This document shows, one piece after another, positions 1 through 64,000 of a stretch of DNA of 64,000 nucleotides (the stretch's first letter is position 1; the number at the start of each line of letters is the position of its first letter). The stretch comes from Halothiobacillaceae bacterium UBA5861 (lineage in GTDB: Bacteria; Pseudomonadota; Gammaproteobacteria; UBA5861). The stretch covers positions 320,766 through 384,765 of the forward strand of contig DJFX01000047.1 of NCBI GenBank assembly GCA_002432635.1. The letters are read 5' to 3'. Under the pieces are notes generated by a model. It was not told the origin of the DNA and did no database searches. It was given only the letters and a program-made list of their open reading frames with translations. The translations under genes were made by a program, and so were the position numbers.

Positions 1-236
1 TTACTCTCATAAGATAAGGTTAAAAAACCATTCTAGTGTCATTGATGCCATATCACATAGATACCACTCAATATGTATCAGGCGCGCCTAAACCATAACG
101 GCAAATTCTAGCAACCTTTAAAGAAAGCCGCTTATTACTATCTTGACAGAAGAAAAAAGGAACCCCTTGCCAATCACCCAGTGATTGATACACTCAAATG
201 CATATTACGAGCTAACAACCACAGGCTAACTTAATC

Positions 237-689
237 ATGATAAGCCGAATTCAAAAGTTCTTTCAAAGCAGTATGTCGCAAACAGACGAACAATTATCGG
301 ATCACCGCCTGAATATGGCGGCAGCGGCACTATTGATTGAAATTGGACGCGCAGACTTTTCCCTCCAGCCGGAAGAAATCGAAGCCATCACTCAATCACT
401 GCAAAAAACATTGGACATATCCGATGCGGAATCCGCAACGCTTGTGTCCATGGCAATGGAAGAAAGCGAATCCGCCTCTTCGCTCTACGAATTTACGAAA
501 TTAATCAAAGACCACTACACACCGGAGCAAAAACAAACGCTGATGGAGCAACTCTGGCGAGTCGCATTCTCAGATAATCAATTAGATAAATACGAAGAAC
601 ACCTGCTGCGCAGAATTGCTGACTTGATCTACCTGCCACATAAGGACTTCATCCAGGCCAAACACCGCGTAGAGGAGGAAGCGTGTTAA
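237..689 (+). CDS. TerB-like domain protein (tellurite-resistance TerB / DjlA N-terminal-like fold)
   Basis: 150 aa acidic helical protein; resembles TerB-family small proteins; stop overlaps the GTG start of the downstream HtrA protease. Confidence 0.45.
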   Translation: MISRIQKFFQSSMSQTDEQLSDHRLNMAAAALLIEIGRADFSLQPEEIEAITQSLQKTLDISDAESATLVSMAMEESESASSLYEFTKLIKDHYTPEQKQTLMEQLWRVAFSDNQLDKYEEHLLRRIADLIYLPHKDFIQAKHRVEEEAC

Positions 690-2056
690 ACCGCTTTGAT
701 GGCCTGAGCAAATCCCTGCTTGGCCTTCTGTTATTGCTGGTTACACTTCAACAGGCTCACACCGCTTTGCCTGCGGCCGTTAACGGCCAGCCCATGCCAA
801 GTCTGGCTCCAATGCTCGAAAAGGCCACTCCTGCCGTGGTCAATATTGCCACGCGAGGCGCTGTCAGAGTCCAGAGCAACCCTCTTTTCCAAGACCCTTT
901 TTTCCGCCGTTTTTTTGACATCCCCGATCAACCACGGGAGCGACAAACACAAAGCCTGGGGTCTGGTGTCATTGTAGACGCCAAACAAGGGTATATCGTC
1001 ACAAACCACCATGTCATCGAAAACGCGAATAAAATCGAAGTCACACTCAATGACGGGCGACGTTTTTTTGCCAAACTACGCGGCAGCGATCCACTGGCCG
1101 ATATGGCGGTTATTCAAATCCAAGCCAGCCAGCTCACACAAATTCCCTGGAGTAATTCCGACACGCTGCGCGTCGGAGACTTCGTGGTGGCTATCGGCAA
1201 CCCTTTTGGCCTTGGGCAAACAGTCACCTCAGGGATCGTCAGCGCACTGAGCCGAAGTGGCTTGGGCATTGAAGATTATGAAGACTTTATCCAGACAGAC
1301 GCCTCAATCAATCCTGGAAACTCCGGCGGTGCACTGGTCAATTTGCGCGGTGAATTGGTGGGCATCAACACCGCTATTTTAGGCCCCAGTGGGGGTAATG
1401 TTGGGATCGGCTTTGCCATTCCGGCGAATATGGCCAAGCAAATCATGCAACAGCTGATTGATTATGGCGAAGTCCGCCGAGGCCGCCTGGGCATCAGCGT
1501 TCAAGACCTCTCTGCCGACTTGGCCCAAAGCCTGAGTATCACAGCACCTCAAGGTGTCATCGTCACGGAGATCGAGGCGGACTCTGCTGCTGAGAAAGCT
1601 GGTCTCAAAGTCGGAGATGTCATCACCATGCTGGAGAACCGGCGCGTCACCAGTGTTAACGATATCCGCAATATCATCGGCCTGTTACGCGTCGGCGAAC
1701 AAGTCAACTTGCAAATCATCCGCGATGGGAGAGCCGTCATCATCCGCGCAGAGATACAGGAGCGTTCAAAAACACTTGCAAATGGGGAGCAAATCTCCCC
1801 TTACCTTGTCGGCGCTGAATTTGCCTTTCACGAAGAGAAAGACCGCTACCAAACGATCGCATACGTCTACGTTCAACACGTGGACAAACGCAGTCCAGCC
1901 TGGGAAGCCGGGTTGCGGGAAAAGGACATCATACTGTCAATTAACCGGAAACGCGTGCAAGATCTGGACGACTTGCTGCGCCTTGCGGCAAACGAGCCGG
2001 AATTACTCCTGAACATTCAACGTGGCCAGCGCGCCTTTTTTATTCTGCTGAGATAA
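683..2056 (+). CDS. degP: periplasmic serine endoprotease, HtrA/DegP/DegQ family (trypsin domain + two PDZ domains)
   Basis: Signal peptide, catalytic motif GNSGGAL, HHVI His region, two PDZ-like C-terminal repeats; GTG start at 683 preceded by GGAGGA at 674-679. Confidence 0.85.
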   Translation: MLNRFDGLSKSLLGLLLLLVTLQQAHTALPAAVNGQPMPSLAPMLEKATPAVVNIATRGAVRVQSNPLFQDPFFRRFFDIPDQPRERQTQSLGSGVIVDAKQGYIVTNHHVIENANKIEVTLNDGRRFFAKLRGSDPLADMAVIQIQASQLTQIPWSNSDTLRVGDFVVAIGNPFGLGQTVTSGIVSALSRSGLGIEDYEDFIQTDASINPGNSGGALVNLRGELVGINTAILGPSGGNVGIGFAIPANMAKQIMQQLIDYGEVRRGRLGISVQDLSADLAQSLSITAPQGVIVTEIEADSAAEKAGLKVGDVITMLENRRVTSVNDIRNIIGLLRVGEQVNLQIIRDGRAVIIRAEIQERSKTLANGEQISPYLVGAEFAFHEEKDRYQTIAYVYVQHVDKRSPAWEAGLREKDIILSINRKRVQDLDDLLRLAANEPELLLNIQRGQRAFFILLR

Positions 2057-2272
2057 ATGAAAGGGGGTACCAGCCACTCAATGTCGGCACCTTCGCCAAG
2101 CGTTCCAGTTTGCGAGAAACTTGCGTCTACGCCCCGAGCTCTTAATAACCCCAATGCCCTCAGGCTAGGGTCTGTGGCATTTAGCTAGAAATGAAACACC
2201 GCGGAAAATATAACCTTTAAAGCCTTTTGATAGGGGATCTGCGAGTGTTAGCAAACGGTCCGCCCTATCTTT

Positions 2273-3955
2273 TTAATAAGCGGCAGTTCCTCCCTGGTTA
2301 CGGGGATCATTTACGCCCTGCAGCACGCCATCACGAAATAAGACGGAATTAGCATCTCCAATCAGACGCTTGCTAACGGTGAGCCCTTGGTGTTGTTTCT
2401 GCTTGAGTTGTTTTAGCGTATCCGGCGACAAAGCGTAAGGCTCATAAAAAATCTGGTTAGGCTTCCACTGGTGGTGAAAGCGCGGCAAGCCCACTGCGTC
2501 ATTCAACGACATCTTGTGGTCAATAATGTTTAGGATGACTTGCAACGTCGTGGTAATGATGGTGGAACCACCAGGGGAACCCGTGACCAATAAGGGGCGA
2601 CCCGCCTGGCTGACAATCGTCGGCGACATGGAGCTGAGCATGCGCTTCCGGGGTTGAATCGCATTCGCCTCACTGCCCAGCAAGCCGTAACTGTTGGGCA
2701 CACCGGGTTTGGCGGCAAAATCATCCATTTCGTTGTTCAATAGAAAGCCGGCGCCCGCCACGACAATTTTATTGCCATAGCCCCAGTTCAGCGTTGTGGT
2801 CACCGCAACGGCATTGCCCTTTGCATCCATAACGGAGTAATGCGTCGTTTCCGGGCTCTCCGCTGGGATGCGGCCCGCTCCCACGGCCTCGCTGTCCGTG
2901 GCTTTATCCGAATCAATGTCACTGAAACGTTGCTTCGCATACTCAGGTGAAATCAAGGTCTCTACCGGTACGGCATAGAAGTCCGGATCACCTAAGTGGA
3001 CAGCACGATCCGCATAGGCCCGGCGCTCGGCCTCAACCATTAAGTGCACCAGTTCGGCGCTGTTCCAGCCGAGTTCAGCAACCGGGTAAGGGGAGAGCAT
3101 GTTCAGCATTTCCAGAATTAACACTCCCCCTGATGAAGGCGGGGGCATGCTGGTAACCCGGTAGCCCCGATAGGTGCCAGAAACCGGCTCCCGCCATTTG
3201 GCCTGGTACCGGGCAAGGTCCTCCAGCGTTATTTGCCCATTCCCTCTGGCCATTTCATCAACAATGAGCTGCGCGGTTTCACCTTTATAAAAACCCTCTT
3301 TTCCCTGATCAGCAATACGTTGCAGTGTTTTGGCCAAATCAGGCTGCTTCCAAAGGTCACCCGCCACATAGGGCACGCCGTTACGGCTGAACGTTTCCAT
3401 CGATGCGGGGTAAGCCGCCATACTTTCCAATTGCTTTTCAAACTGCGCAGCAAGGTGAGCCGGTAAAACAAAACCTTTTTGGGCCAGCTCTATGGCAGGT
3501 TTCAGGACATCACGCCGCTTGAGTGTCCCGTACTTTTCCAGTGCGTCCAGCAGCCCGGCCACACTGCCCGGTACCCCGGCGGCTTTATGCGTTTTGACCG
3601 AGTCACGCGTCACATTGCCTTGATCATCCAGGTACATCGTGCGGTGCGCACTCAACGGCGCAACCTCGCGGAAATCCAGGGCCACCTGATCACCCCCCTG
3701 GGTGTGGATAACCATAAACCCTCCTCCTCCCAGGTTGCCGGCCGAAGGGTAGGTGACGGCCAGCGCAAAACCAACCGCAACCGCTGCATCAATGGCATTG
3801 CCTCCCTGCTTCATAATGCTGACGCCAACTTCTGAGGCTAATGCGGATGCAGAGGCAACCACGCCCTGTCGGCCGTCAACCGGCACCGGTGTTGCCGCAA
3901 AAAGCAGTGGGGGCGTAAGCATCCAAAGCAACAAAATGGGAAGGATTCGACGCAT
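2273..3955 (-). CDS. ggt: gamma-glutamyltransferase
   Basis: 560 aa, signal peptide, conserved GGT autoprocessing region TTHYSV and C-terminal GSPGGSTIITT motif. Confidence 0.9.
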   Translation of the reverse strand: MRRILPILLLWMLTPPLLFAATPVPVDGRQGVVASASALASEVGVSIMKQGGNAIDAAVAVGFALAVTYPSAGNLGGGGFMVIHTQGGDQVALDFREVAPLSAHRTMYLDDQGNVTRDSVKTHKAAGVPGSVAGLLDALEKYGTLKRRDVLKPAIELAQKGFVLPAHLAAQFEKQLESMAAYPASMETFSRNGVPYVAGDLWKQPDLAKTLQRIADQGKEGFYKGETAQLIVDEMARGNGQITLEDLARYQAKWREPVSGTYRGYRVTSMPPPSSGGVLILEMLNMLSPYPVAELGWNSAELVHLMVEAERRAYADRAVHLGDPDFYAVPVETLISPEYAKQRFSDIDSDKATDSEAVGAGRIPAESPETTHYSVMDAKGNAVAVTTTLNWGYGNKIVVAGAGFLLNNEMDDFAAKPGVPNSYGLLGSEANAIQPRKRMLSSMSPTIVSQAGRPLLVTGSPGGSTIITTTLQVILNIIDHKMSLNDAVGLPRFHHQWKPNQIFYEPYALSPDTLKQLKQKQHQGLTVSKRLIGDANSVLFRDGVLQGVNDPRNQGGTAAY

Positions 3956-4011
3956 GATGACCTCCTGGTAAACCGCGATTTCAACAACCTTTGGCTGTTA
4001 TCGCGCGATGT

Positions 4012-4821
4012 TTATGTTTTGAATATTGCATGCACCGGGTCACCCACGGCAATCTGCCCTGTTTTCACGGGGATGGCATTTTGCCCAAAAAAAATCTGCC
4101 CTTGCCAGGCATGCATTTGTTTCAGTGTTTTTAAGGGTTCGTGACGATCCGGGCGCTGACCGGTGACTTGATCGATTGTTGTGATTTGGCATCGGCTACA
4201 GGGCTTCACAATGTTAAGCCTTATTGTATCTGTCTCTATCGCCTGCCATGTGTCTTCTGCGAACGCTTCACTGCCGCTAATCACAATATTAGGGCGAAAG
4301 CGGTTCATGGGAACCCGGTGTTCTAATGAACGATTCAATATCTTCAAAGAGGCTTCTGTCACAACCAGCACCGGAAAACCATCAGCAAAGCTGACAATAT
4401 CACCCTCACCACTCCGATAGTCCGGATCCACTTCACGCATGACGGAATCTGGCATGTAAACCAGACGGCAAGCCTCTCCAAGAAAGTTCGACAGCCATTG
4501 ATCAACTTCCACGGAGCACGCTGCAGCTTGCAGCCGGTCACCCCAAACCGTGACGGGAATCCATTCTTTTCCCCTCGGCTGCGCCAGAATACTGTCTCCT
4601 TCAGGGCCCGCTATCTGTAAGCCGGTTTCAACAACGCGGGCTTGCAACTGGGCCATCTGAGGATGTGTCCGCTGAGTGAGAAAGTCGCCGTGAACATCAA
4701 CCAGCATCCAACGGCGATCATGTTCCAAACCCCGTGCTTGAAGCGCGGCGGTTTCAACCGATATTCCTTGGGCCGATTTTAAGGGATAGTAAGTCAAACG
4801 GGAGATCTGCAAGGTCATCAT
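4012..4821 (-). CDS. MOSC domain protein (YcbX-like, MOSC N-terminal beta-barrel + MOSC domain)
   Basis: 269 aa; N-terminal YPLKS motif and C-terminal conserved Cys (VKPCSRCQ) typical of MOSC proteins. Confidence 0.75.
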   Translation of the reverse strand: MMTLQISRLTYYPLKSAQGISVETAALQARGLEHDRRWMLVDVHGDFLTQRTHPQMAQLQARVVETGLQIAGPEGDSILAQPRGKEWIPVTVWGDRLQAAACSVEVDQWLSNFLGEACRLVYMPDSVMREVDPDYRSGEGDIVSFADGFPVLVVTEASLKILNRSLEHRVPMNRFRPNIVISGSEAFAEDTWQAIETDTIRLNIVKPCSRCQITTIDQVTGQRPDRHEPLKTLKQMHAWQGQIFFGQNAIPVKTGQIAVGDPVHAIFKT

Positions 4822-4908
4822 TCAATATCCAAACGAAATATCAACCACTTCGGTTTGATCAAAATACGATAAACTCTACATATTCTTGCACACTATGATG
4901 ATGGAAAA

Positions 4909-5382
4909 ATGATTGATCAAACAAGCCCTCCTGAATACTACCTGGATGACCTTGAAATCGGAATGACCTTTGAGTCTGACCAGTACACAATCACCGAAGA
5001 AGAAATCATCACCTTCGCCAAACAGTATGACCCGATCTATTTTCATGTCGACCCAGAAGCGGCTAAACAGTCAGAGTTCGGTGGGCTGATCGCCAGTGGG
5101 TGGAATACAGCAGGGATCGCCCAACGCCTCTCTGTTCAAGGCTTTATGCACAAAATCGCCGGCATTGTCTCCCCCGGTATTGAGAAAATGTACTTCCTCA
5201 AGCCGGTGTTCCCGGGCGATACTCTGCGCGTGATCTCAACGATCACCGAAGTCAAACCCTCTCAAAGCAAGCCTGACAGGGGCGTTTTTCGCTATGAGCA
5301 CAAGGTGTTTAATCAAAATGATGTGTGCGTGATGACCATCGAATGCATGGTATTAGCCTGGCGCCGACCTGGTACTCACTGA
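4909..5382 (+). CDS. MaoC-like (R)-specific enoyl-CoA hydratase/dehydratase, hotdog fold
   Basis: 157 aa hotdog-fold signature (FAKQYDPIYFHVD, ASGW). Confidence 0.7.
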   Translation: MIDQTSPPEYYLDDLEIGMTFESDQYTITEEEIITFAKQYDPIYFHVDPEAAKQSEFGGLIASGWNTAGIAQRLSVQGFMHKIAGIVSPGIEKMYFLKPVFPGDTLRVISTITEVKPSQSKPDRGVFRYEHKVFNQNDVCVMTIECMVLAWRRPGTH

Positions 5383-5622
5383 TTGGCGCAAGCATGACGA
5401 GAGCAACCACTTTTTCCATGGGTTAACGCTGATCATTTTACATTCGTAATGCCACATTAACGCTTGACAATAAAGTGCTTTAGACTGGCATTGCATTATA
5501 TCTAACTGCTAAAATATTGCTTTTCTGCATATTTTGTTTTAGATGCTCCCAAAAGCCCTGCTTAATGCAATAGCAAACAAAGCGGTACATTCAAACTAAC
5601 CCAATACGATTCGAGAGAGAAC

Positions 5623-7704
5623 ATGACAGATTTGAGCCATTACCGGAATATCGGGATATTCGCCCACGTTGACGCCGGTAAAACGACAACCACAGAGCGC
5701 ATCCTTAATTTGACAGGAAAGACGCACAAAATCGGTGAAGTGCATGATGGCGAAGCAACCACTGACTTTATGGACCAGGAGCGTGAACGGGGCATCACAA
5801 TCCAGTCAGCTGCAACCACCTGTTATTGGGGAGACCATCGTCTCAATATCATCGATACGCCTGGGCACGTAGACTTCACCATTGAAGTCTACCGGTCACT
5901 CAAAGTACTTGATGGCGGTGTGGGTGTTTTTTGCGGATCAGGTGGCGTGGAGCCTCAGTCAGAAACAAACTGGCGGTATGCCAACGAATCCAAAGTAGCG
6001 CGGATCATTTTCGTCAACAAATTGGATCGCCTGGGCGCTGACTTCTTCCGTGTTGTCGGTCAAGTCGAAAAGATTTTGGGAGCCAAACCACTTGTCATGG
6101 TCCTTCCCATCGGCCGTGAAGACGAATTTTCAGGTGTTATTGACCTCCTGACTCGCAAAGCCTGGGTCTGGGACAACAGCGGTGACCCCAAAAATTATGA
6201 AATCCAGGATGTCCCCGCTGACATGGTTGATCAAGTTGAAGAGTACCGCGAAAAACTGATCGAAACAGCCGTTGAGCAAGACGACGATTTAATGGAAGCC
6301 TACCTGGAAGGAGAGGAACCCTCTCTTGACGATATTAAACGCTGCATTCGCAAAGGTACGATCAACCTCGACTTTTTCCCGACCTTTTGCGGCTCGGCCT
6401 TCAAAAACAAAGGTGTTCAAATCTTACTGGATGCTGTCGTCAGCTATCTGCCAAGCCCGACCGAGGTGAACCCTCAACCAGAAGTTGATCTGGAAGGCAA
6501 TGAAACAGGTGAGTTTGCTGTCGTTGATGACGGCCGGCCTCTTCGTGCACTGGCCTTCAAAATCATGGATGACCGCTACGGCGCTTTGACGTTTACACGC
6601 ATCTATTCCGGCAAACTTAAAAAGGGCGATACGGTCCTCAACACCTTCACCGGAAAAACCGAAAGAATCGGGCGTATTGTCGAAATGCATGCTAACTCCC
6701 GTGAGGAAATCGATTCGGCTCAGGCGGGTGACATCGTTGCAATTGTCGGCATGAAAAATGTCCAAACCGGACATACGCTGTGCGACCCTAAAGCACCTGC
6801 AACGCTGGAACCCATGGTCTTCCCTGACCCGGTGATTTCTGTCTCTGTCACACCGAAAGACAAAGGCAGTACTGAAAAAATGGGACTTGCCTTAAGCAAA
6901 ATGGTGCAGGAAGACCCCTCTTTTCAAGTGGAAACCGACCAGGAAAGTGGCGAAACCATCATTAAAGGCATGGGCGAACTCCACCTCGACGTCAAGGTAG
7001 ACATTCTCCGCCGTACTCACAATGTAGACGTTGAAGTCGGTAAGCCCCAGGTGGCTTACCGAGAAACAATCACCCAACGCGTTGAAGACAGCTACACCCA
7101 CAAGAAACAATCCGGTGGCGCCGGTCAGTTTGGTAAAATTGACTATGTCATTGAGCCCGGCGAAACAAATTCGGGATTTGTTTTCGAATCTAAAGTCACT
7201 GGTGGTAACGTGCCTCGGGAATACTGGCCAGCTGTTGAAAAAGGCTTTGGCTCCTGTATGCAAGAGGGCATTCTCGCAGGCTTCCCTCTATTGGATGTCA
7301 AGATTACCTTAATGGACGGCGCCTACCATGCGGTTGACTCTTCCGCTGTCGCTTTTGAAATCGCAGCACGTGGCGCCTACCGCCAATCCATACCCAAAGC
7401 AGCACCACAGCTGCTTGAACCGGTGATGAAAGTCGATGTTTTTACACCGGAGGATCATGTCGGCGATGTGATTGGTGACTTGAACCGCCGACGCGGCATG
7501 ATCAAAGCACAGGACCCTGCTTCGACAGGCGTCCGGATTAAAGCGGACGTGCCTCTGAGCGAAATGTTTGGTTACATTGGCGACTTACGCACTATGACCT
7601 CAGGACGTGGCCAGTTCTCTATGGAATTTTCACACTACATGCCGTGCCCAGCCAATGTTGCTGAAGCTGTCATTAAAGAAGTCAAGGAACGCAAAGCCAG
7701 CTAA
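5623..7704 (+). CDS. fusA: translation elongation factor G paralog (EF-G2-type; not in an str operon context)
   Basis: 693 aa; G1 motif [17 protein letters not shown], full EF-G domain set; flanked by unrelated genes rather than rpsL-rpsG/tuf. Confidence 0.85.
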
Positions 7705-7720
7705 CCTTGTACACATGCTT

Positions 7721-7756
7721 TGCCATAGGTGGAACACTTCTGCCTATGGCATCTTA
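7721..7756 (+). terminator. putative intrinsic terminator after the EF-G paralog (9 bp stem tgccatagg/cctatggca, 13 nt loop, weak T-tract)
   Basis: Perfect inverted repeat 17 nt after the stop codon followed by tcttagc. Confidence 0.4.
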
Positions 7757-7904
7757 GCGCCCTACCTGACATTTACCTTTTTATACCAACGGGTTAACCA
7801 AAGCCGTACGCTCCACTGGGCTTTCTGTATTAGACCCTCAACAACACCTCTTATACTCCTCAGCGGAGTTACAAAAAGCCAGCGCCAACACATGAGGTTT
7901 TTGA

Positions 7905-8570
7905 ATGAATGATTACCTGATTGCTCCCTCTATCCTCTCTGCTAACTTTGCCCGCCTTGGCGAAGATGTTGAAAATGTACTCAGTGCCGGTGCAGATATT
8001 GTCCACTTTGATGTTATGGACAACCACTATGTACCTAACCTGACCATTGGGCCGATGGTTTGTGAAGCACTGAGAAAACACGGGATCACAGCACCCATTG
8101 ACGTACACCTGATGGTCAAGCCCGTTGACAGACTGATTCCTGATTTTGCGGATGCCGGGGCCACATACATCACCTTCCACCCAGAAGCGAGCGAACACGT
8201 TGACAGAAGCCTCCAGCTGATCCGAGACTGCGGTTGCAAAGCCGGCCTTGTCTTTAACCCCGCCACACCCCTGGATCATATGAAATACGTCATGGATAAA
8301 ATCGACATGGTTTTACTCATGTCGGTGAACCCTGGGTTTGGCGGGCAGCGCTTCATCCCCGCAACACTGGATAAATTAAAGGAAGCCCGCTATTTGATCG
8401 ATGCTTCAGGCTTCGACATTCGCCTGGAAGTGGATGGTGGTGTCAACATCAACAACATTGCCCAAATAGCTGCCGCCGGGGCGGATACCTTTGTCGCCGG
8501 CTCTGCCATTTTTAATGCGGATGATTATGCCCAGGTGATCCAGGCCATGCGTGCAGAACTGGCGCGATGA
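7905..8570 (+). CDS. rpe: ribulose-phosphate 3-epimerase
   Basis: 221 aa; [17 protein letters not shown]-terminus and conserved DGG/metal-binding His/Asp pattern. Confidence 0.9.
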
Positions 8571-9259
8571 AACCCGCCCTAAAAGCCATTCTCTTTGACC
8601 TTGATGGCACCTTGGTCGATAGTGTGCCAGACCTTGCCTGGGCAATTGACCAAATGCGGGACCACTTTCAACTCCCTCCTTGTGGTGAAAATCAGGTTCG
8701 CAACTGGGTAGGAAACGGCGTTGATCAGTTGGTGCGGCGGGCGCTGACAAATGGCAATGATACAGCGCCAGTCGACCCCATGCTCTACAGCAAAGCACTC
8801 ACATCTTTCAAACACCATTACGGCTGTGAACCTTCCCGCTACAGCCGTACCTACCCGCATGTTGAAGATACCTTGAATCACTTTGCTCGTCGCAATATCA
8901 AGCTCGCCGTTGTCACCAACAAAGCCACACGTTTCACAGAACAATTGTTGGCGGACAAAAAGCTGGATTCCTGGTTATCTGCAACGGTTTGCGGCGACAC
9001 TTTGGCCGTCAAAAAACCTGCACCACAACCACTCTCCCACGCATTGAAGTTGATGAACGTGGCGCCGGATGAAGCCGTGATGGTGGGCGACTCCAAAAAT
9101 GACGTCGGCGCTGCCCGAGCGTTAAAGTTACCGGTTATTTGTAAAACAGGGGGGTATAACCACGGTGAGGATATCGCCCTCAGCCAACCTGACGCGATTT
9201 TTGATGACTTCTCAGAATTGCCGGACTGTATCGATCAAGTTTGGCATGCCGGACAATAG
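8567..9259 (+). CDS. gph: phosphoglycolate phosphatase (HAD superfamily)
   Basis: HAD motif [11 protein letters not shown] at N-terminus; ATGA overlap with rpe stop; classic rpe-gph pairing. Confidence 0.8.
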
Positions 9260-10047
9260 TAGCTTGCCCGCTGGGCAATCACCTTTCGTTTGATGGGACG
9301 ATGGCATTGCTGACAAGGCGCACCGTCCCGCCCATAAACCTGCAGTGATTGCACGAAGTACCCGGGGTTTCCCTCTGCATTGAGAAAGTCCCGTAACGTT
9401 GTTCCGCCTTCCTGAATCGCTTTTTTGAGCACACGTTTAATAGCACCCACAAGCTGCTCAGACTCCGCTTTCGTGAGCCTCCCTGCCGCTCTTCCTGGAC
9501 GAATACTCGCCATAAAGAGTGCTTCATTGGCATAAATATTCCCAACGCCAACAACGACATGGCTGTTCATAATAAATGACTTAATCGGTATACGGCGGTT
9601 CCGAGTCACTCGGTAGAGATACTCTGCATTAAACTTTGAACTCAAAGGCTCAGGCCCCAGTTCAGCAAGCAAGGGATGTTCATATGGCTCTTCTGCCGTC
9701 CACAGGATTGCACCAAACCTCCGTGGGTCATGGAATCTGAGCGATGTGCCCGTCTCAAAACAGCAGATAAAGTGATCATGTTTTCGATAAGGTTCTTCTT
9801 TAGCACAGACCCGCAAACTCCCAGACATCCCCAAGTGCATCATGACGGTACCCTGAGTCATTTCCAGTAAAAGGTATTTGCCCCGGCGATTGACGGCGGC
9901 AATATGATCCCCCACTATTGATCGAATAGACTCCGGCACTGGCCATCGCAACTGGGCATTTCGCACCATCACCTCGGTCACGCCTTGGTTTAATATATGC
10001 GGCTCAATACCTCGCCGCGTTGTTTCAACTTCAGGTAATTCTGGCAT
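9235..10047 (-). CDS. mutM: formamidopyrimidine-DNA glycosylase
   Basis: N-terminal MPELPEVE (catalytic Pro2) and C-terminal zinc finger CPACQ; start placed at internal Met giving Pro2 rather than the upstream ORF-track Met. Confidence 0.9.
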   Translation of the reverse strand: MPELPEVETTRRGIEPHILNQGVTEVMVRNAQLRWPVPESIRSIVGDHIAAVNRRGKYLLLEMTQGTVMMHLGMSGSLRVCAKEEPYRKHDHFICCFETGTSLRFHDPRRFGAILWTAEEPYEHPLLAELGPEPLSSKFNAEYLYRVTRNRRIPIKSFIMNSHVVVGVGNIYANEALFMASIRPGRAAGRLTKAESEQLVGAIKRVLKKAIQEGGTTLRDFLNAEGNPGYFVQSLQVYGRDGAPCQQCHRPIKRKVIAQRASYYCPACQT

Positions 10048-10049
10048 AG

Positions 10050-12176
10050 TTACAAACGTCGTCTTTTCCACCAAATGATCAACCCGGCCAACACCAGACT
10101 AACCGGCAAAAGGACGAGAAATAAACCACCGAGCACGGCAATTTGAGCGGAGGTCAACGCCACACGGCTATCAGCAGGTGACTGGCTCGCTATCTTCAGC
10201 AAGCCGTCATCACCAACGAGCCAGTCAAACAGGCGCTGGGCAAGGCTCAAATTACCGCCATTGCCAAGATAGGCGTTTGAGAGAAAATCACCATCGCCTA
10301 ACACAGCAATTCGTTGCTCTCGCTCGGCATACCGTCGGGTCAGCGTAGCCCCCAGTGTAATCGGCCCTGCACGCTCCTCCGTATCGGCATCAAAACGGAT
10401 TTCACCCATCAGCTGCTTGGTCTGCGGATGAATGGCGGCATTCACTTCGGTCCAACTGCCTTGGCTTGTTTGTAGAAAAGGTGTTGTTTGCCAGTTTTCA
10501 TGGGGCTGAATGACTAAACCCGCCGCCTGGGGGAAAAGTGTCACCAGACGTAAATCCGTGGTTAACGGGTGCGCGGGATACTGAGAAACCAATGCAAAGT
10601 CCGGGGAGTCAACGCCGTAGAGACTGGCCGATTGATCAATCACGACGCCGGGCAACACTTTCACACCCAGCTCAGCCGCCAGCGCCTCAACATGAAGCGG
10701 ACGCCCCGGCTCAACAAACCACAAAAGATTGCCACCGCGGCGGATGAAATCCAGCACCACCGCCATTTCTCCCGGAAAGTAGTCATACCGAGGGCTCGCA
10801 AGGATCACAACGTCCACATCCTCCGCAATCTGCGGTGAAGTCACCAGGCTTTGCGCACTGATCTCAAACCCGTTCTGTGTCAGGCGCTGACTTAATCGGC
10901 TCATGTCGAAGTTAGCCGACCCCTGAGGATCTCTCTCGCCGTGCCCCGTCATGAAAACCAGCTTACGCCGCTGATCACGGTACAGCCGGTACAGCGCTTG
11001 GCTGATACTGGCTTCGCTAATCTGCTGGAGTCTTTCCTCGCGATTGCCATAACGAATGGCCATAGTGCCACTGTTCTGGATATCCAGCTGCTCGGCCAGC
11101 GCCGGTGACTGGCCGAGATCGACAAAAGACAAGACCATGTCGGATTTGACACGCTGATAACGTGCAACTAGCGATTCAATCGCTTGCCGGGGCGCTGTTT
11201 GGCCTGTGGTATAAACCGTCACAGAGATAGGTTCTTGCAGCGTTTTTAACAGCGTTTCACTCGCTTCGGACAAGGTGTTACGTTGTGTGGCCGTTAAATC
11301 AATTTGCCAATGATCGCGAGAAAATAAAAAATATCCCATAACAGCCGCAAGGCAGATCACAAAAACAAAGCGTAGCGGGCGGAAAAAACACCAGCTTTTG
11401 ATGAACCCGGTGTAAGCACTCGGCACCTGCTGATAGCCTTTCATGGTCGCGGTTTGCATGACCGATAACAATAAAAAGAAGGCTATGAACCATGCGTAAT
11501 AGCCAAGATCTCCGGTATGTAAAAGTCCAGAATAGAAGCTTTCCAAGTGCTTGTGGGGGGCCAGCCAATAGAATATGGCACTGTCATCACGCGTCGTATT
11601 CCCCGATAACCACAGAAACAGTAAAAAGCAGTAAAGCGCAAACGCGGCAATAACGGGCTGGCGCGTCAAGGTAGAAAAAAAGAAACCCGCCGCACACACC
11701 CCCACAATCATCAAAAAAGCGCCCAGTGTGGCCAGCAAAACGGCACCGGTATCGATGGGAGTAATCACGGTCATCCCCAATAACATCAGCGCATTTAAGC
11801 CGAGAGGAATCAGAAAAAAAACCCATAAACCCAACAACTTACCGAAAACAATTTCAATGCTGTTTAGTGGGGCGGTCAGTAGTAACACCCAGGTGTTCTG
11901 GCGCCTTTCTTCCGAAACCAAGCGCATGCTTAACAGAGGAATAATCAGCAAATAAATGACAGAAACAGGCGCATAAAAACGTGCAATCAAAAACTGCGTA
12001 AGTCCTGGGGGCTGACTCATATTCACAAGCTGGGGTTGCAGCAAGAGGTAACGCTCGACTCCGGCCAGGAGGAGATAGGCGGATAACAGCTGCATACCCG
12101 ATAATATCACCCAGGCCACAGGTGATAAAAACAGACTGCGTAACTCGCGCCGGCTTATCGCCAAAAGGCCACTCAT
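10050..12176 (-). CDS. ABC-2 type permease fused to GldG-like auxiliary domain (ABC-type uncharacterized transport system)
   Basis: 708 aa; N-terminal six TM ABC-2 permease, large C-terminal GldG-like periplasmic domain with terminal TM anchor; stop is 2 nt from the mutM start. Confidence 0.65.
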   Translation of the reverse strand: MSGLLAISRRELRSLFLSPVAWVILSGMQLLSAYLLLAGVERYLLLQPQLVNMSQPPGLTQFLIARFYAPVSVIYLLIIPLLSMRLVSEERRQNTWVLLLTAPLNSIEIVFGKLLGLWVFFLIPLGLNALMLLGMTVITPIDTGAVLLATLGAFLMIVGVCAAGFFFSTLTRQPVIAAFALYCFLLFLWLSGNTTRDDSAIFYWLAPHKHLESFYSGLLHTGDLGYYAWFIAFFLLLSVMQTATMKGYQQVPSAYTGFIKSWCFFRPLRFVFVICLAAVMGYFLFSRDHWQIDLTATQRNTLSEASETLLKTLQEPISVTVYTTGQTAPRQAIESLVARYQRVKSDMVLSFVDLGQSPALAEQLDIQNSGTMAIRYGNREERLQQISEASISQALYRLYRDQRRKLVFMTGHGERDPQGSANFDMSRLSQRLTQNGFEISAQSLVTSPQIAEDVDVVILASPRYDYFPGEMAVVLDFIRRGGNLLWFVEPGRPLHVEALAAELGVKVLPGVVIDQSASLYGVDSPDFALVSQYPAHPLTTDLRLVTLFPQAAGLVIQPHENWQTTPFLQTSQGSWTEVNAAIHPQTKQLMGEIRFDADTEERAGPITLGATLTRRYAEREQRIAVLGDGDFLSNAYLGNGGNLSLAQRLFDWLVGDDGLLKIASQSPADSRVALTSAQIAVLGGLFLVLLPVSLVLAGLIIWWKRRRL

Positions 12177-13132
12177 GCGGACTCACTTTCCTGATGGACA
12201 GCAGGGTTGTCTTGGGAGATTACCGATAAAAACGTTTTTTCCAGCGTTTGCGCCGGCGGATAAATGGCTCCCAGGCCCCACTGATTTTCGTATGCGCATC
12301 GTGCGATTTTATCCACAGAAATTTCGGAGGAACGAAATTTTAATAGCCAGCCATCCGTATGCATGTGTACACTTTTTAACTCGGGTATAGCGCGCATCAA
12401 ATCACTTGAAGTCACTGTTTTTTTCAGTTGTACAATCAGCTGACTCATACCTCGGTGCGTCCCCTGATTCCCTATTGGCTCGTCATACACCAGTCGGCCT
12501 TTGGCCAAAATGGCAACGCGCGAGCAAGCTGCCTGGACATCGGCCAGCAAGTGCGTTGACAGAATAACCGAGCGATGCTCTCCCAGTGAGCTGATCAGCT
12601 CCCGCATCGAATGAGCCTGCTCAGGATCCAGCCCGGAGCTCGGCTCATCGAGAATGATCAGCTTGGGCTGGTGCACAATGGCCTGTGCTATCCCAAGGCG
12701 TTGCTGGAAGCCTTTGGACAGATTGCGCGATAAACGCCTTCCCTCAGAAGACAAGCCACACAGGTGTTTAGCATCTTTAACTGCAACCGAGCACCTGTTT
12801 GAAGGAACACCGCGTAAACGGGCGCAATACCACAGGTACTCATCAACCGTTAACTCAGGGTACAAGGGCAATTGCTCAGGCAGATAACCCAACAGGCGCT
12901 GAACCACTTTCGGCCGCTGGTAAGGGTTTTGCCCCATCATTTTCAACACACCTGATGTTGGACTAATCACTCCACTGAGAATACCAAGCGTGGTGGACTT
13001 GCCTGCACCATTGACACCCAATAAACCGAGTACTTCCCCTGCTTGAAGCTGCAAACTCAGCGCACTTAAAACAACCTGACCTGCGTAGGTTTTACAAATT
13101 CCATGAGCTTCTATGACGGGTGCTGATGACAT
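12173..13132 (-). CDS. ABC transporter ATP-binding protein (partner of the ABC-2/GldG permease)
   Basis: Walker A GVNGAGKST, signature LSKGFQQR, Walker B ILDEPSSGLD; start chosen at internal ATG (MSSAPVIEAHGI). Confidence 0.8.
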   Translation of the reverse strand: MSSAPVIEAHGICKTYAGQVVLSALSLQLQAGEVLGLLGVNGAGKSTTLGILSGVISPTSGVLKMMGQNPYQRPKVVQRLLGYLPEQLPLYPELTVDEYLWYCARLRGVPSNRCSVAVKDAKHLCGLSSEGRRLSRNLSKGFQQRLGIAQAIVHQPKLIILDEPSSGLDPEQAHSMRELISSLGEHRSVILSTHLLADVQAACSRVAILAKGRLVYDEPIGNQGTHRGMSQLIVQLKKTVTSSDLMRAIPELKSVHMHTDGWLLKFRSSEISVDKIARCAYENQWGLGAIYPPAQTLEKTFLSVISQDNPAVHQESESA

Positions 13133-13322
13133 AGGTTTCCAATCGTCCTTAACGGGAGGTCTGACGATACGCCTGACCACTTAATCTTTAAATCAAAACC
13201 ACTATTGACCGGCTCAAAGTATATGCGATTTCTGAGCATTTATAGATGGACCGGTTGTGTGGCGCATTAAGAAAATGAGAGATTGGCCGCTAGTGCGGGT
13301 ATCAGGTGTTGAAGGTATAGCT

Positions 13323-14108
13323 ATGGATTTATCTCAAATGCGCGTCCTGCTGGTTGAAGCTTCACTGACCCAACAACGCATCATCAAGGCTCGCTTGATG
13401 GAACTGGGGGTTCAGTATGTGACCTATGCGCAATCAGGGCAAGAGGCCTTACTGGCGATACGGCAAGGCTCACCCGATCTTGTTATCAGCAATATGTATT
13501 TGTCAGATATGACGGGCACCGAGCTGCTGCATGAGATCCGCCTTGACACTGAAACACAAGCAACGCCTTTTATTTTAATCTCTGGTGAACGCAACTGGCA
13601 CCTGCTTGATGGCATAAGACAAGCCGGATGTGTTGCCATTCTGCCAAAGCCTTTTGAGCTCAACGAGTTAAAATATGCGCTGACGGCCACCGCCAATTTT
13701 CATCATAAGCAGTCCCTCTCGTTATCAAGCTATTGTGTCGATGATTTAAATGTACTGGTTGTTGATGACAGCAAAATGGCTCGTAATCATATGATGCGCG
13801 TTCTACGCAGTATGGGCGTCGACAGATTGACTGAAGCCGCTAATGGCGTGGAAGCCACACAATACTTGTCCGAACACTATTTCGATCTTGTGGTGACTGA
13901 TTACAATATGCCGGAAATGGATGGGGAAAAGCTCACGGCTTACATTCGTGAAAATAGTGCCCAACAAACCATTCCTATCATTATGGTCACCAGTGAGGAA
14001 AGCGAAAGCCGGCTCAGTGCTGTTATGCAGTCCGGTGTATCAGCGATCTGTGACAAACCGTTTGACCCCAACACCGTTCGTGCACTGCTTGAAGAGGTGC
14101 TCTCATAA
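13323..14108 (+). CDS. tandem receiver protein: degenerate N-terminal REC (phospho-acceptor Asp replaced by Asn) + CheY-like C-terminal REC, no output domain
   Basis: REC1 LVISNMYLSDMTG lacks the conserved Asp and the N-terminal DD pair; REC2 VVDDS...VVTDYNMPEMDG...DKPF is canonical CheY-like. Confidence 0.8.
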   Translation: MDLSQMRVLLVEASLTQQRIIKARLMELGVQYVTYAQSGQEALLAIRQGSPDLVISNMYLSDMTGTELLHEIRLDTETQATPFILISGERNWHLLDGIRQAGCVAILPKPFELNELKYALTATANFHHKQSLSLSSYCVDDLNVLVVDDSKMARNHMMRVLRSMGVDRLTEAANGVEATQYLSEHYFDLVVTDYNMPEMDGEKLTAYIRENSAQQTIPIIMVTSEESESRLSAVMQSGVSAICDKPFDPNTVRALLEEVLS

Positions 14109-14145
14109 CCATGAACCCTCTTTGCATTCTCCATGGAACCGTAAA

Positions 14146-14940
14146 ATGTCTACCAGCGATATAGCCAGCTTATCAATCTTATTAGTTGAGCCTTCAGTCA
14201 CACAACGGCGCATCATAAAAGAGCAGATTATGGCAATGGGCGCGGTTGAGATCCATGATGCCGAAACCGGGGATGAGGCTCTGGACGTATTGCGCTCGGT
14301 ACAGCCGAACCTCGTGATCAGTGCGATGTACCTGCCCGATATGCTGGGCACTGACTTACTTGCCCGCATTAATGCTGAATCCTCTTTTGACAATACTGCG
14401 TTCATTCTGATTTCGAGTGAAACATCCATCAAAGCCCTTGAGCCCATCAAACAGGGGGGGGCCATCAGTATTCTGCCGAAACCATTTACAATTGAAGCAT
14501 TATCTTATGCCCTGCAAGCCTCCGTTGATTATTTCGTTCCAACACCTGTCGACTCCGACACGTTTGATACCCAGGAACTGGAACTGTTAGTTGTTGATGA
14601 CAGCACCATGTCACGCAAGCAAATTAAGCGTATTTTAACGAACATGGGCATTACCAATATTCACGAAGCCGAGGATGGACAGCAGGCGATCGAGATGATC
14701 AAAAGAAACTTTTATGACCTGGTTGTTACCGACTACAACATGCCGAATATTGACGGCCAGGCACTGGTTGACTTTATCCGTAACAAAAGTAATCAGTCGT
14801 CACTACCCGTACTCATGATTACCAGTGAAAAAGACCAAGGACGACTCAAAGCCGTACAACAAGCAGGCGTCTCGGCACTGTGCGATAAGCCCTTTGGGCC
14901 ACAGAGCATACGAGCGATGATCGAAAGCATTTATGCCTGA
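14146..14940 (+). CDS. paralogous tandem receiver protein: degenerate REC (Asp replaced by Ala) + CheY-like REC
   Basis: REC1 LVISAMYLPDM; REC2 VVDDS...VVTDYNMPNIDG...DKPF; start set at internal ATG (MSTSDIASL) matching the paralog's architecture. Confidence 0.8.
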   Translation: MSTSDIASLSILLVEPSVTQRRIIKEQIMAMGAVEIHDAETGDEALDVLRSVQPNLVISAMYLPDMLGTDLLARINAESSFDNTAFILISSETSIKALEPIKQGGAISILPKPFTIEALSYALQASVDYFVPTPVDSDTFDTQELELLVVDDSTMSRKQIKRILTNMGITNIHEAEDGQQAIEMIKRNFYDLVVTDYNMPNIDGQALVDFIRNKSNQSSLPVLMITSEKDQGRLKAVQQAGVSALCDKPFGPQSIRAMIESIYA

Positions 14941-15110
14941 TAATATTCGCCTCTTATTCGAGAGCATCTAAACCGGGCCTCTCCCTACTAACTTTCCCTA
15001 CACCCTGCCACAGAAAATACGTCTTTTCTAACCGGTCACAGAATCAGGCAACCACAATAGGGGATAATTAAAATTGGATAGCCCGTCTAATAACCGTAAA
15101 ATAACGTCCA

Positions 15111-16277
15111 ATGAAAAGAAAAATCACGCTCCTGGCATTGTTATCGTCAACACTGCTGAATGCATGGATTGCATCAGCCCGTGGGGAAGACGAAGTAGAC
15201 TATAACTTAGCGTCACGCTTCTATGCCGGTGCGGGGCTGGGTATCGCACGCCTGGCACCAGATGTTTCCGGCGCATCCACCAAAGACGAAACAGGGATAG
15301 GGTATTCCCTGCATTTTGGTTACGATATCAGTGAACGCTTTTCTATCGAAGGCGCTATTGCGGATTTAGGGGATGTTACCCTCGAAAGCGACAGTACCCA
15401 GCAAGACATCGGCAGCCTCGACTACTTTCAGTATGGGATCAGTGGTCTTGGCTACTTTTATAACAGCCATGGCTTTAGCGGTAGCTCCTCTGAAGAGTCC
15501 CCCTACCAATTGCGTTCAGGAATCTCGTTGTACGGCAGACTCGGTTTGAGTGCCATGGATATCAGCTCGTCCTCATCGAACCTCAATATTGATGGCAGTC
15601 CCGACATCAAATTGTTTGGCAGTGGCGGCTTGGAGTACGGATGGTCCAGTGGTTATACGGCACGAGCGGAACTCACATCGTTTTCGACTGACGTACAAAT
15701 GCTATCACTTGGCTTCAGTAAACGCTTTGGTGGTGCCCGATCTTCTATCTCTCAAACACCACACAATACAGAACAAAAAGCACCGCCACCTACCGCAAAA
15801 AAGCCTGAGCCTAAAGCATCCGTTTCAACACCTGCCTTATCCACTGACCTGGATGGCGACGGCATCAACAACAACATTGACCGCTGCCCGGATACCCCGG
15901 CAACAGCCACAATGGTTAACAGCTACGGCTGCCACCTGGATCTGGCAAAACTACCCGCTATCAAGTTCCAAACAGGCTCTGCGGAGTTGACCCAAAAATC
16001 ACAGGCACTGCTCGCCTGGTTAGCACGCCGCTTGCAAGATTTTCCCACCACCAAACTGGATGTTCATGCGCATACCGATGGCCAAGGGGATACTGATGCC
16101 AATCAACGCTTATCTGAACGCCGCGCAGAAGCCGTTGTTAACTACCTGATTGCAAAAGGAGTCTCTGCAAAGCGACTCACAGCGGTTGGTTTTGGTGAGT
16201 CCCAACCCATTGCTGACAACAGCACATCAGAAGGACGGCAACGCAATCGGCGAGTTGAATTTCACGTTGCTGAATAG
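15111..16277 (+). CDS. OmpA/OprF-like outer membrane protein (N-terminal beta-barrel, Pro-rich linker, TSP3-like Ca-binding repeat, C-terminal OmpA peptidoglycan-binding domain)
   Basis: Signal peptide; DLDGDGINNNIDRCPDTP repeat; OmpA_C motifs TDGQGDTDANQRLSERRA and RRVEF. Confidence 0.8.
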   Translation: MKRKITLLALLSSTLLNAWIASARGEDEVDYNLASRFYAGAGLGIARLAPDVSGASTKDETGIGYSLHFGYDISERFSIEGAIADLGDVTLESDSTQQDIGSLDYFQYGISGLGYFYNSHGFSGSSSEESPYQLRSGISLYGRLGLSAMDISSSSSNLNIDGSPDIKLFGSGGLEYGWSSGYTARAELTSFSTDVQMLSLGFSKRFGGARSSISQTPHNTEQKAPPPTAKKPEPKASVSTPALSTDLDGDGINNNIDRCPDTPATATMVNSYGCHLDLAKLPAIKFQTGSAELTQKSQALLAWLARRLQDFPTTKLDVHAHTDGQGDTDANQRLSERRAEAVVNYLIAKGVSAKRLTAVGFGESQPIADNSTSEGRQRNRRVEFHVAE

Positions 16278-16287
16278 CCGCTGAGCC

Positions 16288-16327
16288 GCTCAATCGGTTA
16301 TGCTAGTAACCGTGTAACCGATTGAGC
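16288..16327. promoter_or_regulatory. 13 bp perfect inverted repeat (gctcaatcggtta / taaccgattgagc, 14 nt loop) between the ompA-like gene and the aminotransferase, ending 5 nt before its ATG
   Basis: Read directly from the sequence; no T-tract, and the 3' arm covers the presumptive ribosome-binding region. Confidence 0.4.
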
Positions 16328-16332
16328 TGACC

Positions 16333-17475
16333 ATGCACATACCGTCCAAACTACCTGATGTTGGTACAACGATCTTCACCGTCATGTCTGCGCTGGCCAA
16401 TGAACACAGCGCGATCAACTTATCACAAGGTTTTCCAGACTTTAGTTGCCCGGAAGAGCTTATCGAAAGCGTCCACCGCTTCATGCGCGAGGGGTATAAC
16501 CAGTATCCGCCAATGAGCGGGATACCACAACTTCGTCAAGCCATTGCTGATAAGTACGCCTCTCTTTACCAAACCGCTTTGGATGCAGACACAGAAGTAA
16601 CGGTCACCTCCGGCGCGACAGAAGCTCTGTTTTGCGCGATTACCGCATTAGTCAATCCCGGTGATGAGGTAATCATTTTTGATCCAGCCTATGATGCCTA
16701 TGAGCCTGTCATCCAACTGTCAGGTGGCATCACACGGCGCATCAAACTCAGCTATCCGGACTATGCCATTGACTGGGACCAGGTCAAGGCATGTATCAAT
16801 GCTAAAACCCGCCTCATAATTCTCAATAATCCCCACAACCCCACGGGTTCCATTTTGACCTCGCATGATATTCAAAACCTTCAGGCGCTGGTCTCGAATA
16901 CACCTGTTTTTTTACTCGCGGATGAAGTTTATGAGCACATCGTATTCGATGGAGCTCAACACCAAAGCCTTTTACGTTTCGAGGATTTACGCACCCGGTC
17001 TTTTGTCGTTTCTTCTTTTGGGAAGACTTACCACATGACGGGCTGGAAAATAGGCTACTGTATTGCCCCTCCCGAAATGAGCACCGAATTTCGAAAAATC
17101 CACCAGTTCAACACATTCACAACCTGTACGCCAATGCAGTACGCCCTGGCTGAATTCCTGCAATACTCGGAATATTATCGATCGCTTGGCGAGTTTTATC
17201 AGAATAAACGCAACCACTTCCTGGACAGTATGAAACCATCTCGTTTTAAGGCGTTGCCCTGCCACGGCACATATTTTCAATTAATGTCCTATGCAGACAT
17301 CACCGACCAGCAGGACATCGAATTCGCACGCAAATTGACGACGGAATCAGGTATCGCCTCAATCCCCGTGTCCGTATTTTATGGTGACGGCTGTGATGAA
17401 AAGGTACTACGGTTTTGCTTCGCAAAAGACACCAAAACGCTGAATAAAGCTGCAGAAATCCTATGCAAGATTTAA
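16333..17475 (+). CDS. ybdL: PLP-dependent aminotransferase, YbdL-like methionine/glutamine aminotransferase
   Basis: N-terminus SKLPDVGTTIFTVMSALANEHSAINLSQGFPDF closely matches E. coli YbdL; fold-type I aminotransferase length. Confidence 0.75.
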   Translation: MHIPSKLPDVGTTIFTVMSALANEHSAINLSQGFPDFSCPEELIESVHRFMREGYNQYPPMSGIPQLRQAIADKYASLYQTALDADTEVTVTSGATEALFCAITALVNPGDEVIIFDPAYDAYEPVIQLSGGITRRIKLSYPDYAIDWDQVKACINAKTRLIILNNPHNPTGSILTSHDIQNLQALVSNTPVFLLADEVYEHIVFDGAQHQSLLRFEDLRTRSFVVSSFGKTYHMTGWKIGYCIAPPEMSTEFRKIHQFNTFTTCTPMQYALAEFLQYSEYYRSLGEFYQNKRNHFLDSMKPSRFKALPCHGTYFQLMSYADITDQQDIEFARKLTTESGIASIPVSVFYGDGCDEKVLRFCFAKDTKTLNKAAEILCKI

Positions 17476-18233
17476 CCATTACACTCATTCAAAGCGCTCT
17501 TCATTGGCAAAATAAAGCGGCCAATTTTGAAAAAAACGAACGTATTTTCGAAACCTTAGGTAAAACGGATCTTGTCATTCTGCCTGAAATGTTCACCACG
17601 GGTTTCACCATGCAACCTGAGCAACTTGCTGAAGACTTTCCAGGCGAAAGCGTTGACTGGATGGCCACCCAGGCTCGGCGCTTAAACGCAGTAATCACCG
17701 GCAGTATTGCCGTCAGAGAAAGCGGCCATTACTACAACCGACTGATCTGGATGCGGCCCAGCGGTGAATATGAAACCTATGACAAACGACACCTCTTCCG
17801 CATGGCCGGGGAAGATAAGCATTACTCAGCCGGCCAGAAACGATTGATCGTAGAATACAAAGGGTGGCGCATTTGCCCGCTGGTTTGTTACGACTTGCGC
17901 TTCCCGGTCTGGAGCCGCAACCGGAATGACTACGATTTACTCATCTACGTAGCGAACTGGCCCCGCGTACGCCGCGATCCCTGGCGCGCACTCCTCCCTG
18001 CCAGAGCGATCGAAAATCTTTGTTACGTTGTCGGCGTCAATCGCGTGGGTGAGGACGGCAATGGCTTTGCTCACTCGGGTGACTCCATGGTGATCGGACC
18101 CAAAGGCAACAGCCTGTTTCACTCAGCGGATGAAGAAATAAGCCCGACAATAACGCTCTCAGCCGAAGCGCTGATAAAATTTCGTGAGCGCTTTCCGGCG
18201 CATAAAGATGCGGATGATTTTGTAATTCAGTAA
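17463..18233 (+). CDS. yafV: carbon-nitrogen hydrolase family, omega-amidase (YafV-like 2-oxoglutaramate amidase)
   Basis: 256 aa nitrilase-superfamily protein with catalytic Cys region (WRICPLVCYDLRFP); overlaps the aminotransferase 3' end by 13 nt. Confidence 0.7.
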   Translation: MQDLTITLIQSALHWQNKAANFEKNERIFETLGKTDLVILPEMFTTGFTMQPEQLAEDFPGESVDWMATQARRLNAVITGSIAVRESGHYYNRLIWMRPSGEYETYDKRHLFRMAGEDKHYSAGQKRLIVEYKGWRICPLVCYDLRFPVWSRNRNDYDLLIYVANWPRVRRDPWRALLPARAIENLCYVVGVNRVGEDGNGFAHSGDSMVIGPKGNSLFHSADEEISPTITLSAEALIKFRERFPAHKDADDFVIQ

Positions 18234-18263
18234 AAACAAACCGACCATACGTTCAAGTATCGG

Positions 18264-18827
18264 TTACTTTACATCGCGCTTCAGTGGCGTATGCCCCTTT
18301 CCATTGCGGTGCGTGATCAATGCCAATTCTTCGCCGGAAAAACGGTAGGCTTGTCCAAAACCGAGTACAAAATTAGCCTGCTCAGGCAAGAGGCAAAATA
18401 AGTGGAAGTCTGACAAATTACGTAGCATTTTCATCAAGCCACCAAACATATCCTGAAACGCGTCCAATGTTTCTGCAAATTGAGGCGACGGCCGGGAAAT
18501 TTCTGTCACTGAGCAGTCCAGCGTCAAGCGCTTGCGAACAAACGGGTGTTCAGCCATCTCTTCATTTTCAATGAAAAGTATGCTGGCTCGTTTGGAAGCT
18601 TGAATATTTTGAGTGTGTTGCGCCAACTCACTGATGTAAATATAAAACCGACCCTCTACATTCAGATAAGGCGCATAACTGGCGTTCGGCTTCCCGTCTG
18701 CATCTGTCGTTGCCAACAACAATGTTTTAAACTGCTTGGGAAAAGTACTACAGGCCGCTCGAATGGTGTCCAAATCATCCGATTGAATTGGCGGCGAGTC
18801 ACTCATACTGGACTCCTGCTTTGTCAT
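18264..18827 (-). CDS. PNPOx-like FMN-binding split-barrel protein (HutZ/HugZ-like)
   Basis: 187 aa; LLATTDADGKPNASYAPY motif typical of pyridoxamine-phosphate-oxidase-like split barrels. Confidence 0.45.
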   Translation of the reverse strand: MTKQESSMSDSPPIQSDDLDTIRAACSTFPKQFKTLLLATTDADGKPNASYAPYLNVEGRFYIYISELAQHTQNIQASKRASILFIENEEMAEHPFVRKRLTLDCSVTEISRPSPQFAETLDAFQDMFGGLMKMLRNLSDFHLFCLLPEQANFVLGFGQAYRFSGEELALITHRNGKGHTPLKRDVK

Positions 18828-18859
18828 TCAGGCGTTCATCCTATCGTAGAATCCAGGCC

Positions 18860-19315
18860 ATGAAAAAGATAAAAATACTCTTGGGTACCGTGACCGGCAA
18901 TGCTCGCAATGTTGCACAAAACATTGTTGAGACCTGCCAAGATCCGTTGGGTAATGTGGAGCTGATTGAAAACGCTCAGCTTGAAGACCTTCAGAATACC
19001 GAAGCAGACGAATGTGTACTTATCTGCTCATCCACCACGGGAGCAGGTGGCCTGCCTAAAGGTCTGACCCCGCTGTATTTAACCTTGAGAGACAACCAGA
19101 CCAACCTGCATGGTCTCAACTATGCCATCATCGGACTAGGAGACAGCGTTTTTCGTGATACATTTTGTGGCGGGGTCAAAAAGCTGGACACACTGCTCAC
19201 ACGATACGGCGGCCAGCGTATCGGCAATGCACTCTTAATTGACACGCCTGCACATAAAAACTACGTCACACTCGCAACCGATTGGCTTTATGCGCTTTTC
19301 CGTGAAGAGCTGTAG
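18860..19315 (+). CDS. flavodoxin-like FMN-binding protein (MioC-like)
   Basis: Internal start at MKKIKILLGTVTGNA (flavodoxin phosphate-binding loop); GAGG and GLGDS motifs. Confidence 0.7.
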   Translation: MKKIKILLGTVTGNARNVAQNIVETCQDPLGNVELIENAQLEDLQNTEADECVLICSSTTGAGGLPKGLTPLYLTLRDNQTNLHGLNYAIIGLGDSVFRDTFCGGVKKLDTLLTRYGGQRIGNALLIDTPAHKNYVTLATDWLYALFREEL

Positions 19316-19348
19316 TTCCAATATGACAGCACCCTGCTTTATAAACCC

Positions 19349-20272
19349 TTGAAACCTACATCAACGGCATTTATGCACACACACTCACACCACCATGCAC
19401 CAAGCTACAACCAGGCTTTTGTCATCGGTGTAACCTTGAATTTGGTTTTTGTGGGGATCGAAGGTTTATACGGTATTTTGGCCAACTCCCTGGCCCTGGT
19501 TGCAGACGCCGGGCACAACCTGATTGACGTGGTTACCCTGCTACTGGCCTGGGGGGCTACTTTTCTCGCTGCGCAGCAACCAACACCCCAAAGGACTTAC
19601 GGCCTTCAGCGTGTGACCATTCTCACCTCCCTGCTCAGCGCCACCTTGTTACTGCTTGCACTGGGAGGTATTACCTGGGAAGCCCTGGGCCGCTTGGCTG
19701 AGCCAACACCCATTGACGGGTGGACAGTCGTAGTCATCGCCCTTGCTGGGGTTATCGTTAACACGATTACGGCGCTGCTTTTCTTCTCCGGCCAAAAGCA
19801 CGACTTGAACATCAAAGCGGCTTACTTGCATATGGCGGCCGACGCTCTCGTGTCTGTCGGCGTGGTCATTGCGGGCATCCTGATTCTATTCACCGGTTGG
19901 CTATGGCTGGACCCACTGATCAGCCTGGTGATTGTCGCCGTAGTGTTCGTTGTGACGTGGAAACTGCTTAAAGACTCAGCCCACCTTGCCATTGATGGCG
20001 TTCCAGCTCACATTCGCTTTGATGATGTCGAAACCTGGCTACTCGAATTACCTGGCGTAGAAAGCGTTCATGATCTGCACATCTGGGGAACGAGCACGAC
20101 GAAAGTTGCCTTAACAGCACACCTTATTATGCCTAACAAGCATCCTGATGATGCCTTTCTAAGCCACATCGCGCATAGGCTCAATATGAAGTTTGGTATT
20201 GCTCATACCACCGTTCAAATCGAACAAAGTGAAAAAAACGCCTGCCCGTTAGCAACACCTAAGAGCCTTTAA
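19349..20272 (+). CDS. cation diffusion facilitator (CDF) metal efflux transporter, CzcD-like, His-rich N-terminus
   Basis: HTHSHHH N-terminal tract, TM2 motif ALVADAGHNLID, C-terminal cytoplasmic domain. Confidence 0.8.
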   Translation: MKPTSTAFMHTHSHHHAPSYNQAFVIGVTLNLVFVGIEGLYGILANSLALVADAGHNLIDVVTLLLAWGATFLAAQQPTPQRTYGLQRVTILTSLLSATLLLLALGGITWEALGRLAEPTPIDGWTVVVIALAGVIVNTITALLFFSGQKHDLNIKAAYLHMAADALVSVGVVIAGILILFTGWLWLDPLISLVIVAVVFVVTWKLLKDSAHLAIDGVPAHIRFDDVETWLLELPGVESVHDLHIWGTSTTKVALTAHLIMPNKHPDDAFLSHIAHRLNMKFGIAHTTVQIEQSEKNACPLATPKSL

Positions 20273-20308
20273 ACAGACCCCATCGTCCGCGACAGACAAT
20301 AGACCGGC

Positions 20309-21325
20309 CTATTTTTCCGGCTCAATGTGAATAGAAATATCTTTAATGCCGAACTCTCCTTCCAGCAGTGCTTCAACTTCGTCGGCAATCTCGTGAGCCG
20401 CCTCTGTTGTCAGTTCAGGGTCGACTGTGAAAATCATATCAACCGCCCGTGTTGGCCCTATCCACCGCGACCGGAGCTGCAAAACATTGTGTACACCTTT
20501 AACTTTTTCGATGGCGCGAATAATCGGTTCAGGATCGACAGCAATTTCATCCACCAGCACGGGAACAGCACGCTTGAACAATCCGTACGCGAGGTAAAAA
20601 ATCATACCCGCAACGATCAAGGCACACAGTCGATCCAGCCAGGGGTAACCCGCAGCAGAAAGCTGCCAGCCAATGATGACAACCAGTGTCGTCAACACAT
20701 CACCAAACGTGTGGCTGGCATCGGCTTCAAGGATGTCTGAAGATAATCTTCGTGCCCAATACCGCTGCCAGGTTGCCAGGCACACATTCACCACCAATAC
20801 CCCTATCATGAGCCACAATTCCCATGTGCCTGTTGAAATAATATCGTCACGAGGTTGCACAGCGCGTATTACGAGCTCCAGTCCAAGCGCAGCCAGCAAA
20901 CTCGCCAGACCAAAAACGGCCAGTGTTTCAAACTTACGATGGCCATAGGGGTGCTCATGGTCGGCCGGTTTAGCGGATACGGCAATGACAATCCACGCAA
21001 CGATGTTATTCGCCATATCCGTCATGGAATGAATCGCATCACCCAGAATGGCGAGTGAACCGGTCATTAAACCAACCGTCAATTTCGCCAAAAAGACTAA
21101 TAAATTGACACCACCTTCAATCAGAATCAAAAGTTTTACCGCTTGATCCCGTGTTATCGTACGGGTTTTTGCGCAGACTTTATCGCTCAGTGATGCCCAT
21201 AAACCCGTTGCTAAAGCCACCATCAGTTCAGCCGCGAATATAAAAAAATGCACGACGTTTTGAAGCACAATAAACCCTCTCCCCATCTGGTCACGCAGCC
21301 CTCGAGTTTGCTTCTGGCGGTTCAT
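20309..21325 (-). CDS. cation diffusion facilitator transporter, FieF/YiiP-like
   Basis: LAILGDAIHSMTDMANN and HTFGDVLTTLVVI motifs; start codon overlaps the stop of the upstream DASS permease by 1 nt. Confidence 0.75.
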   Translation of the reverse strand: MNRQKQTRGLRDQMGRGFIVLQNVVHFFIFAAELMVALATGLWASLSDKVCAKTRTITRDQAVKLLILIEGGVNLLVFLAKLTVGLMTGSLAILGDAIHSMTDMANNIVAWIVIAVSAKPADHEHPYGHRKFETLAVFGLASLLAALGLELVIRAVQPRDDIISTGTWELWLMIGVLVVNVCLATWQRYWARRLSSDILEADASHTFGDVLTTLVVIIGWQLSAAGYPWLDRLCALIVAGMIFYLAYGLFKRAVPVLVDEIAVDPEPIIRAIEKVKGVHNVLQLRSRWIGPTRAVDMIFTVDPELTTEAAHEIADEVEALLEGEFGIKDISIHIEPEK

Positions 21326-22659
21326 CAGATAATGGCTCCTGTAACGAGGGTAATAAGAAAAATAAACACGATATTCAACCGTAATCCAATACGCATCATC
21401 TCCTTTTGCTCAATCAGACCCGTTCCGAATACCAACGCATTGGGTGGCGTGGCGACAGGCAACATAAAAGCACACGAGACAGCAACCGCCAACGTCAGCG
21501 CAAGGGTGTCAGATGAGTAACCTGACTGCACCGAGGGCAATGCGTAAAAAATAGGAATGAGAAGCGCTGCGGTGGCGGTGTTACTCGCCAGTTCCGTCAA
21601 AAAGATAGCCATTCCAACCACCAATAACAGAAATACGATGGGGGATACGGTATTTTGTAAATCCAACAGAGGTTCGGCCAAATAGGCACTGGCCCCTGTA
21701 CTGACAAGCACTTCACTTAAGGTGATCCCTCCACCAAAGAGAATCAGTACCTTCCAGTCTGTATCTCGCGTCAAAGCCTGCCAGCTCACAAGCCGTAACC
21801 CTGTCAGCACAACGATTGCAGCAATGGCGATCAATGCATCAAAGTCTTTATCGATACCCAACCCACTTGCCAAAGGCTGCCCAAATAACCAAAAACCTGC
21901 TGTCATCAGAAAAACGCCCAACACCAGCCATGTTGATGTAGACCAGACGACACGCTCTGCTTCCAGTGGCTGAGGGGGCGGCACCGTCGGCCTGAGAGTA
22001 ACCCACAAAATCAAAACCATGGCTGGCAGTAAAACACCAACCAACGGCAGGCCGATTTGCAACCAGCTCAAGAAGTCAATACCGATCACAGACGCGGCAA
22101 TCGCATTAGGCGGGCTGCCAATTAGCGTGCCGATCCCACCAATACTGGCGCTGTAGGCTGTCCCCAGTAAAACAAATACCAGGGTGGACCGGGGAGCCTC
22201 GCGTACAGGCCCGACAAGCCCTAGTGCGAGGGGTAATGCAAGCGCAGCAACGGCTGTATTGCTCATCCACATACTGAGAAAAGCCGTCCCCAGGAATAAT
22301 AAAAGGCTAGAGGGTAAAAACCGCCCTTTGGCTAGTCCCATCAGGTTCTGAGCCATCCAACGGTCCAATTTGTGTTCGCGCATAGCAGAGGCGAGCGTGA
22401 ACCCACCTAAAAATAAAAATATGATTGGGCTGGCGAAGTTTTTCAACGCGGTGACGGCATCTAACACGCCTGCGCCCATTGCCAGCAGGGGCACCAATAG
22501 CGCCGTGGTGTAAATTGGCAGTGCTTCTGTCAACCAAAGTATCGCCACCAGGCTCAGTATCCCCAGCCCAATAGCCGTTGCCGAATCGATGGGGCTGCCT
22601 AAAGCAATAGTCAACGATACGACGACCGCTACAAGAAAAATGAGCAGCTTGGCCATCAC
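21325..22659 (-). CDS. DASS/SLC13 family anion permease
   Basis: Two SNT hairpin signatures (MSNTAVAAL and ASNTATAALL) characteristic of divalent anion:Na+ symporters. Confidence 0.75.
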   Translation of the reverse strand: MMAKLLIFLVAVVVSLTIALGSPIDSATAIGLGILSLVAILWLTEALPIYTTALLVPLLAMGAGVLDAVTALKNFASPIIFLFLGGFTLASAMREHKLDRWMAQNLMGLAKGRFLPSSLLLFLGTAFLSMWMSNTAVAALALPLALGLVGPVREAPRSTLVFVLLGTAYSASIGGIGTLIGSPPNAIAASVIGIDFLSWLQIGLPLVGVLLPAMVLILWVTLRPTVPPPQPLEAERVVWSTSTWLVLGVFLMTAGFWLFGQPLASGLGIDKDFDALIAIAAIVVLTGLRLVSWQALTRDTDWKVLILFGGGITLSEVLVSTGASAYLAEPLLDLQNTVSPIVFLLLVVGMAIFLTELASNTATAALLIPIFYALPSVQSGYSSDTLALTLAVAVSCAFMLPVATPPNALVFGTGLIEQKEMMRIGLRLNIVFIFLITLVTGAII

Positions 22660-22752
22660 TACCCGTTAACCTTTATCGTCAGATGTTTTACCACGCTAAT
22701 ACAATCTTGCCAGGCGGGAGGCCAACACAGAACAAGAAAAAAGCCCACAGGA

Positions 22753-23535
22753 TTATGTGGTGGTTCCAGACGTGCAAAGTAAGTGAACATAACGCCCCAT
22801 CGCACGGAAAGGGTCGTGCCGGGAAAAGCGTTTTTCCATTTCGAGGATATCCTCCAAACTCCGTTGTTCTCGCATGTCAGCTGACAGGTAATCATACACA
22901 ATCCGTACACCACTATAGAGGTCCACCTGAACCTGACGCGCTTTTAACGCATTCAGTACGAAGCTTGGGTCTAACGGGTGATTCGGTGTTAATCCGTTTG
23001 GGTGACCTCGATAATCGCCCGACTGTACTTTACGAAAATTACCTTTTAATAAATTTCGCAGGATAATAGCGTTCACATTATAAAACATGAGCGAAAGCCT
23101 ACCGCCAGGTTTAAGGTACGTTAATAGCGATTCGATGGCTTCGATGGGCTCATCAACCCACTCCAGTACAGCGTGACAAATAACAATATCAAACTGCCCC
23201 CACATCTCATGCGGCAATTGCTGAAATGCTTGATGGATAAACGTCACATCGGCGTTTGGGACAGTTTCTGCAACGAGCCTTTCAGACTCACGCAGCATAT
23301 TTTTGGAAATATCACAGGCAACAACCGTATGCCCTTTTTGCGCAAAATAGCGCATCATTTGTCCGCTACCCGCGCCGGCATCTAACACCTTGAGTGAGCC
23401 TGGCTGAGACAGCTGCGGAATATTGTCCTCCAGGTCACTTTGCACAATTGCCAGACGAATTTTTCCTTTTGGGTGCGCGTAGATATTCTGGGTAAAGCGC
23501 GTAATCAGGTCATCAAAATTGCGGCCACCCGACAT
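22753..23535 (-). CDS. cmoM: SAM-dependent methyltransferase, CmoM/SmtA-like (tRNA cmo5U methyltransferase)
   Basis: RNFDDLITRFTQNIY N-terminus and VLDAGAGSG SAM motif closely match E. coli CmoM. Confidence 0.6.
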   Translation of the reverse strand: MSGGRNFDDLITRFTQNIYAHPKGKIRLAIVQSDLEDNIPQLSQPGSLKVLDAGAGSGQMMRYFAQKGHTVVACDISKNMLRESERLVAETVPNADVTFIHQAFQQLPHEMWGQFDIVICHAVLEWVDEPIEAIESLLTYLKPGGRLSLMFYNVNAIILRNLLKGNFRKVQSGDYRGHPNGLTPNHPLDPSFVLNALKARQVQVDLYSGVRIVYDYLSADMREQRSLEDILEMEKRFSRHDPFRAMGRYVHLLCTSGTTT

Positions 23536-23541
23536 AACCTG

Positions 23542-24342
23542 TCACTGCCCCTTGAAGGCAGGAGGGCGCTTTTCAATAAAGGCGTCGATCCCTTCACCGG
23601 TATCCTCCGCCATCATATTGCAGGCCATCACTTCTCCCGCAAAGTTGTAGGCATGATTGAGGCCTTGCTCCAGCTGCTTGTAAAACATGCTTTTCCCGGT
23701 ACGCACAGCTACCGGCGCTTTTTGCAGGATCTTGTCCACCAGCGCCTGCACTTCGGCATCCAGCTGCGCGGGTTCCACGGCACGATTGATCAAGCCGTAC
23801 TCTGCCGCCTGCTTCGCATTGATAAAATCTCCTGTAAACAACATTTCAAAAGCACGCTTACGTGAAATATTGCGGCTGAGTGCAACCGATGGCGTCGCAC
23901 AAAACAAGCCAACATTAATACCAGAAACGGCAAATCGTGCCTGTGTGTCGGCAATCGCCAAATCACAAGATGCGACCAATTGGCAGCCGGCCGCTGTGGC
24001 AACACCTTGTACTTTGGCAATAACTGGTTGAGGCATGTTGACCAGCGTCTGCATGACTTTTGCGCAGCGGGAAAACAGTTTTTGGTAGTAGGTTTTATCG
24101 GGGTTTGCGCGCATTTGTTTTAAATCATGGCCCGCACAGAATGCTTTCTCACTGGCGCTTTCGATGACTAATACCCGGATTGAGCGGTCATTGGCCACTG
24201 CATTCAGTGTTGTTTGCAAGGCGTCCAGTACATCTTCTGAGAGTGCGTTGAATTGTTGTGGCCGATTGAGTGTCAAAATACACTGAGCGCCTTCTTGTTT
24301 ACAAAAAACCGGTGTTGTATCCATCTCTCCCCTCCCCTGCAA
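23542..24342 (-). CDS. enoyl-CoA hydratase/isomerase (crotonase) family protein
   Basis: 266 aa; oxyanion-hole motifs AFCAGHDL and GVATAAG. Confidence 0.8.
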   Translation of the reverse strand: MQGRGEMDTTPVFCKQEGAQCILTLNRPQQFNALSEDVLDALQTTLNAVANDRSIRVLVIESASEKAFCAGHDLKQMRANPDKTYYQKLFSRCAKVMQTLVNMPQPVIAKVQGVATAAGCQLVASCDLAIADTQARFAVSGINVGLFCATPSVALSRNISRKRAFEMLFTGDFINAKQAAEYGLINRAVEPAQLDAEVQALVDKILQKAPVAVRTGKSMFYKQLEQGLNHAYNFAGEVMACNMMAEDTGEGIDAFIEKRPPAFKGQ

Positions 24343-24430
24343 TTTCGTGGTTTAATAGTGCGGCAACTGGCCATGACTCGCAAGCATAACTCTTAATAAT
24401 AAAATCCAAACCAGCTGGAGGACTGTTTTC

Positions 24431-24859
24431 ATGCCAAAAATTACGATTGAAGAATTTCAGGAAATCGCCCGTCGCAGCTTGACGTTTATGGATTCGATGG
24501 GCATTCATCTCGAACATATCGGCTCAGGAGAAGTCACTGCTCGGGCGCGCTATGATGAGTCATTCCTGCGGCCGGGCGGCACTGTCTCCGGCCCAATTAT
24601 GATGGGCTTGGCCGACGCCGCCATGTATGCCTTGGTGATGAGCCTGATCGGCCCCGTGGAACTGGCTGTAACGACGAACCTCAACATCAACTTTCTGCGT
24701 AAACCACTCCCAGGAGACATCACCGCCACTGCCAAAATTCTCAAACTGGGATCACGGCTGGCTATCGGTGAGGTTTATATCTATAGCGAAGGTGATGAAG
24801 ACCAAGCACCCGTGGCGCACGCAACCGTCACGTACTCAATACCCCCACGGTCACTTTAG
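24431..24859 (+). CDS. PaaI-type hotdog thioesterase
   Basis: 142 aa; GTVSGPIMMGLADAA motif of PaaI/YbdB 4HBT-like thioesterases. Confidence 0.7.
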   Translation: MPKITIEEFQEIARRSLTFMDSMGIHLEHIGSGEVTARARYDESFLRPGGTVSGPIMMGLADAAMYALVMSLIGPVELAVTTNLNINFLRKPLPGDITATAKILKLGSRLAIGEVYIYSEGDEDQAPVAHATVTYSIPPRSL

Positions 24860-24888
24860 CCAGTTCGAGCAGGACACGCCCTGCCCGC

Positions 24889-26259
24889 ATGTTCATGACG
24901 CTTCCCCGTAGCATAGCGGCTGTATTGCTTTCTACCGCCCTTCTGATCGGATTTTTCCCGCCTTTTGGCCTATCACCAATCGAAGGGCACGTCGCCGCCC
25001 TCACGCTTGGCGCAATTGCCTTTTGGTCAACGGGCGTGATTGCAGAACATCTGACCGCACTGATTTTTATGTTGTTGGCGGTGCTTTTATCCGTTGCCGC
25101 GCCACCGGTGATCTTTTCCGGCTTTTCTTCAACGGCTTTTTGGATGATCTTTGCTGGCCTGATCATTGGCGTAGCCGTTAAAGATACGGGTTTGGGCGAA
25201 CGGCTGGCCAGCCTGATTGCAAGGCACATCGACCGCAGTTACTTCACACTGGTGGCAGGCATGGTGGCGATTGGTGTGCTGATGTCATTCATTATGCCTT
25301 CGTCTCTCGGCCGCCTGATGATACTGATTCCCATTTCAATCGCATTGGCCAAGAAGTGTGGCTACACACCAAGCGACCGCGGCTATACAGGTATTATTAT
25401 CGCAACAGCCATGGGCAATCATATTCCCGCATTCACCATTCTTCCCGCCAATGTTCCCAATATGATCATGCTGGGACAAGCCGAGACGATCCTTGGCATC
25501 ACACCGTTGTATGGTGAATATCTGCTGTTGCATTTTCCCGTTTTAGGTCTTATCAAAGCCGTCTTGATTATAGCGTTGGTGCTTTGGCTTTTCCCCGAGT
25601 CAAAGCGACCTCAAATGTCCCGGAGTACTGAAAAAAAGGTTTTTTCTATTGACGAATTCAAACTGGCAACCGTGCTTTTTATCGCGCTGATTCTGTGGGT
25701 CACCGACTTCATTCACCACATTTCAGCGGCATGGATAGCACTCGCGGCAGCCGTTTTCCTCTTAATGCCACACATTGGCGTGATTCCGCGAGCAAACCTC
25801 AATAATCTCAATTACAGTTCGCTGTTCTTTGTAGTCGGAGTCCTGGCCATGGGTGGGTTGATTGCAGATTCCGGCCTGGGTAACCGCCTAGGTGACCTTG
25901 TTTTAGCCCATCTGCCTGTCGAAGAAGGCGCTGATTTTCAAAATTTCATGGCCTTGTCACTTGCGGCCACGTTAACCGGTGCGCTGGCCACTATGCCGAG
26001 TGTTCCCGCCATCCTCACGCCGATGGCAACAGGCATGGCCGAAATGTCGGGCATGTCTGTTTATACGGTAGTCATGACTCAGGTACTGGGGTTTTCTACT
26101 ATTTTGCTGCCTTATCACTCAGCACCCCTGATCATCGCCATGCAAATTGCAGGATTACCGCCGGGGAAGATCATTAAACCGATTTTTTACCTCGCTCTAC
26201 TCACCATTCTTTTACTCTTTCCCTTAGATTATTTATGGTGGCGTTTTTTAGGTTGGTAA
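24889..26259 (+). CDS. polytopic inner-membrane permease, ion-transporter (IT) superfamily, family uncertain
   Basis: 456 aa, about 12 hydrophobic segments, internal repeat-like organisation; no diagnostic SNT motif. Confidence 0.4.
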   Translation: MFMTLPRSIAAVLLSTALLIGFFPPFGLSPIEGHVAALTLGAIAFWSTGVIAEHLTALIFMLLAVLLSVAAPPVIFSGFSSTAFWMIFAGLIIGVAVKDTGLGERLASLIARHIDRSYFTLVAGMVAIGVLMSFIMPSSLGRLMILIPISIALAKKCGYTPSDRGYTGIIIATAMGNHIPAFTILPANVPNMIMLGQAETILGITPLYGEYLLLHFPVLGLIKAVLIIALVLWLFPESKRPQMSRSTEKKVFSIDEFKLATVLFIALILWVTDFIHHISAAWIALAAAVFLLMPHIGVIPRANLNNLNYSSLFFVVGVLAMGGLIADSGLGNRLGDLVLAHLPVEEGADFQNFMALSLAATLTGALATMPSVPAILTPMATGMAEMSGMSVYTVVMTQVLGFSTILLPYHSAPLIIAMQIAGLPPGKIIKPIFYLALLTILLLFPLDYLWWRFLGW

Positions 26260-26637
26260 TCAGCCCATGCGTTTTGCAAAATAGCGCTTTAATGTTTGAC
26301 TGCCTGAATGCAGGCACCCCCGTTACTCGGCAGTATGAGCGCTTCCAAAAGTGGTCATAAAAGGGAATAGCGATGAATCAAACGGAAGGCTACATTATAA
26401 AAAGTAAATCCAGCTACGGTTGAAGCCGGGTGGCTCGGCTTTGACACCACCTAACCAGCAGAGCCGAATTTCCCAAAAGCATGGGTTACGACTGTAATTG
26501 GGGGCGCCTTGGTAACCTATGGATACACTGACCGTAGCCCCGCTCAAAGAAGCAACTCAATGACTCGATGATGTCCACAGTAATGAAGTTAAAAGGGTTT
26601 ATAAATCGGCGTAAAGGCGCTCAGTTGCGCTAGAATG

Positions 26638-26665
26638 GAGTGCCGGGCCCAAGCATTCGGCACTC
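26638..26665. promoter_or_regulatory. inverted repeat gagtgccg-N12-cggcactc immediately upstream of the tetR-family gene, preceded by TAGAAT (26631-26636)
   Basis: Read from the sequence; candidate autoregulatory operator/promoter. Confidence 0.3.
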
Positions 26666-26672
26666 TATTTAA

Positions 26673-27317
26673 ATGGGAGTACCAATGGTCAACTCGAAAA
26701 ATATAAAAAATACACACTCAACCTCAATGAAAGAGGAATTAAGAACGTATAAGCGTGAACGCATTCTGGAAGAAGCCGGCAAGTTGTTTTACGAACGCGG
26801 GTACCACAAGACAACACTCGATGCGATTGCCGAGTCATTGGGTGTGACCAAGCCCTTTATTTATTCTTACTACAAAAACAAAACAGAGCTACTCACAGAA
26901 ATTTACAGCCGCGTCATCACCTATTCGCAGGACTGCATCATTGAAGCAAAAAGTGTCAGTGACTCTCCCCGAAAAATCATTGAGCGCTTTGTTCAGCTCT
27001 TCGTCCAGTTAACCATCCGTGAGCAGGCTGTAGTAGCGGTATATTTTCAGGAAGCCGCGAATATCCCGGAAGATGATCGCATCGCGATCAGTCAGCTTAA
27101 ACGTGAATACGATGAGCAATTAACGAGCTTGATTAAGGACGGCATTGACTGCGGTGAGTTTAAAGTGGACGATCCGCAACTCGCAGGTTTCGCCATCACC
27201 GGCATGATCAGCTGGGTCTATACCTGGTATCGCCCAAATGGCCGGCTCTCATTGGCCGGCATTTGTGATCGCATGGTTGATTATACCCTGCAACTTTTGG
27301 GTGCTGCTCGCAACTAG
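26673..27317 (+). CDS. TetR/AcrR family transcriptional regulator
   Basis: N-terminal HTH TYKRERILEEAGKLFYERGYHKTTLDAIAESLGVTKPFIYSYYKNK. Confidence 0.85.
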   Translation: MGVPMVNSKNIKNTHSTSMKEELRTYKRERILEEAGKLFYERGYHKTTLDAIAESLGVTKPFIYSYYKNKTELLTEIYSRVITYSQDCIIEAKSVSDSPRKIIERFVQLFVQLTIREQAVVAVYFQEAANIPEDDRIAISQLKREYDEQLTSLIKDGIDCGEFKVDDPQLAGFAITGMISWVYTWYRPNGRLSLAGICDRMVDYTLQLLGAARN

Positions 27318-28105
27318 TCGCCTGCCCACTTGGGCTTACGTTTTTCGTTGAACGCAGCAACACCTTCTTTAAAATCATCGGTCATAAAATATAAAGCCAC
27401 TTCGGATTGCGCATAGGCAAATGCTTCATCGAGGTTCATATTCCGAATCGAGTTCATGCCGTGCTTTCCACGCCGAATCGCCGCCGGAGACTTGGTAGTC
27501 ACACGCTCACAAAGCCAGTTAACTTTATTGTCCAGCTCACTTTGGGGCACGACATAGTTGAGCAGGCCCACTTCCTGACCCCATTGAGTGTCGAACGTTT
27601 CACCTGTGTAAATCATTTCATTTAACACTCGCCGCGGCAACGTTCTTTGTAAATAAGGTACGATCATCAGAGGAAACAAACCGATTTTGACCTCCGGTAA
27701 TGCGAATTTGGCGTGCTCTGCTGCCACGGCCATATCACACATTGCCAACAATGCCATACCACCGGCCATGGCAACACCATTCACGCGAGCAATCGTGGGG
27801 GTCGTACAGCGTTCCAGAACACGGAATACATCTACAATCGGGTGGTTTAAACTCTCCAAACGCATTTTGACTGGGCTGTAATCGGTATCCGGCTTAAGAT
27901 CTGCTCCTGCAGAAAAAGCCACATCACCCGCACCGGTAATCACAATCACCCGCACAGAGGGATCCTGTTCAGCCGCTTCAAGATGGGCACGAAGTTTTTG
28001 AAAAACATGCCCGGTTAATGAATTTCTTCGTTCTGGCCTGTTTACGGTTAGCCAAAGCGCATGGCCTTTCTGCTCGGCCAGTACAATATTGTCTATGTCA
28101 CTCAT
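27314..28105 (-). CDS. enoyl-CoA hydratase/isomerase (crotonase) family protein
   Basis: 263 aa; AFSAGADL and GVAMAGG oxyanion motifs; 4 nt convergent overlap with tetR. Confidence 0.8.
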   Translation of the reverse strand: MSDIDNIVLAEQKGHALWLTVNRPERRNSLTGHVFQKLRAHLEAAEQDPSVRVIVITGAGDVAFSAGADLKPDTDYSPVKMRLESLNHPIVDVFRVLERCTTPTIARVNGVAMAGGMALLAMCDMAVAAEHAKFALPEVKIGLFPLMIVPYLQRTLPRRVLNEMIYTGETFDTQWGQEVGLLNYVVPQSELDNKVNWLCERVTTKSPAAIRRGKHGMNSIRNMNLDEAFAYAQSEVALYFMTDDFKEGVAAFNEKRKPKWAGD

Positions 28106-28126
28106 GGGTTTCCTCCTCGAAATATA

Positions 28127-29254
28127 TTATTGCCCGAACACTTCATCATTATGCTCACCTAAATGAGGGGGTCGGCGCATAAAACCAGGGCGCTGACCAT
28201 CAAATTTAATCGGCAACCCCACTAGCTTCAGGGGGGAGCTTTCATTGGATTGAATCATCTGACTGGCAACCACTTGAGGATGGACAACGACTTCATCAAT
28301 CGTCTGCACCGGTGAATTGGGAATATTCAACGCATCAAATTTTTCAATCCAGTATGCTCGAGGTTGGGTCTTCATAACTTCAGCAATTTCTACAATCAAT
28401 AGATCAGCATTAGCATTACGGGCCTGTGCTTTTTCAAATCGTTCATCTTCAGACCACTCGTTACGATCGAGAGCCTTGCAAAAATTTTTAAATTGTCCAT
28501 CCGTACCGGCCGTCACCATGAGAACACCATCGGCTGTTTCAAACCCTTGGTTAGGCACTAAAGCAGGGCCGCGGTTCCCCATCCGTTGAGGCATATAACC
28601 TGATGCAAGATATTCAGTGATTGGCAACTTCATCCAGTTTAATGCGGTATCCAGGAGCGCTGTATCCACTACACCGCCTTTACCTGTCGTATGTCGGCGG
28701 TAAAGTGCCGCGATAATACCAATGGTTGACCACATGCCGGTGCCGATATCGATCAGGGAAACGCCCACACGTGAAGGTGAACGTTCGGCTTCTCCGGTAA
28801 TACTCATAATGCCGGAGAAGGCTTGCATCAATGGATCATAACCGGGCCTTGAGGACATAGGGCCATCGCCATAGGCATTCACATTACAGTAGATCAGTTG
28901 TGGATTTTTCTTAAGTACGGCCTCTGCATCAATGCCAAACTTTTTCACAACGCCTGCGCGAAAGTTTTGTAAAACAACATCTGCAGACACAATCAGGTGC
29001 ATCAGCATTTCCAACTGCTCAGCATTACCGAAGTCCACGGTTACCGAGCGCTTTTCGCGGTTCACACACTCATAACCAACGGCTGAATTCCAGTCGAGTT
29101 TTGTCCCCCAGGCGCGCGTCGCATCACCTTCCGGGCCTTCGACTTTAATAACGTCAGCCCCCATAAACGCCAATGCTTCTGTACAACTGGGTCCGGAAAT
29201 ACTGGAGCCTAGCTCGACCACTTTAATACCGGTTAAAGGAAGTGTTTCAAACAT
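28127..29254 (-). CDS. family III CoA-transferase (CaiB/BaiF/Frc type)
   Basis: LTGIKVVELGSSISGP N-terminus and conserved catalytic-Asp loop region. Confidence 0.85.
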   Translation of the reverse strand: MFETLPLTGIKVVELGSSISGPSCTEALAFMGADVIKVEGPEGDATRAWGTKLDWNSAVGYECVNREKRSVTVDFGNAEQLEMLMHLIVSADVVLQNFRAGVVKKFGIDAEAVLKKNPQLIYCNVNAYGDGPMSSRPGYDPLMQAFSGIMSITGEAERSPSRVGVSLIDIGTGMWSTIGIIAALYRRHTTGKGGVVDTALLDTALNWMKLPITEYLASGYMPQRMGNRGPALVPNQGFETADGVLMVTAGTDGQFKNFCKALDRNEWSEDERFEKAQARNANADLLIVEIAEVMKTQPRAYWIEKFDALNIPNSPVQTIDEVVVHPQVVASQMIQSNESSPLKLVGLPIKFDGQRPGFMRRPPHLGEHNDEVFGQ

Positions 29255-29266
29255 GATGACCTCGTC

Positions 29267-30457
29267 TTATTTATCATTTCTATTATTATTTTGGATGGAC
29301 TGTTCACCGCACTGCACGCCCTCCATCAGTTCATGTGCATGTTGATTTAAATGCGGAGGGGGACGGCGATATTCTGGCCTCTGCCCATTGAACACCAATG
29401 GCAATCCGATCAGATCAATCGGGCTATCTTGTTGGTGTTGCAGCAGGCCAGATGCCTGCATCTGAGGATGTGCTAATAACTCGCTGATATTCAGTAAAGG
29501 CGCGTGAGGAAGGCCCGCTGCCTCCAGCTTATCTAACCAGTGGTCTCGGGTATCGGTTGCAAAAATAGCCTCGAGGAGGCGATCTAACTCATGTTCATTT
29601 TTTTTTCGCGCCTGATTTTTTGCAAAAGCCGGGTTGTCTGCCAACTCAGGCTGACCGATGACTTCACACAGCACCTTGAACTGATTATCTGTACCAATAC
29701 AGAGCATAAAGCCCTGATCGGCTGCATTGTAAGCCCGATTCGGTGCCACAGCTGGGCCTCGTGTGCCCATCCGCCCAGGCATGGGGCCTCCCGCATGATA
29801 TTCGCTAATGGCATATTTCATCCAGTGTACCCCGGTTTCAAACAAGCAGCTGTCAACCACGCAACCTTCCCCGGTGAGACTTCGACGAAAAAGCGCACTA
29901 AGCACTCCGATCGTTGTCCACAGCCCTGTGCCAAAATCAATGACAGGGACACCAACACGAGCCGCATTACCCGACTCCTCTCCCGTCACACTCATAATAC
30001 CGGAAAAAGCCTGCATTAAAGGGTCATAACCAGGCCGGTTACGTAGCGGCCCCTTACGACCGAAGGCGCCTACATTACAGTAAACAAGCCTGGGATTACT
30101 GGCGCACATTGTTTTTCCATCAAGCGCCAGAGCCTCTGTCAGGCCCGGCCGCAGATTTTGAATAAGCACATCTGCATTTTGTATTAATTCAATTAATGTT
30201 TGCTTTTGGGCAGCATCGTTAAAATCAATCACAATGGACTTTTTTTCACGATTAACTGTTTCAAACCCAGCCGCTGAATTTATTCCCAGAGGTGGCCCCC
30301 AGCTCCTTGTGACATCCCCACCTGGAGGTTCAACTTTAATTACATCGGCCCCAAGCATGGCCAGATTTTCAGCAGCAAGGGGGCCTGAAAAACTCGAGCA
30401 AAGCTCAACAACTTTGAGCCCGGTTAATGGTAAAGCAGCCTCCATCATGTTCTCCAT
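29267..30457 (-). CDS. family III CoA-transferase (CaiB/BaiF type), paralog of the downstream gene
   Basis: LTGLKVVELCSSFSGP; same architecture as 28127-29254. Confidence 0.85.
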   Translation of the reverse strand: MENMMEAALPLTGLKVVELCSSFSGPLAAENLAMLGADVIKVEPPGGDVTRSWGPPLGINSAAGFETVNREKKSIVIDFNDAAQKQTLIELIQNADVLIQNLRPGLTEALALDGKTMCASNPRLVYCNVGAFGRKGPLRNRPGYDPLMQAFSGIMSVTGEESGNAARVGVPVIDFGTGLWTTIGVLSALFRRSLTGEGCVVDSCLFETGVHWMKYAISEYHAGGPMPGRMGTRGPAVAPNRAYNAADQGFMLCIGTDNQFKVLCEVIGQPELADNPAFAKNQARKKNEHELDRLLEAIFATDTRDHWLDKLEAAGLPHAPLLNISELLAHPQMQASGLLQHQQDSPIDLIGLPLVFNGQRPEYRRPPPHLNQHAHELMEGVQCGEQSIQNNNRNDK

Positions 30458-30555
30458 CTTAATTAATTATTAATTTAAACTATGCTGGCATTACGTAGTT
30501 CAAGTAAAATAAGCTGAAATCCTCCACTGAAATGCCTACTCTGTGGTAGCTCGTG

Positions 30556-30591
30556 TATAATCTCCTCTCTTGCTTGCATATTAGCAAGCAA
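30556..30591 (+). promoter_or_regulatory. TATAAT -10 box (30556-30561) followed by a perfect 8-6-8 palindrome ttgcttgc-atatta-gcaagcaa (30570-30591) upstream of the FadR-type regulator
   Basis: Read directly; divergent control region between the CoA-transferase operon and the GntR/FadR gene. Confidence 0.4.
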
Positions 30592-30691
30592 TACACGATA
30601 TTATCGTTACGTTAACTGGTTCAATCTTTAGACCATAATATAACACTATGTTGATAAACTGTTTTTCTCACGCTCGACAAAGGAGTTTGTA

Positions 30692-31408
30692 TTGTTTAAA
30701 CCAATCAAAGCGCAGAGAGTTTTTGAGCAAGTTGTCGATCAGATTCGTGCTCAAATCGCATCGGGAACACTGAAGCCCGGCGACAAACTGCCTCCTGAAA
30801 GAGAACTGGCAGAAACATTCAGTATCAGCCGAAACGCTGTGAGAGAAGCTCTACGCACGATGGAAATGTCAGGGACGATCCGCCTTGTCAAAGGTGTGCG
30901 CGGGGGAGCTTTTATTACTGAAGGTGACCCGAGCTTTCTGGCAAATGGTCTGCGCGACATGTTACTGCTTGGCAGTATTACTTTTAAAGACCTTGCCGAA
31001 GCGCGACTTTGGGTTGAATCAATCGCCTGTCGTGTTGTCTGCGAACGCGCAACAGAAGAGCACTTTCGGGAGCTCGAAGACAATATCGAAGAATCGATAG
31101 AACTCGCTAAGCAACAGCGCTACGAGGAAAAAGACTTAGTAGGTATCGAATTTCACAATATCCTGGCAGCCGCAACAGGTAACCCTGTTCTTGTGTTGAA
31201 TGTTAAGATGTTGATGGATATGATGCGCAACTTTGCCCGTCAAGTCCCTCCACAAGAAGGGATGGAAACGATCGAAGCCCGGAAGAAACTGGTGCGTGAT
31301 CTTCGGTCCCGCGATCCAGACAAAGCGGATGAAAGCCTCCATATCTTAATGAGGTTACTGCTGCGACGATTTGAAGGTATAACATACCAAATGGACGAAG
31401 ACGAATAA
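30692..31408 (+). CDS. GntR-family transcriptional regulator, FadR (FCD) subfamily
   Basis: N-terminal winged HTH LPPERELAETFSISRNAVREALRTME and helical C-terminal FCD-like domain. Confidence 0.8.
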   Translation: MFKPIKAQRVFEQVVDQIRAQIASGTLKPGDKLPPERELAETFSISRNAVREALRTMEMSGTIRLVKGVRGGAFITEGDPSFLANGLRDMLLLGSITFKDLAEARLWVESIACRVVCERATEEHFRELEDNIEESIELAKQQRYEEKDLVGIEFHNILAAATGNPVLVLNVKMLMDMMRNFARQVPPQEGMETIEARKKLVRDLRSRDPDKADESLHILMRLLLRRFEGITYQMDEDE

Positions 31409-31448
31409 ACGCATGTAAAGGGCAAAAGTGCAGCAGGCCTAACAAGTA

Positions 31449-31952
31449 ATGATCGACTCACCCATTTCAGTAGACGAATTTCGACTTGGAATGCGGCATC
31501 TAACTGCTGCTGTCACTCTCGTTACCAGCGAATTCCAAGAGATCAAAGCGGGATTAACCGCGACAGCTGTATGCTCAGTCACAGCGGAACCACCGTCCGT
31601 TCTTGCTTGTGTGAACCGGACAACATCCGCACATGAAATTATTGAAAAAAGCGGAGCCTTTTGCGTCAATGTGCTTTCTCGCTCCCAGGTAAATCTATCT
31701 GATATTTTTGGCTGGGGTGACGCTAAGCAATCAGAACGGTTTAAACACGGTAGTTGGACACATTTAAAGACTGGCGCCCCTGCCCTGGAAAATGCAATAG
31801 TGAACTTTGACTGCATACTAGACCAGCAAATCCCTCATGGCACACATGATGTACTGATCGGGCGCATTGTTGCGCTAAAAGTGAATTCACACGACCAACC
31901 ACTGCTGTATGGGGATGCCACTTACCAGACCACTTCACTGTCTAAGGAGTGA
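31449..31952 (+). CDS. flavin reductase-like FMN-binding domain protein (HpaC/RutF-like)
   Basis: 167 aa split-barrel flavin reductase motifs ([17 protein letters not shown]). Confidence 0.7.
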
Positions 31953-31957
31953 TAACC

Positions 31958-32617
31958 ATGTCTAACGAGGCAATGAAAAAAGCTGCCGCAGAATCTGCAA
32001 TCAGCTTTGTCACACCGGGTTCCGTGATTGGTGTAGGCACTGGCTCAACGACCAATTACTTTATCGAACTACTGGGCGACATACGCCAAGAAATAGAAGG
32101 CGCAGTAGCCAGCTCTGTTGAAACAGAAAAAAGGCTAAAAAACTCTGGCATTAATACTTTAGATCTTAACACCACGGGCACCTTACCACTTTATGTGGAC
32201 GGTGCTGATGAGGCCACCAAAGATAAACACTTGATCAAAGGTGGTGGTGGCGCTTTAACAAGAGAAAAGGTGATTGCAGCTGCAAGCTCCCAATTTATTT
32301 GCATCATAGATGAAACAAAGCTTGTAGGATATTTAGGAGCCTTTCCCTTGCCGGTCGAAGTCATCCCGATGGCGCGTAGCTATGTTGCACGAGAGCTCGT
32401 GAAGCTCGGTGGCCAACCACATTTCCGAAAAGGTTTTACAACAGATAATGGCAATATCATTCTCGATATCCACAACTTTGATGTACTAGACCCCGCAGCG
32501 ACTGAAAAGCAAATCAACCAAATAGCAGGAGTTGTAACAGTAGGTCTTTTTGCACAAAGACCAGCAGACATGTTACTTGTGGGACTTTCTAACGGCGAGG
32601 TAAAAAAATATACCTAG
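31958..32617 (+). CDS. rpiA: ribose-5-phosphate isomerase A
   Basis: GVGTGST and [11 protein letters not shown] motifs; start at ATG 8 nt after AAGGAG. Confidence 0.9.
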
Positions 32618-32696
32618 TCTCTCTACCCAGACATTTCCGGATAAACAGACTAGGCAACAATCAATGTTTTGCAAACAAATAAAGTAGAAAGGCGCT

Positions 32697-33089
32697 TTAT
32701 CGTTTAGAGAATTGTGTTGAACGACGTGCTTTATGCAAACCAACTTTCTTACGTTCAACTTTTCTTGCGTCTCGGGTTAATAAGCCAGCTTTTCTCAATT
32801 GCGGGCGAAGCTCCTCATTGTAATTGACAAGCGCTCTAGCAATACCGTGCCGTATCGCACCGGCTTGCCCACTATCGCCCCCTCCCACTACACTGACATA
32901 AACATCAAACTGGGATTGAGAATCAGTGACTTCAAGCGGTTGTCTAACAACCATTTTAGATGTTTCACGCCCAAAATAGTCATCCATCGACTGTTTATTG
33001 ATGGTGATTTCGCCGTTTCCTGGGCGTAAAAAAACACGAGCGCTTGATGTTTTGCGCCGGCCTGTCCCGTAATGTTGTTCCATGCTCAT
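32697..33089 (-). CDS. rpsI: 30S ribosomal protein S9
   Basis: 130 aa; [13 protein letters not shown] and C-terminal RRSTQFSKR. Confidence 0.95.
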
Positions 33090-33124
33090 AAGTTTTTTAA
33101 CTCGATTAATTTGACTTGTAACAC

Positions 33125-33553
33125 TTATATTTCAAGTGCTTGGGGCTGCTGTGCACTGTGTGTGTGAGAAGGACCTGAAAAAACTTTTAGCTTCTTGATC
33201 ATCGCCCTGCCAAGCGGATTCTTGGGCAACATACCTTTCACTGCCAGTTCAAAGACCCGCTGAGGGGACTTTTTCATCATGTCTTCAAAGTTAGCGGATT
33301 TCAGACTGCCAATATAACCCGTATGCCGGTGATACATTTTATTTTTAGCTTTGTCACCCGTTACAGTGATCTTATCTGCATTGACGATGATAATGTAATC
33401 GCCCGTATCTACATGCGGCGTATAAATAGGCTTGTGTTTACCACGCAAGCGTAAAGCAACTTCCGAGGCCAAGCGCCCCAAAGTTTTTCCTTCTGCATCA
33501 ATAACAAACCATTGACGCTTAACTTCAGCAGGCTTTGCACTAAAGGTTTTCAT
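33125..33553 (-). CDS. rplM: 50S ribosomal protein L13
   Basis: 142 aa; [21 protein letters not shown]-terminus. Confidence 0.95.
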
Positions 33554-33636
33554 TTTATGTCCCGTACCGAGTGATTAATCGCAGCTTTTGAGCTAAAAAG
33601 ACGCGAAATAATAGTTGATTTCAACAAGATTCGCAA

Positions 33637-35382
33637 CTAAAACTTTTGATTGACAAACCGTTTTTCAATCGAATAAGGGAAGACGTTCTCCTGGACACCT
33701 GAGTTTATAGCTGCTTGTTTTTCCTTCCAAAATTGAGGATCAAGAAGCTCTTTATGATACTTCATAAAGGGTTCTCGAACACGAGGATGACTACAGAAAA
33801 ACGCCTCGAACTCTTCCGGAAAAACATCATTGGGCTGCGCGGAATACCATTGACCACCTGACAACACAGCCTCACCAAAAGGTGACGCTGGAATTGTCCG
33901 GAAGCGGCACTCTGTGAGATAACACACTTCGTCATAATCATAAAAAACCACTCGTTTATTACGAGTCACGCCAAAATTTTTATACAACATATCACCAGGG
34001 AAGATGTTGGCAGCAACCATCTGCCGGATGGCATTGCCATAGTCCAATATAACCTGCTCAAGCTCCTGATCATTGGCGTGTGATATAAAAAGATTAAGCG
34101 GTTGCATACGCCTCTCAATATATAGGTGTTTGATGAGTATCAGATCTCCCTCTTGCTCAATACTGTTAGCACAGGTCGCAAATAATTCATCAAGAAGCTC
34201 TTGTGTCATTCGGTTACGAGGCAAGGCGACATCCGAGTATTCCATGGAGTCAGCCATGCGGCCAACCCTGTCATGCTGTTTAACCAATTGATACTTTTCG
34301 ATCACTGTCTGTCGGGTAATACCTTTTTTTTGGGGAGCAAATTTATCCTTAATCACTTTAAAAACATAAGGGTAAGACGGCAGCGTAAACACCATCATCA
34401 CCATACCTTTGATACCCGGCGCGATGATCAAGTCATCTTCTGAATGATTCAAGTGATAAAGAAAGTCTCTGTAAAATGCCGTTTTACTTTGCTTATGGAA
34501 ACCGATCGCCGCATAAACTTCAGCACTTGTTTTAGTGGGCAGCATGTTTTGCAAAAAGCTGACAGTCGCTGAAGGGACATCAGTTTGCGCCATAAAATAA
34601 GCACGTGAAAAACTAAAGATCTTCGAATGTTCTCTTTCATCTAAGAGAATGGTATCAACATAAATTTCCCCCCGTGAATTCTGCAGTAAAGGCACAATGA
34701 ACGGCGTCACTTCATGCCCATTCACAGCTTTGCCAATAATGTACGCGGCTTTATTTCGAAAAAAGAGGGAGTTCAGTATCGTAATATAGAAATTCAAGTT
34801 TGCATGATGAGGCCGAGCGGGCAAGTTTTGGCGTAGATAGTGAATAATACGTCTCACGTCTCGCCTCAAATCAAAAAACGAATTTTTCAAATTAAAGCTT
34901 TTTAAAATCGTCTCAATCGTAGCTCTGAAGCCATGTTTCGCGGGGTAATAATTATGGTAAACCATGTCATCGAAGTCCAAATATTCCGACGACATCGATG
35001 AACGTACAAAAATATTGTCGTTGTTATAGTAGCTGCGGTGAAATAGTTTGCAAAAGACGGTGTTGTAATAACTTTCAGCGAGCTGTGGTTGCTTGTGATT
35101 CAACAGCAAACGTACATAACGTAACTTGAGTTCTTGAAAATTTTCATCACTAAAATGTTGAATACGAAATTTTGTTTGTAGTATCTGAACAGTTTCATCA
35201 ACACGCTTGGTGTAGTAATAAATACGGTCACGGGAAGCCTGTTGCACGGCAGGCCAATCCGCCCGCTCAAAACGCGCTTGGGCGCCTGCTGTAATTTCGC
35301 TAAACAGTGTAAAGTGCTTTTCGAAACCATCCAGGATGGTTTTCGCAACAGCTTTAATCGTTTTTTTTGTTTCTCTACTCAC
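33637..35382 (-). CDS. aceK: isocitrate dehydrogenase kinase/phosphatase
   Basis: 581 aa; N-terminus LDGFEKHF...AQARFERADWPAVQQA matches E. coli AceK. Confidence 0.9.
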   Translation of the reverse strand: MSRETKKTIKAVAKTILDGFEKHFTLFSEITAGAQARFERADWPAVQQASRDRIYYYTKRVDETVQILQTKFRIQHFSDENFQELKLRYVRLLLNHKQPQLAESYYNTVFCKLFHRSYYNNDNIFVRSSMSSEYLDFDDMVYHNYYPAKHGFRATIETILKSFNLKNSFFDLRRDVRRIIHYLRQNLPARPHHANLNFYITILNSLFFRNKAAYIIGKAVNGHEVTPFIVPLLQNSRGEIYVDTILLDEREHSKIFSFSRAYFMAQTDVPSATVSFLQNMLPTKTSAEVYAAIGFHKQSKTAFYRDFLYHLNHSEDDLIIAPGIKGMVMMVFTLPSYPYVFKVIKDKFAPQKKGITRQTVIEKYQLVKQHDRVGRMADSMEYSDVALPRNRMTQELLDELFATCANSIEQEGDLILIKHLYIERRMQPLNLFISHANDQELEQVILDYGNAIRQMVAANIFPGDMLYKNFGVTRNKRVVFYDYDEVCYLTECRFRTIPASPFGEAVLSGGQWYSAQPNDVFPEEFEAFFCSHPRVREPFMKYHKELLDPQFWKEKQAAINSGVQENVFPYSIEKRFVNQKF

Positions 35383-35607
35383 TTAAATATCTGGGGCCGT
35401 AAATAGTGATGCGTCCGAAGCTCTAGCATGACTCAATGAAGGAAACCCACTCACGTCAAAAAGCGGATGAATGTTGTATTAAAGAACTACGTGAATACAA
35501 TAAAATTTTGTATCAATCCAGAGGAGCAAAACTCACTCCTCTGAATATATTCATCTATCCGTTAAATATAAGTAATTGATAGATTAAGGGCTCTACTCAA
35601 AAACCAA

Positions 35608-36861
35608 TCACATTGCTTGTATCTTAGCGATCAAGGCATCGGCAAACTTGCTTGTGGAAAGCTCAGTTGCATCTGGCATTTGCCGCGCAAAGTCATAGGT
35701 CACGGTTTTATCAGCAATCACTTGCGGATATACGTCATTAATGAGCTTAGCCGCTTCACGCCAACCCATGTAATCCAGCATCATCACGCCCGATAATAAA
35801 AGAGAGGATGGATTCACTTTATCTTGCCCGGCATATTTTGGCGCGGTGCCATGAGTAGCTTCAAAAACGGCTACATGATCGGCAATATTTGCACCAGGAG
35901 CAATACCCACGCCTCCAACCTCGGCCGCAACTGCATCTGACAGGTAGTCACCGTTCAGATTCATTGTCGCCAATACATCAAACTCGGCTGGCCGCAACTG
36001 CATAAGCTGAAAAGTAATGTCCGCAATGCGGTCATTGATCACAATTTTTCCTTCTGGGCGCTTGCCTTCATATTTTTCCCAAAGCTCATCTTCAGTGATA
36101 GTGACATCACCAAACTCTTCTTTGGCCACTTCGTAGCCCCAGTTCCGGAAAGCGCCTTCGGTGAACTTCATAATGTTACCTTTGTGCACCAGGGTCACCG
36201 TATCGCGCTCATTATCTATCGCGTATTGAATAGCTTTACGTACCAGGCGCTTAGTCCCAAAAGCACTGATCGGCTTAATGCCCAAACCGGCATCTTCAAA
36301 AAAATCAACACCCATTTCCTCACGTAAAAACTTGGCCAGCTTTTTGTTTTCAGGCGTACCAGCTTCATATTCAATCCCGCTATAAACATCTTCTGTGTTT
36401 TCACGGAAAATCACGACATCGACATCATCAGGCTTGCGCATGGGCGAGGGAACACCCGAATAATATTTCACTGGACGGACGCATGCATACAAATCCAACT
36501 CTTGACGCAATGCAACATTGAGCGATCGAAAGCCGCCACCTACAGGTGTAGTTAAGGGGCCTTTAATCGAAATAATCAGGTCTTTAAGGGCGGCCAAAGT
36601 TTCTTCAGGGAAATAATCCCCATCATAGATACCGGCTGACTTTTCACCCATGAATAGCTCAGCCCAGTAAATTTTCCGCTGACCACCATAAGCTTTTTCA
36701 ACGGCTGCATTCCAAACCCTAAGACTTGCATTGGTGATATCCGGGCCAATCCCATCCCCTTCCACATAACCAATAATAGGGTTATCAGGGACAACAAGCT
36801 TGCCGTTTTCTACGGTGACTTTTTTGCCACCTTCAGGGATTTTTACATGCTGGTAACTCAT
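35608..36861 (-). CDS. icd: NADP-dependent isocitrate dehydrogenase (E. coli type, AceK-regulated class)
   Basis: 417 aa; [39 protein letters not shown]-terminus, near-identical in pattern to E. coli Icd. Confidence 0.95.
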
Positions 36862-37104
36862 ACATATCTCCTAGTTAAGGCTCCTTTTGGGGCCGTAAGT
36901 GTTTTATCTTTATTTGAAGCAAATGAGCCTGGATAAGGTATCTGCTTTATTTAAATGTCAGCGACACCATAGTGCCGAACCAAGGGTCATGAGGATTATG
37001 AAAATGGATCGAGGGCCGCCTCGTTTAGTTTCGCTAAACAGGCTTATTTTAACGTAGTTTCATTTGTTTTTTCAGACACACTGCCTCCTCAACTGAGTAA
37101 ACCT

Positions 37105-37130
37105 GCCAAAAAAAGCCGTATACGGCCCTG
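37105..37130 (-). terminator. putative intrinsic terminator for the MFS gene (palindrome gccgtatacggc followed by TTTTTTT on the minus strand)
   Basis: GC stem plus 7-U tract 13 nt after the stop codon. Confidence 0.4.
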
Positions 37131-37142
37131 AAAACCACTCAT

Positions 37143-38336
37143 TTAAATATGAGCCGAAGCAATGACCGCCCCCTTTTGCTGTATCCGGTAAAAGTAAAGC
37201 ACTGCAAATAAGGACAAAATCAGAAATGGCAGGCTCGCCCATTGAATAGCCGCCCAACCAAAATGATGCATAACAATCCCAGAACCCAGTGAGCCAATCG
37301 CTTGAAATGTAAATATCCCAAAATCATTCATAGCCTGAACTTTAAAGCGCTCCTGAGGTAAGTAAGTTTGAGTCAGTAGCATCGTCGCCCCTAAAAAGAG
37401 AAAATTCCAGCCAACTCCAAGCAAAACCAATGCCCACCAATAGCTGTGAAGATCGTGCCCGCTGAGTGCAAAAGCCACTGTTCCCATATTCAGCAACACA
37501 CCCATCAAAAGGATACGGTGCAAGCCCACCCAGGCGATTAAATATCCTGTAAATAATGACGGAATAAACATAGCCAAAACATGGCTTTGAATCACCCACG
37601 TCGTATCCGACATGGAATGCTGATCAATCAGATGCATACTGAGCGGCGTCGCTGTCATAATGAAACTCATCACCGCATAAGCCGTCACACCCGAACATAA
37701 CGCAACCAGCACCACGGGCTGTCTAAAAATATCCACCAAGGATCGACCAGGCTCCTCGACAACTGCCGTCGATACCTGAACATTCCGGTAAAAACATAAA
37801 ACAACCGATGCCAGCAACAGGATCACGGCAAGCGCCACAAAAGAACCCGTATACAGACCATAAGGCAACCAGTCGCTCGTTGCCTTTGCCACAGCAGGCC
37901 CCAAATACGCAGCCACAATGCCACCGGCCAATACCCAGCCGATGGCCTTGCTCGCGTTTTCGGGCGTCACACTCTCGGCTGCCGCAAACCGGTACTGCTG
38001 AATAAATGCCAGTTTAGTACCTAAAAAAAAGGTGGCGAGTACCAACAACCAAAAGTTGTGACTGGCAATGGAAAAGGCCGCCATCAGTGCCGCGCACATA
38101 GCAACCAGCGCAGCACTGACGAAACCGACTCGTCGACCAAACCGCCCCATCAACAAGGCGGCAGGCACCGTTGCCACAGCCGTACCAACAATCATAGTGG
38201 AGACGGGGAGCGTCGCCAATGCTGGTGTTGGCGCAAGTTCGGTTCCGATGATGCCACCCAGCAAAATAACCACCGGCGCAGTTGCCATCGCCAACGATTG
38301 AGCGAGCATCAAAACAGGGATATTCGCAGGTTTCAT
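37143..38336 (-). CDS. major facilitator superfamily transporter
   Basis: 397 aa, 12 predicted TM helices, MFS-type motif GRFGRR after TM2. Confidence 0.75.
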   Translation of the reverse strand: MKPANIPVLMLAQSLAMATAPVVILLGGIIGTELAPTPALATLPVSTMIVGTAVATVPAALLMGRFGRRVGFVSAALVAMCAALMAAFSIASHNFWLLVLATFFLGTKLAFIQQYRFAAAESVTPENASKAIGWVLAGGIVAAYLGPAVAKATSDWLPYGLYTGSFVALAVILLLASVVLCFYRNVQVSTAVVEEPGRSLVDIFRQPVVLVALCSGVTAYAVMSFIMTATPLSMHLIDQHSMSDTTWVIQSHVLAMFIPSLFTGYLIAWVGLHRILLMGVLLNMGTVAFALSGHDLHSYWWALVLLGVGWNFLFLGATMLLTQTYLPQERFKVQAMNDFGIFTFQAIGSLGSGIVMHHFGWAAIQWASLPFLILSLFAVLYFYRIQQKGAVIASAHI

Positions 38337-38386
38337 AGAAACTCCTCACTTTCCCCAAGGCGTCAACCAGGGGCGCAGTATTATTT

Positions 38387-39070
38387 TTAGATCGTTAATG
38401 CGATTTTATCAGGCAACTGCCAGTTAACAGGTTGCTGGCCATGGGCCTGGAGGTAAGCGTTTGTTTGGGAAAAGTGCCGACACCCCAGAAACCCCCGGTG
38501 CGCCGATAGAGGAGAAGGGTGTGCACACTTCAACACCAAGTGCTTATCGGGATCAATATGCTGCCCTTTTTTTTGTGCGTAACTACCCCACAGTAAAAAA
38601 ACCAATCTTTCTCGGCTTTCGCTCAATTGCTGAATGGCATAGTCCGTGAATAACTCCCAGCCTTTGCCCTGGTGCGCACCTGCGCGCCCCTTTTCGACAG
38701 TTAATACCGCATTCAACAAAAACACACCTTGCTCAGCCCAAGGAATAAGGCAGCCATGATGAGGAGGCGCAATGCCAAGGTCACTCTGAATTTCTTTAAA
38801 AATATTGATGAGCGAGGGTGGTGGCGGAACATTAGGCAAAACAGAAAAACACAAACCATGCGCCTGACCAGGCCCATGGTATGGATCTTGACCTAGAATC
38901 ACCACTTTTACCTGATTAAAAGGCGTGGTATTGAATGCCGAAAAATACTGCTCTCCGGGGGGATAAATGACGGCCCCGCTTTTTTTTCGTTCCAGAAGAA
39001 ATTGTCGCAGCTCCTGCATATAAGCCGACTGAAATTGACTTTGCATCACCGCAAGCCACGAGGGCTCCAT
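38387..39070 (-). CDS. ung: uracil-DNA glycosylase
   Basis: [18 protein letters not shown] catalytic motif and HPSPLSA C-terminal motif; start at internal Met (MEPSWL) aligning with the E. coli Ung N-terminus. Confidence 0.9.
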
Positions 39071-39201
39071 CTGCACTGTACGACCCTTATCCATTCATTG
39101 CGACTCTTTCACTTGCCTGAAAGACTATCATTAATATACCTTCACGGTTTTGTTCTTAGCCGACTCAATGGCTTAAGCTATGGCATCTTACTATTGATTT
39201 A

Positions 39202-41361
39202 ATGAAAAAAACGCTTTTTATCACCGCATGTTGGCTACTTCTGACTAACAGCCTCTCAGCCGATACGCAGTGTTCAAATGAAAATATTTCGCAAGGTAAT
39301 ACCGACAGTATTCACCTTTTGCCCGAAGAAACAACTCGTATTTCCTCGGACTACCTGCTATTCGACGGCAGCAGCAGCTTCAAACTCGAAGGCAACGTCA
39401 ACGTTCTTGACGCAGATAAGCAGCTGTTTTCCAATCAGGCACGCTACGATAAAGCCGCACAAACCATTACCGCGAGTGGCGCGATCCGCTTTCAAACGAC
39501 AGACCTTACCGTGCTCGGTGAGCAGGCAGAACTGAACCTTGAGCGTGAAACGTTCACCATTGACAGCGCAAGCTACCAATACACCACGACCGTCCAAACT
39601 GCTCAGGGCCGCGCACAGCGTGTGATGCGAACAGGCTATGGCGTGCTTAAACTCACCGATGCAACGTACTCCAGCTGTCCCCCTGAAAATGAGAGCTGGC
39701 GCATCGAAGCATCAGAGGTCAACCTAGACACCGCAGCCCAAGCAGGCTCAGCGAAGCACATCAAACTGTATTTTCAAGATACCCCTTTTTTCTACTTTCC
39801 CTGGTTTGGCTTCCCGCTCGGCGATCAGCGTAAAACCGGTTTTCTTGCCCCCAGTGTGGGTTACAGCACTCGGCACGGAGCCGATATCGCCGCTCCCTGG
39901 TACTGGAACATCGCACCCACGGCAGACGCCACGTTCATACCTCGGTACCTGGAAGATCGCGGTTTACATCTTGACACGGAGCTTCGCCACCTCAATCAAG
40001 CAGGGCTGTGGGCCCTGAATACCGGTTATATTGATGATAACGAACAATCACAGGAGCGAAAATTTGCCCGCCTGCGTCAGACAGGCCAGTTTGGCTCTCG
40101 CTGGGAAACCGCCATTGATGCCAGCTATGCCTCTGACCAAGACTATTTCGATGACTTTGGCGATGAATTTTCAAACTCAGACATTGAGCACCTCCCACGC
40201 CGGGCCAGCCTCAAGTATCAAGGCGATCACACCGACTTTAGCCTGCTGGCACAAGGACACCAGACACTGGATCCAGACACGCCGATCACCGACCGCCCTT
40301 ACCGCCAGCTCCCCAAAATCAACTTGAATGCCTACTCCGACCGAGACACAGACACCCTGCAATATCGCATCAACACTGAGTGGACACGCTTTGACCGTGA
40401 TGAGTCCGTAACAGGTGACCGCGTTCTTCTGCAACCCCGGCTTTCCTGGCCTCATAAGCAGCCCGGCTGGTTTGTCATACCCTCGACCAGCCTTTGGCAT
40501 AGCCAATATCAGCTCGACAACCAAATGTCGGGGATAGAAGCCTCTCCCAGCGTCACGACCCCTGTTTTTTCTCTGGACAGCGGCCTGTTTTTTGATAGAA
40601 ACCTGAAAAATGGTGGATTGCACACCCTGGAACCTCGGCTTTATTACCTCTTCGCGGCCCATGAAGACCAAAACGACATCCCTGACTTTGATACCAGCCT
40701 GAATAGCTTCGGTTTCAACCAGCTTTTTCGGGAAAACCGATTCTCAGGGTATGATCGAATGGGCGATGCCAACCAGATAGCCTTGGCTCTGACAACCCGG
40801 GTTTTATCACCCCTGGGCCAAGAACAACTCACCCTTTCGCTGGGACGATTGTTTTACCTCCGTGACAGAAAGGTCACCTTACCCGAAGACGCCATCGAAA
40901 CATCTGAAATGTCGAGCCTGGCCTTTCAAGGCTTTTACCACGTCGCACCCCAATGGCGACTCGAGAACGACCTGCTCTGGGACCCCAAAACCGAGCGCAC
41001 TGAGCTTAGCAGTGCGTCGCTTCGTTACCAAAACAAGCAGAATGATTCGCGGTTTTGGCTGGCCCACCGTTACCGCCCAGAAGAAACCGAACGGGACGAA
41101 ATCGAACAGTTAGAGGCCGAATTCCTCTGGCCGGTTACCGGCCGCCTCTCGCTTTCTGCTAAAGCACTTTATGCTGTGCGAAGTCGCGAAACCATCGACC
41201 AAATGGCAGGGGTTCAGTATGATAGCTGCTGCTGGGCATTGAGGCTTTCCGCCCGCAAAAAAATAGACGAAAACAACGAAGAGCAGGAAGCCTATTACCT
41301 CGAATGGGTGCTCAAAGGGCTGACATCACTGGGTGAAAGTGCCGGCAGATTATTTGAATAA
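39202..41361 (+). CDS. lptD: LPS-assembly outer membrane protein LptD
   Basis: 719 aa, signal peptide, OstA-like N-terminal domain and large beta-barrel; followed by surA-pdxA as in the conserved operon. Confidence 0.9.
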   Translation: MKKTLFITACWLLLTNSLSADTQCSNENISQGNTDSIHLLPEETTRISSDYLLFDGSSSFKLEGNVNVLDADKQLFSNQARYDKAAQTITASGAIRFQTTDLTVLGEQAELNLERETFTIDSASYQYTTTVQTAQGRAQRVMRTGYGVLKLTDATYSSCPPENESWRIEASEVNLDTAAQAGSAKHIKLYFQDTPFFYFPWFGFPLGDQRKTGFLAPSVGYSTRHGADIAAPWYWNIAPTADATFIPRYLEDRGLHLDTELRHLNQAGLWALNTGYIDDNEQSQERKFARLRQTGQFGSRWETAIDASYASDQDYFDDFGDEFSNSDIEHLPRRASLKYQGDHTDFSLLAQGHQTLDPDTPITDRPYRQLPKINLNAYSDRDTDTLQYRINTEWTRFDRDESVTGDRVLLQPRLSWPHKQPGWFVIPSTSLWHSQYQLDNQMSGIEASPSVTTPVFSLDSGLFFDRNLKNGGLHTLEPRLYYLFAAHEDQNDIPDFDTSLNSFGFNQLFRENRFSGYDRMGDANQIALALTTRVLSPLGQEQLTLSLGRLFYLRDRKVTLPEDAIETSEMSSLAFQGFYHVAPQWRLENDLLWDPKTERTELSSASLRYQNKQNDSRFWLAHRYRPEETERDEIEQLEAEFLWPVTGRLSLSAKALYAVRSRETIDQMAGVQYDSCCWALRLSARKKIDENNEEQEAYYLEWVLKGLTSLGESAGRLFE

Positions 41362-41397
41362 CATCACTCCCAATATTATGGAGTCTTAGATACAACC

Positions 41398-42714
41398 ATG
41401 ATGACACGCTTTATTGCAATCACACTTGCTTGCACGTTAGTGACACTCACCCATACAACACACGCAGCAATAACTTCCCTGCAAGGGGAGCGCCTGTTAA
41501 ACAGGATTGTTGCTGTCGTCAATGACGATATCATTTTGCTTAGCGAGCTGAATGCAGAAATATCATCACAGAGAAAACGTGCCAACGAACGTGGTCAGAG
41601 ACTCCCGCCTGAGAACCGTTTCAGGCAGCAGATTCTCGACTACCTGATTCTACAAACACTGCAAAAACAAGTGGCCAGAAAACAAGGCATCCGCATTGAT
41701 GATGCCGCACTCAACCGTTCGCTACAACGAATTGCACAACAAAATCAGCAGTCACTCGATGAGTTTAGGCAAGCGCTGCTTGCAAGCGGCTATGATTACC
41801 TCAAATTCAGAGAAGATATCCGAACAGAGATGCTTATTGCCCGTGTTCGGCGTCAGGAAGTTGTTGCCAAAGTGACCGTCTCTGATCAAGAAGTCAACGA
41901 TTTCCTCGAGCGTGAGAAGCCTACAGAAGAAAATGCTACCAGCTACCACCTGTTTCACATCCTCATTGCAGTTCCCGAGGCCTCCAGCCCCGAAGCCATT
42001 CAACGTGCTCGAGAAAAAGCCGACAACCTGGTCCGTGAATTTGAGGCCGGTAGTGACTTTTCCAGCCTGGCACTGGCCTACTCCGATGGCAATAATGCCT
42101 TGGAAGGCGGAGATCTGGGCTGGCGCTCACTCGAACAAATCCCCTCGCTGTTTACCGATATCGTGGGCAACATGAAAGTGGGTGATATTACTCAACCCAT
42201 CCGCAGCCCCAACGGATTTCACCTCTTGCATTTAAGTGACAAAAAAGGTGCGGATAAATTACTGATCAACCAGACCAAAGCGCGACACATTTTATTAAAA
42301 GTCACCGCTGTTAGAAACGAGGAGCAGACCCGAAACAAACTGCTTGAGTTGCGCGAACGCATTCTTGCCGGGGAACCTTTCGCGGACATAGCCCGGGCTC
42401 ATTCCGAAGATACCGCCAGTGCCGTGGATGGTGGCGACTTACCCTGGTTTGGATCAGGAGAAATGGTCGAAGTATTCGAAGATGTCGCCGAAAGCTTATC
42501 CGTCCACGAAGTCAGTGACGCCTTTCGATCAACCTTCGGCTGGCACATCCTTGAAGTGTTGGGGAGGCGCACCCACGACGCCACGGAAGAACAACAACGC
42601 TTACAAGTAAAACGAGCGCTGCAACGGCAAAAAGTCGAAGAAGAAACGGACTTTTGGTTACAACGGCTCAAAGGCGAGGCCTATATTGAATACCGACTGG
42701 ACGAAAACACCTGA
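41398..42714 (+). CDS. surA: periplasmic chaperone / peptidyl-prolyl isomerase SurA
   Basis: 438 aa, signal peptide, two parvulin domains (GGDLGW repeated). Confidence 0.9.
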
Positions 42715-42724
42715 TGACAGCCCC

Positions 42725-43714
42725 ATGTCTATCACGCCACGCATTGCAATAACCCCTGGCGAACCTGCTGGCATTGGTCCGGAGCTCGCCGTCCAGCTCA
42801 TACAAAAAGACTGGCCGGCCCAAATCGTCTGGGTAGTCGACCCCCAACTGCTACAAGCGCGTGCCGAACAGCTCCACTTGCCCATACAAATCACTTCGTA
42901 CCAACCTCATACCCCGGTGACTCCATCAAAAGCGGGCACAGCTCTCGTCCTGCCTGTTCCGCTCGCCGCACCCTCAATACCAGCAAAACTCGACACACAA
43001 AACGCAGATTACGTCCTGCAAACACTCCGCATTGCGACTCAAGGCTGTTTGGACAACACCTTTTCGGCACTTGTGACCGGACCCGTGCATAAAGGCATTA
43101 TTAACGATGCTGGCACGCCTTTTTCAGGCCATACCGAATTTCTGGCAGAGCTCACCCATGCCTGGCCTGTCATGATGTTGGCAGCCGGAGACCTGCGAGT
43201 TGCGCTGGTCACCACCCATCTGCCTCTGGCTGACGTAGCCAGACAAATCACCCCATCTCGGTTATCACGAGTGATTCGAATCTTGCACAAGGACCTCCGC
43301 GAAAAATTCGCCTTGGACAATCCACGTATCCTGGTTTGTGGCCTCAACCCCCATGCTGGGGAAAACGGGCACCTGGGCCGGGAAGAAATAGACATCATCA
43401 TCCCTATACTGAAACAGCTCAAAGACGCAGGCATGAACCTTGTAGGGCCCTTACCGGCAGATACCTTATTTACTCCAGCCAACCTGGCCAACGCCGATGC
43501 GGTGCTCGCCATGTACCATGACCAGGGGTTACCGGTTCTTAAACATATCGGCTTTGGCAATGCGATTAATATTACCTTGGGATTACCAATCATCCGTACC
43601 TCAGTAGACCACGGCGTTGCACTGGATTTAGCCGGCACAGGCAAAGCGGACAGTGGCAGTTTTAACGCAGCACTCGAACTCGCCTGTCAGATGGCACACA
43701 AATATGATCTATGA
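42725..43714 (+). CDS. pdxA: 4-hydroxythreonine-4-phosphate dehydrogenase
   Basis: [14 protein letters not shown]-terminus and [15 protein letters not shown] motifs matching E. coli PdxA; start at internal Met after the surA stop. Confidence 0.9.
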
Positions 43715-43837
43715 AGAACTCAGTGCTGAGTGTTCTCAATTACGTCATTATTAACGCTATGATGACCGCAAAGTCAGCCAGCGAATCCTGTACCTTACGT
43801 TATTGATCTTACGTGCCCTTATCTACGAGTGAGTGCC

Positions 43838-44977
43838 ATGCTACCCCAACAACCCCAAGCCCTTTCCGATACGTTCGTGCGGCCCGCAAGCTGGGCGGAT
43901 TTGGACGCCTTGGTCAAAATCGAACAGCGTTGTTTCGAAACCGATCGCCTCTCGCGGCGCAGTTTCCGCCACTTTCTCAAGCGCGGGAAAGGTACGCTTT
44001 TAGTCTACGATGCCGGTGACGGCCCCATCGGCTATGCCTTGGTCCATTTCCACGCCGGCACCGCGCTGGCGCGCCTGTATTCCTTCGCCGTGCTGCCCGA
44101 AGCCCAAGGCCGGGGCGTGGGTCGATTGCTGCTTGAGGCAGCGGAAGGCGCCTCCCGCGAACACGGTTGCCTGGCCATCCGGCTGGAGATCCGCCGGGAC
44201 AACGAGAAAGCCAAAGCGCTGTACTCAAGCGCCGGTTATCGCGACCTGGAGCAACTAGAGGACTACTACGAAGATCACGAAGACGCGGTGCGGATGGAAA
44301 AGTCGTTGGCGCCCCAGCCCGACCGCGGTGTCACCCGAGTGCCCTACTATGCCCAAACCCTGGAGTTCACCTGCGGGCCGGCCTCGCTCATGATGGCGAT
44401 GAAAAGCCTTAACCCGGATCTGCCGCTGAACCGCAAACTGGAACTGCAAATCTGGCGAGAAGCCACCACCATATTCATGACCTCGGGCCTGGGAGGCTGT
44501 GGCCCCGATGGTTTGGCGCTGGCTGCGCACCGTCGGGGGTACGAGGTCGAGTTGATCCTGAAAGACGAACAAGCCTTGTTTGTCGATTCGGTCCGTTCGG
44601 CCGAAAAGAAGGAGGTCATCGCCCAGGTGCATGAAGACTTCAAGGAACAGATTCTCTCCGCCGACATCACGGTGCGCTACGGTGCAGTGCGGGTGGACGA
44701 GTTGGAAATGGCGATTCGGGAGGGTGCCGTGCCGGTGGTCCTGATCAGCTCCTATCGGCTTTACGGCGAAAAAACCCCGCACTGGGTGGTGGTCACCGAT
44801 GTGGCCGATGGGATCGTCTATCTCCACGAGCCCTACGTCGATTACGAGGAAAACCGAACGCCCATGGACTGCATGAACGTGCCGATTTTGAGCGAAGAGT
44901 TCGAAGGCATGGCCCGTTACGGACGCAGCGGTCAACGCGCCGTGGTCATCCTGAAGCGGCACGGAACGCACGTATGA
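43838..44977 (+). CDS. fusion protein: RimI-like GNAT N-acetyltransferase + papain-like (peptidase C39-like) cysteine peptidase domain
   Basis: GNAT motif AQGRGVGRLLL; C-terminal domain with Cys motif TCGPASLMMAM and His motif HWVVVTDV typical of C39-type peptidases. Confidence 0.7.
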   Translation: MLPQQPQALSDTFVRPASWADLDALVKIEQRCFETDRLSRRSFRHFLKRGKGTLLVYDAGDGPIGYALVHFHAGTALARLYSFAVLPEAQGRGVGRLLLEAAEGASREHGCLAIRLEIRRDNEKAKALYSSAGYRDLEQLEDYYEDHEDAVRMEKSLAPQPDRGVTRVPYYAQTLEFTCGPASLMMAMKSLNPDLPLNRKLELQIWREATTIFMTSGLGGCGPDGLALAAHRRGYEVELILKDEQALFVDSVRSAEKKEVIAQVHEDFKEQILSADITVRYGAVRVDELEMAIREGAVPVVLISSYRLYGEKTPHWVVVTDVADGIVYLHEPYVDYEENRTPMDCMNVPILSEEFEGMARYGRSGQRAVVILKRHGTHV

Positions 44978-46452
44978 GTCGTCACGTTGTGGTCGTCGAC
45001 CAACCCGCCGAATGGCAAGATGACTTGCCCGAGAGCCTGTTGCTGAGCGCCCGCGACTATATCGCAGGTCAGGATTTCGGGACCAATCCCACAGTCAAAG
45101 TGATCAACCTCTGCCGCAGCTATCGCTATCTCGGCGTGGGCTACTACGTCTCGCTCCTGGCGGAGGCCCGCCGTCACCGGGTGATTCCCTCGGTGCGGAC
45201 CATGCTCGATCTATCGCGCAAAACCATCTACCAGTTGGTCACTGAAGAACTCGACGAGGACCTGGCGCGGCATCTAAAGCGGAACCAGGAAGACCAGATC
45301 GACTTCGTCATGTATTTCGGTTACACGCAGCAAGCCGATTTACAGCCGCTGGCCAATGTCCTGTTCGACCGCTTCCCGACGCCGATTCTCCACGTGCAAC
45401 TGCGTCGCAGCGGCAAATGGCAAATTCACAAGATCACGACCCGGGGACCGGCTGATATCACGGCGGATGAGCGCAGCACCCTCACCGACGCCCTCAACAG
45501 CTATCTGGGTAAACGGTGGCGCGCGCCCAAAGCCCGTGCCGTGTCCCGTTACGACCTGGCGATCCTTCACAACCCGGAGGATACCCTCTCGCCCTCCAAC
45601 CCCAAGGCGCTGCAATCGTTCATCCGCGCCGGAAAACGGCTGGGCGTGGACGTGGACCTGATTACCCGGCGGGACTATCCGCAAATCGCCGAGTGGGATG
45701 CCTTGTTCATCCGGGAGACCACCAGTATCAACCACCACACGTTCCGCTTCGCCAAACGGGCCGAAGCCGAAGGCATGGTGGTCATCGATGACCCCACGTC
45801 CATTCTTCGATGCACCAACAAAGTCTACTTGGCCGAGCTGCTCCGTACCCATCGGGTGGGCACACCCCGAACCGTCGTGTTACAGCGCGATCGGTCCACT
45901 GCGGAAATCGAAAAGCTGGGATATCCGGTGGTGCTGAAAATTCCGGACGGCGCGTTTTCGCTGGGTGTATACAAGGCCAATACGCCGGCGGAATTCGACG
46001 AGATCGCCACGCGTTTGTTCAAAAAATCGGACCTGATTTTGGCCCAGGAATTCCTCCGCAGCGAGTTCGACTGGCGAGTGGGGATTTTAGGCGGAAAACC
46101 GCTGTTCGCCTGCCAATATTTCATGTCACGCGGACACTGGCAGATCTACCAACACAAGGCTGATGGCCGGTTCGTCGAAGGTGAGGCCCGGACCCTGGCG
46201 GTGGAAGACGCACCGAAAGATGTCATTCAGACCGCGCTAAAAGCCGCCAATTTGATCGGTGACGGCCTCTATGGCGTCGACCTCAAGCAAACCGACCGGG
46301 GGGTGTTCGTCATTGAGGTCAACGACAACCCCAACCTGGACGTGGGTGTGGAAGATTTGGTGCTGAAGGACCGCTTGTACCAGATGGTGATCGAAGAATT
46401 CGTCCGCCGGCTGGACCGACAGCAGGAAAAAGCGGCTCGGCGTTTCACATAA
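44974..46452 (+). CDS. RimK-type ATP-grasp ligase with ~190 aa N-terminal extension (RimK-like ATP-grasp N-terminal, RLAN-like domain)
   Basis: C-terminal ATP-grasp motifs (YPVVLKIPDGAFSLGV, LAQEFL, VDLK..VIEVNDNP); ATGA start/stop overlap with the upstream gene. Confidence 0.75.
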   Translation: MSRHVVVVDQPAEWQDDLPESLLLSARDYIAGQDFGTNPTVKVINLCRSYRYLGVGYYVSLLAEARRHRVIPSVRTMLDLSRKTIYQLVTEELDEDLARHLKRNQEDQIDFVMYFGYTQQADLQPLANVLFDRFPTPILHVQLRRSGKWQIHKITTRGPADITADERSTLTDALNSYLGKRWRAPKARAVSRYDLAILHNPEDTLSPSNPKALQSFIRAGKRLGVDVDLITRRDYPQIAEWDALFIRETTSINHHTFRFAKRAEAEGMVVIDDPTSILRCTNKVYLAELLRTHRVGTPRTVVLQRDRSTAEIEKLGYPVVLKIPDGAFSLGVYKANTPAEFDEIATRLFKKSDLILAQEFLRSEFDWRVGILGGKPLFACQYFMSRGHWQIYQHKADGRFVEGEARTLAVEDAPKDVIQTALKAANLIGDGLYGVDLKQTDRGVFVIEVNDNPNLDVGVEDLVLKDRLYQMVIEEFVRRLDRQQEKAARRFT

Positions 46453-46818
46453 AATAAACGCCAGATACCATCTTCCTCATTCCCTATAGAAACATAATAG
46501 GAACATAGCCGACCATCACTCCGGCTAGTGATACCGCCCCTCATCGCGGTTGTTGGTTTCAATGGCATGCGCTCGCCACACCCTTCTCGATCATATTGGC
46601 TTTCATCATTCAAACCACCTCGAGCTATCATGCCTCACAAGGCCAGCCGACCAAATTAAGTGAACAATTTCATACATGAAGCTGTGCATTTTTTGCATAC
46701 CTTAAGTGCGAAACTAGCAGGAGACAACGGCACCGAAAGCTCTTTATGATCAGAACTCAAGGCATTTCCCATCGGCCACAACCTAAACACGATCCTGCAA
46801 ACCACGAGGGCTGAGTTC

Positions 46819-47946
46819 ATGACCACCAAAAAGCGATTATCTCGACGATCCTTCCTAAAAAACAGTGCCGGCGTTGCTGGTATGGTTGCATTCAGCAGCA
46901 GCTTGCTACCCAGACTGGCACAGGCAAAAGATTTAACCGTTGGTTTCATTTATGTGGGTGCAAAAGACGACTACGGCTATAACCAATCGCATGCAGAAGG
47001 TGCCGCTGCGATCAAAAAACTAGGCGGCATCACCGTCGTTGAAGAAGAGAATGTCCCCGAATCGGTTGAAGTGCTTAAAACCATGGAAAGCATGATCAAC
47101 TTTGATAGCGTTGACCTCTTGTTTCCAACCTCCTTTGGTTATTTTGATCCATTTGTTTTGCAGCTGGCGTCCAAATACAAAGACCTCCGGTTTGAACACT
47201 GTGGTGGCCTGTGGAGCCCTGAGCACCCAAAAAATGTCGGCTCTTATTTTGGTTACATTGGCATGGGGCAATATTTAAATGGCATCGCTGCAGGCCATGC
47301 CAGCAAGAGTAAGAAAATCGGTTTCGTTGCCGCAAAACCCATTCCTCAAGTGTTGTTAAACATCAACTCCTTCTTGCTCGGAGCCCGTTCAGTCGACCCC
47401 AGCATTACCTGCCAGGTCATTTTCACGGGAGAATGGTCACTCGCCGTCAAAGAAGCTGAAGCGACCAACGCCTTGATTGACCAGGGTGCAGACGTCATTA
47501 CCTGCCACGTTGATGGTCCTAAAGTGGTCATCGAAACAGCAGCAGGTCGCGGAGCTTATGTCTGTGGTTATCACGCTAACCAAAGCACCCTCGCACCAGA
47601 AAAATACCTGACAGGAGCTGAGTGGAACTGGGCAAATGTTTACACCAATATGGTTCAAACCGTCCAGGCCGGTAATACGATCCCTAACTTTCATCGTGGC
47701 GGACTGGCAGAGGGGTTTATCAAAATGAGTCCACTGGGTCCGGCTGTTTCCGACACGGCCAGGAAGCAATTTGAAGAAACCCAAGCGAAAATCCTTAAAG
47801 GAAACTATGCGGTCATTCAAGGTCCCATGAAAGACAACAAAGGCAACCTGATTGCCAAGGCAGGCGAATCATTTGTCGAAACAGATGTCGCACTGGAAAG
47901 CATGGACTATCTGGTAGAAGGCGTTATTGGTTCCACGTCTTCCTAA
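46819..47946 (+). CDS. BMP-family (basic membrane protein/PnrA-Med-like) ABC transporter substrate-binding protein with twin-arginine signal
   Basis: Tat motif SRRSFLK, signal ending AQA; BMP-family fold motifs. Confidence 0.8.
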   Translation: MTTKKRLSRRSFLKNSAGVAGMVAFSSSLLPRLAQAKDLTVGFIYVGAKDDYGYNQSHAEGAAAIKKLGGITVVEEENVPESVEVLKTMESMINFDSVDLLFPTSFGYFDPFVLQLASKYKDLRFEHCGGLWSPEHPKNVGSYFGYIGMGQYLNGIAAGHASKSKKIGFVAAKPIPQVLLNINSFLLGARSVDPSITCQVIFTGEWSLAVKEAEATNALIDQGADVITCHVDGPKVVIETAAGRGAYVCGYHANQSTLAPEKYLTGAEWNWANVYTNMVQTVQAGNTIPNFHRGGLAEGFIKMSPLGPAVSDTARKQFEETQAKILKGNYAVIQGPMKDNKGNLIAKAGESFVETDVALESMDYLVEGVIGSTSS

Positions 47947-47964
47947 CTGAACGAGCACGCCATA

Positions 47965-49065
47965 ATGCCGCTTGACAGTCCCCTGCTCCAGCACCTGGCT
48001 CGACGCTCAGAGGCGATCGCCATTCCTCTCATCGCACTGGCGGCAGGTTTTATTTTGTTTGCCCTCTTTTTACTGCTCCAGGGACAATCACCCGCGAACT
48101 ATTTTGCGCTTGTCTACAAGGCCGGTTTTGGTACAGCCTTTTCCTGGCAGAATACGCTCACACGGGCGTCCCCTCTCATCCTGGCAGCTTTGTGCGTCGC
48201 GCTCCCGGCGCGTCTAGGCCTGATTGTTATTGGTGGTGAGGGCGCGATTGTGCTTGGCGGTGTCGCAGCCAGTGCATTCGCCATGTTTTTTCCAGGCGCC
48301 ACAGGTCTTGTCGGGCTTTTATTGATGGGGGCCAGTGCTGCCGCAATGGGGGCACTCTGGATTGGGCTGATTGGTCTGATGCGATACGGGCGCGGCGTTA
48401 ACGAAACCATTTCCAGCCTCTTGATGGCCTACATTGGTGTGGCGCTCATGAATCATCTGGTCGAGGGCCCACTGCGAGATCCCAGCAGCTTGAATAAACC
48501 GGCGACGTACCCGCTGTCTGCTGAACAACGGTTGGGGAGCCTTCCAGGCCTGGATATCCACTGGGGCCTTGTAATCGGGATCGTCAGCTGTTTTCTGGTG
48601 TGGATTTTGATGACCTATACGCGCTGGGGATTCTCTGCACGCGTTGCCGGGGGTAATGTACGCGCTGCACAAGTCCAAGGCTTACCGGTTGGCATACTGA
48701 TCGTTGGCTTTACGGCTTTAGGTGGCGCCTTTGCTGGCCTTGCTGGCATGGTAGAAGTGGCTGCCGTACACGGCACTGCAAATGCTTCGTTGGCGTCAGG
48801 CTACGGTTACACCGGAATACTGGTTGCCTTTCTGGCGCGACACAATCCACTGGTTATTATCCCTGTTGCCGTTCTACTCGGTGGGTTCGAGGCCGCTAAT
48901 GGCCTTGTGCAACGGCGCATGGATTTACCCGATGCGACTGTTCTGGTTCTACAGGGTTTTGTCTTTATTTCCATCCTCATCAGCGAAACACTCTACGGCC
49001 GTATTCGCCTGTTTAACCCGGAACATTGGAAAATAACACCGGCAACCATGAGAGAAAACTCATGA
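47965..49065 (+). CDS. ABC transporter permease (BMP-type, YufP-like)
   Basis: 366 aa polytopic membrane protein directly downstream of the BMP binding protein. Confidence 0.8.
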   Translation: MPLDSPLLQHLARRSEAIAIPLIALAAGFILFALFLLLQGQSPANYFALVYKAGFGTAFSWQNTLTRASPLILAALCVALPARLGLIVIGGEGAIVLGGVAASAFAMFFPGATGLVGLLLMGASAAAMGALWIGLIGLMRYGRGVNETISSLLMAYIGVALMNHLVEGPLRDPSSLNKPATYPLSAEQRLGSLPGLDIHWGLVIGIVSCFLVWILMTYTRWGFSARVAGGNVRAAQVQGLPVGILIVGFTALGGAFAGLAGMVEVAAVHGTANASLASGYGYTGILVAFLARHNPLVIIPVAVLLGGFEAANGLVQRRMDLPDATVLVLQGFVFISILISETLYGRIRLFNPEHWKITPATMRENS

Positions 49066-49985
49066 CAACTGACATTGGACTCTGGGGCGTGCCTCTCGCA
49101 ATTATCGGCGGCGCCATTCGTGTTTCAACACCGTTTTTATTCGTGAGCCTGGGCGAGTGCTTAACTGAACGTTCAGGCCGTATTAATCTTGGATTAGAAG
49201 GCACACTCGTCTTTGGCGCCATGTCTGGCTATGCTACCGCTTACCTCACCGGGTCACCCTGGCTGGGCGTGCTTGCGGCGGCTATCTGTGGCTTTGGCTT
49301 TGGGCTGGTACATGGGTGGATATGCGCTCTTCCACGGGTTAATGATATCGCCGTTGGAATAGCTCTGATGCTATTTGGCATGGGCCTGGCTTTTTTCTTT
49401 GGCAAACCCTTTATTCAACCTGTCGCGCCAGACCTGCCAACTATTAACCTGGGGGCCTGGTCAGACATCCCCCAAATCCAGGCTGCGTTAAAAATCAATG
49501 TGTTATTTATTATTGGTATTGTACTGGCCGTCACCATGGCCTGGATGTTTCGCAACACTCAACTGGGCCTGACCATTCGAGTCGTGGGCGATAGCGATGC
49601 TGCAGCTCGTGCCATGGGTTTAAAAACGAATAGGATACGTTTTCTCAGCACAGCGTGTGGAGGGGCTTTAGCAGGTATCGGCGGTGCCTACCTGTCTCTT
49701 TACTACCCCGGCAGCTGGAACGAAGGCTTATCTTCCGGCCAGGGCTTAATGGCCGTAGCACTGGTGATCTTTGCTCGCTGGAACCCACTGAACTGTTTCT
49801 GGGCGGCCCTTTTATTCGGTGGTGCAGGTGCGTTAGGCCCGGCACTCCAGTCCATTGGCATCACCCAGGGGTATTATCTTTTTTATGCCGCACCTTACGT
49901 TTTGACCTTGGCGTTATTAATTGCAACCAGCTCACCTTCGAAAGCACTCACCGGCGCTCCCGGTGCGCTGAGCATTACCCGTTAG
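49062..49985 (+). CDS. ABC transporter permease (BMP-type, YufQ-like)
   Basis: Internal start MTTDIGLWG overlapping the upstream stop (ATGA); polytopic. Confidence 0.8.
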   Translation: MTTDIGLWGVPLAIIGGAIRVSTPFLFVSLGECLTERSGRINLGLEGTLVFGAMSGYATAYLTGSPWLGVLAAAICGFGFGLVHGWICALPRVNDIAVGIALMLFGMGLAFFFGKPFIQPVAPDLPTINLGAWSDIPQIQAALKINVLFIIGIVLAVTMAWMFRNTQLGLTIRVVGDSDAAARAMGLKTNRIRFLSTACGGALAGIGGAYLSLYYPGSWNEGLSSGQGLMAVALVIFARWNPLNCFWAALLFGGAGALGPALQSIGITQGYYLFYAAPYVLTLALLIATSSPSKALTGAPGALSITR

Positions 49986-49994
49986 GAGCTTTTT

Positions 49995-50672
49995 ATGACA
50001 ACGATTAACGCGGATCCTTACCATTGGCCTTACAACGGTGACTTAAAACCCGAAAATACCGCTCTGATCATAATCGATATGCAAACCGATTTTTGCGGGT
50101 TGGGCGGTTATGTTGACAGCATGGGGTACGATCTTGAATTAACCCGAGCCCCAATCGAACCCATCCAATCGGTGCTGAGCCACATGCGGGCCAAGGGCTA
50201 TCACATCTTACATACCCGGGAAGGGCACCGGCCGGACTTATCGGATTTGCCTGACAACAAGCGCTGGCGTTCACAGCAGGTGGGTATCGGCATTGGCGAT
50301 GCTGGCCCCTGCGGAAAAGTACTCGTGAGGGGCGAGCCCGGCTGGGAGATCATCAATGAACTCCGCCCGGAACCCGGTGAAGTGATTATCGACAAGCCAG
50401 GCAAAGGTAGCTTCTATGCCACAGACTTGGAACTGATCTTACACACTCGCGGCATTCAGAACATTATCCTCACAGGCATCACAACAGACGTTTGTGTTCA
50501 CACCACCATGCGCGAAGCCAATGACCGGGGATTTGAATGCCTTATTCTTGAGGACTGTTGTGGCGCAACCGATCAGGGCAACCATCACGCGGCCATCCAC
50601 ATGATCAAAATGCAAGGCGGTGTTTTTGGCAGTGTGTCCAACAGCCAGTCCATACTCAATGAGCTGCCCTGA
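49995..50672 (+). CDS. isochorismatase-family (cysteine) hydrolase, RutB/BiuH/CSHase-like amidohydrolase
   Basis: Catalytic Asp region [11 protein letters not shown] and Cys motif [20 protein letters not shown]. Confidence 0.8.
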
Positions 50673-50679
50673 GCCACCC

Positions 50680-52230
50680 ATGACGCATATCGAAAAGAAG
50701 ACCCACAGCGCGATTGGCATTGAAGTCATTGGAATGACAATGCGCTTTGGGAGCTTCACCGCTTTGAACCAGGTGTCCCTGAAAATTCCCCCCGGTCACT
50801 TCCATGCGCTGCTGGGAGAGAATGGCGCAGGAAAATCAACTCTGGTGAAGTGCATGATGGGTTTTTATCAGGCCACCGAGGGAGAAATCATCGTCAACGG
50901 CCGCCAAGCCGAAATCCTCGCACCGCAAGATGCGCATGCATTGGGCCTTGGTATGGTCTACCAGCACTTTACCCTGGCACCGTCCCTCACCGCCGCTGAA
51001 AATCTGCTGGTTAGCCGGCGTGATGCTTCTACCGTTATCCATTGGTCACAGGAAAAACAAAAACTGACCGATTTCTTGGGCACGATGCCCTTTACTGTTC
51101 CCCTGGAACGGAAGGTTTACGCACTCTCAGCCGGCGAAAAACAAAAACTGGAAATACTCAAACAACTGTATCTCGGCTGCCATTTTTTAATTTTGGACGA
51201 ACCCACCTCTGTGCTCACATTATCGGAAGCCGACGAAGTGCTGGGCCTGATACGCCAGTTATGCCAAGCAGGCCAAATTACGGCCTTGATGATTTCCCAC
51301 AAGTTTCGCGAAGTCACCACCTATGCCGACGAGGTGACCATCTTGCGCAAAGGGGAACGGGTTGGGCAGGGCCAAACGTCTCAACTCTCAGTTGCTGAAA
51401 TGGCAACCATGATGGTGGGTAAACCCGTTACCCAAAACATTTATGAGCGCCAGCCACACACACCTGTCCCCGTGCTCTCACTGGAAAATATCTGTTGTGA
51501 AGATCGCAGTGGCCTGAAAAGCATAGAAATCGACTCACTCAACGTGTGTGCAGGCGAAATTGTCGGCGTTGCAGGCGTCTCTGGCAATGGCCAGGTCGAG
51601 TTGATGGAGGTGCTCACGGGTCAGCGCTCACTGCAAGCCGGTGGTATTTATGTCCAGGGTGAACCTTTTCGAGCCACACGCGAGGAAGCCTTTAAACACA
51701 ATGTACGTTTTCTCCCAGAGGAACCGCTACATAATGCCTGCGTTTCGGGCATGTCCGTCAAAGAAAATATTGCGCTCCGGGATTTCGACAGAGATCCCCA
51801 GCAAAAACGCTTATTCTGGCTTAAAAAGCGCTTGATGCGCTCACGATCAGCCCAGCTGGTGACGGATTTCAATGTTAAAACAACCTCACTGGACACACCC
51901 ATTGAGTCTCTCTCTGGGGGCAATATACAGCGCGCCGTTCTCGCCCGGGAACTCACAGGCAAAGTTGACTTGCTCATCATCTCCAACCCCTGTTTCGGCT
52001 TGGACTTTTCAGCCGTTGCGGATATCCGTGACCGCATTATGCAGGCCCGCAACGCGGGTGCCGCCGTTTTACTCATCAGCGAAGACCTCGATGAAATTAT
52101 GGAGTTATCAGATCGGGTACTGGTGATGTCTGAAGGCCAAATCACTTATGAAAGCCCGATTGAACAGACAACGCTTGAACAGATTGGTCAGCACATGGCC
52201 GGCCACAGGACAACCGCATGGATAAACTAA
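50680..52230 (+). CDS. ABC transporter ATP-binding protein with duplicated NBD (BMP/sugar-type double ATPase)
   Basis: First Walker [10 protein letters not shown] and second NBD with LSGGNIQR signature; start at MTHIEKK after the upstream stop. Confidence 0.85.
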
Positions 52231-52889
52231 CGATTCAGGCCAGGCCTCACGCCTTTAGCTACCAGCCGAACACATCTGCGCTGATCGTCATTGACATGCA
52301 ACGTGACTTTATTGACTCCGGTGGATTTGGAGAGAGCCTGGGGAATGATGTTTCCCGGCTGCAAAAAATCATTCCCGCAGTGAAACGGCTGATCAACGGT
52401 TTCCGGGGCGTTGGCATCACGATCATCCACACCCGGGAATGCCATTTACCAGACTTATCTGACTGCCCGGACGCAAAACGTTACCGGGGTAACCCCGGTC
52501 TTCGAATCGGCGACCCAGGCCCCATGGGACGCTTGCTGGTAAAAGGTGAACCGGGCGTTGAAATTATCCCAGCACTTGCACCCATCCCCGGTGAAAAAGT
52601 CATCGACAAACCTGGAAAAGGGGCTTTCTACCACACGGACCTGCAAGAGTTTTTACAAGACCAACACATCGAGACCTTGTTTTTTGCCGGGGTTACCACC
52701 GAAGTGTGTGTTCAATCAACCATGCGGGAGGCTAATGACCGGGGCTACTTCTGTCTGTTAGCGCGTGATGCAACAGAAAGCTACTTTGACGTCTTCAAAC
52801 AAACAACCATCGACATGATTGAAGCCCAAGGCGCCATTGTGGGATGGACCGCCACAGTCGATGACATTTTGACTTCTTTTCATGCTTAA
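52218..52889 (+). CDS. isochorismatase-family hydrolase, paralog of 49995-50672
   Basis: [11 protein letters not shown] and [20 protein letters not shown]; same Cys-PGK(G) spacing as the paralog. Confidence 0.8.
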
Positions 52890-53238
52890 GCCAGGTATTT
52901 TTCAAACACTACTCAGCGAGGGCTGGAAACAGCACCGTTTCGAACCCTTTCACGAAGGTGTACAAATCTGCACTTTGTGGGCAGAAGAAACCACGCTGGC
53001 GCTCCTCAAGTACGAGCCGGGGGCCTCAGTCCCCCGCCACCGCCATACCGGGACTGAGCTGATTCTCGTGCTAGAAGGCTCACAAAGCGACGAACATGCG
53101 ACTTATCCGAAAGGGAGTGTCATCCTCAACCCGGCGGGTTCAGAACACTCGGTTTGGTCTGAGCAGGGTTGTGTTATTTTAATTCACTGGGAAAAGCCGG
53201 TCGAGTTCATCAACGCTTGTGATGAAACATTTAAATGA
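52882..53238 (+). CDS. cupin-domain protein (ChrR-like cupin)
   Basis: 118 aa; His-containing cupin motifs [16 protein letters not shown] and GSEHSV. Confidence 0.5.
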
Positions 53239-53369
53239 AAATGCCACAAAATGTTTTATGCGTTAATCATTTTGACAAACACCACCCATCAGCACCTTTA
53301 CTGACAAGCAAGTCCCCTTGACCCCGTAAGTATTCATGGGGTCGCCTTCGAGGGGCAGGTCGCCCTTAG

Positions 53370-54491
53370 CTAGCCCGACCGGGTAGGTAAAACCACGACA
53401 CCGCCACCTTCACAGGAAATCTCATCATCCTGAGTGACAGCTCGAATTTCGACGGCAACCATGAACTTTCCATCTTTTTCATATTTATCGGTCACTTGTC
53501 CGCTGATAGTAAGCAGATCACCCACAACATTATGCCTGCGAATACGGGCATTTAGCTTGTATAGCCAGCCATCATCACCCATCCAGTTGGTTAAAATGTG
53601 TGTCATCCAGGAAATACGCTCTGGGCCGTAGTCGTAAGGTGCAGGTGCACCAACGCGAGTCGCGAGCGCATCTTCCCAGTGAACTCGCTCAGGGACATCC
53701 GGAATATTTTGAGCATTTGGAATGGATGCACTCGGTGCCTTTTTCAGCAGTTTGTAGAGTAACTTGTGTGAACGAATAAAAATTCCTCCCCAACCCTGTA
53801 CAAAAGCAAGAAAGCCCGTCACGGTCATCGGACCCTTTAGAATGGATGGAATTGCATCGCCAATTTTGACATCTTCCCAATAAAGTGTCTCACCACCACG
53901 GACATATTCGTTGATGTACTGCTCCGAAATCGCTTCAATTTCTGCGTCGGTATAGCGCTTATCCAGCTTGATATCTTCGTATTTCTTACCTTTTTCACGG
54001 GCAGAATCTCGCTCTGTACGAAAAGCCCACTGTTCGCATTCCGCGACTTTTTCATCATCTTGGTTAAAGAAATCGAAGTGAACAATCTGTTGAATGGACT
54101 TCCCGGAAAAGCGCGTTTTATGTTCGACTAAATCTTTCAGGTACGATTCTGTACGTATTTTTGTGCCAACTGGCATCGGTAAGTGCCAGGTCCAATTACC
54201 ACCGGCATACATTGCATGAATACCCGGCAACCCGTGGTAGGCATTCATTGGTGTCATCGCATGTAAAATACTGGGCGGTGCAATATTATTTTTATATTTG
54301 GATTGTTTACCGTATTCGCTGTCCAACCAGAGCGGGTTATCATCACCAATTCCGTGTGCGTAGTGACGAATCGCGTCTTCGTTACACTCGGTGAGCCACA
54401 CCACCGTATTTTCCATTTTTTTGCCAATGGTTTTACGCAACTCTTCGACCGCTTGATCGGAGATTGCCGGGAATCTACTCTCTGTGGACAT
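53370..54491 (-). CDS. double hotdog-fold MaoC-type acyl-CoA hydratase/dehydratase (itaconyl-/mesaconyl-CoA hydratase-like architecture)
   Basis: 373 aa with two hotdog halves; C-terminal MaoC signature region. Confidence 0.6.
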   Translation of the reverse strand: MSTESRFPAISDQAVEELRKTIGKKMENTVVWLTECNEDAIRHYAHGIGDDNPLWLDSEYGKQSKYKNNIAPPSILHAMTPMNAYHGLPGIHAMYAGGNWTWHLPMPVGTKIRTESYLKDLVEHKTRFSGKSIQQIVHFDFFNQDDEKVAECEQWAFRTERDSAREKGKKYEDIKLDKRYTDAEIEAISEQYINEYVRGGETLYWEDVKIGDAIPSILKGPMTVTGFLAFVQGWGGIFIRSHKLLYKLLKKAPSASIPNAQNIPDVPERVHWEDALATRVGAPAPYDYGPERISWMTHILTNWMGDDGWLYKLNARIRRHNVVGDLLTISGQVTDKYEKDGKFMVAVEIRAVTQDDEISCEGGGVVVLPTRSG

Positions 54492-54507
54492 TGTCTTTCC
54501 TCGTTAA

Positions 54508-56982
54508 TTAATAAATTATTTTCTTCTTTTTTAATTGTTCAATCGTTGATTGTTCCAAGCCAAGAATCTTGTCATAAACATAATCATCGTGCTCCCCTAG
54601 CAGAGGGGCCGCACTATAGATATCCAATGGAATCTTGCTCATTTGCCAGGGTATTCGGTACAGGTCTATCTCACCAAGCAAGGAATGTTTAGCCGTTTGG
54701 CGGAGCTTGCGACTGGCAAAGTGCGGGTGCTTGAATTGCTCTTCGATGGACAGTAACGGGGTTGCAGGTACACCTTCATCGCTCAACCTCTCTGCAATGT
54801 CATCCCGGTTTTGCTCGGCTGTCCATGCGTTTAAAGAATGCTCAATGCGGACTTCGTGTGCACGCCGGTCCTCCAACGTGTCAATATCATGCCACTCAAC
54901 CGGCTCCCCCATTATTTTTTTCAGTTGCCTCCATTGCTGATCGCTTTCCACGCTGATTGCAACCCACTGGTCTCGTCCGGCACATTGAAAATGACCGTGA
55001 GGTGTGAATAGCGGATGTGGGTTGATGGTTTTTTGAGTGCGCTTTGGATTATCTCCATTCCATTGAGTATCAATCATTGCCTCGGCAATGGCAGAAGCAC
55101 CGACTTCAAGCTGGGAGAAATCAATGTATTGTCCCTGCTGACTTTTCCGCCGGTGATACAATGCCGCCAGGATTGCATAAAGTGCGTGAATCCCTGCACT
55201 CATATCATTCAGCCCAAAATTGAGCATGCCAACAGGCGCTTCCCCCGGATACGCGAGCAAGGACTCAAGCCCCGAATACCCTGATAACACCGGTGCATAA
55301 CCTTTCAAGTCAGCGATGGGGCCGGACTGCCCAGCGCTTGATAGTGAAATCATCACCAGATCGGGACGTACTGTCTTTAATGAAGTGTAATCCAGCCCCA
55401 GTTTTGCAAGCGTACCCGGCGTGAAGTTTTCCAGCACAACATCGCTCTTGGCAACCAGGTTACGCAGCAGCTCTGCACCTTCTTCTGTTTTGATGTTAAG
55501 GCGAATGCTGAGTTTGTGGCGATTGACTTCATGGTAGAAAGGACCAAGTTCAATTGATTTTCCAGGTATTCGAAACAGCTCACCATCAAAGGTAGGGGCT
55601 CCTCTCAATCGGGCATTATCAAGCCGTTTCGTATGTTCAACTTTGATGACTTCCGCACCCAGGTCTGCGAGAAAGCCGGCCGCAAATGGGCCAGCCCAAA
55701 CCCATCCCAAGTCCAGTACGCGAAGCCCTTCGAGGGGGCGTTTGATGCTTTGCCTATGCGGAGTTTCCATGTTTGCTCGTTGGGTGAACTCTGAGCGGAT
55801 ACTGACGTTATGCTCCCCAAGTCGAGGGGGTGGTTTTAATGGCGGAACCGAACCACCGCTAAATTGAAATGGCATTTTGGGGATCTTCACTGGACCTCGC
55901 TCTACCATATCAAGTGTTCTAAAAAACTGGCGATGGGCAAATTGTGCTTCTTCAAGCGCTTGCCCAACGGTATTGACTGGCGCCATTGGAAAGCCCCACT
56001 GCCGAGCGAGTTTAAATAATTCCTGTTGTGTATAACGGGCAATCAATGGGCTGATTAATGCGTCAACTTCAGCGGAATAGTCCCGCCCCATCGCCACTTG
56101 GTCACGGTAGCGAGGGTTGTCCGCCCAATCCGGATTACCCATCGCCTTTAAAAACTGATCCCAGTCACGGGTAGACCTCGCAATCATCACAACCATGCCA
56201 TCTTTGCACGGGTAAAGCCCAAGTGGATAAGGCCCCATCGTGCCAAATGCCTGGTGCCCAGCTCGTTGCCACTGCAGGCCGTAGTAAATCATCAAGCTCG
56301 ACTGGATACCGGCATAGTTGGCCAAAATATCAGCCACTGATATGTCAATGAACTGGCCGCAACCGGTATCATCCCGCTGGATAAGTGCTGCCATTACAGC
56401 GGCGGCGGCATGCACGCCTCCTTGTGTATCCGCAAGAGTCAGTGGTAATTGCAGTGGTGCTTTATCGGGTGAACCAATGGCCCATGATGTCGATGACAGT
56501 GCGCTGGCATGTATTGCTGAGCCCAATCGGCCAGCGTAAAGTCCGGCCCAACCAAAATTACTGATTGCACAATAAATCAGGTGTGGATGCGTTTGTTTCA
56601 GGCTGTCGTAATCAAGACCGGCTTGCATCAACGCACTTTTATCCAACGCAGTTAAAAAAATATCACTGGATTTTAGGCGCTCAGCAAGCCACAGTTGGTC
56701 GCTTCTATCATCAAAATTAATGGTGATGGACTCTTTTCCGGTATCAAGAAAAGTGTGCAAAGCACTTTGTTCAATCTCTGGCTTGTCCTTTGGAAAGGGG
56801 CCATAGTGGCGGGCCAGCTTGCCATTAAAGGGTTCAAGCGAGATGACCCGGGCACCCATTTCAACAAGCAAGTGCGAGGCGTAGGGGGCTGAAGCAAGCC
56901 CACCCACTTCAATAACCGTGATTTCAGATAAGGTTTTATAGATATTTTTCATAGCATTAGAAATCAAAATCCCAAAAACCAT
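54508..56982 (-). CDS. tandem-fused family III CoA-transferase (two complete CaiB/BaiF/Frc-like domains in one 824 aa chain)
   Basis: Two repeats each beginning with a Rossmann-like L(x)VIEVGG / LRVLDLGW motif and each retaining a catalytic-Asp loop (ADTQGG; NDMSAG). Confidence 0.8.
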   Translation of the reverse strand: MVFGILISNAMKNIYKTLSEITVIEVGGLASAPYASHLLVEMGARVISLEPFNGKLARHYGPFPKDKPEIEQSALHTFLDTGKESITINFDDRSDQLWLAERLKSSDIFLTALDKSALMQAGLDYDSLKQTHPHLIYCAISNFGWAGLYAGRLGSAIHASALSSTSWAIGSPDKAPLQLPLTLADTQGGVHAAAAVMAALIQRDDTGCGQFIDISVADILANYAGIQSSLMIYYGLQWQRAGHQAFGTMGPYPLGLYPCKDGMVVMIARSTRDWDQFLKAMGNPDWADNPRYRDQVAMGRDYSAEVDALISPLIARYTQQELFKLARQWGFPMAPVNTVGQALEEAQFAHRQFFRTLDMVERGPVKIPKMPFQFSGGSVPPLKPPPRLGEHNVSIRSEFTQRANMETPHRQSIKRPLEGLRVLDLGWVWAGPFAAGFLADLGAEVIKVEHTKRLDNARLRGAPTFDGELFRIPGKSIELGPFYHEVNRHKLSIRLNIKTEEGAELLRNLVAKSDVVLENFTPGTLAKLGLDYTSLKTVRPDLVMISLSSAGQSGPIADLKGYAPVLSGYSGLESLLAYPGEAPVGMLNFGLNDMSAGIHALYAILAALYHRRKSQQGQYIDFSQLEVGASAIAEAMIDTQWNGDNPKRTQKTINPHPLFTPHGHFQCAGRDQWVAISVESDQQWRQLKKIMGEPVEWHDIDTLEDRRAHEVRIEHSLNAWTAEQNRDDIAERLSDEGVPATPLLSIEEQFKHPHFASRKLRQTAKHSLLGEIDLYRIPWQMSKIPLDIYSAAPLLGEHDDYVYDKILGLEQSTIEQLKKKKIIY

Positions 56983-57080
56983 GATGGATTATTTTCTTTA
57001 ATAGCCACTATAGATGAACAACCCGTTTTGAATCAAAAGCAGGATGACTTCATTTTGACATCAAGCAACTGACGTTTATA

Positions 57081-57197
57081 AACCAACAAACAGGTGTTGC
57101 AACCGCAAAGGCGGCAGGTGTCAAACGATGACTTGAATATTCAGCAAGGTAGGCCTGAATCACTTCATCAAGCGTCGCATAATGGGCGGTTGAAAAC
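57081..57197 (-). pseudogene. diverged duplicate fragment of glk (about residues 31-68 of the glucokinase at 61619-62629), frameshifted
   Basis: ~86% nucleotide identity by eye to 62418-62536, with 1 nt deletion. Confidence 0.6.
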
Positions 57198-57211
57198 ATT
57201 GGATATATGCT

Positions 57212-57331
57212 TCGAAAGGGAGTGTCATCCTCAACCCGGCGGGTTCAGAACATTCGGTTTGGCCTGAGCAGGGTTGTGTTATTTTGATTCACTGGGAAAA
57301 GCCGGTCGCATTCATCAACACTTTTGATGAA
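57212..57331 (+). pseudogene. diverged duplicate of the 3' end of the cupin gene (52882-53238)
   Basis: ~92% nucleotide identity by eye to 53108-53226. Confidence 0.65.
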
Positions 57332-57339
57332 GCAACGCC

Positions 57340-58443
57340 TTAAACGATCGCCTCTTCGGTGGCAGGATCAAACGCAACAATCATGGACGTATCAAAACCA
57401 AGCGCCATGGTCTCACCCACCTGACAAAGAGAGGAAGGTTGCACCCGCGCGATCACATCGGTTTTATTCAGACAAGTCGTCACCAAGGCATCGGGGCCTG
57501 TGAGCTCCACCCGATTTATCCGGCAGACACCGATTTGGATACGGCCCTCATGTTCCGGGGCATGGGTAATTTGCTCAGGACGGATACCCAACACCACCGC
57601 TTTGCCCACCCAAGCTTTGAGCGCTTGCGTGCAGTGCACCAAAGGAATGAAGATGCGCCCGGCGCCTCCTTCAAGAAAGGCTCCTAAACCCGATTCGGTT
57701 TGCTCGACCACAGCGGGAATAAAATTCATGGACGGAGAACCAAGAAAGCCCGCCACAAACATATTTTTGGGCGCATTATAAATAACCTGGGGCGGGCCAA
57801 ACTGTTGGATGATACCGTCTTTCATCACAGCGATGAGGTCACCGAGTGTCATCGCCTCAATCTGGTCATGCGTCACATACACCACGGTAGATTGAATCCG
57901 CTGATGCAGTTCTTTCATCTCGGCCCGCATTTCCACTCGCAGTTTGGCGTCAAGGTTACTCAGCGGTTCATCAAACAAGAAGATTGAAGGGTCACGCGCC
58001 AGCGCCCGCCCCATGGCCACCCGCTGACGCTGGCCACCGGAGAGCTGTGAGGGCTTTCTGTCCAGTAAATCTTCGATTTGCAGCATGGTTGCTACGCGCT
58101 GAACAGTTTCACGCTGTTCGGCTTTTGGCACTTTGCGAATCTCCAGGCCGAAGGAAATATTTTTGCGTACCGACATGTTGGGGTAGAGCGCATAGGACTG
58201 AAAGACCATAGCGATATCCCTGTCTTTGGGGCTTAAGTTCGTAACTTCACGCTCCCCAATATAAATATGGCCGCTGGTTGCGGCCTCTAAGCCCGCAATA
58301 ATATTCAACAAGGTTGACTTACCACAGCCCGACGGGCCAACCAGGATCAGAAATTGCCCCGGTTCAATGGCCACATTGATCCCTTTGAGCACCTCGGTAT
58401 CACCAAAAGACTTATATACATTCTCTATTTTTAACGCATGCAT
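57340..58443 (-). CDS. sugar ABC transporter ATP-binding protein, MalK/UgpC/GtsD type
   Basis: Walker A GPSGCGKST, LSGGQRQRVA, C-terminal TOBE-like domain. Confidence 0.85.
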   Translation of the reverse strand: MHALKIENVYKSFGDTEVLKGINVAIEPGQFLILVGPSGCGKSTLLNIIAGLEAATSGHIYIGEREVTNLSPKDRDIAMVFQSYALYPNMSVRKNISFGLEIRKVPKAEQRETVQRVATMLQIEDLLDRKPSQLSGGQRQRVAMGRALARDPSIFLFDEPLSNLDAKLRVEMRAEMKELHQRIQSTVVYVTHDQIEAMTLGDLIAVMKDGIIQQFGPPQVIYNAPKNMFVAGFLGSPSMNFIPAVVEQTESGLGAFLEGGAGRIFIPLVHCTQALKAWVGKAVVLGIRPEQITHAPEHEGRIQIGVCRINRVELTGPDALVTTCLNKTDVIARVQPSSLCQVGETMALGFDTSMIVAFDPATEEAIV

Positions 58444-58455
58444 CAGTGATTCACT

Positions 58456-59325
58456 TTATCCTTTAACCGAACCGGCGGTTAGCCCGCGCACAAAATACTT
58501 GCCTGATACGACATACACCACCAAAGTCGGCAATGCAGCAATAATGGCAGCCGCCATATCAACGTTATATTGTTTAACACCGGTCGAGGTATTAACCAGG
58601 TTATTCAAGGCAACTGTTATGGGTTGTTGATTACCCGCTGAATAAACCACACCGAATAAAAAGTCATTCCAAATCTGGGTGAATTGCCAGATGACAGAAA
58701 CGACAATGATTGGAGGTGAAAGCGGTAAGACAATACGGAAAAATATCAGCCAGAAGCCCGCGCCATCAATTCTTGCCGCGTTAGTGAGTTCACGGGGGAT
58801 ATTGACATAGAAATTCCGGAAAAAGAGCGTTGTGAAGGCAACCCCGTAAATCACATGTACAAATACCAGGCCCGCAACCGAACCGGAAATACCCAAAAAA
58901 CCAAGGGTTCTCGCCATGGGTAGTAAAACAACCTGAAAAGGAATGAAACAACCGAGTAGCAAAGCGCCAAACAGGACATCCGACCCGCGAAAGCGCCACT
59001 GAGTCAGCACATAACCATTGAAAGCGCCAATCATGGTCGAAATAACCACAGCTGGCACCACCATAAACACGGAATTCCAAAAATAACCTTTTAAGCCTTC
59101 ACAACTGACGCCCGTGCATGCGGAACCCCAGGCCACACGCCAGGCTTCCAGCGTAGGGTTGAGCGGTAACCCTAACAAGCTACCTGTACGAATCTCATCC
59201 AGGGGCTTCAATGAGGTCATGATCATCACAAACAGTGGGACTAAGTAATACACCGCAACCAGCAATAAACACCCATAAATAAACAGGCGACCCGCCCTAT
59301 GCTGTCGACCTACGGCCTTATTCAT
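58456..59325 (-). CDS. sugar ABC transporter permease (CUT1 family, MalG/GtsC-like)
   Basis: 289 aa, EAA-like loop region; 8 nt overlap with the upstream permease. Confidence 0.8.
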   Translation of the reverse strand: MNKAVGRQHRAGRLFIYGCLLLVAVYYLVPLFVMIMTSLKPLDEIRTGSLLGLPLNPTLEAWRVAWGSACTGVSCEGLKGYFWNSVFMVVPAVVISTMIGAFNGYVLTQWRFRGSDVLFGALLLGCFIPFQVVLLPMARTLGFLGISGSVAGLVFVHVIYGVAFTTLFFRNFYVNIPRELTNAARIDGAGFWLIFFRIVLPLSPPIIVVSVIWQFTQIWNDFLFGVVYSAGNQQPITVALNNLVNTSTGVKQYNVDMAAAIIAALPTLVVYVVSGKYFVRGLTAGSVKG

Positions 59326-60235
59326 TCCGCCCTCGCCGCAATTCTGAGTAAAGAAAAGGCACGATGATGGCCACCACAGCGGCTAACATCATCATCGCAC
59401 TGGCGGCACCCAGGCCAATCTGGCCGCGGGTAAACGAAAAGGCATACATAAATGTCGCTGGGACATCCGAGGCATAACCGGGACCACCGCCGGTGAGCGC
59501 CATCACCAAGTCAAAACTTTTGATGGCTATATGAGAAAGAATGATTAATGCGCTAAAAAACACCGGCCGCAAACTGGGGATCACAATGCGCCAGTAAATA
59601 GAAGGCAGTGATGCGCCATCTACCTGAGCGGCCTTAATAATGGTGTCATCAATACCCCGCAACCCTGCAAGAAAAAGCGCCATCACAAACCCTGAAGACT
59701 GCCAGACACCCGCGATGACAACGGTATAAATAGCTTTTTCCGGATCAACCAGCCAATCAAAGGTAAAATTCTCAAATCCTAAATCCCGCACTAATTTTTC
59801 AATACCCAGCCCGGGATTCAGCAGCCATTTCCAAGCCGTTCCTGTAACGATGAAGGACAGCGCCATGGGATAGAGATAGACTGTCCGAATTGCCCCTTCC
59901 AGCCTGACCTGCTGATCCAGCAAAATGGCCAAAAAAAGCCCGATAGCCATGCAAAGAACAATGAACAAGCCACCAAATATGGCTAAGTTTTCAGCGGCGA
60001 CCCACCAACGGTCATTGCTGAACAAACGAACATATTGCGTAAAACCGGCCCAATCCATCCGGGGCAACATGCGGGAGCTTGAAAAGGAAAGCCATGCATT
60101 CCAAAAAATGAACCCGTAAATGAATACAAGCGTGACAACGAATGTCGGTGCCATGACCAGCTTGGGTAGCAGACGCTCAAGCGCCGCTGCCGAAGCAAGG
60201 TCCTTGAAGAATGTTTTAGAGTGAGAAACAGGCAT
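59318..60235 (-). CDS. sugar ABC transporter permease (CUT1 family, MalF/GtsB-like)
   Basis: 305 aa polytopic protein with EAA motif region. Confidence 0.8.
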   Translation of the reverse strand: MPVSHSKTFFKDLASAAALERLLPKLVMAPTFVVTLVFIYGFIFWNAWLSFSSSRMLPRMDWAGFTQYVRLFSNDRWWVAAENLAIFGGLFIVLCMAIGLFLAILLDQQVRLEGAIRTVYLYPMALSFIVTGTAWKWLLNPGLGIEKLVRDLGFENFTFDWLVDPEKAIYTVVIAGVWQSSGFVMALFLAGLRGIDDTIIKAAQVDGASLPSIYWRIVIPSLRPVFFSALIILSHIAIKSFDLVMALTGGGPGYASDVPATFMYAFSFTRGQIGLGAASAMMMLAAVVAIIVPFLYSELRRGRNE

Positions 60236-60288
60236 CCGCTTCTAGCGCGCAGCTGGGGCAGGCGCCGAAACGCCTGACCCACGCTCAA

Positions 60289-61545
60289 TCACCGCGCATC
60301 TTTCACCGCAGCGGCAAGGGTTTCCGCTGCTTTCTCAGCAGGCATTTTATCGTCATTATAAAATTTGGTGACGACGTCGTAGATGGCCCCCTGAACCGAA
60401 GAGAATGTCGACATGCCGTGCGCCATACTGGGTACCAGTGTTGCTGTTTTTGCACTGGCGACAAATTCATCCATTGAGGTATGGGCACAGCTGTCAAACT
60501 TGTCTCGTGGCATATTTAAGCGGGCAGGAATGGATCCTTTATTCAGGTTGAAGACTTCCTGAAACTCCGGCTCCATAATGGTAGCGGCCAGTGCCATCTG
60601 GGCCTCCTGGCTGCTGCCAGCACCCACATCGAACATCACAAAACTGTCAATATTGAAAGTGAAGCTTCCTGCTGTACCGGGTGCCGCAACACACTCATAA
60701 TCAACACCGGGTTTCTTGCCCGCCGCCGTAAACTCACCTTTGGCCCAGTCACCCATGAACTGCATGGCCGCTTTACCATTAATAACCATCGCAGTCGCCA
60801 GATTCCAGTCACGCCCAGGCGCGTCTTTGTCTGTGTAGTGTTTGATTTTCCTGAGCACATCAAATGCTTGAATCATTGTGGGACTGTTGAGTGCAGACGG
60901 CTCCAAGTCAACAAATGCTTTGCGGTAGAAATCTGCCCCACCAATGCCCAAAACAACCGACTCAAATGTCGTTGAATCCTGCCACGCCTGACCACCGTGA
61001 GCGACAGGGATATATCCGGCAGCTTTGATTTTTTCTGCCGCAACAATAAACTCATCCCACGTTGTGGGAATTTTGGCGCCTGCTTTTTTGAAGATGTCGG
61101 GGTTTACCCACATCCAATTGACACGGTGAACATTGACAGGTACCGCTACATAGCTGCCTTTGTACTTCATCACATTTGCGACAACCGCTGGCAATAATTC
61201 ATCCCAGCCGCCCTGTTTGGCAACCTCATCCAGCGTGGCCAATACGCCTTCATCGCCCCATTCCTGAATAGATGGGCCTTTAATTTGTGCGGCTGTTGGA
61301 GGCTTACCGGAGACGACGCGTGATTTTAAAACCGTCATAGCGCTTTCACCGCCGCCACCAGCCACTGCAAAATCTTTCCAGGTATGCCCCTTAGCCTCCA
61401 GTAGTCGCTTCAGCTCGGCAGCTGATCGCGCTTCACCGCCTGACGTCCACCAGTGCAGTACTTCTACTTCGCCGGCCTTAACACCTGTTATCAGACAGAC
61501 ACTCATTACTGCGACCATGGCCGCACTTGCTAACTTTCTCATCAC
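60289..61545 (-). CDS. extracellular solute-binding protein, glucose/mannose-binding GtsA-like
   Basis: Signal peptide; EVEVLHWWTSGGE motif resembling Pseudomonas glucose-binding protein GtsA. Confidence 0.75.
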   Translation of the reverse strand: MMRKLASAAMVAVMSVCLITGVKAGEVEVLHWWTSGGEARSAAELKRLLEAKGHTWKDFAVAGGGGESAMTVLKSRVVSGKPPTAAQIKGPSIQEWGDEGVLATLDEVAKQGGWDELLPAVVANVMKYKGSYVAVPVNVHRVNWMWVNPDIFKKAGAKIPTTWDEFIVAAEKIKAAGYIPVAHGGQAWQDSTTFESVVLGIGGADFYRKAFVDLEPSALNSPTMIQAFDVLRKIKHYTDKDAPGRDWNLATAMVINGKAAMQFMGDWAKGEFTAAGKKPGVDYECVAAPGTAGSFTFNIDSFVMFDVGAGSSQEAQMALAATIMEPEFQEVFNLNKGSIPARLNMPRDKFDSCAHTSMDEFVASAKTATLVPSMAHGMSTFSSVQGAIYDVVTKFYNDDKMPAEKAAETLAAAVKDAR

Positions 61546-61618
61546 AGTACTCCTCCTTTTCGTAAAACGGCAGATTCACCATCACTCATGCCCATTACAT
61601 AGGAAACGTGCAATCATG

Positions 61619-62629
61619 TTATTGATTTGCCTCATTGTTATGTTTATAAGTCAGCCCAATGTGGCTGTATTTTTCGTCAAAGACGTGTGCAACGCCCAGC
61701 AAAGCGGGGGTATCACTTGTAATCACGAACGTTGGTATTGTTTGAAGGTATTCACTGAATCGGCCTCGCTGCTCAAATCGCTGGCGAAAAGATGATTGCT
61801 TCAATTCGTTCAGCAATCTCGGGATAATGCCGCCCCCGATGTAAACACCACCACGGGCACCCAGCGTTAAGGCTAAATTGCCTGCCACAACACCCAGCCA
61901 GCCGTAAAAGAGAGTCATTACTTCTTCACAGGTATCACAGGACTGTGCAGCCGCGCGGGTACTGATCGCTTTTGCAGACAAGGCTTGAGGTGGCTTGTTG
62001 TCCAACCCACATAACACGTGGTAAGTCTCAACCAGGCCCATACCTGAAATCAAACGCTCTGCTGACATATGTCCATAGCGGTTCCAAAAGACCTTGAAAA
62101 CCGCCAACTCCCGCTCTGTGGTGCCCCCAATCGTCACATGCCCACCTTCCCCGCTGAGTGGCATCCAGCCCAAGGGGGTTGGAATCAGGCCAGATACACC
62201 TAGCCCCGTGCCCGGGCCGATGACAGCGATGGCGCTACCGGAATCCGCATAACCGCCCCCAATCTGACAGTATTCCTCAGCAGCAAGAAAAGGAATCGAG
62301 AGTGCAAGCGCGGTGAAGTCGTTGATCACCTTAAACTCGGCAAACCCCAATCCCTTGCATAATCCGCTGATCGAAAATGACCAGGTATTATTTGTCAATT
62401 CGATTCGGTCGCTCTGCACAGGTGTTGCAACCGCAAGGGCAGCACGTGTCAAATTATTACTTGGACACTCGGCAAGGTAGGCCTGAATTGCTTCATCAAG
62501 CGTCGCATAATGAGCGGTTGAAAAACGCTGGATATAATCAGGGCGCAACATGCCTGGCTCGATGAGCCCAAACCGTGCATGAGTTCCGCCGATATCGCCC
62601 ACCAGCGTTGTGAGCTTATTCACGAGCAT
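61619..62629 (-). CDS. glk: glucokinase
   Basis: LVGDIGGTHARFGL ATP-binding N-terminus, 336 aa ROK-independent Glk family. Confidence 0.9.
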   Translation of the reverse strand: MLVNKLTTLVGDIGGTHARFGLIEPGMLRPDYIQRFSTAHYATLDEAIQAYLAECPSNNLTRAALAVATPVQSDRIELTNNTWSFSISGLCKGLGFAEFKVINDFTALALSIPFLAAEEYCQIGGGYADSGSAIAVIGPGTGLGVSGLIPTPLGWMPLSGEGGHVTIGGTTERELAVFKVFWNRYGHMSAERLISGMGLVETYHVLCGLDNKPPQALSAKAISTRAAAQSCDTCEEVMTLFYGWLGVVAGNLALTLGARGGVYIGGGIIPRLLNELKQSSFRQRFEQRGRFSEYLQTIPTFVITSDTPALLGVAHVFDEKYSHIGLTYKHNNEANQ

Positions 62630-62875
62630 ACTCCTCTCACTTTAGTACGACAGCCGCAATTCTTAATTTCACGTACTTTGGCACCACGTTCCCCGGCACC
62701 GCAGATCAATACCTGTTAAACGAACCCACGACGCATTATTTATACTCCTCAAACACTTAACAAGAAATAAATGGACGAACTGTAAGTCTGATGACTGCAA
62801 ATTTCTTTATCATTAAGCTCACAAGGCAGGTAAAGGACAGGTGATAAATTTGATGTCTGATGAGAGAAGCAGAAT

Positions 62876-63721
62876 ATGCGTTTATTAATGGGGATATTTG
62901 GGAGTCTACTGCTTTTATCAGGTTGCAGTAATGGGGGCACCGAGGACACAAACAATCAGCCTGCCGATCCGGCTGATCCCCCTCCGGCAACGCAACGCTG
63001 GTATCACCCACCCCTTTCTGTCAGTTGGCACATCCAATTAACGGGGCCCATCAATACCACTTACACGGTACAACTTTACGACATTGACCTTTTTGACTCA
63101 GCGAAAGACTTCATTGAAGAATTCCAATCAACAGGTATCAAGGTCATTTGTTACTTTTCGGCAGGTTCTTATGAGAACTGGCGCCCCGATGCCCAAGCGT
63201 TTCAAGCCAGCGATGTAGGTCACGCACTGGCGGGTTGGCCTGGTGAGAGCTGGCTGGATATCCGGTCAGATAATGTCCGCCGCATCATGCAAAAGCGCCT
63301 TGATCAAGCAAAAGACAAAGGCTGCGATGGCGTCGACCCGGATAATATGGACGGATATAAAAACAATACAGGGTTTCGCCTGACCGCCTCTGACCAGTTA
63401 AACTACAGCCGGTTTATTGCCGAAGAAGCGCATGCAAGGGGGCTCGCCGTTGGACTCAAGAATAACCTTGATCAGGTTGAAGAGCTGGTCGACTATTTTG
63501 ATTTTGCTGTCAACGAGCAATGCTTTGAATACCGCGAATGTTCCGCGCTAGCACCTTTTATCGAAAAAAATAAGCCTGTATTGAATATTGAGTATCAACA
63601 ACAGTATGTCGACCATGCCACGTTAAGAGATTTACTGTGCAACGATGCGATCAACAGACAATTCAGCACATTGATTCTTCCACTGGAGTTGGATGATGCA
63701 TTCCGTCTCAGCTGCTTGTAA
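62876..63721 (+). CDS. glycoside hydrolase family 114 lipoprotein (endo-alpha-1,4-polygalactosaminidase / PelA-hydrolase-domain-like)
   Basis: Lipobox LLSGC; TIM-barrel GH114-like motifs (YFSAGSYENWRPD, GCDGVDPDNMD). Confidence 0.65.
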   Translation: MRLLMGIFGSLLLLSGCSNGGTEDTNNQPADPADPPPATQRWYHPPLSVSWHIQLTGPINTTYTVQLYDIDLFDSAKDFIEEFQSTGIKVICYFSAGSYENWRPDAQAFQASDVGHALAGWPGESWLDIRSDNVRRIMQKRLDQAKDKGCDGVDPDNMDGYKNNTGFRLTASDQLNYSRFIAEEAHARGLAVGLKNNLDQVEELVDYFDFAVNEQCFEYRECSALAPFIEKNKPVLNIEYQQQYVDHATLRDLLCNDAINRQFSTLILPLELDDAFRLSCL

Positions 63722-63755
63722 GGATCACAAACCACGCGCTCACAATACTTATCGT

Positions 63756-63995
63756 TCACAAGCGAGCAGAAGCATTGCTGACAACAAAGGTTTCAAAAGG
63801 CAATTTTTTAATGTGATCAGCCATGAGCACGTATGCCACTGTGAAACTGGCGATAGAAGACAGCGCATAACCCCAGCCGTACCAAGACAAGCCCAAGCCA
63901 AGACTGGCCCAGGTAAAGAGTGTGTTCGTCACCAGAAAAACAATCGACACGTACAACACTTTAAGGCGGGCATCAAAATAAGTGAGTATTGTCAT
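63756..63995 (-). CDS. C-terminal part of a polytopic membrane protein (possibly polysaccharide transporter/flippase-like); ORF apparently continues beyond the window end
   Basis: Hydrophobic segments; in-frame sense codon precedes the first Met at the window edge. Confidence 0.3.
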   Translation of the reverse strand: MTILTYFDARLKVLYVSIVFLVTNTLFTWASLGLGLSWYGWGYALSSIASFTVAYVLMADHIKKLPFETFVVSNASARL

Positions 63996-64000
63996 TAAGA

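Follow-up and report, generated by a model that had tools for sequence, protein, structure and literature searches.

Tandem orphan response regulators that join a conserved pseudo-receiver to a CheY-like receiver

Dual receivers without an output domain occur in FrzZ of Myxococcus xanthus, in which FrzE phosphorylates both receivers, each having the acceptor Asp, and which controls motility through protein-protein interaction. A tandem-receiver orphan response regulator, DrdR (XC_3845), was described in 2026 from Xanthomonas campestris pv. campestris (PMC13507683, PMC13535131). DrdR binds PilB and PilT, whose ATPase activity it raises; the catalytic residues of its second receiver (REC2) and one Asp of its first (REC1) are essential, neither domain alone complements, and the protein was read as having REC2 as its input and REC1 as its output (PMC13507683). 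It also binds FleQ and represses it (PMC13535131). In Caulobacter PleD, as presented in passages of a pseudo-receiver review (PMC12632262), the active domain, once phosphorylated, changes its packing against the pseudo-receiver. The same passages place pseudo-receivers at several percent of all receiver domains and describe their working in bacteria as largely unexplained. The architecture described below is not mentioned in the passages searched of that review and of an ALR survey (PMC4395418), and a Halomonas literature match for "two receiver domains" was set aside as not relevant, being an Hpt-REC-REC-GGDEF protein.

Two adjacent genes, A and B, were located on the same strand but in different reading frames of a 64-kb window, the whole stretch of DNA analyzed here (Table 1). 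Their products are 44% identical over the full length with zero gaps, in agreement with the tandem paralogy proposed in the first-pass annotation. The lengths given there (262 and 265 aa) had counted the stop codon and are corrected in Table 1, whereas the description of two receiver domains and nothing else was accurate. Pfam returned two PF00072 stretches in each protein (whole-protein match of 1.6e-42 and 144.6 bits for A, and of 1.5e-41 and 141.5 bits for B; cut-off, 30.2 bits) and, showing only PF00072, no output domain in either. The N-termini of family members support the listed ATG as the probable start of gene A rather than an upstream GTG at 13257. Among the collected relatives, gene A has an exact match (P0001) and a 97% orthologue on contig L005, and gene B has orthologues of 92% on L005 and 59% on L085 and L086.

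Table 1. Features of the tandem receiver genes, with coordinates in the window
Feature	Coordinates	Strand	Positions of note	Basis
Gene A, 261-aa output-less response regulator, REC1-linker-REC2	13323..14108	+	ATG start 13323; TAA stop 14106-14108	ORF, sequence, two PF00072 stretches
Gene A REC1, pseudo-receiver, about aa 5-122	13335..13688	+	E12, A13, S14, N57 (acceptor position, codon 13491-13493), D62, S87, K109	CheY alignment, family columns, AF2
Gene A inter-domain linker, about aa 123-141	13689..13745	+		AF2 pLDDT, column entropy
Gene A REC2, canonical receiver, about aa 142-259	13746..14099	+	D148, D149, D193 (codon 13899-13901), T223, K245; Ile at K-3 switch position	PF00072, NCBIfam, CheY alignment, family columns
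A-B spacer, 37 nt	14109..14145	+		Sequence
Gene B, 264-aa paralogue of A with the same architecture	14146..14940	+	ATG start 14146; TGA stop 14938-14940	ORF, sequence, PF00072
Gene B REC1, pseudo-receiver, about aa 8-125	14167..14520	+	E15, P16, S17, A60 (acceptor position, codon 14323-14325), P64-D65, S90, K112	CheY alignment, family columns
Gene B REC2, canonical receiver, about aa 145-262	14578..14931	+	D151, D152, D196 (codon 14731-14733), T226, K248	PF00072, NCBIfam, CheY alignment

CheY is the nearest protein in sequence to both domains (29 to 37% identity). When REC1 was aligned with E. coli CheY, the D57 column was occupied by Asn in A (N57) and by Ala in B (A60); D12 is replaced by Glu, D13 by Ala in A and by Pro in B, and T87 by Ser, and K109 is retained. 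Because the acceptor position lacks Asp and Pro or Ala stands in place of the metal-binding Asp, REC1, as judged from its residues, cannot be a canonical phospho-acceptor. It is a pseudo-receiver/ALR on two grounds, since it matches the receiver HMM without an acceptor Asp and since metal-binding D13 is gone. The loss of the acceptor Asp reported in the first-pass annotation was thus borne out, and none of 122 aligned family sequences offers an alternative Asp at that position (Ala in 60, Ser in 35, Thr in 22, Asn in 5, and Asp in 0). The accompanying claim that the N-terminal acidic pair is lost proved half right: the second Asp has gone, but the first position is still acidic (Glu).

In REC2 of both proteins, the catalytic quintet DD/D/T/K is complete (DD, D193/D196, T223/T226, and K245/K248 in A/B), and the acceptor lies in the motif DYNMP(E/N)(M/I)DG, which resembles CheY in its D(W/Y)NMPxMDG loop. 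The best PDB sequence matches of gene A REC2 were likewise CheY (E of about 3e-19). All four domains of A and B carry Ile at the column of CheY Y106 (K-3). With no aromatic side chain at this switch position, REC2 may lack the customary Y-T coupling. Against the NCBIfam CheY equivalog NF007901, A scored 133.4 and B 144.2 bits, summed over two domains and below the 189-bit cut-off. The designation of REC2 as a textbook domain therefore holds for its catalytic residues and fails for the K-3 position and the equivalog score. The proteins differ from CheY further in having two domains, in the non-phosphorylatable REC1, and in their location outside a che cluster.

The pair is genuine yet unexceptional, as both proteins belong to a large conserved family. 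A homologue search gave 4570 matches at E<=1e-10, and the family was confirmed by genome matches in no fewer than 566 species-representative genomes from the Gamma- and Betaproteobacteria; 49 stand-alone clusters were counted in the best 150 of the 50%-identity representatives. Family members are common in cultured Pseudoalteromonas and Marinomonas, and in a search seeded from Pseudoalteromonas the named matches were Pseudoalteromonas, Marinomonas, and Natronospirillum only, plus a few generic labels. The gene is nearly always a single-copy orphan. Across 122 relatives, REC1 bears the degenerate signature E-P-S ... S-[A/S/T/N] ... L-P-D-M ... S ... K-P-F, with E12, S87, and K109 in 100% and P13 in 117 of the 122; in REC2 of the same set, DD, D, and K are present in 100%, and the T223 position is Thr in 113 and Ser in 9. 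Since this signature is kept across the relatives, the degeneracy of REC1 is, on the evidence of the alignment, a conserved family trait rather than local decay, and the rarity that the earlier description implied for this design gains no support. REC1 positions conserved at 90% or more map to the beta1-alpha1, beta3-alpha3, beta4-alpha4, and beta5-alpha5 loops; the would-be active-site loops are the best-conserved part of the domain.

The tandem arrangement is a lineage-specific duplication. The pair, together with its upstream synteny, is also present on three related metagenomic contigs (L005, L085, and L086), and the A and B clades emerge side by side in an NJ tree; a second, independent duplication of the family gene was found on L020. 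Comparison with L005 gave dN/dS values of 0.059 for gene A (REC1, 0.038; REC2, 0.067) and 0.117 for gene B (REC1, 0.094; REC2, 0.142), and purifying selection acts on each domain of each gene and is strong for both copies. Gene B REC1 carries the family-consensus signature, and gene A REC1 departs from it at P13->A, P61->S, and S88->G. That the locus is an artefact, either one frameshifted gene or a pair of decaying pseudogenes, is suggested by nothing other than adjacency and the degenerate REC1, and we give this reading practically no credence: each ORF is a complete, family-length, two-domain frame with its own start and stop and typical termini, the pair is conserved on the three contigs, dN/dS lies at 0.06 to 0.12, and the REC1 substitutions are shared family-wide. 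Recent horizontal acquisition was also considered and found no support, as GC and GC3 agree with those of the window and the upstream synteny is kept in relatives.

An AF2 model of protein A contained five strands and five helices per half (mean pLDDT, 84), with REC1 predicted as a complete (beta-alpha)5 fold at a pLDDT of about 90. The linker is predicted to be disordered, with pLDDT below 50 at residues 129-134; it is variable in sequence, and its column entropy is the highest of the family alignment. The pTM was 0.50 with no confident inter-domain geometry, and the model therefore lends no structural support to a switch from REC2 to REC1. In Foldseek comparisons, single CheY chains superposed over some 120 model residues with an rmsd of 1.1 to 1.3 A. 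The best two-domain matches were PleD (1w25/2v0n) and the REC-REC fragment 3luf/3mf4 (E of 5e-15 to 5e-12), on which superposition of the two domains was poor (rmsd, 11 to 12 A). No solved full-length relative was found in the PDB, where the matches were CheY-type single domains and the two-domain PleD and 3luf.

Among characterized proteins, DrdR appears to be the closest analogue of A and B, a likeness drawn from architecture and published description. Both types measure about 260 to 280 aa and consist of two receivers without an output domain, with a pseudo-receiver at the N-terminus and the full catalytic set at the C-terminus, and in both cases the gene is an orphan with no kinase gene nearby (for A and B, in the 64-kb window). 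They differ in the spacing of REC2, which is 50/33/22 in DrdR (D148/D198/T231/K253) and 44/30/22 here (D149-D193-T223-K245), and a D-to-T spacing of 30 residues was found in 155 of the 159 motif-matched receivers among 270 collected proteins. The DrdR fingerprint S66/D71/D148/D198/T231/K253 was absent from these 270, and a search by relative spacing was also blank. [quoted passage not shown] PleD likewise pairs an active with a degenerate receiver fold in tandem; however, its active receiver comes first and its pseudo-receiver second, followed by a GGDEF output, whereas A and B have the reverse order and no GGDEF. The PleD-type pair shares about 20% sequence identity with A and B, and its pseudo-receiver bears another signature. 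FrzZ differs in being encoded in a chemosensory operon and from A and B in that REC1 of the latter is without the acceptor Asp.

Upstream of the pair lie a divergent ABC ATPase gene and an ABC-2/GldG-type permease gene, and downstream lies a gene for an OmpA-family protein; no further REC, histidine kinase, or PilB-like ORF and no pil gene was found within the window. The flanking genes and the orphan status noted in the first-pass annotation were thus confirmed. A consensus scan for promoters and terminators over positions 12900 to 16500 gave nothing above shuffle expectation and nothing in the A-B spacer, and Rfam and tRNA scans of the window gave zero matches. As the 37-nt spacer holds no promoter- or terminator-like site, A and B are likely cotranscribed. 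In relatives, neighboring genes were clustered for 75 loci, and Pfam was run on 127 immediate neighbors. No neighbor was universally conserved across 73 loci. A REC-HD-GYP gene is directly downstream of the family gene in five sister-clade loci, and pilB is directly downstream in four Methylococcales-type loci (L014, L015, L063, and L070) and, in L010, 3 kb away on the downstream side; histidine kinases lie near the gene in 5 to 6 loci and HDOD genes in 4, and most loci have no nearby histidine kinase. Because adjacency to pilB and adjacency to HD-GYP each belong to a single clade of the NJ tree, each represents one or two evolutionary events; both are absent from the window. The histidine kinase and HDOD neighbors are likewise restricted to clades. 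Adjacency to OmpA was discarded as a functional link, as it occurs only in the window and in L005, with OmpA on the opposite side of the gene in L001.

We favor, with moderate confidence, the reading that A and B are orphan, output-less regulators whose REC2 receives its phosphate from an unlinked kinase and whose REC1 serves as the partner-binding output. REC2 is taken as the input because the complete phospho-acceptor site sits there. A kinase or Hpt protein encoded elsewhere would phosphorylate D193 of A and D196 of B, phosphorylation would alter the packing of REC2 against REC1 or the dimerization of the protein, and the remodeled pocket face of REC1 would then bind and modulate partner proteins. 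By analogy with DrdR, candidate partners are ATPases that serve machines of motility or secretion (PilB, PilT, FleQ); the gene neighborhoods of relatives would alternatively suggest c-di-GMP enzymes. The duplication would date to the ancestor that this organism shares with the L085/L086 lineage, and it may have let A and B specialize for different inputs or targets or work as a heteromer. The first-pass proposal that REC1 is a docking module controlling a CheY-like output is plausible, but the wiring with REC2 as input and REC1 as output fits at least as well.

Several CheY-type single-domain receivers work as phosphate sinks in multi-CheY systems, and receivers of this type are the nearest to REC2. 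An account along these lines, in which REC2 drains or relays phosphoryl groups of a kinase or Hpt protein shared with another regulator, REC1 docks on the kinase, and the two copies tune two pathways, is consistent with the missing output domain and with the histidine kinases or hybrid kinases with Hpt that adjoin the gene in some relatives. We nevertheless consider it unlikely, as a kinase is nearby in few loci and a che cluster in none, mere docking hardly accounts for how strictly the pseudo-active-site loops of REC1 are conserved, and direct effector binding, not sink behavior, was demonstrated for DrdR (PMC13507683). Still less can be said for an ordinary chemotaxis CheY that binds the flagellar switch, which we regard as very improbable. 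JGI labels many relatives "chemotaxis response regulator CheY," and CheY is the top PDB and NCBIfam match of both domains, yet the equivalog scores fall short of the cut-off (133/144 against 189 bits), the protein has two domains, and Ile stands in place of the Y106 switch residue. Moreover, che and flagellar families were absent from the 25 commonest in the immediate neighbors of 73 loci, and no che or flagellar genes were found among the annotated genes of the window.

The conserved pocket face of REC1 could instead bind a small molecule such as c-di-GMP, so that the protein would combine second-messenger and phosphorylation signals. In relatives, genes linked to c-di-GMP are enriched among the neighbors (REC-HD-GYP, HDOD, and a PilB that has an MshEN domain), and a pseudo-receiver that binds c-di-GMP is described for Caulobacter ShkA (PMC7010744). 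This neighborhood signal is, however, limited to clades and absent from the window, and no known c-di-GMP-binding motif was identified, so that we hold the proposal to be rather improbable. An equally small chance is assigned to Ser/Thr phosphorylation, with REC1 as the target of a Hanks-type kinase or the cassette as the regulator of one. In many clusters, Pkinase domains carry the same cassette, signature included, as a C-terminal fusion, and these fusions form a large family whose named members are Gemmataceae; of the 122 stand-alone proteins, 57 have Ser or Thr at position 57, and the T87 position of REC1 is an invariant Ser. Position 57 is nevertheless most often Ala, and it is Asn in A and Ala in B, which excludes a conserved phospho-site there; no Ser/Thr kinase was found among the 127 immediate neighbors scanned or in the annotated part of the window, and a fusion in Planctomycetota need not mirror function in Proteobacteria. 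A broader reading, possible but doubtful, would treat the pseudo-receiver and the CheY-like receiver as an ancient discrete cassette in which the remodeled dead site of REC1 is a conserved pocket that binds a specific partner peptide or ligand, and which couples His-Asp phosphotransfer to other enzyme classes, with the duplicates of this lineage acting as a two-channel or heteromeric switch. If so, it would span the Gemmataceae form fused to Hanks-type Ser/Thr kinases, and the stand-alone form of Proteobacteria may govern ATPases or c-di-GMP enzymes. The cassette signature of this reading is E-P-S / S-x-x-Y-L-P-D-M / S-S-E / L-P-K-P-F.

The family offers a clean and widespread case of a conserved pseudo-receiver tethered to a working receiver, with no further domain to confuse the readout. 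Should REC1 be the output of REC2, it would be a simple model for phosphorylation read by a dead paralogue, and the tandem pair would be a natural experiment in the diversification of such a switch. For the organism the meaning is modest, namely, two orphan response regulators possibly tied to the control of pili, motility, or c-di-GMP. One further feature of REC1 merits attention: an invariant Asp stands five residues past the acceptor position (D62 in A and D65 in B), with D62 unchanged throughout the 30-sequence alignment A2. In DrdR, S66 and the essential D71, also five residues on, parallel family positions 57 and D62, in a mapping inferred from the published numbering.

Two adjacent same-strand genes, each encoding two receiver domains, had been proposed in the first-pass annotation, and both were confirmed as separate ORFs (genes A and B) with two PF00072 stretches apiece, designated REC1 and REC2; Pfam found no other domain in either product. 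A 37-nt spacer lies between the genes, which occupy different frames (within 13323-14940), and their proteins share 44% identity, gapless over the entire length. Database entry P0001, an exact match to A, is 283 aa long, indicating that its gene caller took an upstream GTG at 13257 as the start. Based on N-termini within the family and on a Shine-Dalgarno-like GAAGG located 7 nt upstream of the ATG, we favor the 261-aa start over this extension (window 13257-13322). Both genes are complete, with termini matching those usual in relatives, and the suggestion that they might be a single frameshifted gene was not upheld. GC and GC3 are in line with the window. Compared to orthologues at L005, the closest related locus (A, 97%; B, 92%), dN/dS was 0.059 (A) and 0.117 (B), with the lowest value in REC1 of A (0.038). 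An AlphaFold2 model of A, generated with 30 sequences (mean pLDDT, 84), contained two full (beta-alpha)5 domains with a disordered linker between them (residues 128-142); the relative placement of the domains was of low confidence (pTM, 0.50).

All four receiver domains were aligned against E. coli CheY. In REC1, the phospho-acceptor D57 is replaced by Asn57 in A and Ala60 in B, bearing out the reported loss of this Asp; T87 is replaced by Ser, and K109 is retained. The reported loss of the N-terminal acidic pair holds for D13 (Ala in A, Pro in B) but not for D12, where an acidic Glu remains in both proteins. REC2, described earlier as textbook CheY-like, does have 5/5 catalytic residues and a CheY-like loop, DYNMP(E/N)(M/I)DG, but the aromatic switch residue of CheY is Ile, and NCBIfam CheY equivalog scores (A, 133; B, 144 bits; two domains summed) fall below the 189-bit cut-off. 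On the strength of this alignment, the original observation is correct with these two refinements: REC1 qualifies as a pseudo-receiver, or aspartate-less receiver, and REC2, as judged from sequence, is CheY-like yet not a CheY.

A search of 5.8 billion proteins yielded 4570 matches at E<=1e-10, the best 120 of which were ~255-305 aa in length with 50-63% identity. Scanning one genome per species gave at least 566 confirmed genome matches. Among the matches listed were Gammaproteobacteria (Cycloclasticus, Methylophaga, Methylomonas, Methylotuvimicrobium, Marinomonas, Pseudoalteromonas, Moritella, Sedimenticola, and Thiodiazotropha) and Betaproteobacteria (Nitrotoga and Sulfuricella), the closest listed genome being "Gammaproteobacteria bacterium MAG.318" (L005). 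In cultured Pseudoalteromonas and Marinomonas, the proteins are named only "response regulator," "response regulator transcription factor," or "CheY." The two-domain architecture of A/B is very common and, evidently, functional. Across 122 aligned sequences, REC1 has a fixed signature (gene A numbering: E12, 122/122; P13, 117/122; S87 and K109, 100% each), and its acceptor position is occupied by Ala (60), Ser (35), Thr (22), or Asn (5) and never by Asp (0/122), so an alternative acceptor at this site was not found in relatives. D62 is invariant in a 30-sequence alignment. In REC2, the DD, D, and K residues are present in 122/122 sequences, and position 223 is T/S; by these residues, the domain is equipped for phosphorylation. 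Although REC1 lacks a canonical acceptor, it is well folded, and its sequence is both conserved and under constraint, chiefly on the pseudo-active-site face. Its conservation peaks at the four would-be active-site loops (EPS, PDLxxSxxLxD, LxSSE, and ILPKPF), which points to a pocket that is probably remodeled but functional.

No neighbor gene common to every locus was found among 73 other loci. Signaling families recurring among 127 immediate neighbors were receiver (9), HATPase_c and HisKA (6 and 5), and HD-GYP (5), followed by HDOD (4) and PilB-type ATPases with MshEN (4). REC-HD-GYP proteins, which are generally c-di-GMP phosphodiesterases, are encoded at five loci from the clade nearest A/B, at the position of paralogue B in the window. 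The five loci with pilB, which encodes a type IV pilus ATPase, belong to one clade, and two of the pilB-adjacent ones are labeled Methylomarinum and Methylomonas. Because each adjacency is restricted to a single clade, we regard both as suggestive, rather than strong, functional hints. At the Lamellibrachia endosymbiont locus L003, a 652-aa protein encoded two genes 3' of the family gene has a receiver domain as its sole recorded Pfam match and a large unannotated N-terminal part; 5 kb beyond it, a hybrid kinase containing Hpt is encoded.

Features of the window and of related loci and proteins
Feature	Position	Strand	Description
Gene A	ATG 13323 to TAA 14108	+	261 aa; ORF and sequence
Gene B	ATG 14146 to TGA 14940	+	264 aa; ORF and sequence
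ABC ATPase	5' of A/B	divergent	window annotation
ABC-2 permease + GldG-type auxiliary domain (ABC_transp_aux, DUF7088)	10050-12176	-	708-aa ORF, fused
fpg	9235-10074	-	listed TTG start
CoA-transferase family III ORF	54508-56982	-	824 aa
REC-HD-GYP	L003:11097-12170, L012:3480-4538, L013:11022-12080, L016:10922-11977, L035:11196-12254		directly 3' of single family gene
pilB (T2SSE + MshEN)	L014:4478-6187, L015:10911-12620, L063:10881-12590, L070:10851-12560		directly 3' of family gene
pilB	L010:4336-6048		3 kb from family gene; Cycloclasticus symbiont locus
652-aa receiver protein	L003:12402-14360		
Tandem copies, Chromatiales MAG	L020:9228-10816		
Kinase-fused proteins P0150, P0166, P0171, P0178, P0180, P0191, P0198, P0200, and relatives			620-670 aa; cassette C-terminal to kinase

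The sole characterized protein of this architecture found in literature searches is DrdR of Xanthomonas, an orphan of 280 aa in which an N-terminal pseudo-receiver precedes the catalytic receiver (PMC13507683). DrdR binds PilB and PilT, raising the ATPase activity of both, and its function requires both domains, a single Asp of REC1 (D71), and the catalytic residues of REC2 (PMC13507683); FleQ is a further binding partner, which DrdR represses (PMC13535131). By its published description, DrdR resembles A/B in architecture and orphan status, and the pilB adjacency in relatives echoes the DrdR-PilB interaction. Ser66 and Asp71 fit family position 57 and the invariant D62, a mapping inferred from published domain boundaries. 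The numbering of the DrdR REC2 residues (148/198/231/253) implies indels when set against the canonical 44/30/22 spacing of A/B. A/B represent one lineage-duplicated case of an architecture for which a first characterized analogue appeared in print in 2026.

In an exhaustive HMMER search covering 1.84 billion cluster representatives, 2171 proteins were recovered at E<=1e-30. The full two-domain cassette was present in 91 of the best 150, 49 of them stand-alone and ~33 N-terminally extended, and the extensions were Hanks-type Ser/Thr kinase domains in 8/10 proteins scanned. Fused cassettes share the signature E-P-S ... S-[A/S/T] ... P-D ... S/T-K followed by DD-D-T-K in REC2. The kinase-cassette family has >6000 relatives at E<=1e-30, with named members in Gemmataceae (Planctomycetota). 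Such fusions are a possible "Rosetta stone" link between the cassette and Ser/Thr kinases.

A/B have neither an output domain (Pfam) nor a linked kinase (64-kb window). We propose that REC2 would be phosphorylated by an unlinked kinase or Hpt protein, altering REC2-REC1 packing or oligomerization, and that REC1, as an effector surface, would then bind target proteins; A and B may have separate inputs or targets or may act jointly. DrdR is one precedent for this model; a second is PleD, in which an active receiver, once phosphorylated, can repack onto a pseudo-receiver (PMC12632262). A broader reading, in which a discrete signaling cassette, its pseudo-active site conserved as a binding pocket, is reused with different enzyme classes, is on balance doubtful.

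That A/B serve as a phosphate sink or relay, with docking as the role of REC1, is unlikely. Less probable still is a pseudo-receiver that binds a ligand such as c-di-GMP, as in ShkA, and a link to Ser/Thr phosphorylation, to which the kinase fusions relate, is given equally little weight. A/B fail the defining features of the CheY, PleD-like, and FrzZ-like groups, and a true flagellar CheY is very improbable in view of the Ile switch residue and the subthreshold equivalog scores. That the pair represents an artefact or decaying genes was excluded by the complete ORFs and low dN/dS, leaving artefact a virtually negligible probability.

The tandem pair is lineage-specific. Among ~80 loci, two copies were seen only in the window, at L005, and, as an independent event, at L020; in the more distant relatives L085 and L086, the pair is kept (A-orthologue, 62-63%; B-orthologue, 59%), as is upstream synteny comprising EF-G, rpe, a HAD hydrolase, fpg, and an ABC transporter. 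A neighbor-joining tree placed the A and B clades side by side inside the Sedimenticola/Thiodiazotropha/Chromatiales section of the family. Nucleotide identity between A and B is near nil; therefore, the duplication is old. REC1 of A departs from the family consensus (P13 to A, P61 to S, and S88 to G), and REC1 of B keeps it. The L020 copies abut, with a stop/start overlap at 10022, and fall in separate regions of the tree.

Window annotation agreed with the flanks named earlier, an ABC-2/GldG transporter and an OmpA-family protein, the latter 3' of A/B and followed by housekeeping genes; the OmpA adjacency was not recurrent among loci of relatives. When every ORF of the window was screened by phmmer against a histidine kinase, PilB, and the two REC domains, only A and B were recovered, in keeping with the prior statement that a cognate kinase is absent from the window. 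Ten more large ORFs examined were housekeeping, as are the annotated genes (DegP-like protease, GGT, EF-G-family protein, LptD-SurA, AceK, and citrate/sulfate-type transporters). Neither tRNA genes (tRNA scan) nor Rfam families at gathering threshold were detected in window 1-64000. The 3' end of the ABC-2/GldG ORF overlaps the start of fpg by 25 nt, an arrangement syntenic in L085 and L086. The 824-aa ORF contains two CoA-transferase family III stretches and is apparently a tandem-fused double CoA-transferase.

Follow-up and report, generated by a model that had tools for sequence, protein, structure and literature searches.

A two-gene cassette encoding a GNAT-DUF3335 fusion and an RLAN-ATP-grasp ligase, of very probable foreign origin, behind pdxA

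A two-gene cassette lying directly behind pdxA in the 64-kb stretch of DNA analysed here (the window) was almost certainly acquired horizontally from a lineage with a GC content of about 59%. Its first gene encodes a RimI-like GNAT acetyltransferase fused to a papain-fold DUF3335 domain, and its second a RimK-type ATP-grasp ligase with an N-terminal RLAN domain. By its domain matches the pair is a member of a known family, already named by Pfam and by NCBI, where the products go under 'RimK family protein' and 'GNAT family N-acetyltransferase/peptidase C39 family protein'. The best overall explanation of the cassette, held at slightly short of even confidence, is that of an imported module which would make and turn over a small N-acetylated glutamyl peptide. 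The features of the locus are as follows.

42686-43714, + strand: pdxA, last gene of lptD-surA-pdxA, directly upstream (TIGR00557, 421 bits against a cutoff of 290)
43829-46444, + strand: transferred segment, with little beyond the two ORFs (95.6-95.8% identity over 2616 bp to L008/L009; GC)
43829-44027, + strand: older 5' mosaic block, surviving as a decayed stub in L012 (stub alignment)
43838-44977, + strand: gene 1, 379 aa, RimI-like GNAT fused to DUF3335, C39-like cysteine peptidase (Pfam)
43904-44308, + strand: GNAT domain, aa 23-157 (PF00583, E=2e-16)
44339-44956, + strand: DUF3335 papain-fold domain, aa 168-373 (PF11814, E=5e-86)
44974-46452, + strand: gene 2, 492 aa, RLAN and RimK-type ATP-grasp ligase (Pfam)
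45049-45489, + strand: RLAN domain, aa 26-172 (PF14401, E=2e-48; 164.2 bits against a gathering threshold of 25)
45607-46338, + strand: ATP-grasp catalytic core, aa 212-455 (TIGR00768 alignment)
46445-46455, + strand: right-junction 11 bp TCACATAAAAT, unlike both L008/L009 and L012 (alignment)
46533-46560, + strand: terminator-like hairpin in host DNA 3' of the cassette (pattern scan; same sequence in L012)

The two ORFs overlap by ATGA at 44974-44977, as can be seen directly in the sequence, and the translational coupling proposed in the earlier note is thereby confirmed. Gene 1 may start at GTG 43829 or ATG 43838 and ends at 44977 on the + strand. Upstream of the cassette lie ung (on the - strand), lptD, surA and pdxA, and downstream, as had been noted, an unrelated ABC operon, which encodes a BMP-type transporter with biuret amidohydrolase. 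A pattern scan found no + strand terminator-like site between pdxA and gene 1, and the position of the cassette between pdxA and the terminator-like hairpin of the operon makes read-through from lptD-surA-pdxA possible. The pdxA gene is followed by rsmA and apaG in Vibrio and by rsmA in Fluviibacter and Dechloromonas; tblastn gave no match to rsmA or apaG across the whole window, in line with the absence of these genes reported earlier. A displacement of rsmA-apaG-apaH by the cassette is nevertheless ruled out, since in the sister MAG L012, which lacks the full cassette and keeps only a stub of gene 1, pdxA likewise leads directly to the ABC operon; L013, with a pdxA locus 65% identical, also has no rsmA downstream.

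The GC content of 43829-46452 is 0.596, as against 0.495 in the rest of the window, and tops that of every same-length window (mean 0.500, sd 0.030, about 3.2 sd). In a 500-bp profile it climbs from about 43750, takes values of 0.576-0.628 inside the cassette, and is about 0.50 again by 46250-46750; the jump across both genes that had first drawn attention to them is thus borne out, although it reaches about 60% and not 'well above 60%'. GC3 of the two genes (0.737 and 0.740) stands at z≈5 relative to the 45 other ORFs of the window (0.522±0.043), the highest of which reaches 0.611, and in synonymous codon use, compared with the flanks as the note had suggested, the same two genes are the top two deviants among 47. 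If the pair were native and vertically inherited, its GC richness would have to stem from amino-acid composition or expression level, a reading with which the somewhat raised GC1 (0.63-0.67 versus 0.57) and the high conservation of the proteins are compatible. However, the excess sits at synonymous third positions, GC2 is the same as that of the host, and the comparative evidence that follows makes a native origin scarcely credible.

At the DNA level the segment shares 95.7% identity with a copy in L008, a genome of 59% GC where it stands in an unrelated context, and a copy is also present in L009. Homology to both ends at the ORF ends, the flanks being unrelated, and in L008 the genes are compositionally native, with GC3 values of 0.729 and 0.741 equal to those of their neighbours (0.724±0.025). 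The GC of the cassette is close to flank GC, and so follows the host, in five relatives, and the pair turns up in other genomes each time in different surroundings (its neighbourhood differs in every relative examined). L012 (GC 0.499), finally, is colinear on both sides of the cassette, at 92% and 90% identity, and lacks 44028-46455. Deviant composition and codon use, a near-identical copy elsewhere and absence from a colinear relative together uphold the foreign origin that had been proposed. The transferred unit consists of two ORFs with no third; at its right end the junction 11 bp give a new stop codon and two added residues (..RRFT*). There is no tRNA in the window, there are no flanking repeats, no mobile-element genes occur within ±10 kb of the cassette, and the plasmid matches to it are chromids or chromosome-like records. 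With dN/dS of 0.13 for gene 1 and 0.10 for gene 2 against the L008 alleles, the cassette is kept under purifying selection across both genes.

The left end of the cassette has a history of its own. L012 keeps a decayed 200-bp stub of gene 1, and over the corresponding 5' block the window differs from L008 by 25 mismatches per 200 bp, versus 90 in the remaining 2416 bp (Fisher p=8e-7), with dS of 0.42 in the block and 0.125 in the rest (synonymous-site p=6e-4); dS between host genes of the window and L012 is 0.30. The step in divergence, at 44011-44028, coincides with the end of the stub. The simplest reading of this mosaic, which from 200 bp and one sister genome we consider rather probable, is that an earlier copy was lost and that the window lineage later took up the cassette again. 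Recombination anchored in the stub would have brought back the younger 2.4-kb part, starting where the stub ends, and on the right side an illegitimate join would have been made at the stop codon of gene 2. Alternatively, there may have been one old insertion before the split of the window and L012 lineages, with 44028-46455 later deleted in L012 and, independently, most of the window cassette either exchanged for an L008-like allele through homologous recombination or evolving more slowly beyond the first 63 codons. The left junction and the upstream host sequence are indeed common to the window and L012, family members vary at the very N-terminus of gene 1, and the pairwise distances of the stub are additive in either scenario. 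Such a history is nonetheless rather unlikely: the recombination breakpoint and the deletion endpoint would need to match within about 16 bp, and the synonymous divergence of the 5' block is raised 3-fold, including at the protein-conserved codons 14-63. A cassette apparently lost and regained at the same site would be a clean small example of homology-anchored re-acquisition, of mainly evolutionary interest.

The matches of gene 1 to PF00583 and PF11814 bear out the proposed fusion of a RimI-like GNAT to a C39-like papain fold, and this fusion is retained in more than 5000 homologues. Membership of DUF3335 is indicated both by a full-length match and by the Gln/Cys/His/Asp set: in the family alignment Q173, C179 and H315 are invariant and the Asp near-invariant, the predicted catalytic codons being those of Cys179 (44372-44374) and His315 (44780-44782). 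In the GNAT domain G93 and G95 are near-invariant (at least 90%) and Y134 is invariant. Gene 1 is not a true peptidase C39, as it has no PF03412 match and scores 20.1 bits on Peptidase_C39_2, below the cutoff of 24; a bacteriocin-type C39 role was also rejected, the fusion partner being a GNAT and not a transporter and no linked precursor or exporter having been found. Neither is it RimI proper, given 85.7 bits on TIGR01575, just under the cutoff of 86.4, and the fused peptidase. The best PDB sequence matches of the GNAT are N-alpha-acetyltransferases (Ard1 4pv6, RimI 2cnm), and the structural neighbours of DUF3335 include the small-peptide and isopeptide cutters PeiR and Alr0975 alongside double-glycine leader peptidases and UFM1/ubiquitin-type proteases.

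Gene 2 is, as had been claimed, a RimK-type ATP-grasp enzyme with an N-terminal extra domain of about 190 aa, which proves to be RLAN. Its RimK match (PF08443) covers aa 282-456 at 41.2 bits versus a threshold of 21, PDB RimK 7qys aligns to aa 239-475 (E=9e-12), and none of K322, D436, E448 and N450, which are the conserved residues for nucleotide and Mg binding, varies among 42 sequences. The N-terminal RLAN, the C-terminal ATP-grasp and the association with a GNAT place it in the RLAN/RimK-like family (PF14401 and PF08443). That it might be an ordinary RimK, the plain S6 ligase without N-terminal domain that the note had weighed against its own view, is contradicted by the RLAN match, by scores below both cutoffs (38.8 bits against 331 on the S6-glutamate ligase equivalog PRK10446; 82.6 against 143.4 on NCBIfam rimK_fam TIGR00768) and by a length of 492 aa compared with about 300 aa. 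The predicted fold of RLAN is a trimmed ATP-grasp-like one, with the RiPP ATP-grasp ligases CdnC, PsnB and MdnC among its fold matches. On this prediction RLAN resembles an incomplete, degenerate duplicate of the ATP-grasp without catalytic function, and its probable role is in docking the substrate or in assembly.

Clustered at 50% identity, the ligases with an RLAN domain make up about 1000 groups; they are found in alpha- and gammaproteobacteria, among them Pseudomonas aeruginosa, Legionella, Azospirillum and Thioalkalivibrio, with protein identity of about 55% between the two classes. P. aeruginosa has this family besides a canonical RimK, and its member is, by our own assignment from gene neighbourhood, PA1345. 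A GNAT adjoins the ligase in 62 of 70 informative metagenome loci; the C39-like domain is present in 38 of these 70, and 28 have the ligase and GNAT alone. Hence, of the triad of ligase, acetyltransferase and peptidase that had been put forward, the link between the first two stands, but the peptidase is no obligatory third. Single-chain GNAT-RLAN-ATP-grasp fusions also occur (P0326, P0365, P0384). DUF2817, an M14/aspartoacylase-like domain with weak Pfam matches to M14 zinc carboxypeptidase and related to AstE/AspA, adjoins in 10 of 80 loci, usually together with the peptidase domain. GNAT and ligase appear to form the core of the system, and the hydrolases DUF3335 and DUF2817 would be interchangeable accessories. 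Neither a linked candidate substrate gene nor a conserved small ORF or transporter beside the pair was found in about 90 loci. An RLAN-RimK-like ATP-grasp with a GNAT/papain-like peptidase neighbourhood was reportedly predicted by Iyer, Abhiman, Burroughs and Aravind in Mol Biosyst in 2009, the paper cited as reference 16 of PMC4431377; the window pair has the same architecture, adjacency and coupling, with strong Pfam scores, and is a member. What is added here to the known family is the GNAT as constant partner, the DUF2817 accessory and the ATP-grasp-like fold prediction for RLAN. Full-text literature searches found no experimental work on the family, its product or a phenotype, in agreement with the earlier statement that no member has an experimentally defined product.

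The co-occurrence of ATP-grasp, GNAT and C39 peptidase in microviridin clusters, as given in the literature, and the presence of CdnC, PsnB and MdnC among the RLAN fold matches bring to mind a graspetide-like RiPP, in which the ATP-grasp would cross-link a precursor, the C39-like domain cut its leader and the GNAT acetylate the new N-terminus. But Pfam, NCBIfam and PDB matches all class the catalytic ATP-grasp as RimK-type, there is no third ORF in the transferred segment to encode a precursor, the surveyed loci share no small ORF or transporter, and the identity between alpha- and gammaproteobacterial proteins is atypical of RiPP tailoring enzymes. Membership of a graspetide cluster is therefore rejected, and a graspetide-like role is highly improbable.

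All three activities, ligase, GNAT and peptidase, are predicted with good confidence to be catalytically competent. The ligase of gene 2 would convert a carboxylate to an acyl-phosphate and then add an amino acid. The most likely one is L-glutamate, since it is what the characterised enzymes of the RimK family add, a specificity carried over here from relatives that share about 25% identity. The gene 1 GNAT would acetylate a free alpha-amino group, and the papain-fold domain, with its complete catalytic set, would hydrolyse an amide bond of the product or of a precursor. As the GNAT is constant and the hydrolases are interchangeable, we propose that a small N-acetylated glutamyl peptide is made and turned over; as only two ORFs were transferred, its substrate must be already present in any host. 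The small N-acetyl-peptide as product is itself a guarded suggestion, against which it counts that the GNAT is closest to the protein N-terminal acetyltransferases RimI and Ard1/Naa. C39-like and papain-fold domains act mostly on proteins or peptides, and RimK modifies a protein, both of which point toward a protein target.

In a protein-modification module the ligase would accordingly add glutamates to a conserved host protein, either at its C-terminus or on a side chain, the GNAT would acetylate a protein N-terminus, and the peptidase or the DUF2817 carboxypeptidase would trim or reverse the modification. Besides the near-cutoff RimI score and the N-alpha-acetyltransferase matches of the GNAT, the RimK enzymes as nearest solved relatives of the ligase, the double-glycine leader peptidases and UFM1/ubiquitin-type proteases near DUF3335 and the M14 matches of DUF2817 agree with this, and a two-gene transfer fits a universally conserved target. 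RimK glutamylates S6, with RimB as protease, RimI acetylates S18, and S6 and S18 form a heterodimer, so that a paralogous ribosome-modifying pair is conceivable. Yet no candidate substrate gene is linked in the surveyed loci, the GNAT-ligase fusions and the dispensable peptidase resemble a two-step biosynthetic pair, the ligase falls far below the S6-glutamate ligase cutoff, and the loss of the cassette in the sister lineage shows that no essential ribosomal function depends on it. We regard protein modification as rather unlikely.

Several known systems resemble the proposed N-acetylated glutamyl peptide module in part. RimK, with RimB in Pseudomonas, shares the ATP-grasp family (closest structures 7qys, 7qyr, 5zct and 4iwx) and the logic of a ligase with an antagonistic peptidase, but gene 2 is about 25% identical, carries the 190-aa RLAN and is partnered by a GNAT-papain fusion instead of RimA/RimB. 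Tubulin glutamylases with cytosolic carboxypeptidases, like RimK with RimB on S6, are a precedent for the rival protein-modification module. In the mammalian N-acetylaspartate/NAAG cycle, the acetyltransferase NAT8L, the ligases RIMKLA and RIMKLB, which join Glu to N-acetyl-Asp, and aspartoacylase, of the AstE/AspA family, belong to the same superfamilies as the GNAT, RimK-type ligase and DUF2817 of the surveyed loci; the window, however, lacks DUF2817 and has a papain-fold hydrolase instead, and the likeness is at the superfamily level. Ngg combines a GNAT with an ATP-grasp enzyme to produce an N-acetyl dipeptide in NAGGN synthesis, both acting on one small peptide with a peptidase gene in the 'trio', and its single-chain layout is like that of the GNAT-RLAN-ligase fusions. 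The ATP-grasp of gene 2 is nevertheless of another subfamily and the window has no AsnO-type amidotransferase partner; with 22.2 bits against 569 on TIGR03103 and no AsnO and M42 peptidase neighbours, an Ngg/NAGGN synthetase orthologue was rejected. Glutathionylspermidine synthetase/amidase likewise applies a papain-fold (CHAP) amidase and an ATP-dependent ligase to one small metabolite, but with other domain families and no GNAT. Relatives L005-L007 carry a GSP-synthase gene at a distance of 6.7 kb from the cassette, a proximity that is probably incidental.

The move of exactly two ORFs into a new host, where a housekeeping operon can be read through into them and purifying selection has kept them, amounts to a natural experiment. 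It indicates that both genes suffice in the new host and makes the pair a good minimal choice for heterologous expression and for screens of metabolites or protein modifications. What the surveyed loci add is a narrower hypothesis, with GNAT and ligase as the core and the hydrolases as accessories. It is possible, though rather unlikely, that the cassette is the minimal form of an undescribed but widespread bacterial pathway for building up and recycling an N-acetylated (poly)glutamyl peptide, as a bacterial counterpart of the NAA/NAAG cycle, or else a reversible glutamylation-acetylation tag on a conserved protein; in either case RLAN would be a pseudo-ATP-grasp module presenting the substrate to the active ligase.

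The window has a mean GC content of 49.9%, whereas the segment at 43829-46452, just 3' of pdxA, stands at 59.6%, the top value of all same-length windows in a sliding scan and about 3.2 standard deviations above the mean. This segment, the cassette, comprises two genes:

43838-44977, plus strand: gene 1, an ORF with GNAT and C39-like peptidase domains
44974-46452, plus strand: gene 2, an ORF with RLAN and RimK-type ATP-grasp domains, joined to gene 1 by an ATGA overlap

A 500-bp GC profile rises at about 43.75 kb and falls at about 46.3-46.5 kb. The GC3 of the two genes is 0.737 and 0.740 versus 0.522±0.043 for the 45 other ORFs of the window, and they are the most deviant pair among the 47 in synonymous codon usage, their GC2 being unchanged relative to the other ORFs. 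The GC signal of the cassette is concentrated at synonymous sites. Both the overlap, which can be read in the sequence, and the jump in composition across the two genes, which is recovered by the GC scan, GC3 and codon usage alike, had been proposed in the earlier note; the size of the jump, given there as well above 60% GC, was overstated, as local values are 0.58-0.63.

The domain calls made from the sequence for both genes are borne out by Pfam and NCBIfam. Gene 1 combines a GNAT domain, scoring 85.7 bits against the NCBIfam RimI model (cutoff 86.4), with DUF3335 ('Peptidase_C39 like', E=5e-86). Gene 2 combines RLAN (E=2e-48) with a RimK-type ATP-grasp domain that falls under the cutoffs of both the RimK family and S6-ligase models; the presence of RLAN and these missed cutoffs rule out a plain RimK. 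Across homologues Gln173, Cys179 and His315 of the peptidase domain are invariant and Asp331 nearly so; in the GNAT domain Y134 is invariant, with G93 and G95 of the acetyl-CoA loop near-invariant, and K322, D436, E448 and N450 of the ATP-grasp domain are invariant. Judging from these conserved catalytic residues, all three activities, acetyltransferase, peptidase and ligase, look competent. RLAN, in its predicted fold, is probably a degenerate partial copy of the ATP-grasp fold devoid of the catalytic signature. Profile-profile comparison of RLAN with the ATP-grasp domain of the same protein found no similarity (Prob 0.4), and the duplication idea therefore comes from the predicted fold only; a sequence search of the PDB gave no match for either DUF3335 or RLAN. 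Each of the two families is very large: a word-indexed homologue search scored at least 8000 candidates in the case of gene 2 and returned more than 5000 matches for gene 1, and an exhaustive profile search with RLAN only recovered 1028 representatives of 50%-identity clusters. Homologues from Thioalkalivibrio, Ectothiorhodospira, Chromatiales and Xanthomonadaceae are about 55% identical, and those from Azospirillum, Tistrella and P. aeruginosa 51-53%. For a 914-aa ORF that precedes the pair in Azospirillum there is no Pfam match, and the ORF is probably spurious. The dN/dS of 0.10-0.13 for both cassette genes points to purifying selection.

The foreign origin proposed earlier for the cassette is upheld by a near-identical copy in a genome of about 59% GC and by its absence from a colinear sister. 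Over 2616 bp, positions 43829-46444 share 95.6-95.8% identity with two contigs, L008 (GCA_034189865.1) and L009, the homology starting about 9 bp 5' of the ATG and stopping within the donor stop codon, with unrelated flanks on either side. In L008, whose organism is set apart from that of the window by composition alone, the cassette is native in composition (GC 59.6 versus 59.0% for its surroundings; GC3 0.729 and 0.741 versus 0.724±0.025). Cassette GC also follows flank GC in four further relatives, so that the mismatch between cassette and flank is seen in the window only. A sister MAG, L012 (GC 49.9%), retrieved in a genome scan with pdxA, is colinear with 34682-44027 (92% identity) and 46456-53229 (90% identity), and therefore lacks 44028-46455.

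The neighborhood of the pair differs in every relative examined: it lies by a polyamine cluster, by cytochrome c', after MoxR and a TgpA-type transglutaminase, by GGDEF and BrkB genes, by argA and argE, or by APH, BrkB and a circularly permuted ATP-grasp. Near the window copy we found no tRNAs, flanking direct or inverted repeats, or integrase or transposase genes. A plasmid vector was considered and rejected, as the matches are Azospirillum and Tistrella chromids and a P. aeruginosa record with chromosomal genes. A viral vector was likewise rejected: the RimK-like ligases on viral contigs are at most 51% identical to that of the window, and none is close. Seven of the eight viral loci have no RLAN match, and a GNAT gene lies directly 5' of the ligase in four. 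In L102, L105, L106 and L108 (IMG/VR viral contigs, at about 6550-7880) a GNAT is followed by an RLAN-less RimK-like ATP-grasp, the proteins being 26-40% identical to those of the window; this is a phage-borne variant of the GNAT-ligase pairing.

The corresponding site in the sister MAG is not empty. A stub of about 200 bp (L012 9142-9344), homologous to window 43829-44027, persists there with one 3-bp and one 1-bp indel, at 80% identity with the window and 82.5% with L008. Of the mismatches between the window and L008, 25 fall within the first 200 bp, the last of them at 44011, and 90 within the other 2416 bp (Fisher p=8e-7), a divergence of 12.5% in the first ~200 bp (43829-44027) versus 3.7% in 44028-46444. 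Likewise, dS is 0.42 over codons 1-63, as opposed to 0.126 in the rest of gene 1 and 0.124 in gene 2 (p=6e-4). This step coincides with the end of the L012 stub. As host genes of the window and L012 have a dS of 0.30, the bulk of the cassette is younger, and its 5' block older, than the split between these lineages. This suggests that a cassette was lost and then re-acquired, anchored in the stub. An earlier copy would have been truncated in the common ancestor of the two lineages; the window lineage would then have regained the genes from an L008-like donor, with the stub serving as the homologous anchor, and an illegitimate join at 46444 would have closed the far end. At this right junction 11 bp (46445-46455, TCACATAAAAT) have no counterpart in L008/L009 or L012; they take the place of the donor stop codon and add two residues, such that gene 2 ends in ..RRFT* rather than ..RR*. 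The deletion endpoint and the recombination breakpoint may instead coincide by chance, the sample being one sister genome; loss and re-gain in three steps is the most economical reading of the mosaic.

Upstream of the cassette lie ung (minus strand), lptD, surA and pdxA, and downstream a BMP-type ABC operon including a biuret amidohydrolase, which is conserved in L012. The absence of rsmA-apaG-apaH from the window, pointed out in the earlier note, stands, but the cassette is not its cause, since in L012, too, pdxA leads into the ABC operon; L013, a more distant relative, likewise lacks rsmA after pdxA. A terminator-like hairpin begins at 46533 and extends to about 46550-46560 in host DNA 3' of the cassette, and is also present in L012; no terminator-like sites were found on the plus strand between pdxA and gene 1. 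Given this placement, it is plausible that the cassette is transcribed by read-through from lptD-surA-pdxA. The downstream operon (46819-52889, plus an ORF to about 53250) encodes a BMP-family ABC transporter, BiuH (49995-50672; 417.8 bits, cutoff 370), a second isochorismatase-family hydrolase and a cupin, and looks like a cluster for uptake and utilisation of biuret or a related nitrogen compound. Elsewhere in the window AceK (isocitrate dehydrogenase kinase/phosphatase) adjoins isocitrate dehydrogenase (33637-36861, minus strand) in its most AT-rich region (GC 0.42-0.45).

We typed 80 metagenome loci by tblastn with unfiltered ORFs, 70 of which had enough upstream sequence to judge.

Table. 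Acetyltransferase gene beside the ligase gene in 70 metagenome loci
Window-like order, with a co-directional GNAT-C39 fusion gene just 5' of the ligase: 22
Divergently oriented GNAT-C39 fusion gene next to the ligase: 9
Divergently oriented GNAT-C39 fusion gene, separated from the ligase by one gene: 7
GNAT without peptidase domain: 28
No GNAT in reach: 4

A DUF2817 gene (for instance L067 5738-6850, minus strand) is the immediate neighbor of the RLAN ligase in 10 of the 80 loci (L050, L054, L067, L076, L081, L093, L097, L099-L101); seven of the ten have it placed between the ligase and a GNAT-C39 gene of divergent orientation. In Pfam, DUF2817 weakly matches M14 carboxypeptidase and the succinylglutamate desuccinylase/aspartoacylase domain. 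Furthermore, three library proteins (P0326, P0365 and P0384; 636-663 aa) are single-chain GNAT-RLAN-ATP-grasp proteins without a peptidase domain, Rosetta-stone fusions that tie the acetyltransferase to the ligase. Together, the survey and these fusions indicate that the core of the system is GNAT plus ligase and that the hydrolases are accessories.

Other recurrent neighbors (aroE, dapF, DUF484, xerC, DUF155) were set aside as housekeeping synteny. In L002-L007 (e.g. L005 7056-15564), relatives with 73-81% identity, the pair lies by genes for agmatinase, carboxynorspermidine decarboxylase-like and dehydrogenase-like proteins and arginine decarboxylase, with a glutathionylspermidine synthase gene too in L005-L007; this polyamine cluster was dismissed as a functional lead as it does not recur in other lineages. 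In Xanthomonadaceae-like loci (L021 9464-14286; L011 11496-12893; L008 1644-2708) BrkB/YihY, a circularly permuted ATP-grasp, an Alpha-E domain protein and Peptidase_Mx come after the pair and are predicted to form a second peptide-ligase system; close to the pair, BrkB, APH and Peptidase_Mx turn up again on two or three unrelated contigs. The P. aeruginosa record (L018, NZ_CP133752.1, 'plasmid' pZYPA1927), which includes genes typical of a chromosome (ggt, glutamate/aspartate ABC, pagP), has a 529-aa homologue between pagP/SDR and an aminotransferase, with no adjoining GNAT or peptidase. From its neighborhood it was assigned as PA1345, for which an upstream Cpx box has been listed (PMC12802237).

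At the level of sequence, then, the GNAT, papain-fold and ligase modules are catalytically intact, the GNAT and ligase are tightly coupled and the pair is portable. Characterised RimK-family enzymes add L-glutamate, and by analogy the ligase would add L-glutamate to a carboxylate, the GNAT would cap an alpha-amine, and the papain-fold domain, or DUF2817 elsewhere, would hydrolyse the product or its precursor. Precedents are the NAT8L/RIMKLA-B/aspartoacylase cycle and Ngg, whose enzyme superfamilies appear to match those at these loci. On account of this match, the fusions and the dispensable hydrolases, we tentatively favor a small N-acetylated glutamyl peptide as the product. The main rival, reversible modification of a conserved protein, draws on the kinship of the GNAT with RimI and N-alpha-acetyltransferases and on the protein-directed relatives of C39-like domains; we consider it somewhat less likely. 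As the transfer into the window moved two ORFs only, no dedicated precursor gene is needed. A microviridin-type RiPP pathway is unlikely, given a ligase of RimK type, the lack of a precursor gene and the high conservation.

Iyer et al. reportedly predicted the association of RLAN/RimK-like ligases with GNAT/DUF3335 in 2009 by comparative genomics. Mention of this prediction occurs in passages of PMC4431377 (its reference 16) and PMC10318531; the association is already in Pfam, and the proteins are named by NCBI. By its domain architecture the window pair is a bona fide member of it; identification as RimK, RimI, a C39 bacteriocin peptidase or Ngg was rejected on thresholds or defining contexts. 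A literature search, in which few subscription journals were covered, found no experimental characterisation of RLAN, DUF3335, DUF2817, PA1345 or the trio, in keeping with the earlier remark that no member has a defined product. The locus adds one instance of the family and no new kind; worth recording, each on limited data, are the proposed re-gain anchored in the stub, the ATP-grasp-like fold predicted for RLAN and the GNAT-ligase core with swappable hydrolases. As an enzyme system the family is large and genuinely unexplained, and at this locus the pair proves to be a portable, selected unit.

Follow-up and report, generated by a model that had tools for sequence, protein, structure and literature searches.

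Enzymes of the papain superfamily reverse or re-use an amide made by an ATP-grasp enzyme in two known cases, glutathionylspermidine synthetase/amidase and phytochelatin synthase, and they do so through an acyl-enzyme intermediate. In mammals, NAAG synthesis relies on the acetyltransferase NAT8L and the RimK-like ligase RIMKLA/B. The NAGGN operon encodes Ngg, which combines a GNAT with an ATP-grasp, together with AsnO and an M42-type aminopeptidase (PMC8070244). The protease RimB, which is co-transcribed with RimK, strips glutamates from poly-glutamylated RpsF and stimulates the synthesis of poly-alpha-glutamate by RimK (PMC11957791). In addition, CtaG, a Cys-His-Asp transacylase which works with an iterative ATP-grasp, was assigned by HHpred to PF11814/BtrH (PMC7183216). 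A literature search by Pfam accession found PF11814 (DUF3335) treated in this last paper and in PMC10318531, a 2023 survey of papain-like enzymes which mentions the fusion described below. No biochemical or genetic data for any DUF3335 member were found in the literature searched in this way.

The locus presented here lies in a stretch of 64,000 nucleotides, which will be referred to as the window. The list of open reading frames and the Pfam matches to GNAT and PF11814 place a GNAT-DUF3335 fusion gene on the plus strand at 43838..44977, with an ATG at 43838 and a TGA that ends at 44977, encoding 379 amino acids plus stop. An alternative in-frame GTG at 43829, nine bases upstream of the ATG, would give 382 amino acids; the ATG was favoured because the nearest homologues have 379. 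Three motifs had been picked out in a first reading made from the DNA letters alone (the sequence-only reading), and the translation of the window has all of them in place: AQGRGVGRLLL (residues 89-99, nucleotides 44102-44134), TCGPASLMMAM (residues 178-188, nucleotides 44369-44401) and HWVVVTDV (residues 315-322, nucleotides 44780-44803). That reading had taken the protein for a RimI-type GNAT joined to a C39-like papain-fold cysteine peptidase, and the Pfam, NCBIfam and PDB sequence and fold matches agree with this. The domain matches are far above chance level. By its domain and residue content, the gene is confirmed to encode a predicted acetyltransferase joined in one protein to an intact cysteine peptidase of the papain type.

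The RimI/Ard1-like GNAT domain occupies 43874..44308 on the plus strand (residues ~13-157), as delimited by Pfam PF00583, NCBIfam rimI, PDB alignment and Foldseek. Pfam Acetyltransf_1 (PF00583) matches the N-terminal half with an E value of 2.3e-16. The best NCBIfam model for the domain is TIGR01575 rimI, at 85.7 bits against an equivalog cut-off of 86.4, which is a narrow miss; some homologues clear this cut-off and are named RimI (S18-alanine N-acetyltransferase) by NCBI. Among solved structures, archaeal Ard1 and bacterial RimI come nearest in both sequence and fold, with Ard1 4pv6 and RimI 2cnm as the PDB sequence matches and a Foldseek TM to target of 0.84-0.90. The acetyl-CoA motif QGRGVG corresponds to residues 90-95, within nucleotides 44102-44134. 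E117 (44186-44188) is the equivalent of RimI Glu103 and is invariant in 55 homologues, and Y129 (44222-44224) is the equivalent of RimI Tyr115 in the alignment to Salmonella RimI 2cnm. The NAT-type 'YY' loop is present as YYEDHEDA (44264-44287); in N-terminal acetyltransferases this loop is the element that holds the peptide.

The DUF3335, or C39-like papain-fold, domain follows at 44339..44956 on the plus strand (residues 168-373), as defined by PF11814, AlphaFold2 and conserved residues. PF11814 (DUF3335, 'Peptidase_C39 like family') matches with an E value of 4.9e-86 and 287.9 bits against a cut-off of 25, and the match spans the full profile (positions 1-206 of 206). The profile search, with this full-length match, did not assign the C-terminal half to a non-peptidase fold. 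When modelled on its own by AlphaFold2, the C-terminal domain gave a confident prediction (pLDDT 87.5, pTM 0.88) with a papain-like fold. Alr0975 was the solved phytochelatin-synthase-type structure in the fold comparison of the domain. A PDB sequence search with the whole fusion protein returned GNAT matches only and no solved relative of the C-terminal domain. The classical C39 family was rejected as the assignment, with both PF03412 (13.3 bits against 22) and PF13529 (20 bits against 24) sub-threshold in Pfam. A context of the PF03412 type, with an ABC exporter fused or adjacent and a double-glycine-leader substrate gene, was not conserved in the 81 loci compared, and the list of open reading frames holds no exporter or precursor gene within the two-gene cassette of the window.

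The candidate catalytic residues of this domain, all on the plus strand, are Q173 (44354-44356), C179 (44372-44374), H315 (44780-44782) and E331 (44828-44830). The Gln is placed six residues ahead of the Cys, as in papain and C39 enzymes, and Q173, C179 and H315 are invariant in an alignment of 55 close homologues. Conservation was also assessed in a wider set of 150 representatives of 50%-identity clusters, in which only aligned residues were counted. The oxyanion Gln is kept in 114 of 115 aligned representatives, the catalytic Cys in 111 of 116 and the His in 127 of 130. Conservation of the Cys and His was not lost among the homologues, and the claim that these two residues are intact held, with the catalytic center kept. 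At the third position, in the 'D-P' motif, 119 of 124 representatives have Asp as the acid and only 2 have Glu; the protein in the window and its 95% identical relative have Glu331. This conservative change is regarded as compatible with activity of the putative peptidase. A second invariant cysteine, C221 (44498-44500), lies in a glycine-rich loop, the sole low-confidence part of the domain model.

The partner gene on the plus strand at 44974..46452 encodes a 492-amino-acid RLAN plus RimK-type ATP-grasp ligase, identified by Pfam PF14401 and PF08443, NCBIfam and PDB matches. Its ATG overlaps the TGA of the fusion gene by 4 nucleotides (GT-ATGA-GT), an arrangement typical of translational coupling that supports probable co-translation of the two proteins. 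The RLAN domain lies at 45049-45489 (residues 26-172, PF14401 E 2.1e-48) and the ATP-grasp module at about 45607-46377 (PF08443 RimK, E 1.7e-10, 41.2 bits against 21), both on the plus strand. The closest solved relatives by PDB sequence are Pseudomonas and E. coli RimK, followed by LysX. In NCBIfam the ligase falls below the cut-offs of both TIGR00768 rimK_fam (82.6 bits against 143.4) and the LysX model (79 bits against 275.6). Since the RimK score is sub-cut-off and the LysX score is about equal to it, a Glu specificity of the ligase is a guess. The ligase is also unlike the single ~300-amino-acid ATP-grasp format of RimK, with the RLAN domain added at its N-terminus. This domain has the invariant motif N-L-C-R-S-Y-x-Y-x3-G-Y-Y-x-S-L-L-A-E-A-R-x-H and may itself have a catalytic or substrate-docking role. 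An RLAN profile search against the PDB gave nothing credible (best E 0.12), and a word-indexed search for homologues of RLAN by itself brought up mostly fragments, without any new architecture. RLAN was reportedly defined by Iyer et al. in 2009, who are said to have probably been the first to note the association. The Klebsiella ATP-grasp CfmP was ruled out as a relative, as CfmP is TupA-like.

A functional link between the fusion protein and the adjacent ligase had already been suggested from the window, and it is strongly supported by gene order. Of 83 loci, which represent ~80 species, 78 have the ligase as the next gene downstream on the same strand. The other five comprise two in which the genes are adjacent but convergent, one that ends before the position and two without the ligase. 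Across the 78 same-strand loci, the gap between the aligned segments of fusion and ligase ranges over 0-227 nucleotides, and in 58 of them it is 5-70. No third conserved gene was found when all open reading frames of at least 90 amino acids from 81 loci were clustered; most of the recurrent clusters were antisense shadow frames inside the two GC-rich genes. The pairing also extends to proteins with other layouts. For example, one locus (L090) has a stand-alone DUF3335 followed by an overlapping RLAN protein of 490 amino acids, another (L087) has a stand-alone DUF3335 flanked by two RimK-type genes, and DUF3335 and RLAN form a single predicted open reading frame in P0154. The DUF3335-ligase link therefore persists without the GNAT, which makes a papain-fold cysteine enzyme and a RimK-type ligase the conserved core, with the GNAT as a frequent predicted third activity beside it.

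The fusion had been called unusual, a description that does not hold. Within its catalogued Pfam family this architecture predominates, with 55 of 85 complete representatives showing it; it has a standard NCBI product name and a mention in PMC10318531, and it occurs in at least 594 species. This last figure comes from a scan of one genome per species, in which at least 594 species genomes had confirmed relatives. Among the matches listed, the carriers are mostly Gammaproteobacteria (Macondimonas, Competibacter, Thiohalomonadaceae, Methylococcales, Ectothiorhodospira and Immundisolibacter), and some carrier bins are labelled Acidobacteriota. A word-indexed homologue search gave thousands of matches, and all 120 of the 120 listed have both GNAT and PF11814; several homologues have the NCBI product name 'GNAT family N-acetyltransferase/peptidase C39 family protein'. 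An exhaustive search with the C-terminal domain gave 630 clusters at 50% identity. The 85 representatives with a complete domain divide into 55 with a GNAT, 19 with a non-GNAT extension, 9 stand-alone proteins and 2 tandem duplications. The N-terminal extensions of the 19 are 91-172 amino acids long and have no GNAT match by phmmer, and a Pfam scan of 10 of them found no GNAT match either. Four extensions inspected by eye have a GNAT-like look and no recognizable acetyl-CoA motif. With about one fifth of the complete representatives bearing such an extension without a GNAT match, it follows that the core function does not require acetylation. The pair in the window is a further member of this catalogued family and is already in public MAG records.

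The pair forms a cassette at 43829..46444 that was marked as horizontally acquired by its foreign composition and its near-identity to a distant genome. Over 2616 bp it is 95.6% identical in nucleotides to L001, a MAG labelled 'Pseudomonadota' (GCA_034189865.1), and this similarity ends within ten bases of the two coding regions. The L001 genome has 59% GC throughout, so its cassette matches its host in composition, and its flanking genes are wholly different from those in the window. The window has 50% GC overall, the cassette genes 59-61%. Both cassette genes have a GC3 of 0.74, whereas lptD, surA, pdxA, Bmp and two permease genes have 0.50-0.57. A contig of a Porticoccaceae MAG (GCA_003526045.1) is 100% identical to the window, with the order lptD-surA-pdxA-cassette-Bmp transporter. 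By these sequence comparisons, the pair was recently acquired by lateral transfer, as just two genes. Relative to the L001 copy, dN/dS is 0.13 for the fusion gene as a whole, 0.07 when only its peptidase half is taken and 0.10 for the ligase, with a range of 0.07-0.23 across parts, values which indicate that both genes have been under purifying selection since the two copies diverged. Small open reading frames downstream in the window fall outside the segment shared with the L001 cassette, and thus none of them came with it. Around the cassette, a search for direct or inverted repeats, tRNA and integron-like sites found only short, chance-level repeats and no tRNA, and no mobility genes were found at its borders. 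Rfam, promoter and terminator scans gave nothing above background. As only two genes were transferred, the substrate must be something that every host already has.

Several observations were made on the surroundings of the pair in other genomes. Of 81 loci, 21 have an argE gene upstream on the opposite strand, in ~19 cases as the immediate neighbor, and 15 have argA; these loci form no tight clade, with a mean identity of 65% against 61% overall. In relatives with 77% identity, the pair is beside a cluster of arginine decarboxylase, agmatinase and carboxynorspermidine genes. Such neighbors, which lie on the opposite strand and are not universal, give a hint of amino-acid or polyamine metabolism. 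For both proteins, PADLOC gave 0 families at E <= 0.01 and no signal peptide was found in the sequence, and PHROGs returned only generic acetyltransferase and RimK-like families, with no phage link.

It is possible, and we propose it tentatively by analogy with the known systems, that the cassette is a self-contained cytoplasmic mobile module with three activities on one peptide chain, which it builds, trims and caps. First, the RLAN plus RimK-type ligase would add amino acids to a carboxylate. The residues added would most likely be L-glutamate in alpha linkage, by analogy with the nearest solved relatives, and the resulting oligo-peptide, probably acidic, would either exist free or be carried as a C-terminal tail by a common cellular protein. 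Secondly, DUF3335 would cleave that chain by means of Gln173, Cys179, His315 and Glu331, serving as the hydrolytic counterpart of the ligase in the way that RimB does for RimK. Third, the RimI/NAT-type GNAT would acetylate a free alpha-amino group and so cap the peptide. The acetylated amine may be the new N-terminus exposed by the adjacent peptidase domain, which would explain why these two domains are fused. Because RimK extends C-termini and RimI-type GNATs act on N-termini, all three activities could act on one molecule only where that molecule is a short peptide or has arisen by cleavage. The sequences establish the domain identities, the presence of intact putative catalytic residues, the strict pairing and translational coupling of the genes, the purifying selection on them and their horizontal mobility; the substrate, the order of the steps and hydrolysis as opposed to transfer by the cysteine domain are what we infer. 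This build-trim-cap scheme is close to what the sequence-only reading had proposed, namely sequential processing and N-acetylation of a peptide or protein tail made by the ligase.

The main alternative reading, which we consider unlikely, is that DUF3335 is a transpeptidase or transacylase whose Cys179 acyl-enzyme is resolved by an amine, so that the cassette is biosynthetic and makes a small N-acetylated peptide serving as a compatible solute, storage compound or signal. The papain-fold relatives CtaG and phytochelatin synthase are transferases and not hydrolases, BtrH offers a further precedent for transfer, and a similar logic is found in NAGGN, in mammalian NAAG and in the conversion of glutathione to phytochelatin. 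However, the pair has no conserved association with a carrier protein, an amidotransferase or an exporter, and the GNAT is nearest to protein and peptide N-terminal acetyltransferases rather than to those of amino acids. The TIGR03103 NAGGN synthetase model gives only 22.2 bits against an equivalog cut-off of 569, and the metabolic neighbors, as noted, are neither on the same strand nor universal. In its boldest form, which is doubtful, the cassette would be a minimal carrier-free and NRPS-independent assembly line for a new class of N-acetylated oligopeptides or for a protein tag, with DUF3335 as the transpeptidase or transacylase. A short peptide unit would come from the ligase, be polymerized or passed to an acceptor by the Cys domain, and receive its cap from the GNAT. 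If this were true, an N-acetyl oligopeptide system would be common in gammaproteobacteria and readily exchanged between them.

The cassette could also be a paralogue of the ribosome-modification enzymes, with the ligase glutamylating bS6 or another C-terminus, the GNAT acetylating bS18 and the peptidase trimming the tail in a tunable manner, although we hold this to be improbable. That rimI is the best NCBIfam match of the GNAT (85.7 against 86.4 bits) and that some family members are annotated as S18-alanine N-acetyltransferase speak for such a role, as do the RimK proteins that are the nearest solved relatives of the ligase and the RimK-RimB precedent. The two known targets, bS6 and bS18, are moreover side by side, because they form a heterodimer on the 30S subunit. 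However, neither protein reaches its equivalog or subfamily cut-off, the ligase has the extra RLAN domain of ~170 amino acids which RimK is without, and none of the neighborhoods examined contains ribosomal genes.

A microviridin-type RiPP or bacteriocin system, in which the C39-like domain would remove the leader, the GNAT acetylate the N-terminus and the ATP-grasp cross-link or extend the core, or which would confer self-immunity, is very improbable, since there is no conserved precursor-like open reading frame, the intergenic gaps are small (5-70 nucleotides between aligned segments in 58 of 78 same-strand loci), the genes overlap in the window, the similarity to the donor stops at the limits of the genes, the cassette has no ABC transporter and PF03412 is sub-threshold, the ATP-grasp is RimK/LysX-like, both proteins are cytoplasmic by sequence and PADLOC found nothing. 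The self-immunity or maturation module that had been offered as an alternative for the fusion found no support, with no precursor, transporter or toxin in or beside the cassette, no PADLOC match and no signal peptides.

The two-gene module would be of interest for several reasons. The fusion itself is not new, being a catalogued architecture with a standard product name. What it belongs to is a compact, strictly paired two-gene module which is present in many hundreds of species and moves between genomes. Solving this module would give a function to two Pfam families, DUF3335 and RLAN, and could reveal either a new system of protein-tail modification or a new small N-acetyl-peptide metabolite. 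The cassette functions after its transfer with no more than two genes, which should make it an easy target for heterologous expression. To a specialist the module is no surprise, yet it is clean and portable and its chemistry is easy to test.

Compared with known systems, the pair in the window is a full member of the PF11814 GNAT-fusion and PF14401 RLAN/ATP-grasp family, with the same architecture and the same downstream partner; it differs from most PF11814 members in its third catalytic residue, which is Glu where theirs is Asp, and in being a recent import. The best functional analogy for a ligase plus trimming enzyme is RimK-RimB (RimABK) of Pseudomonas (PMC11957791), which is alike in having a RimK-type ATP-grasp and a co-transcribed peptidase. 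However, the peptidase here is of the papain-fold cysteine type whereas theirs is a retropepsin-like aspartic enzyme, a GNAT is fused to the peptidase and RLAN to the ligase, and there is no RimA-like gene. NAGGN and NAAG combine the same three kinds of activity as found here, and their products are small N-acetylated peptides. In contrast to NAGGN, the GNAT here is fused to the peptidase and not to the ligase, the class of peptidase differs and there is no amidotransferase. CtaG/CtaD of closthioamide synthesis and BtrH are thiotemplated and need carrier proteins, none of which is encoded here; in addition, CtaG is no more than distantly related, and the ATP-grasp CtaD falls outside the RimK type. 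Glutathionylspermidine synthetase/amidase and phytochelatin synthase belong to the CHAP and C83 families, act on glutathione and spermidine and have no GNAT. Lastly, the C39 domains of PCAT/AMS transporters (PCAT1, ComA and LahT) lie within an ABC transporter and are accompanied by a double-glycine substrate gene, whereas the domain here is cytoplasmic, without a transporter and without such a gene nearby, and at ~206 residues with inserted helices it is larger than the 135-151 residues of the solved isolated C39 domains (6mpz, 5xe8 and 7s5j).

The conserved core of the family is the peptidase-ligase pair, which in the window is formed by the GNAT-DUF3335 fusion gene and the adjoining gene for an RLAN plus RimK-type ATP-grasp ligase. 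Of the 85 complete DUF3335 representatives, 19 carry an N-terminal domain of 91-172 aa without a GNAT match, and a Pfam scan of ten of these 19 domains did not find GNAT. The N-terminal domains of P0162, P0211, P0222 and P0258 look GNAT-like with no recognisable acetyl-CoA motif, and the peptidase catalytic motifs of these proteins are retained. Acetyltransferase activity thus seems to be dispensable in some lineages. In addition, stand-alone DUF3335 proteins still adjoin RimK-type or RLAN ligase genes (locus L087, 3039-5260; locus L090, 4703-6957), and one representative, P0154, joins DUF3335 and RLAN in a single predicted ORF.

Two positions of the peptidase domain require comment. The third catalytic position of the fusion, residue 331 (window 44828-44830), is Glu, while the family representatives have Asp at this position in 119 of 124 cases and Glu in just two. 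Glu331 is also present in the 95% identical donor-like copy. The fusion gene is under purifying selection, which argues that the enzyme with Glu at this position is presumably still active. Secondly, a nearly universal second cysteine, Cys221, lies in a glycine-rich loop with the motif GGCGP (window 44492-44506) and is kept in 124 of the 138 aligned representatives. This loop is the sole low-confidence stretch of the DUF3335 domain model, and Cys221 might act as a lid or redox switch or provide a second nucleophile. In the ligase, RLAN residues 45-68 (window 45106-45177) form the near-invariant motif NLCRSYxYLxxGYYVSLLAEARxH, and a profile search over all PDB sequences found no relatives of RLAN. 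The domain may have a catalytic or substrate-docking function of its own.

The gene neighbours in homologous loci may hint that the module is tied to the metabolism of arginine, N-acetylglutamate or polyamines, but they may equally reflect mere synteny. Upstream of the fusion gene and on the opposite strand, argE was found in 21 of 81 loci (among L012-L080), in about 19 of them immediately adjacent, and argA is a recurrent neighbour in the same arrangement (15 loci). This argE/argA neighbourhood spans sequence-diverse family members. Downstream, genes for arginine decarboxylase, agmatinase and carboxynorspermidine dehydrogenase/decarboxylase adjoin the 77% identical relatives at L092 and L093.

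The window shows that the ligase gene is intact (44974-46452). In the database copy of the public Porticoccaceae MAG contig that is identical to the window (L084, GCA_003526045.1, 4883-7507), runs of N break the ligase region, and the ligase is called as pieces of 43, 309, 58 and 56 aa and annotated as "partial." Long antisense ORFs inside the cassette (among them window 44255-44971, minus strand, 238 aa, and 45340-45852, minus strand, 170 aa) reappear in homologous loci; they were rejected as genes and are shadow ORFs of the GC-rich cassette genes.

The two-gene cassette (window 43829-46444) is a recent horizontal import. Its GC3 is 0.74, compared with 0.50-0.57 in the flanking genes, and the cassette of a 59% GC MAG (L001, GCA_034189865.1) is 95.6% identical to it in nucleotide sequence, with unrelated flanks. 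The similarity stops about 10 bp or less from the coding regions, and the borders contain neither mobility genes nor repeats. The lowest GC of the window (0.42-0.47) is located elsewhere, at 32000-37000, where aceK (33637-35382) and icd (35608-36861), both on the minus strand, are ordinary genes. Upstream of the cassette, lptD-surA-pdxA (39202-43714) are not followed by rsmA-apaG-apaH, as they are in E. coli. Their place is taken by the cassette and by an ABC transporter of the Bmp/PnrA type (46819-49985). This transporter is made up of one binding protein and two permeases, and no ATPase gene lies between their genes.

Follow-up and report, generated by a model that had tools for sequence, protein, structure and literature searches.

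A seven-gene cluster of an uncultured marine gammaproteobacterium most likely, with a probability of roughly 0.8, serves to scavenge nitrogen: it would import triuret and biuret, both nitrogen-rich condensates of urea, and release ammonia from them through a triuret hydrolase (TrtA) and a biuret amidohydrolase (BiuH). The cluster lies in a 64-kb window, that is, the whole stretch of DNA that was analysed, and is a further instance of a gene cluster already described in the literature, every protein of it being accounted for except a small cupin. The genes and their upstream region are arranged as follows:

46453-46818, plus strand: upstream intergenic region, presumed promoter and operator, conserved in the sister locus L009
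46819-47946, plus strand: Tat-exported BMP-family binding protein (PF02608, TIGR01409)
47965-49065, plus strand: ABC permease subunit 1 (PF02653 at 1.8e-24)
49062-49985, plus strand: ABC permease subunit 2 (PF02653 at 2.5e-35)
49995-50672, plus strand: hydrolase 1, predicted BiuH, biuret amidohydrolase (NF050097, 6AZO match)
50680-52230, plus strand: double-NBD ABC ATPase, between both hydrolase genes (two ABC_tran domains)
52218-52889, plus strand: hydrolase 2, predicted TrtA orthologue (matches to PDB 6XIX, 6XJ4 and 6XJE)
52882-53238, plus strand: single-domain metal-site cupin of 118 aa (PF12973 Cupin_7 at 4.2e-18)

The seven open reading frames occupy one strand. As read from the sequence, the permease genes overlap by ATGA (49062-49065), the ATPase and hydrolase 2 genes by 13 nt (52218-52230), and the hydrolase 2 and cupin genes by 8 nt (52882-52889), the remaining junctions being gaps of 7-18 nt. 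With spacing this close, the seven genes are probably co-transcribed as a single operon. The order and overlaps described in the original prediction proved correct in every detail. Permease 2 starts at 49062 in public gene calls too, and the ATPase could be read from a GTG further upstream, at 50620, although identical contigs in public databases have the gene called from 50680. Pfam and NCBIfam searches recovered one Bmp, two BPD_transp_2, two Isochorismatase, two ABC_tran and one Cupin_7 domain together with a TAT signal; the latter, already proposed for the binding protein, scores 23.4 bits with TIGR01409 (cut-off 16.7).

At the enzyme level, hydrolase 1 scores 417.8 bits with NF050097, the BiuH equivalog (EC 3.5.1.84; cut-off 370), and matches 6AZO with E=3.7e-121 and 77% identity to the crystallised and assayed BiuH of R. 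leguminosarum. It is BiuH-type at all six positions published as discriminating BiuH from TrtA (Y39, Y45, S139, D165, T192 and V210). This protein is thus predicted to be a biuret amidohydrolase converting biuret into allophanate and NH3, a reaction taken from the literature on its orthologues. The short-list offered earlier for the two hydrolases (RutB, biuret hydrolase and CSHase) held the correct family, and the Asp/Lys/Cys set noticed in both of them corresponds to D28/K134/C167 in hydrolase 1 and D26/K131/C164 in hydrolase 2.

The best PDB matches of hydrolase 2 are 6XIX, 6XJ4 and 6XJE, all of them TrtA structures (E=6.7e-84), as compared with 2.8e-58 for the best BiuH structure. Hydrolase 2 aligns without gaps to Herbaspirillum TrtA (6XIX) at 61% identity, shares 46% identity with its BiuH paralogue in the window and falls below the BiuH cut-off (243 versus 370 bits). 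TrtA is a crystallised and kinetically characterised triuret hydrolase, and the identity of the 6XIX series is confirmed in its description (PMC7948467). In hydrolase 2 the six TrtA-type residues are F37, N43, A136, E162, Y189 and I207, accompanied by Q204 (F35, N41, A134, E160, Y187, I205 and Q202, with the triad D24/K129/C162, in TrtA consensus numbering). The same six-residue split runs through related loci, where it is found in 86/86 TrtA-type genes and in 50/50 BiuH-type genes. Also, biuH lies 1.5 kb upstream of trtA in the same predicted operon, which is the clustering used as a criterion for TrtA. Taken as a set, these features identify hydrolase 2 as a probable triuret hydrolase orthologue, which would produce 1-carboxybiuret and NH3 from triuret; here too the reaction comes from the literature on orthologues, the triuret hydrolase assays having been carried out with the Herbaspirillum enzyme only. 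An unlikely alternative is that the natural substrate of both hydrolase 2 and the transporter is some other acyl-urea or ureide, such as formylurea, guanylurea, carboxybiuret or a fragment of an oxidised purine, and that triuret is no more than a laboratory surrogate. Such a view is favoured by the trace activity of Herbaspirillum TrtA on formylurea, by the nitrilase-family 'formamidase' added in many sister clusters and by the marine habitat of the organism, where triuret from fertiliser is unlikely. Against it, TrtA is described as ultraspecific, with no other substrate exceeding 0.5% of the triuret rate (PMC7948467), the substrate-contact and second-shell residues of hydrolase 2 are all identical to those of TrtA, and the window carries no formamidase.

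All the parts of a BMP/PnrA-family importer are present, namely a Bmp protein, a pair of BPD_transp_2 permeases and an ATPase in which two NBDs are fused. Permease 1 shares 53-70% identity with its counterpart in syntenic clusters, and the ATPase displays full-length similarity to sugar/BMP-type fused ATPases and occupies the same slot in Rhizobium and metagenomic clusters. The binding protein belongs to PF02608 (1.2e-40), scores far below the cut-offs of all NCBIfam equivalogs and has AtzT (6PI5, E=1.6e-61) as its closest solved relative. AtzT, a component of the atzRSTUVW transporter (PDB 6PI5/6PI6), is the nucleobase/2-hydroxyatrazine binder of Pseudomonas sp. ADP, with binding at 0.11 uM for guanine but no better than 340 uM for cyanuric acid (PMC6834077). 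Both proteins share the Tat signal and the two-lobe cluster-B fold. The Tat signal had been taken as a sign that the binding protein depends on a cofactor or on folding before export, but a cofactor is not implied, AtzT being Tat-targeted and yet cofactor-free. The aromatic sandwich of AtzT (Tyr45/Trp194) is kept as Y54/W206, and the equivalents of Ser97/Phe98 and Asn169 are conserved as well. In contrast, three polar residues that hydrogen-bond the ligand in AtzT have changed: E165 corresponds to Q177 here, N218 to H230 and N220 to D232, so the ligand would be expected to differ. The pocket is shared by 35 binding proteins linked to such clusters, with H230 and D232 invariant in the cluster family, and constitutes a defined target for finding the transported ureide. 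Judging from its context only, the ligand would be triuret and/or biuret. That an ordinary PnrA-type nucleoside or nucleobase importer should lie by happenstance beside two RutB-like amidases of pyrimidine catabolism is extremely improbable: the Bmp family assignment, the 'nucleoside transporter' labels in the literature (PMC12625717) and weak RutB matches of 110-118 bits would agree with it, but those scores are far below the cut-off of 378, RutB is the best PDB match of neither hydrolase, the pocket departs from that of guanine-binding AtzT at the three polar positions, and the linkage between transporter and hydrolases is conserved across bacterial classes.

The arrangement recurs in sister genomes, on Rhizobium plasmids and in about 40 metagenomic contigs; this recurrence argues that it is not due to chance. 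The complete order can be followed on about 29 metagenomic contigs of sufficient length. The backbone order is also found in Hoeflea, Xenophilus, Pseudomonas and marine MAGs. A genome scan with query-specific peptides from single proteins returned mostly distant isochorismatase-family genes and about seven useful loci. The gene order, regarded as atypical in the original prediction, is the norm for the cluster family. The occurrence of trtA and biuH beside an ABC cassette has already been published (PMC7948467 Fig. S1; PMC12625717 Fig. 6). The Herbaspirillum sp. cluster (PMC7948467) likewise pairs TrtA with BiuH, agrees in the specificity residues and includes a BMP-type ABC cassette of the same kind. 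On the trtA-biuH-atzF-bmpA-nupABC contigs known from ammonia-oxidising bacteria and from comammox Nitrospira, a BMP-family ABC transporter again accompanies trtA and biuH, some of these contigs being without trtB; they differ from the present cluster in carrying atzF, and in comammox also allFGHK, and the paper makes no mention of a cupin (PMC12625717). The Rhizobium plasmids match the backbone from the binding protein through both permeases, BiuH, the ATPase and TrtA to the cupin, including the 8-nt overlap between trtA and the cupin gene, and carry atzD between biuH and the ATPase gene. This position of atzD, together with the atrazine-plasmid origin of the closest solved relative of the binding protein, would fit a module for the mineralisation of cyanuric acid or s-triazines as in Rhizobium leguminosarum or Pseudomonas sp. 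ADP, in which case the transporter would import cyanuric acid. This reading is very unlikely, as no AtzD homologue is encoded anywhere in the window, so the cyanuric acid ring cannot be opened, and atzD was found in only 2/80 metagenomic loci. The host here is an uncultured marine gammaproteobacterium, as opposed to the plant-associated alpha- or betaproteobacteria of the Herbaspirillum and Rhizobium clusters. The window holds a minimal version of the cluster, devoid of regulator, formamidase, AtzD, AtzF and TrtB.

Wherever the flanking sequence is sufficient for a judgement, the cupin is the immediate neighbour of a TrtA-like or BiuH-like gene, and the 8-nt overlap predicts that it is translationally coupled to trtA. 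H53, H55, E59 and H89, which make up a 3His-1Glu metal site, are invariant, as are Q68, D70, N83 and C97, and the AF2 model reaches a pLDDT of 92.5. The fold did not point to a function, as Foldseek matched only generic PDB entries (KdgF, DddK, Dke1/DAD dioxygenases and the C-terminal domain of ChrR), and no published role was found in the literature on cupins with biuret hydrolase or allophanate, nor for the pRL10035x loci. Several identities were discarded. The cupin is not a ChrR anti-sigma-E factor, which would need to exceed the family cut-off, begin with a zinc anti-sigma domain and have an ECF sigma factor as its partner: it scores 47.4 bits against 124.5, the alignment is confined to the C-terminal cupin part and no sigma-factor gene is adjacent. 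Nor is it the missing allophanate hydrolase. AtzF is defined by amidase-signature and AH_C domains in about 600 aa; the cupin has 118 aa and no amidase domain, and genuine AtzF genes directly follow it in other genomes, so the database label 'allophanate hydrolase' looks like a misannotation. Membership in TrtB, the carboxybiuret decarboxylase (AtzH-like, PF11533), was likewise rejected, since only cupin families were matched, with no AtzH-like/DUF4440 domain; a TrtB-type protein used as a tblastn query gave no match in the window.

The two proteins nevertheless have points in common: TrtB, of about 120-126 aa, occupies the same operon slot directly after trtA, often adjacent to atzF, but has an AtzH-like/DUF4440 (NTF2-like) fold without homology to the Cupin_7 beta-barrel. 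Among 80 sampled trtA loci, 23 carry the cupin, 23 carry TrtB and none carries both, one or the other being present in 46/80 (Fisher p=1.5e-5 for the exclusion); some 20 of the 23 cupins and 9 of the 23 TrtBs come directly after trtA. Fitch parsimony on an NJ tree of TrtA requires only one switch to explain this pattern. Because the pattern traces to a single evolutionary switch, the exclusion was downgraded to suggestive, and statistical proof that the cupin is a functional analogue of TrtB was rejected. It is tentatively possible, and somewhat doubtful, that the cupin is a previously unrecognised enzyme of ureide catabolism, most likely a non-homologous functional replacement of TrtB that would decarboxylate 1-carboxybiuret to biuret, with allophanate processing as a less likely role. 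Speculatively, it may be regarded as a candidate accessory enzyme of the pathway.

Regarding its genomic setting, the cluster is not a mobile element, given that the sister genome of locus L009 has it at the same lptD-surA-pdxA locus. The region 46453-46818 is 91% identical to that of L009, with the proximal ~170 bp almost invariant. No regulator gene adjoins this region or is present in the 64-kb window, and no riboswitch or other RNA element was detected by Rfam across the whole window. The region contains no sigma-54 consensus site (window-wide matches are below chance) and sigma-70-like matches at chance level, promoter-like counts in the window being close to the shuffled expectation. Terminator-like counts lie about two SD above that expectation, and this uninformative scan yielded no convincing internal promoter or terminator.

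In the pathway that is proposed, the Tat-exported, AtzT-like periplasmic binding protein would capture a planar ureide, which would be imported by the two permeases and the fused double ATPase. Once in the cytoplasm, TrtA would cleave a terminal amide of triuret to give 1-carboxybiuret and ammonia. Carboxybiuret would then release CO2 to form biuret, either spontaneously (half-life of about 20 min in vitro) or, speculatively, with the aid of the cupin, and BiuH would convert biuret into allophanate and ammonia. The 64-kb window lacks allophanate hydrolase (AtzF), urease, TrtB, AtzD, nitrilase-family formamidase and any GntR/LysR regulator; with no allophanate hydrolase, urease or TrtB, the pathway as encoded in the window stops at allophanate. 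This product would presumably be mineralised by an allophanate hydrolase or urea amidolyase encoded outside the window, or decay to urea. The uptake of a ureide feeding two paralogous cysteine amidohydrolases, as first suggested, is thus retained, but the route cannot be called uncharacterised, as the BiuH equivalog and the TrtA orthologue are known.

Genes that had been labelled merely "cysteine hydrolase" (two of them) and, for the cupin, either "cupin domain-containing protein" or "allophanate hydrolase" thereby become members of one coherent proposed pathway. The cupin emerges as a conserved TrtA partner that may fill the carboxybiuret step in clusters without TrtB. The predicted scavenging of triuret and biuret is thus found to reach uncultured marine Gammaproteobacteria and, via cupin homologues, many marine Rhodobacterales, and this marine occurrence fits the idea that triuret may also arise naturally, for instance from oxidative purine damage, beyond fertiliser alone.

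The seven same-strand genes of the operon lie where the original prediction had placed them and in the order that it gave, as borne out by ORF listing, translation and Pfam domains:

46819-53238, + strand: whole operon (BMP-family binding protein, two permeases, hydrolase 1, double-NBD ATPase, hydrolase 2, cupin)
49995-50672, + strand: hydrolase 1, read as BiuH
52218-52889, + strand: hydrolase 2, read as TrtA
52882-53238, + strand: cupin

The domains recovered are Bmp, BPD_transp_2 (twice), Isochorismatase (twice), a two-domain ABC_tran ATPase and Cupin_7, and NCBIfam matches the predicted twin-arginine signal on the binding protein. The expected overlaps were read in the sequence as an ATGA between the permeases (49062-49065), 13 nt between ATPase and hydrolase 2 (52218-52230) and 8 nt between hydrolase 2 and cupin (52882-52889). 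The other junctions are gaps of 7-18 nt, and the genes are probably co-transcribed. Public gene calls on identical contigs are concordant, with the second permease starting at 49062 and the ATPase at 50680.

Both hydrolases possess the anticipated Asp/Lys/Cys triad together with the key glutamine described for TrtA. On the NCBIfam equivalog model for the biuret amidohydrolase BiuH (cut-off 370), hydrolase 1 scores 417.8 bits, and a full-length alignment with the crystallised BiuH of Rhizobium leguminosarum (6AZO; E=3.7e-121) gives 77% identity. Hydrolase 2 reaches 243 bits on this model, below the cut-off, and its best solved relatives (6XIX, 6XJ4 and 6XJE; E=6.7e-84) are structures of the triuret hydrolase TrtA from Herbaspirillum sp. 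BH-1 (Tassoulas, Elias, Wackett; PMC7948467), with which it shares 61% identity over 207 gap-free residues. The consensus sequences of TrtA and BiuH are reported to part at six positions (F35, N41, A134, E160, Y187 and I205, TrtA numbering), with Gln202 singled out as a key residue and D24/K129/C162 as the triad (PMC7948467). At the six positions hydrolase 2 has F, N, A, E, Y and I, and hydrolase 1 has Y, Y, S, D, T and V. When the triad and F35, N41, E160, Q202 and I205 were surveyed across related loci, D-K-C/F-N-E-Q-I was present in 86 of 86 TrtA-type genes and D-K-C/Y-Y-D-Q-V in all 50 BiuH-type genes. Judged by these residues and alignments, hydrolases 1 and 2 are known enzyme types, BiuH and TrtA, and the supposedly uncharacterised amide/ureide route is one characterised in 2018-2021.

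With a probability of about 0.8, the operon serves nitrogen scavenging from triuret and/or biuret. One or both compounds would be captured in the periplasm and imported by the ABC transporter; TrtA would deamidate triuret to carboxybiuret, which would decarboxylate to biuret spontaneously or possibly with assistance from the cupin, and BiuH would deamidate biuret to allophanate, the allophanate step being completed by functions presumably encoded elsewhere. The two hydrolytic reactions are ascribed to the window proteins by transfer from characterised orthologues. TrtA converts triuret to 1-carboxybiuret and NH3 (kcat/KM 6e5 M-1 s-1) and discriminates ~1e4-fold against biuret; carboxybiuret yields biuret with a half-life of ~20 min or by catalysis through the decarboxylase TrtB; and BiuH produces allophanate, the allophanate hydrolase AtzF being the final pathway enzyme (PMC7948467).

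Among solved homologues, the binding protein is closest to AtzT from Pseudomonas sp. ADP (6PI5, E=1.6e-61), a Tat-targeted, cofactor-free protein in which Tyr45 and Trp194 sandwich guanine or 2-hydroxyatrazine (PMC6834077). Tat export is a family trait and does not in itself point to a cofactor. When AtzT contact residues were transferred through a HMMER alignment, the Tyr, the Trp, Ser97/Phe98 and Asn169 proved to be kept (Y54, W206, S105/F106 and N181 in the window protein), whereas Glu165, Asn218, Asn220 and Thr139 are replaced by Gln177, His230, Asp232 and Gln151. Thirty-five binding proteins from related clusters, some only 48% identical, share this pocket (Y/W-S-F-Q-Q-N-W-H-D), and its His and Asp are invariant among them. 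The residues kept and changed therefore fit a planar ligand with a hydrogen-bond pattern unlike that of guanine, and a plain nucleoside importer has a low probability. The aligned pocket appears compatible with triuret or biuret, a match that is consistent with these ligands and is not proof of them; a different acyl-urea substrate likewise has a low probability.

The gene order, first taken as atypical and interleaved, is the norm of the family. On Rhizobium plasmids (L007 and L008) a divergent GntR gene is followed by the BMP protein, two permeases, formamidase, an isochorismatase-family hydrolase (78% to window BiuH), atzD, ATPase, a second such hydrolase (68% to window TrtA) and a cupin with an 8-nt overlap with the preceding gene. 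The same backbone occurs in Hoeflea, Xenophilus, Roseobacter-group contigs, Pseudomonas sp. R2.Fl and gammaproteobacterial MAGs. Among 80 metagenomic TrtA loci, all contigs of judgeable length, bar a handful, run binding protein, permease, permease, [CN-hydrolase], BiuH, [AtzD], ATPase, TrtA. That trtA and biuH lie beside a GntR regulator gene and an ABC cassette was already published (PMC7948467), and likewise that they neighbour bmpA-nupABC in nitrifiers (PMC12625717). In many sister clusters a nitrilase-superfamily 'formamidase' (CN_hydrolase, 338 aa), missing from the window, separates the second permease from biuH:

L007 (Rhizobium plasmid), 7662-8678: 'formamidase' gene
L089 (compared locus), 5124-6140: 'formamidase' gene
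L092 (compared locus), 5121-6137: 'formamidase' gene
~15 metagenomic loci: 'formamidase' gene

The window operon is a pared-down version of this cluster family, without the GntR, formamidase and atzD of the Rhizobium clusters. In tblastn and domain scans of the 64-kb window, neither AtzD, CN-hydrolase, TrtB, AtzF or urease nor a regulator gene adjacent to the operon was found. A cluster for cyanuric acid catabolism, as the atzD of the Rhizobium relatives might suggest, is accordingly given a low probability here.

The DNA comes from an uncultured marine gammaproteobacterium that occurs in beach-sand and Atlantic metagenomes. The operon follows lptD-surA-pdxA, as in the sister genome (L009, ~90% nucleotide identity), and is therefore not obviously mobile. 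Its borders and surroundings show further features:

43829-46452: GNAT/DUF3335 and RimK-like ATP-grasp gene pair, ~60% G+C against ~50% elsewhere in the window
53370-56982: MaoC-dehydratase and double CoA-transferase block
57213-57335, + strand: duplicate of the cupin 3' end (53112-53238), just before the end of a UgpC-like gene
32001-36000: low-G+C stretch (0.42-0.44 against ~0.50), aceK region and DNA upstream of aceK

In the sister genome the gene pair is reduced to short remnants, which marks an indel at the upstream border of the operon. The two cupin 3'-end copies (~125 bp, ~87% amino-acid and ~90% nucleotide identity) flank the MaoC-dehydratase and CoA-transferase block; since the sister genome lacks that block, the arrangement looks like a scar that insertion or recombination left where the operon ends.

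The cupin is a 118-aa single-domain Cupin_7 protein with an invariant metal motif (His53, His55, Glu59, His89) and invariant Gln68, Asp70, Asn83 and Cys97; its AF2 model is confident (pLDDT 92.5), with generic structural neighbours. It is not a ChrR anti-sigma factor (47 bits against a cut-off of 124.5), nor TrtB, whose fold is AtzH-like (PF11533) according to the Xenophilus gene and to a published tree (PMC12625717). Several databases label it "allophanate hydrolase", apparently a misannotation, since genuine Amidase+AH_C genes directly follow the cupin in other genomes; it is not AtzF. Wherever flanking sequence suffices, the cupin gene belongs to a trtA/biuH cluster and directly adjoins a TrtA-like or BiuH-like gene, in four architectures (ATPase-TrtA-cupin, ATPase-cupin-TrtA, TrtA-X-BiuH-cupin and BiuH-TrtA-cupin). 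The cupin is present in 23 of the 80 metagenomic TrtA loci and a TrtB-type gene in a different 23, with no locus combining the two; either is often beside atzF, and the small gene directly follows trtA in ~20 of 23 cupin loci and 9 of 23 TrtB loci. This exclusion has a nominal Fisher p of 1.5e-5, which overstates the evidence because the NJ tree of TrtA requires just one switch. That the cupin is a non-orthologous replacement of TrtB is a tentative and rather doubtful proposal drawn from gene content; a literature search found no publication linking any cupin with the triuret/biuret pathway.

Other clusters depart further from this plan. Cellvibrio-type clusters (L013 10702-12381; L014 10782-12347) have no ABC importer; a porin gene lies ahead of trtA, and between trtA and biuH-cupin comes a polytopic membrane protein of 520-560 aa with ~10-12 hydrophobic segments and no Pfam match, possibly a so far undescribed secondary carrier of the same ureides. 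In a Rhodobacterales-type locus (L176 5883-7110) an IS element (rve transposase) truncates the ATPase gene, and the remaining trtA-cupin adjoins a urea carboxylase/DUF1989/allophanate hydrolase set. In a Lachnospiraceae MAG (L015 8177-10633), three isochorismatase-family genes lie in tandem (the first two 55% and 70% BiuH-like, the third 55% TrtA-like) beside a distantly related BMP ABC system whose genes keep the conventional order (ATPase, permease, permease, binding protein); gut Firmicutes may therefore share the pathway. The window operon adds another example of this already-characterised triuret/biuret route.
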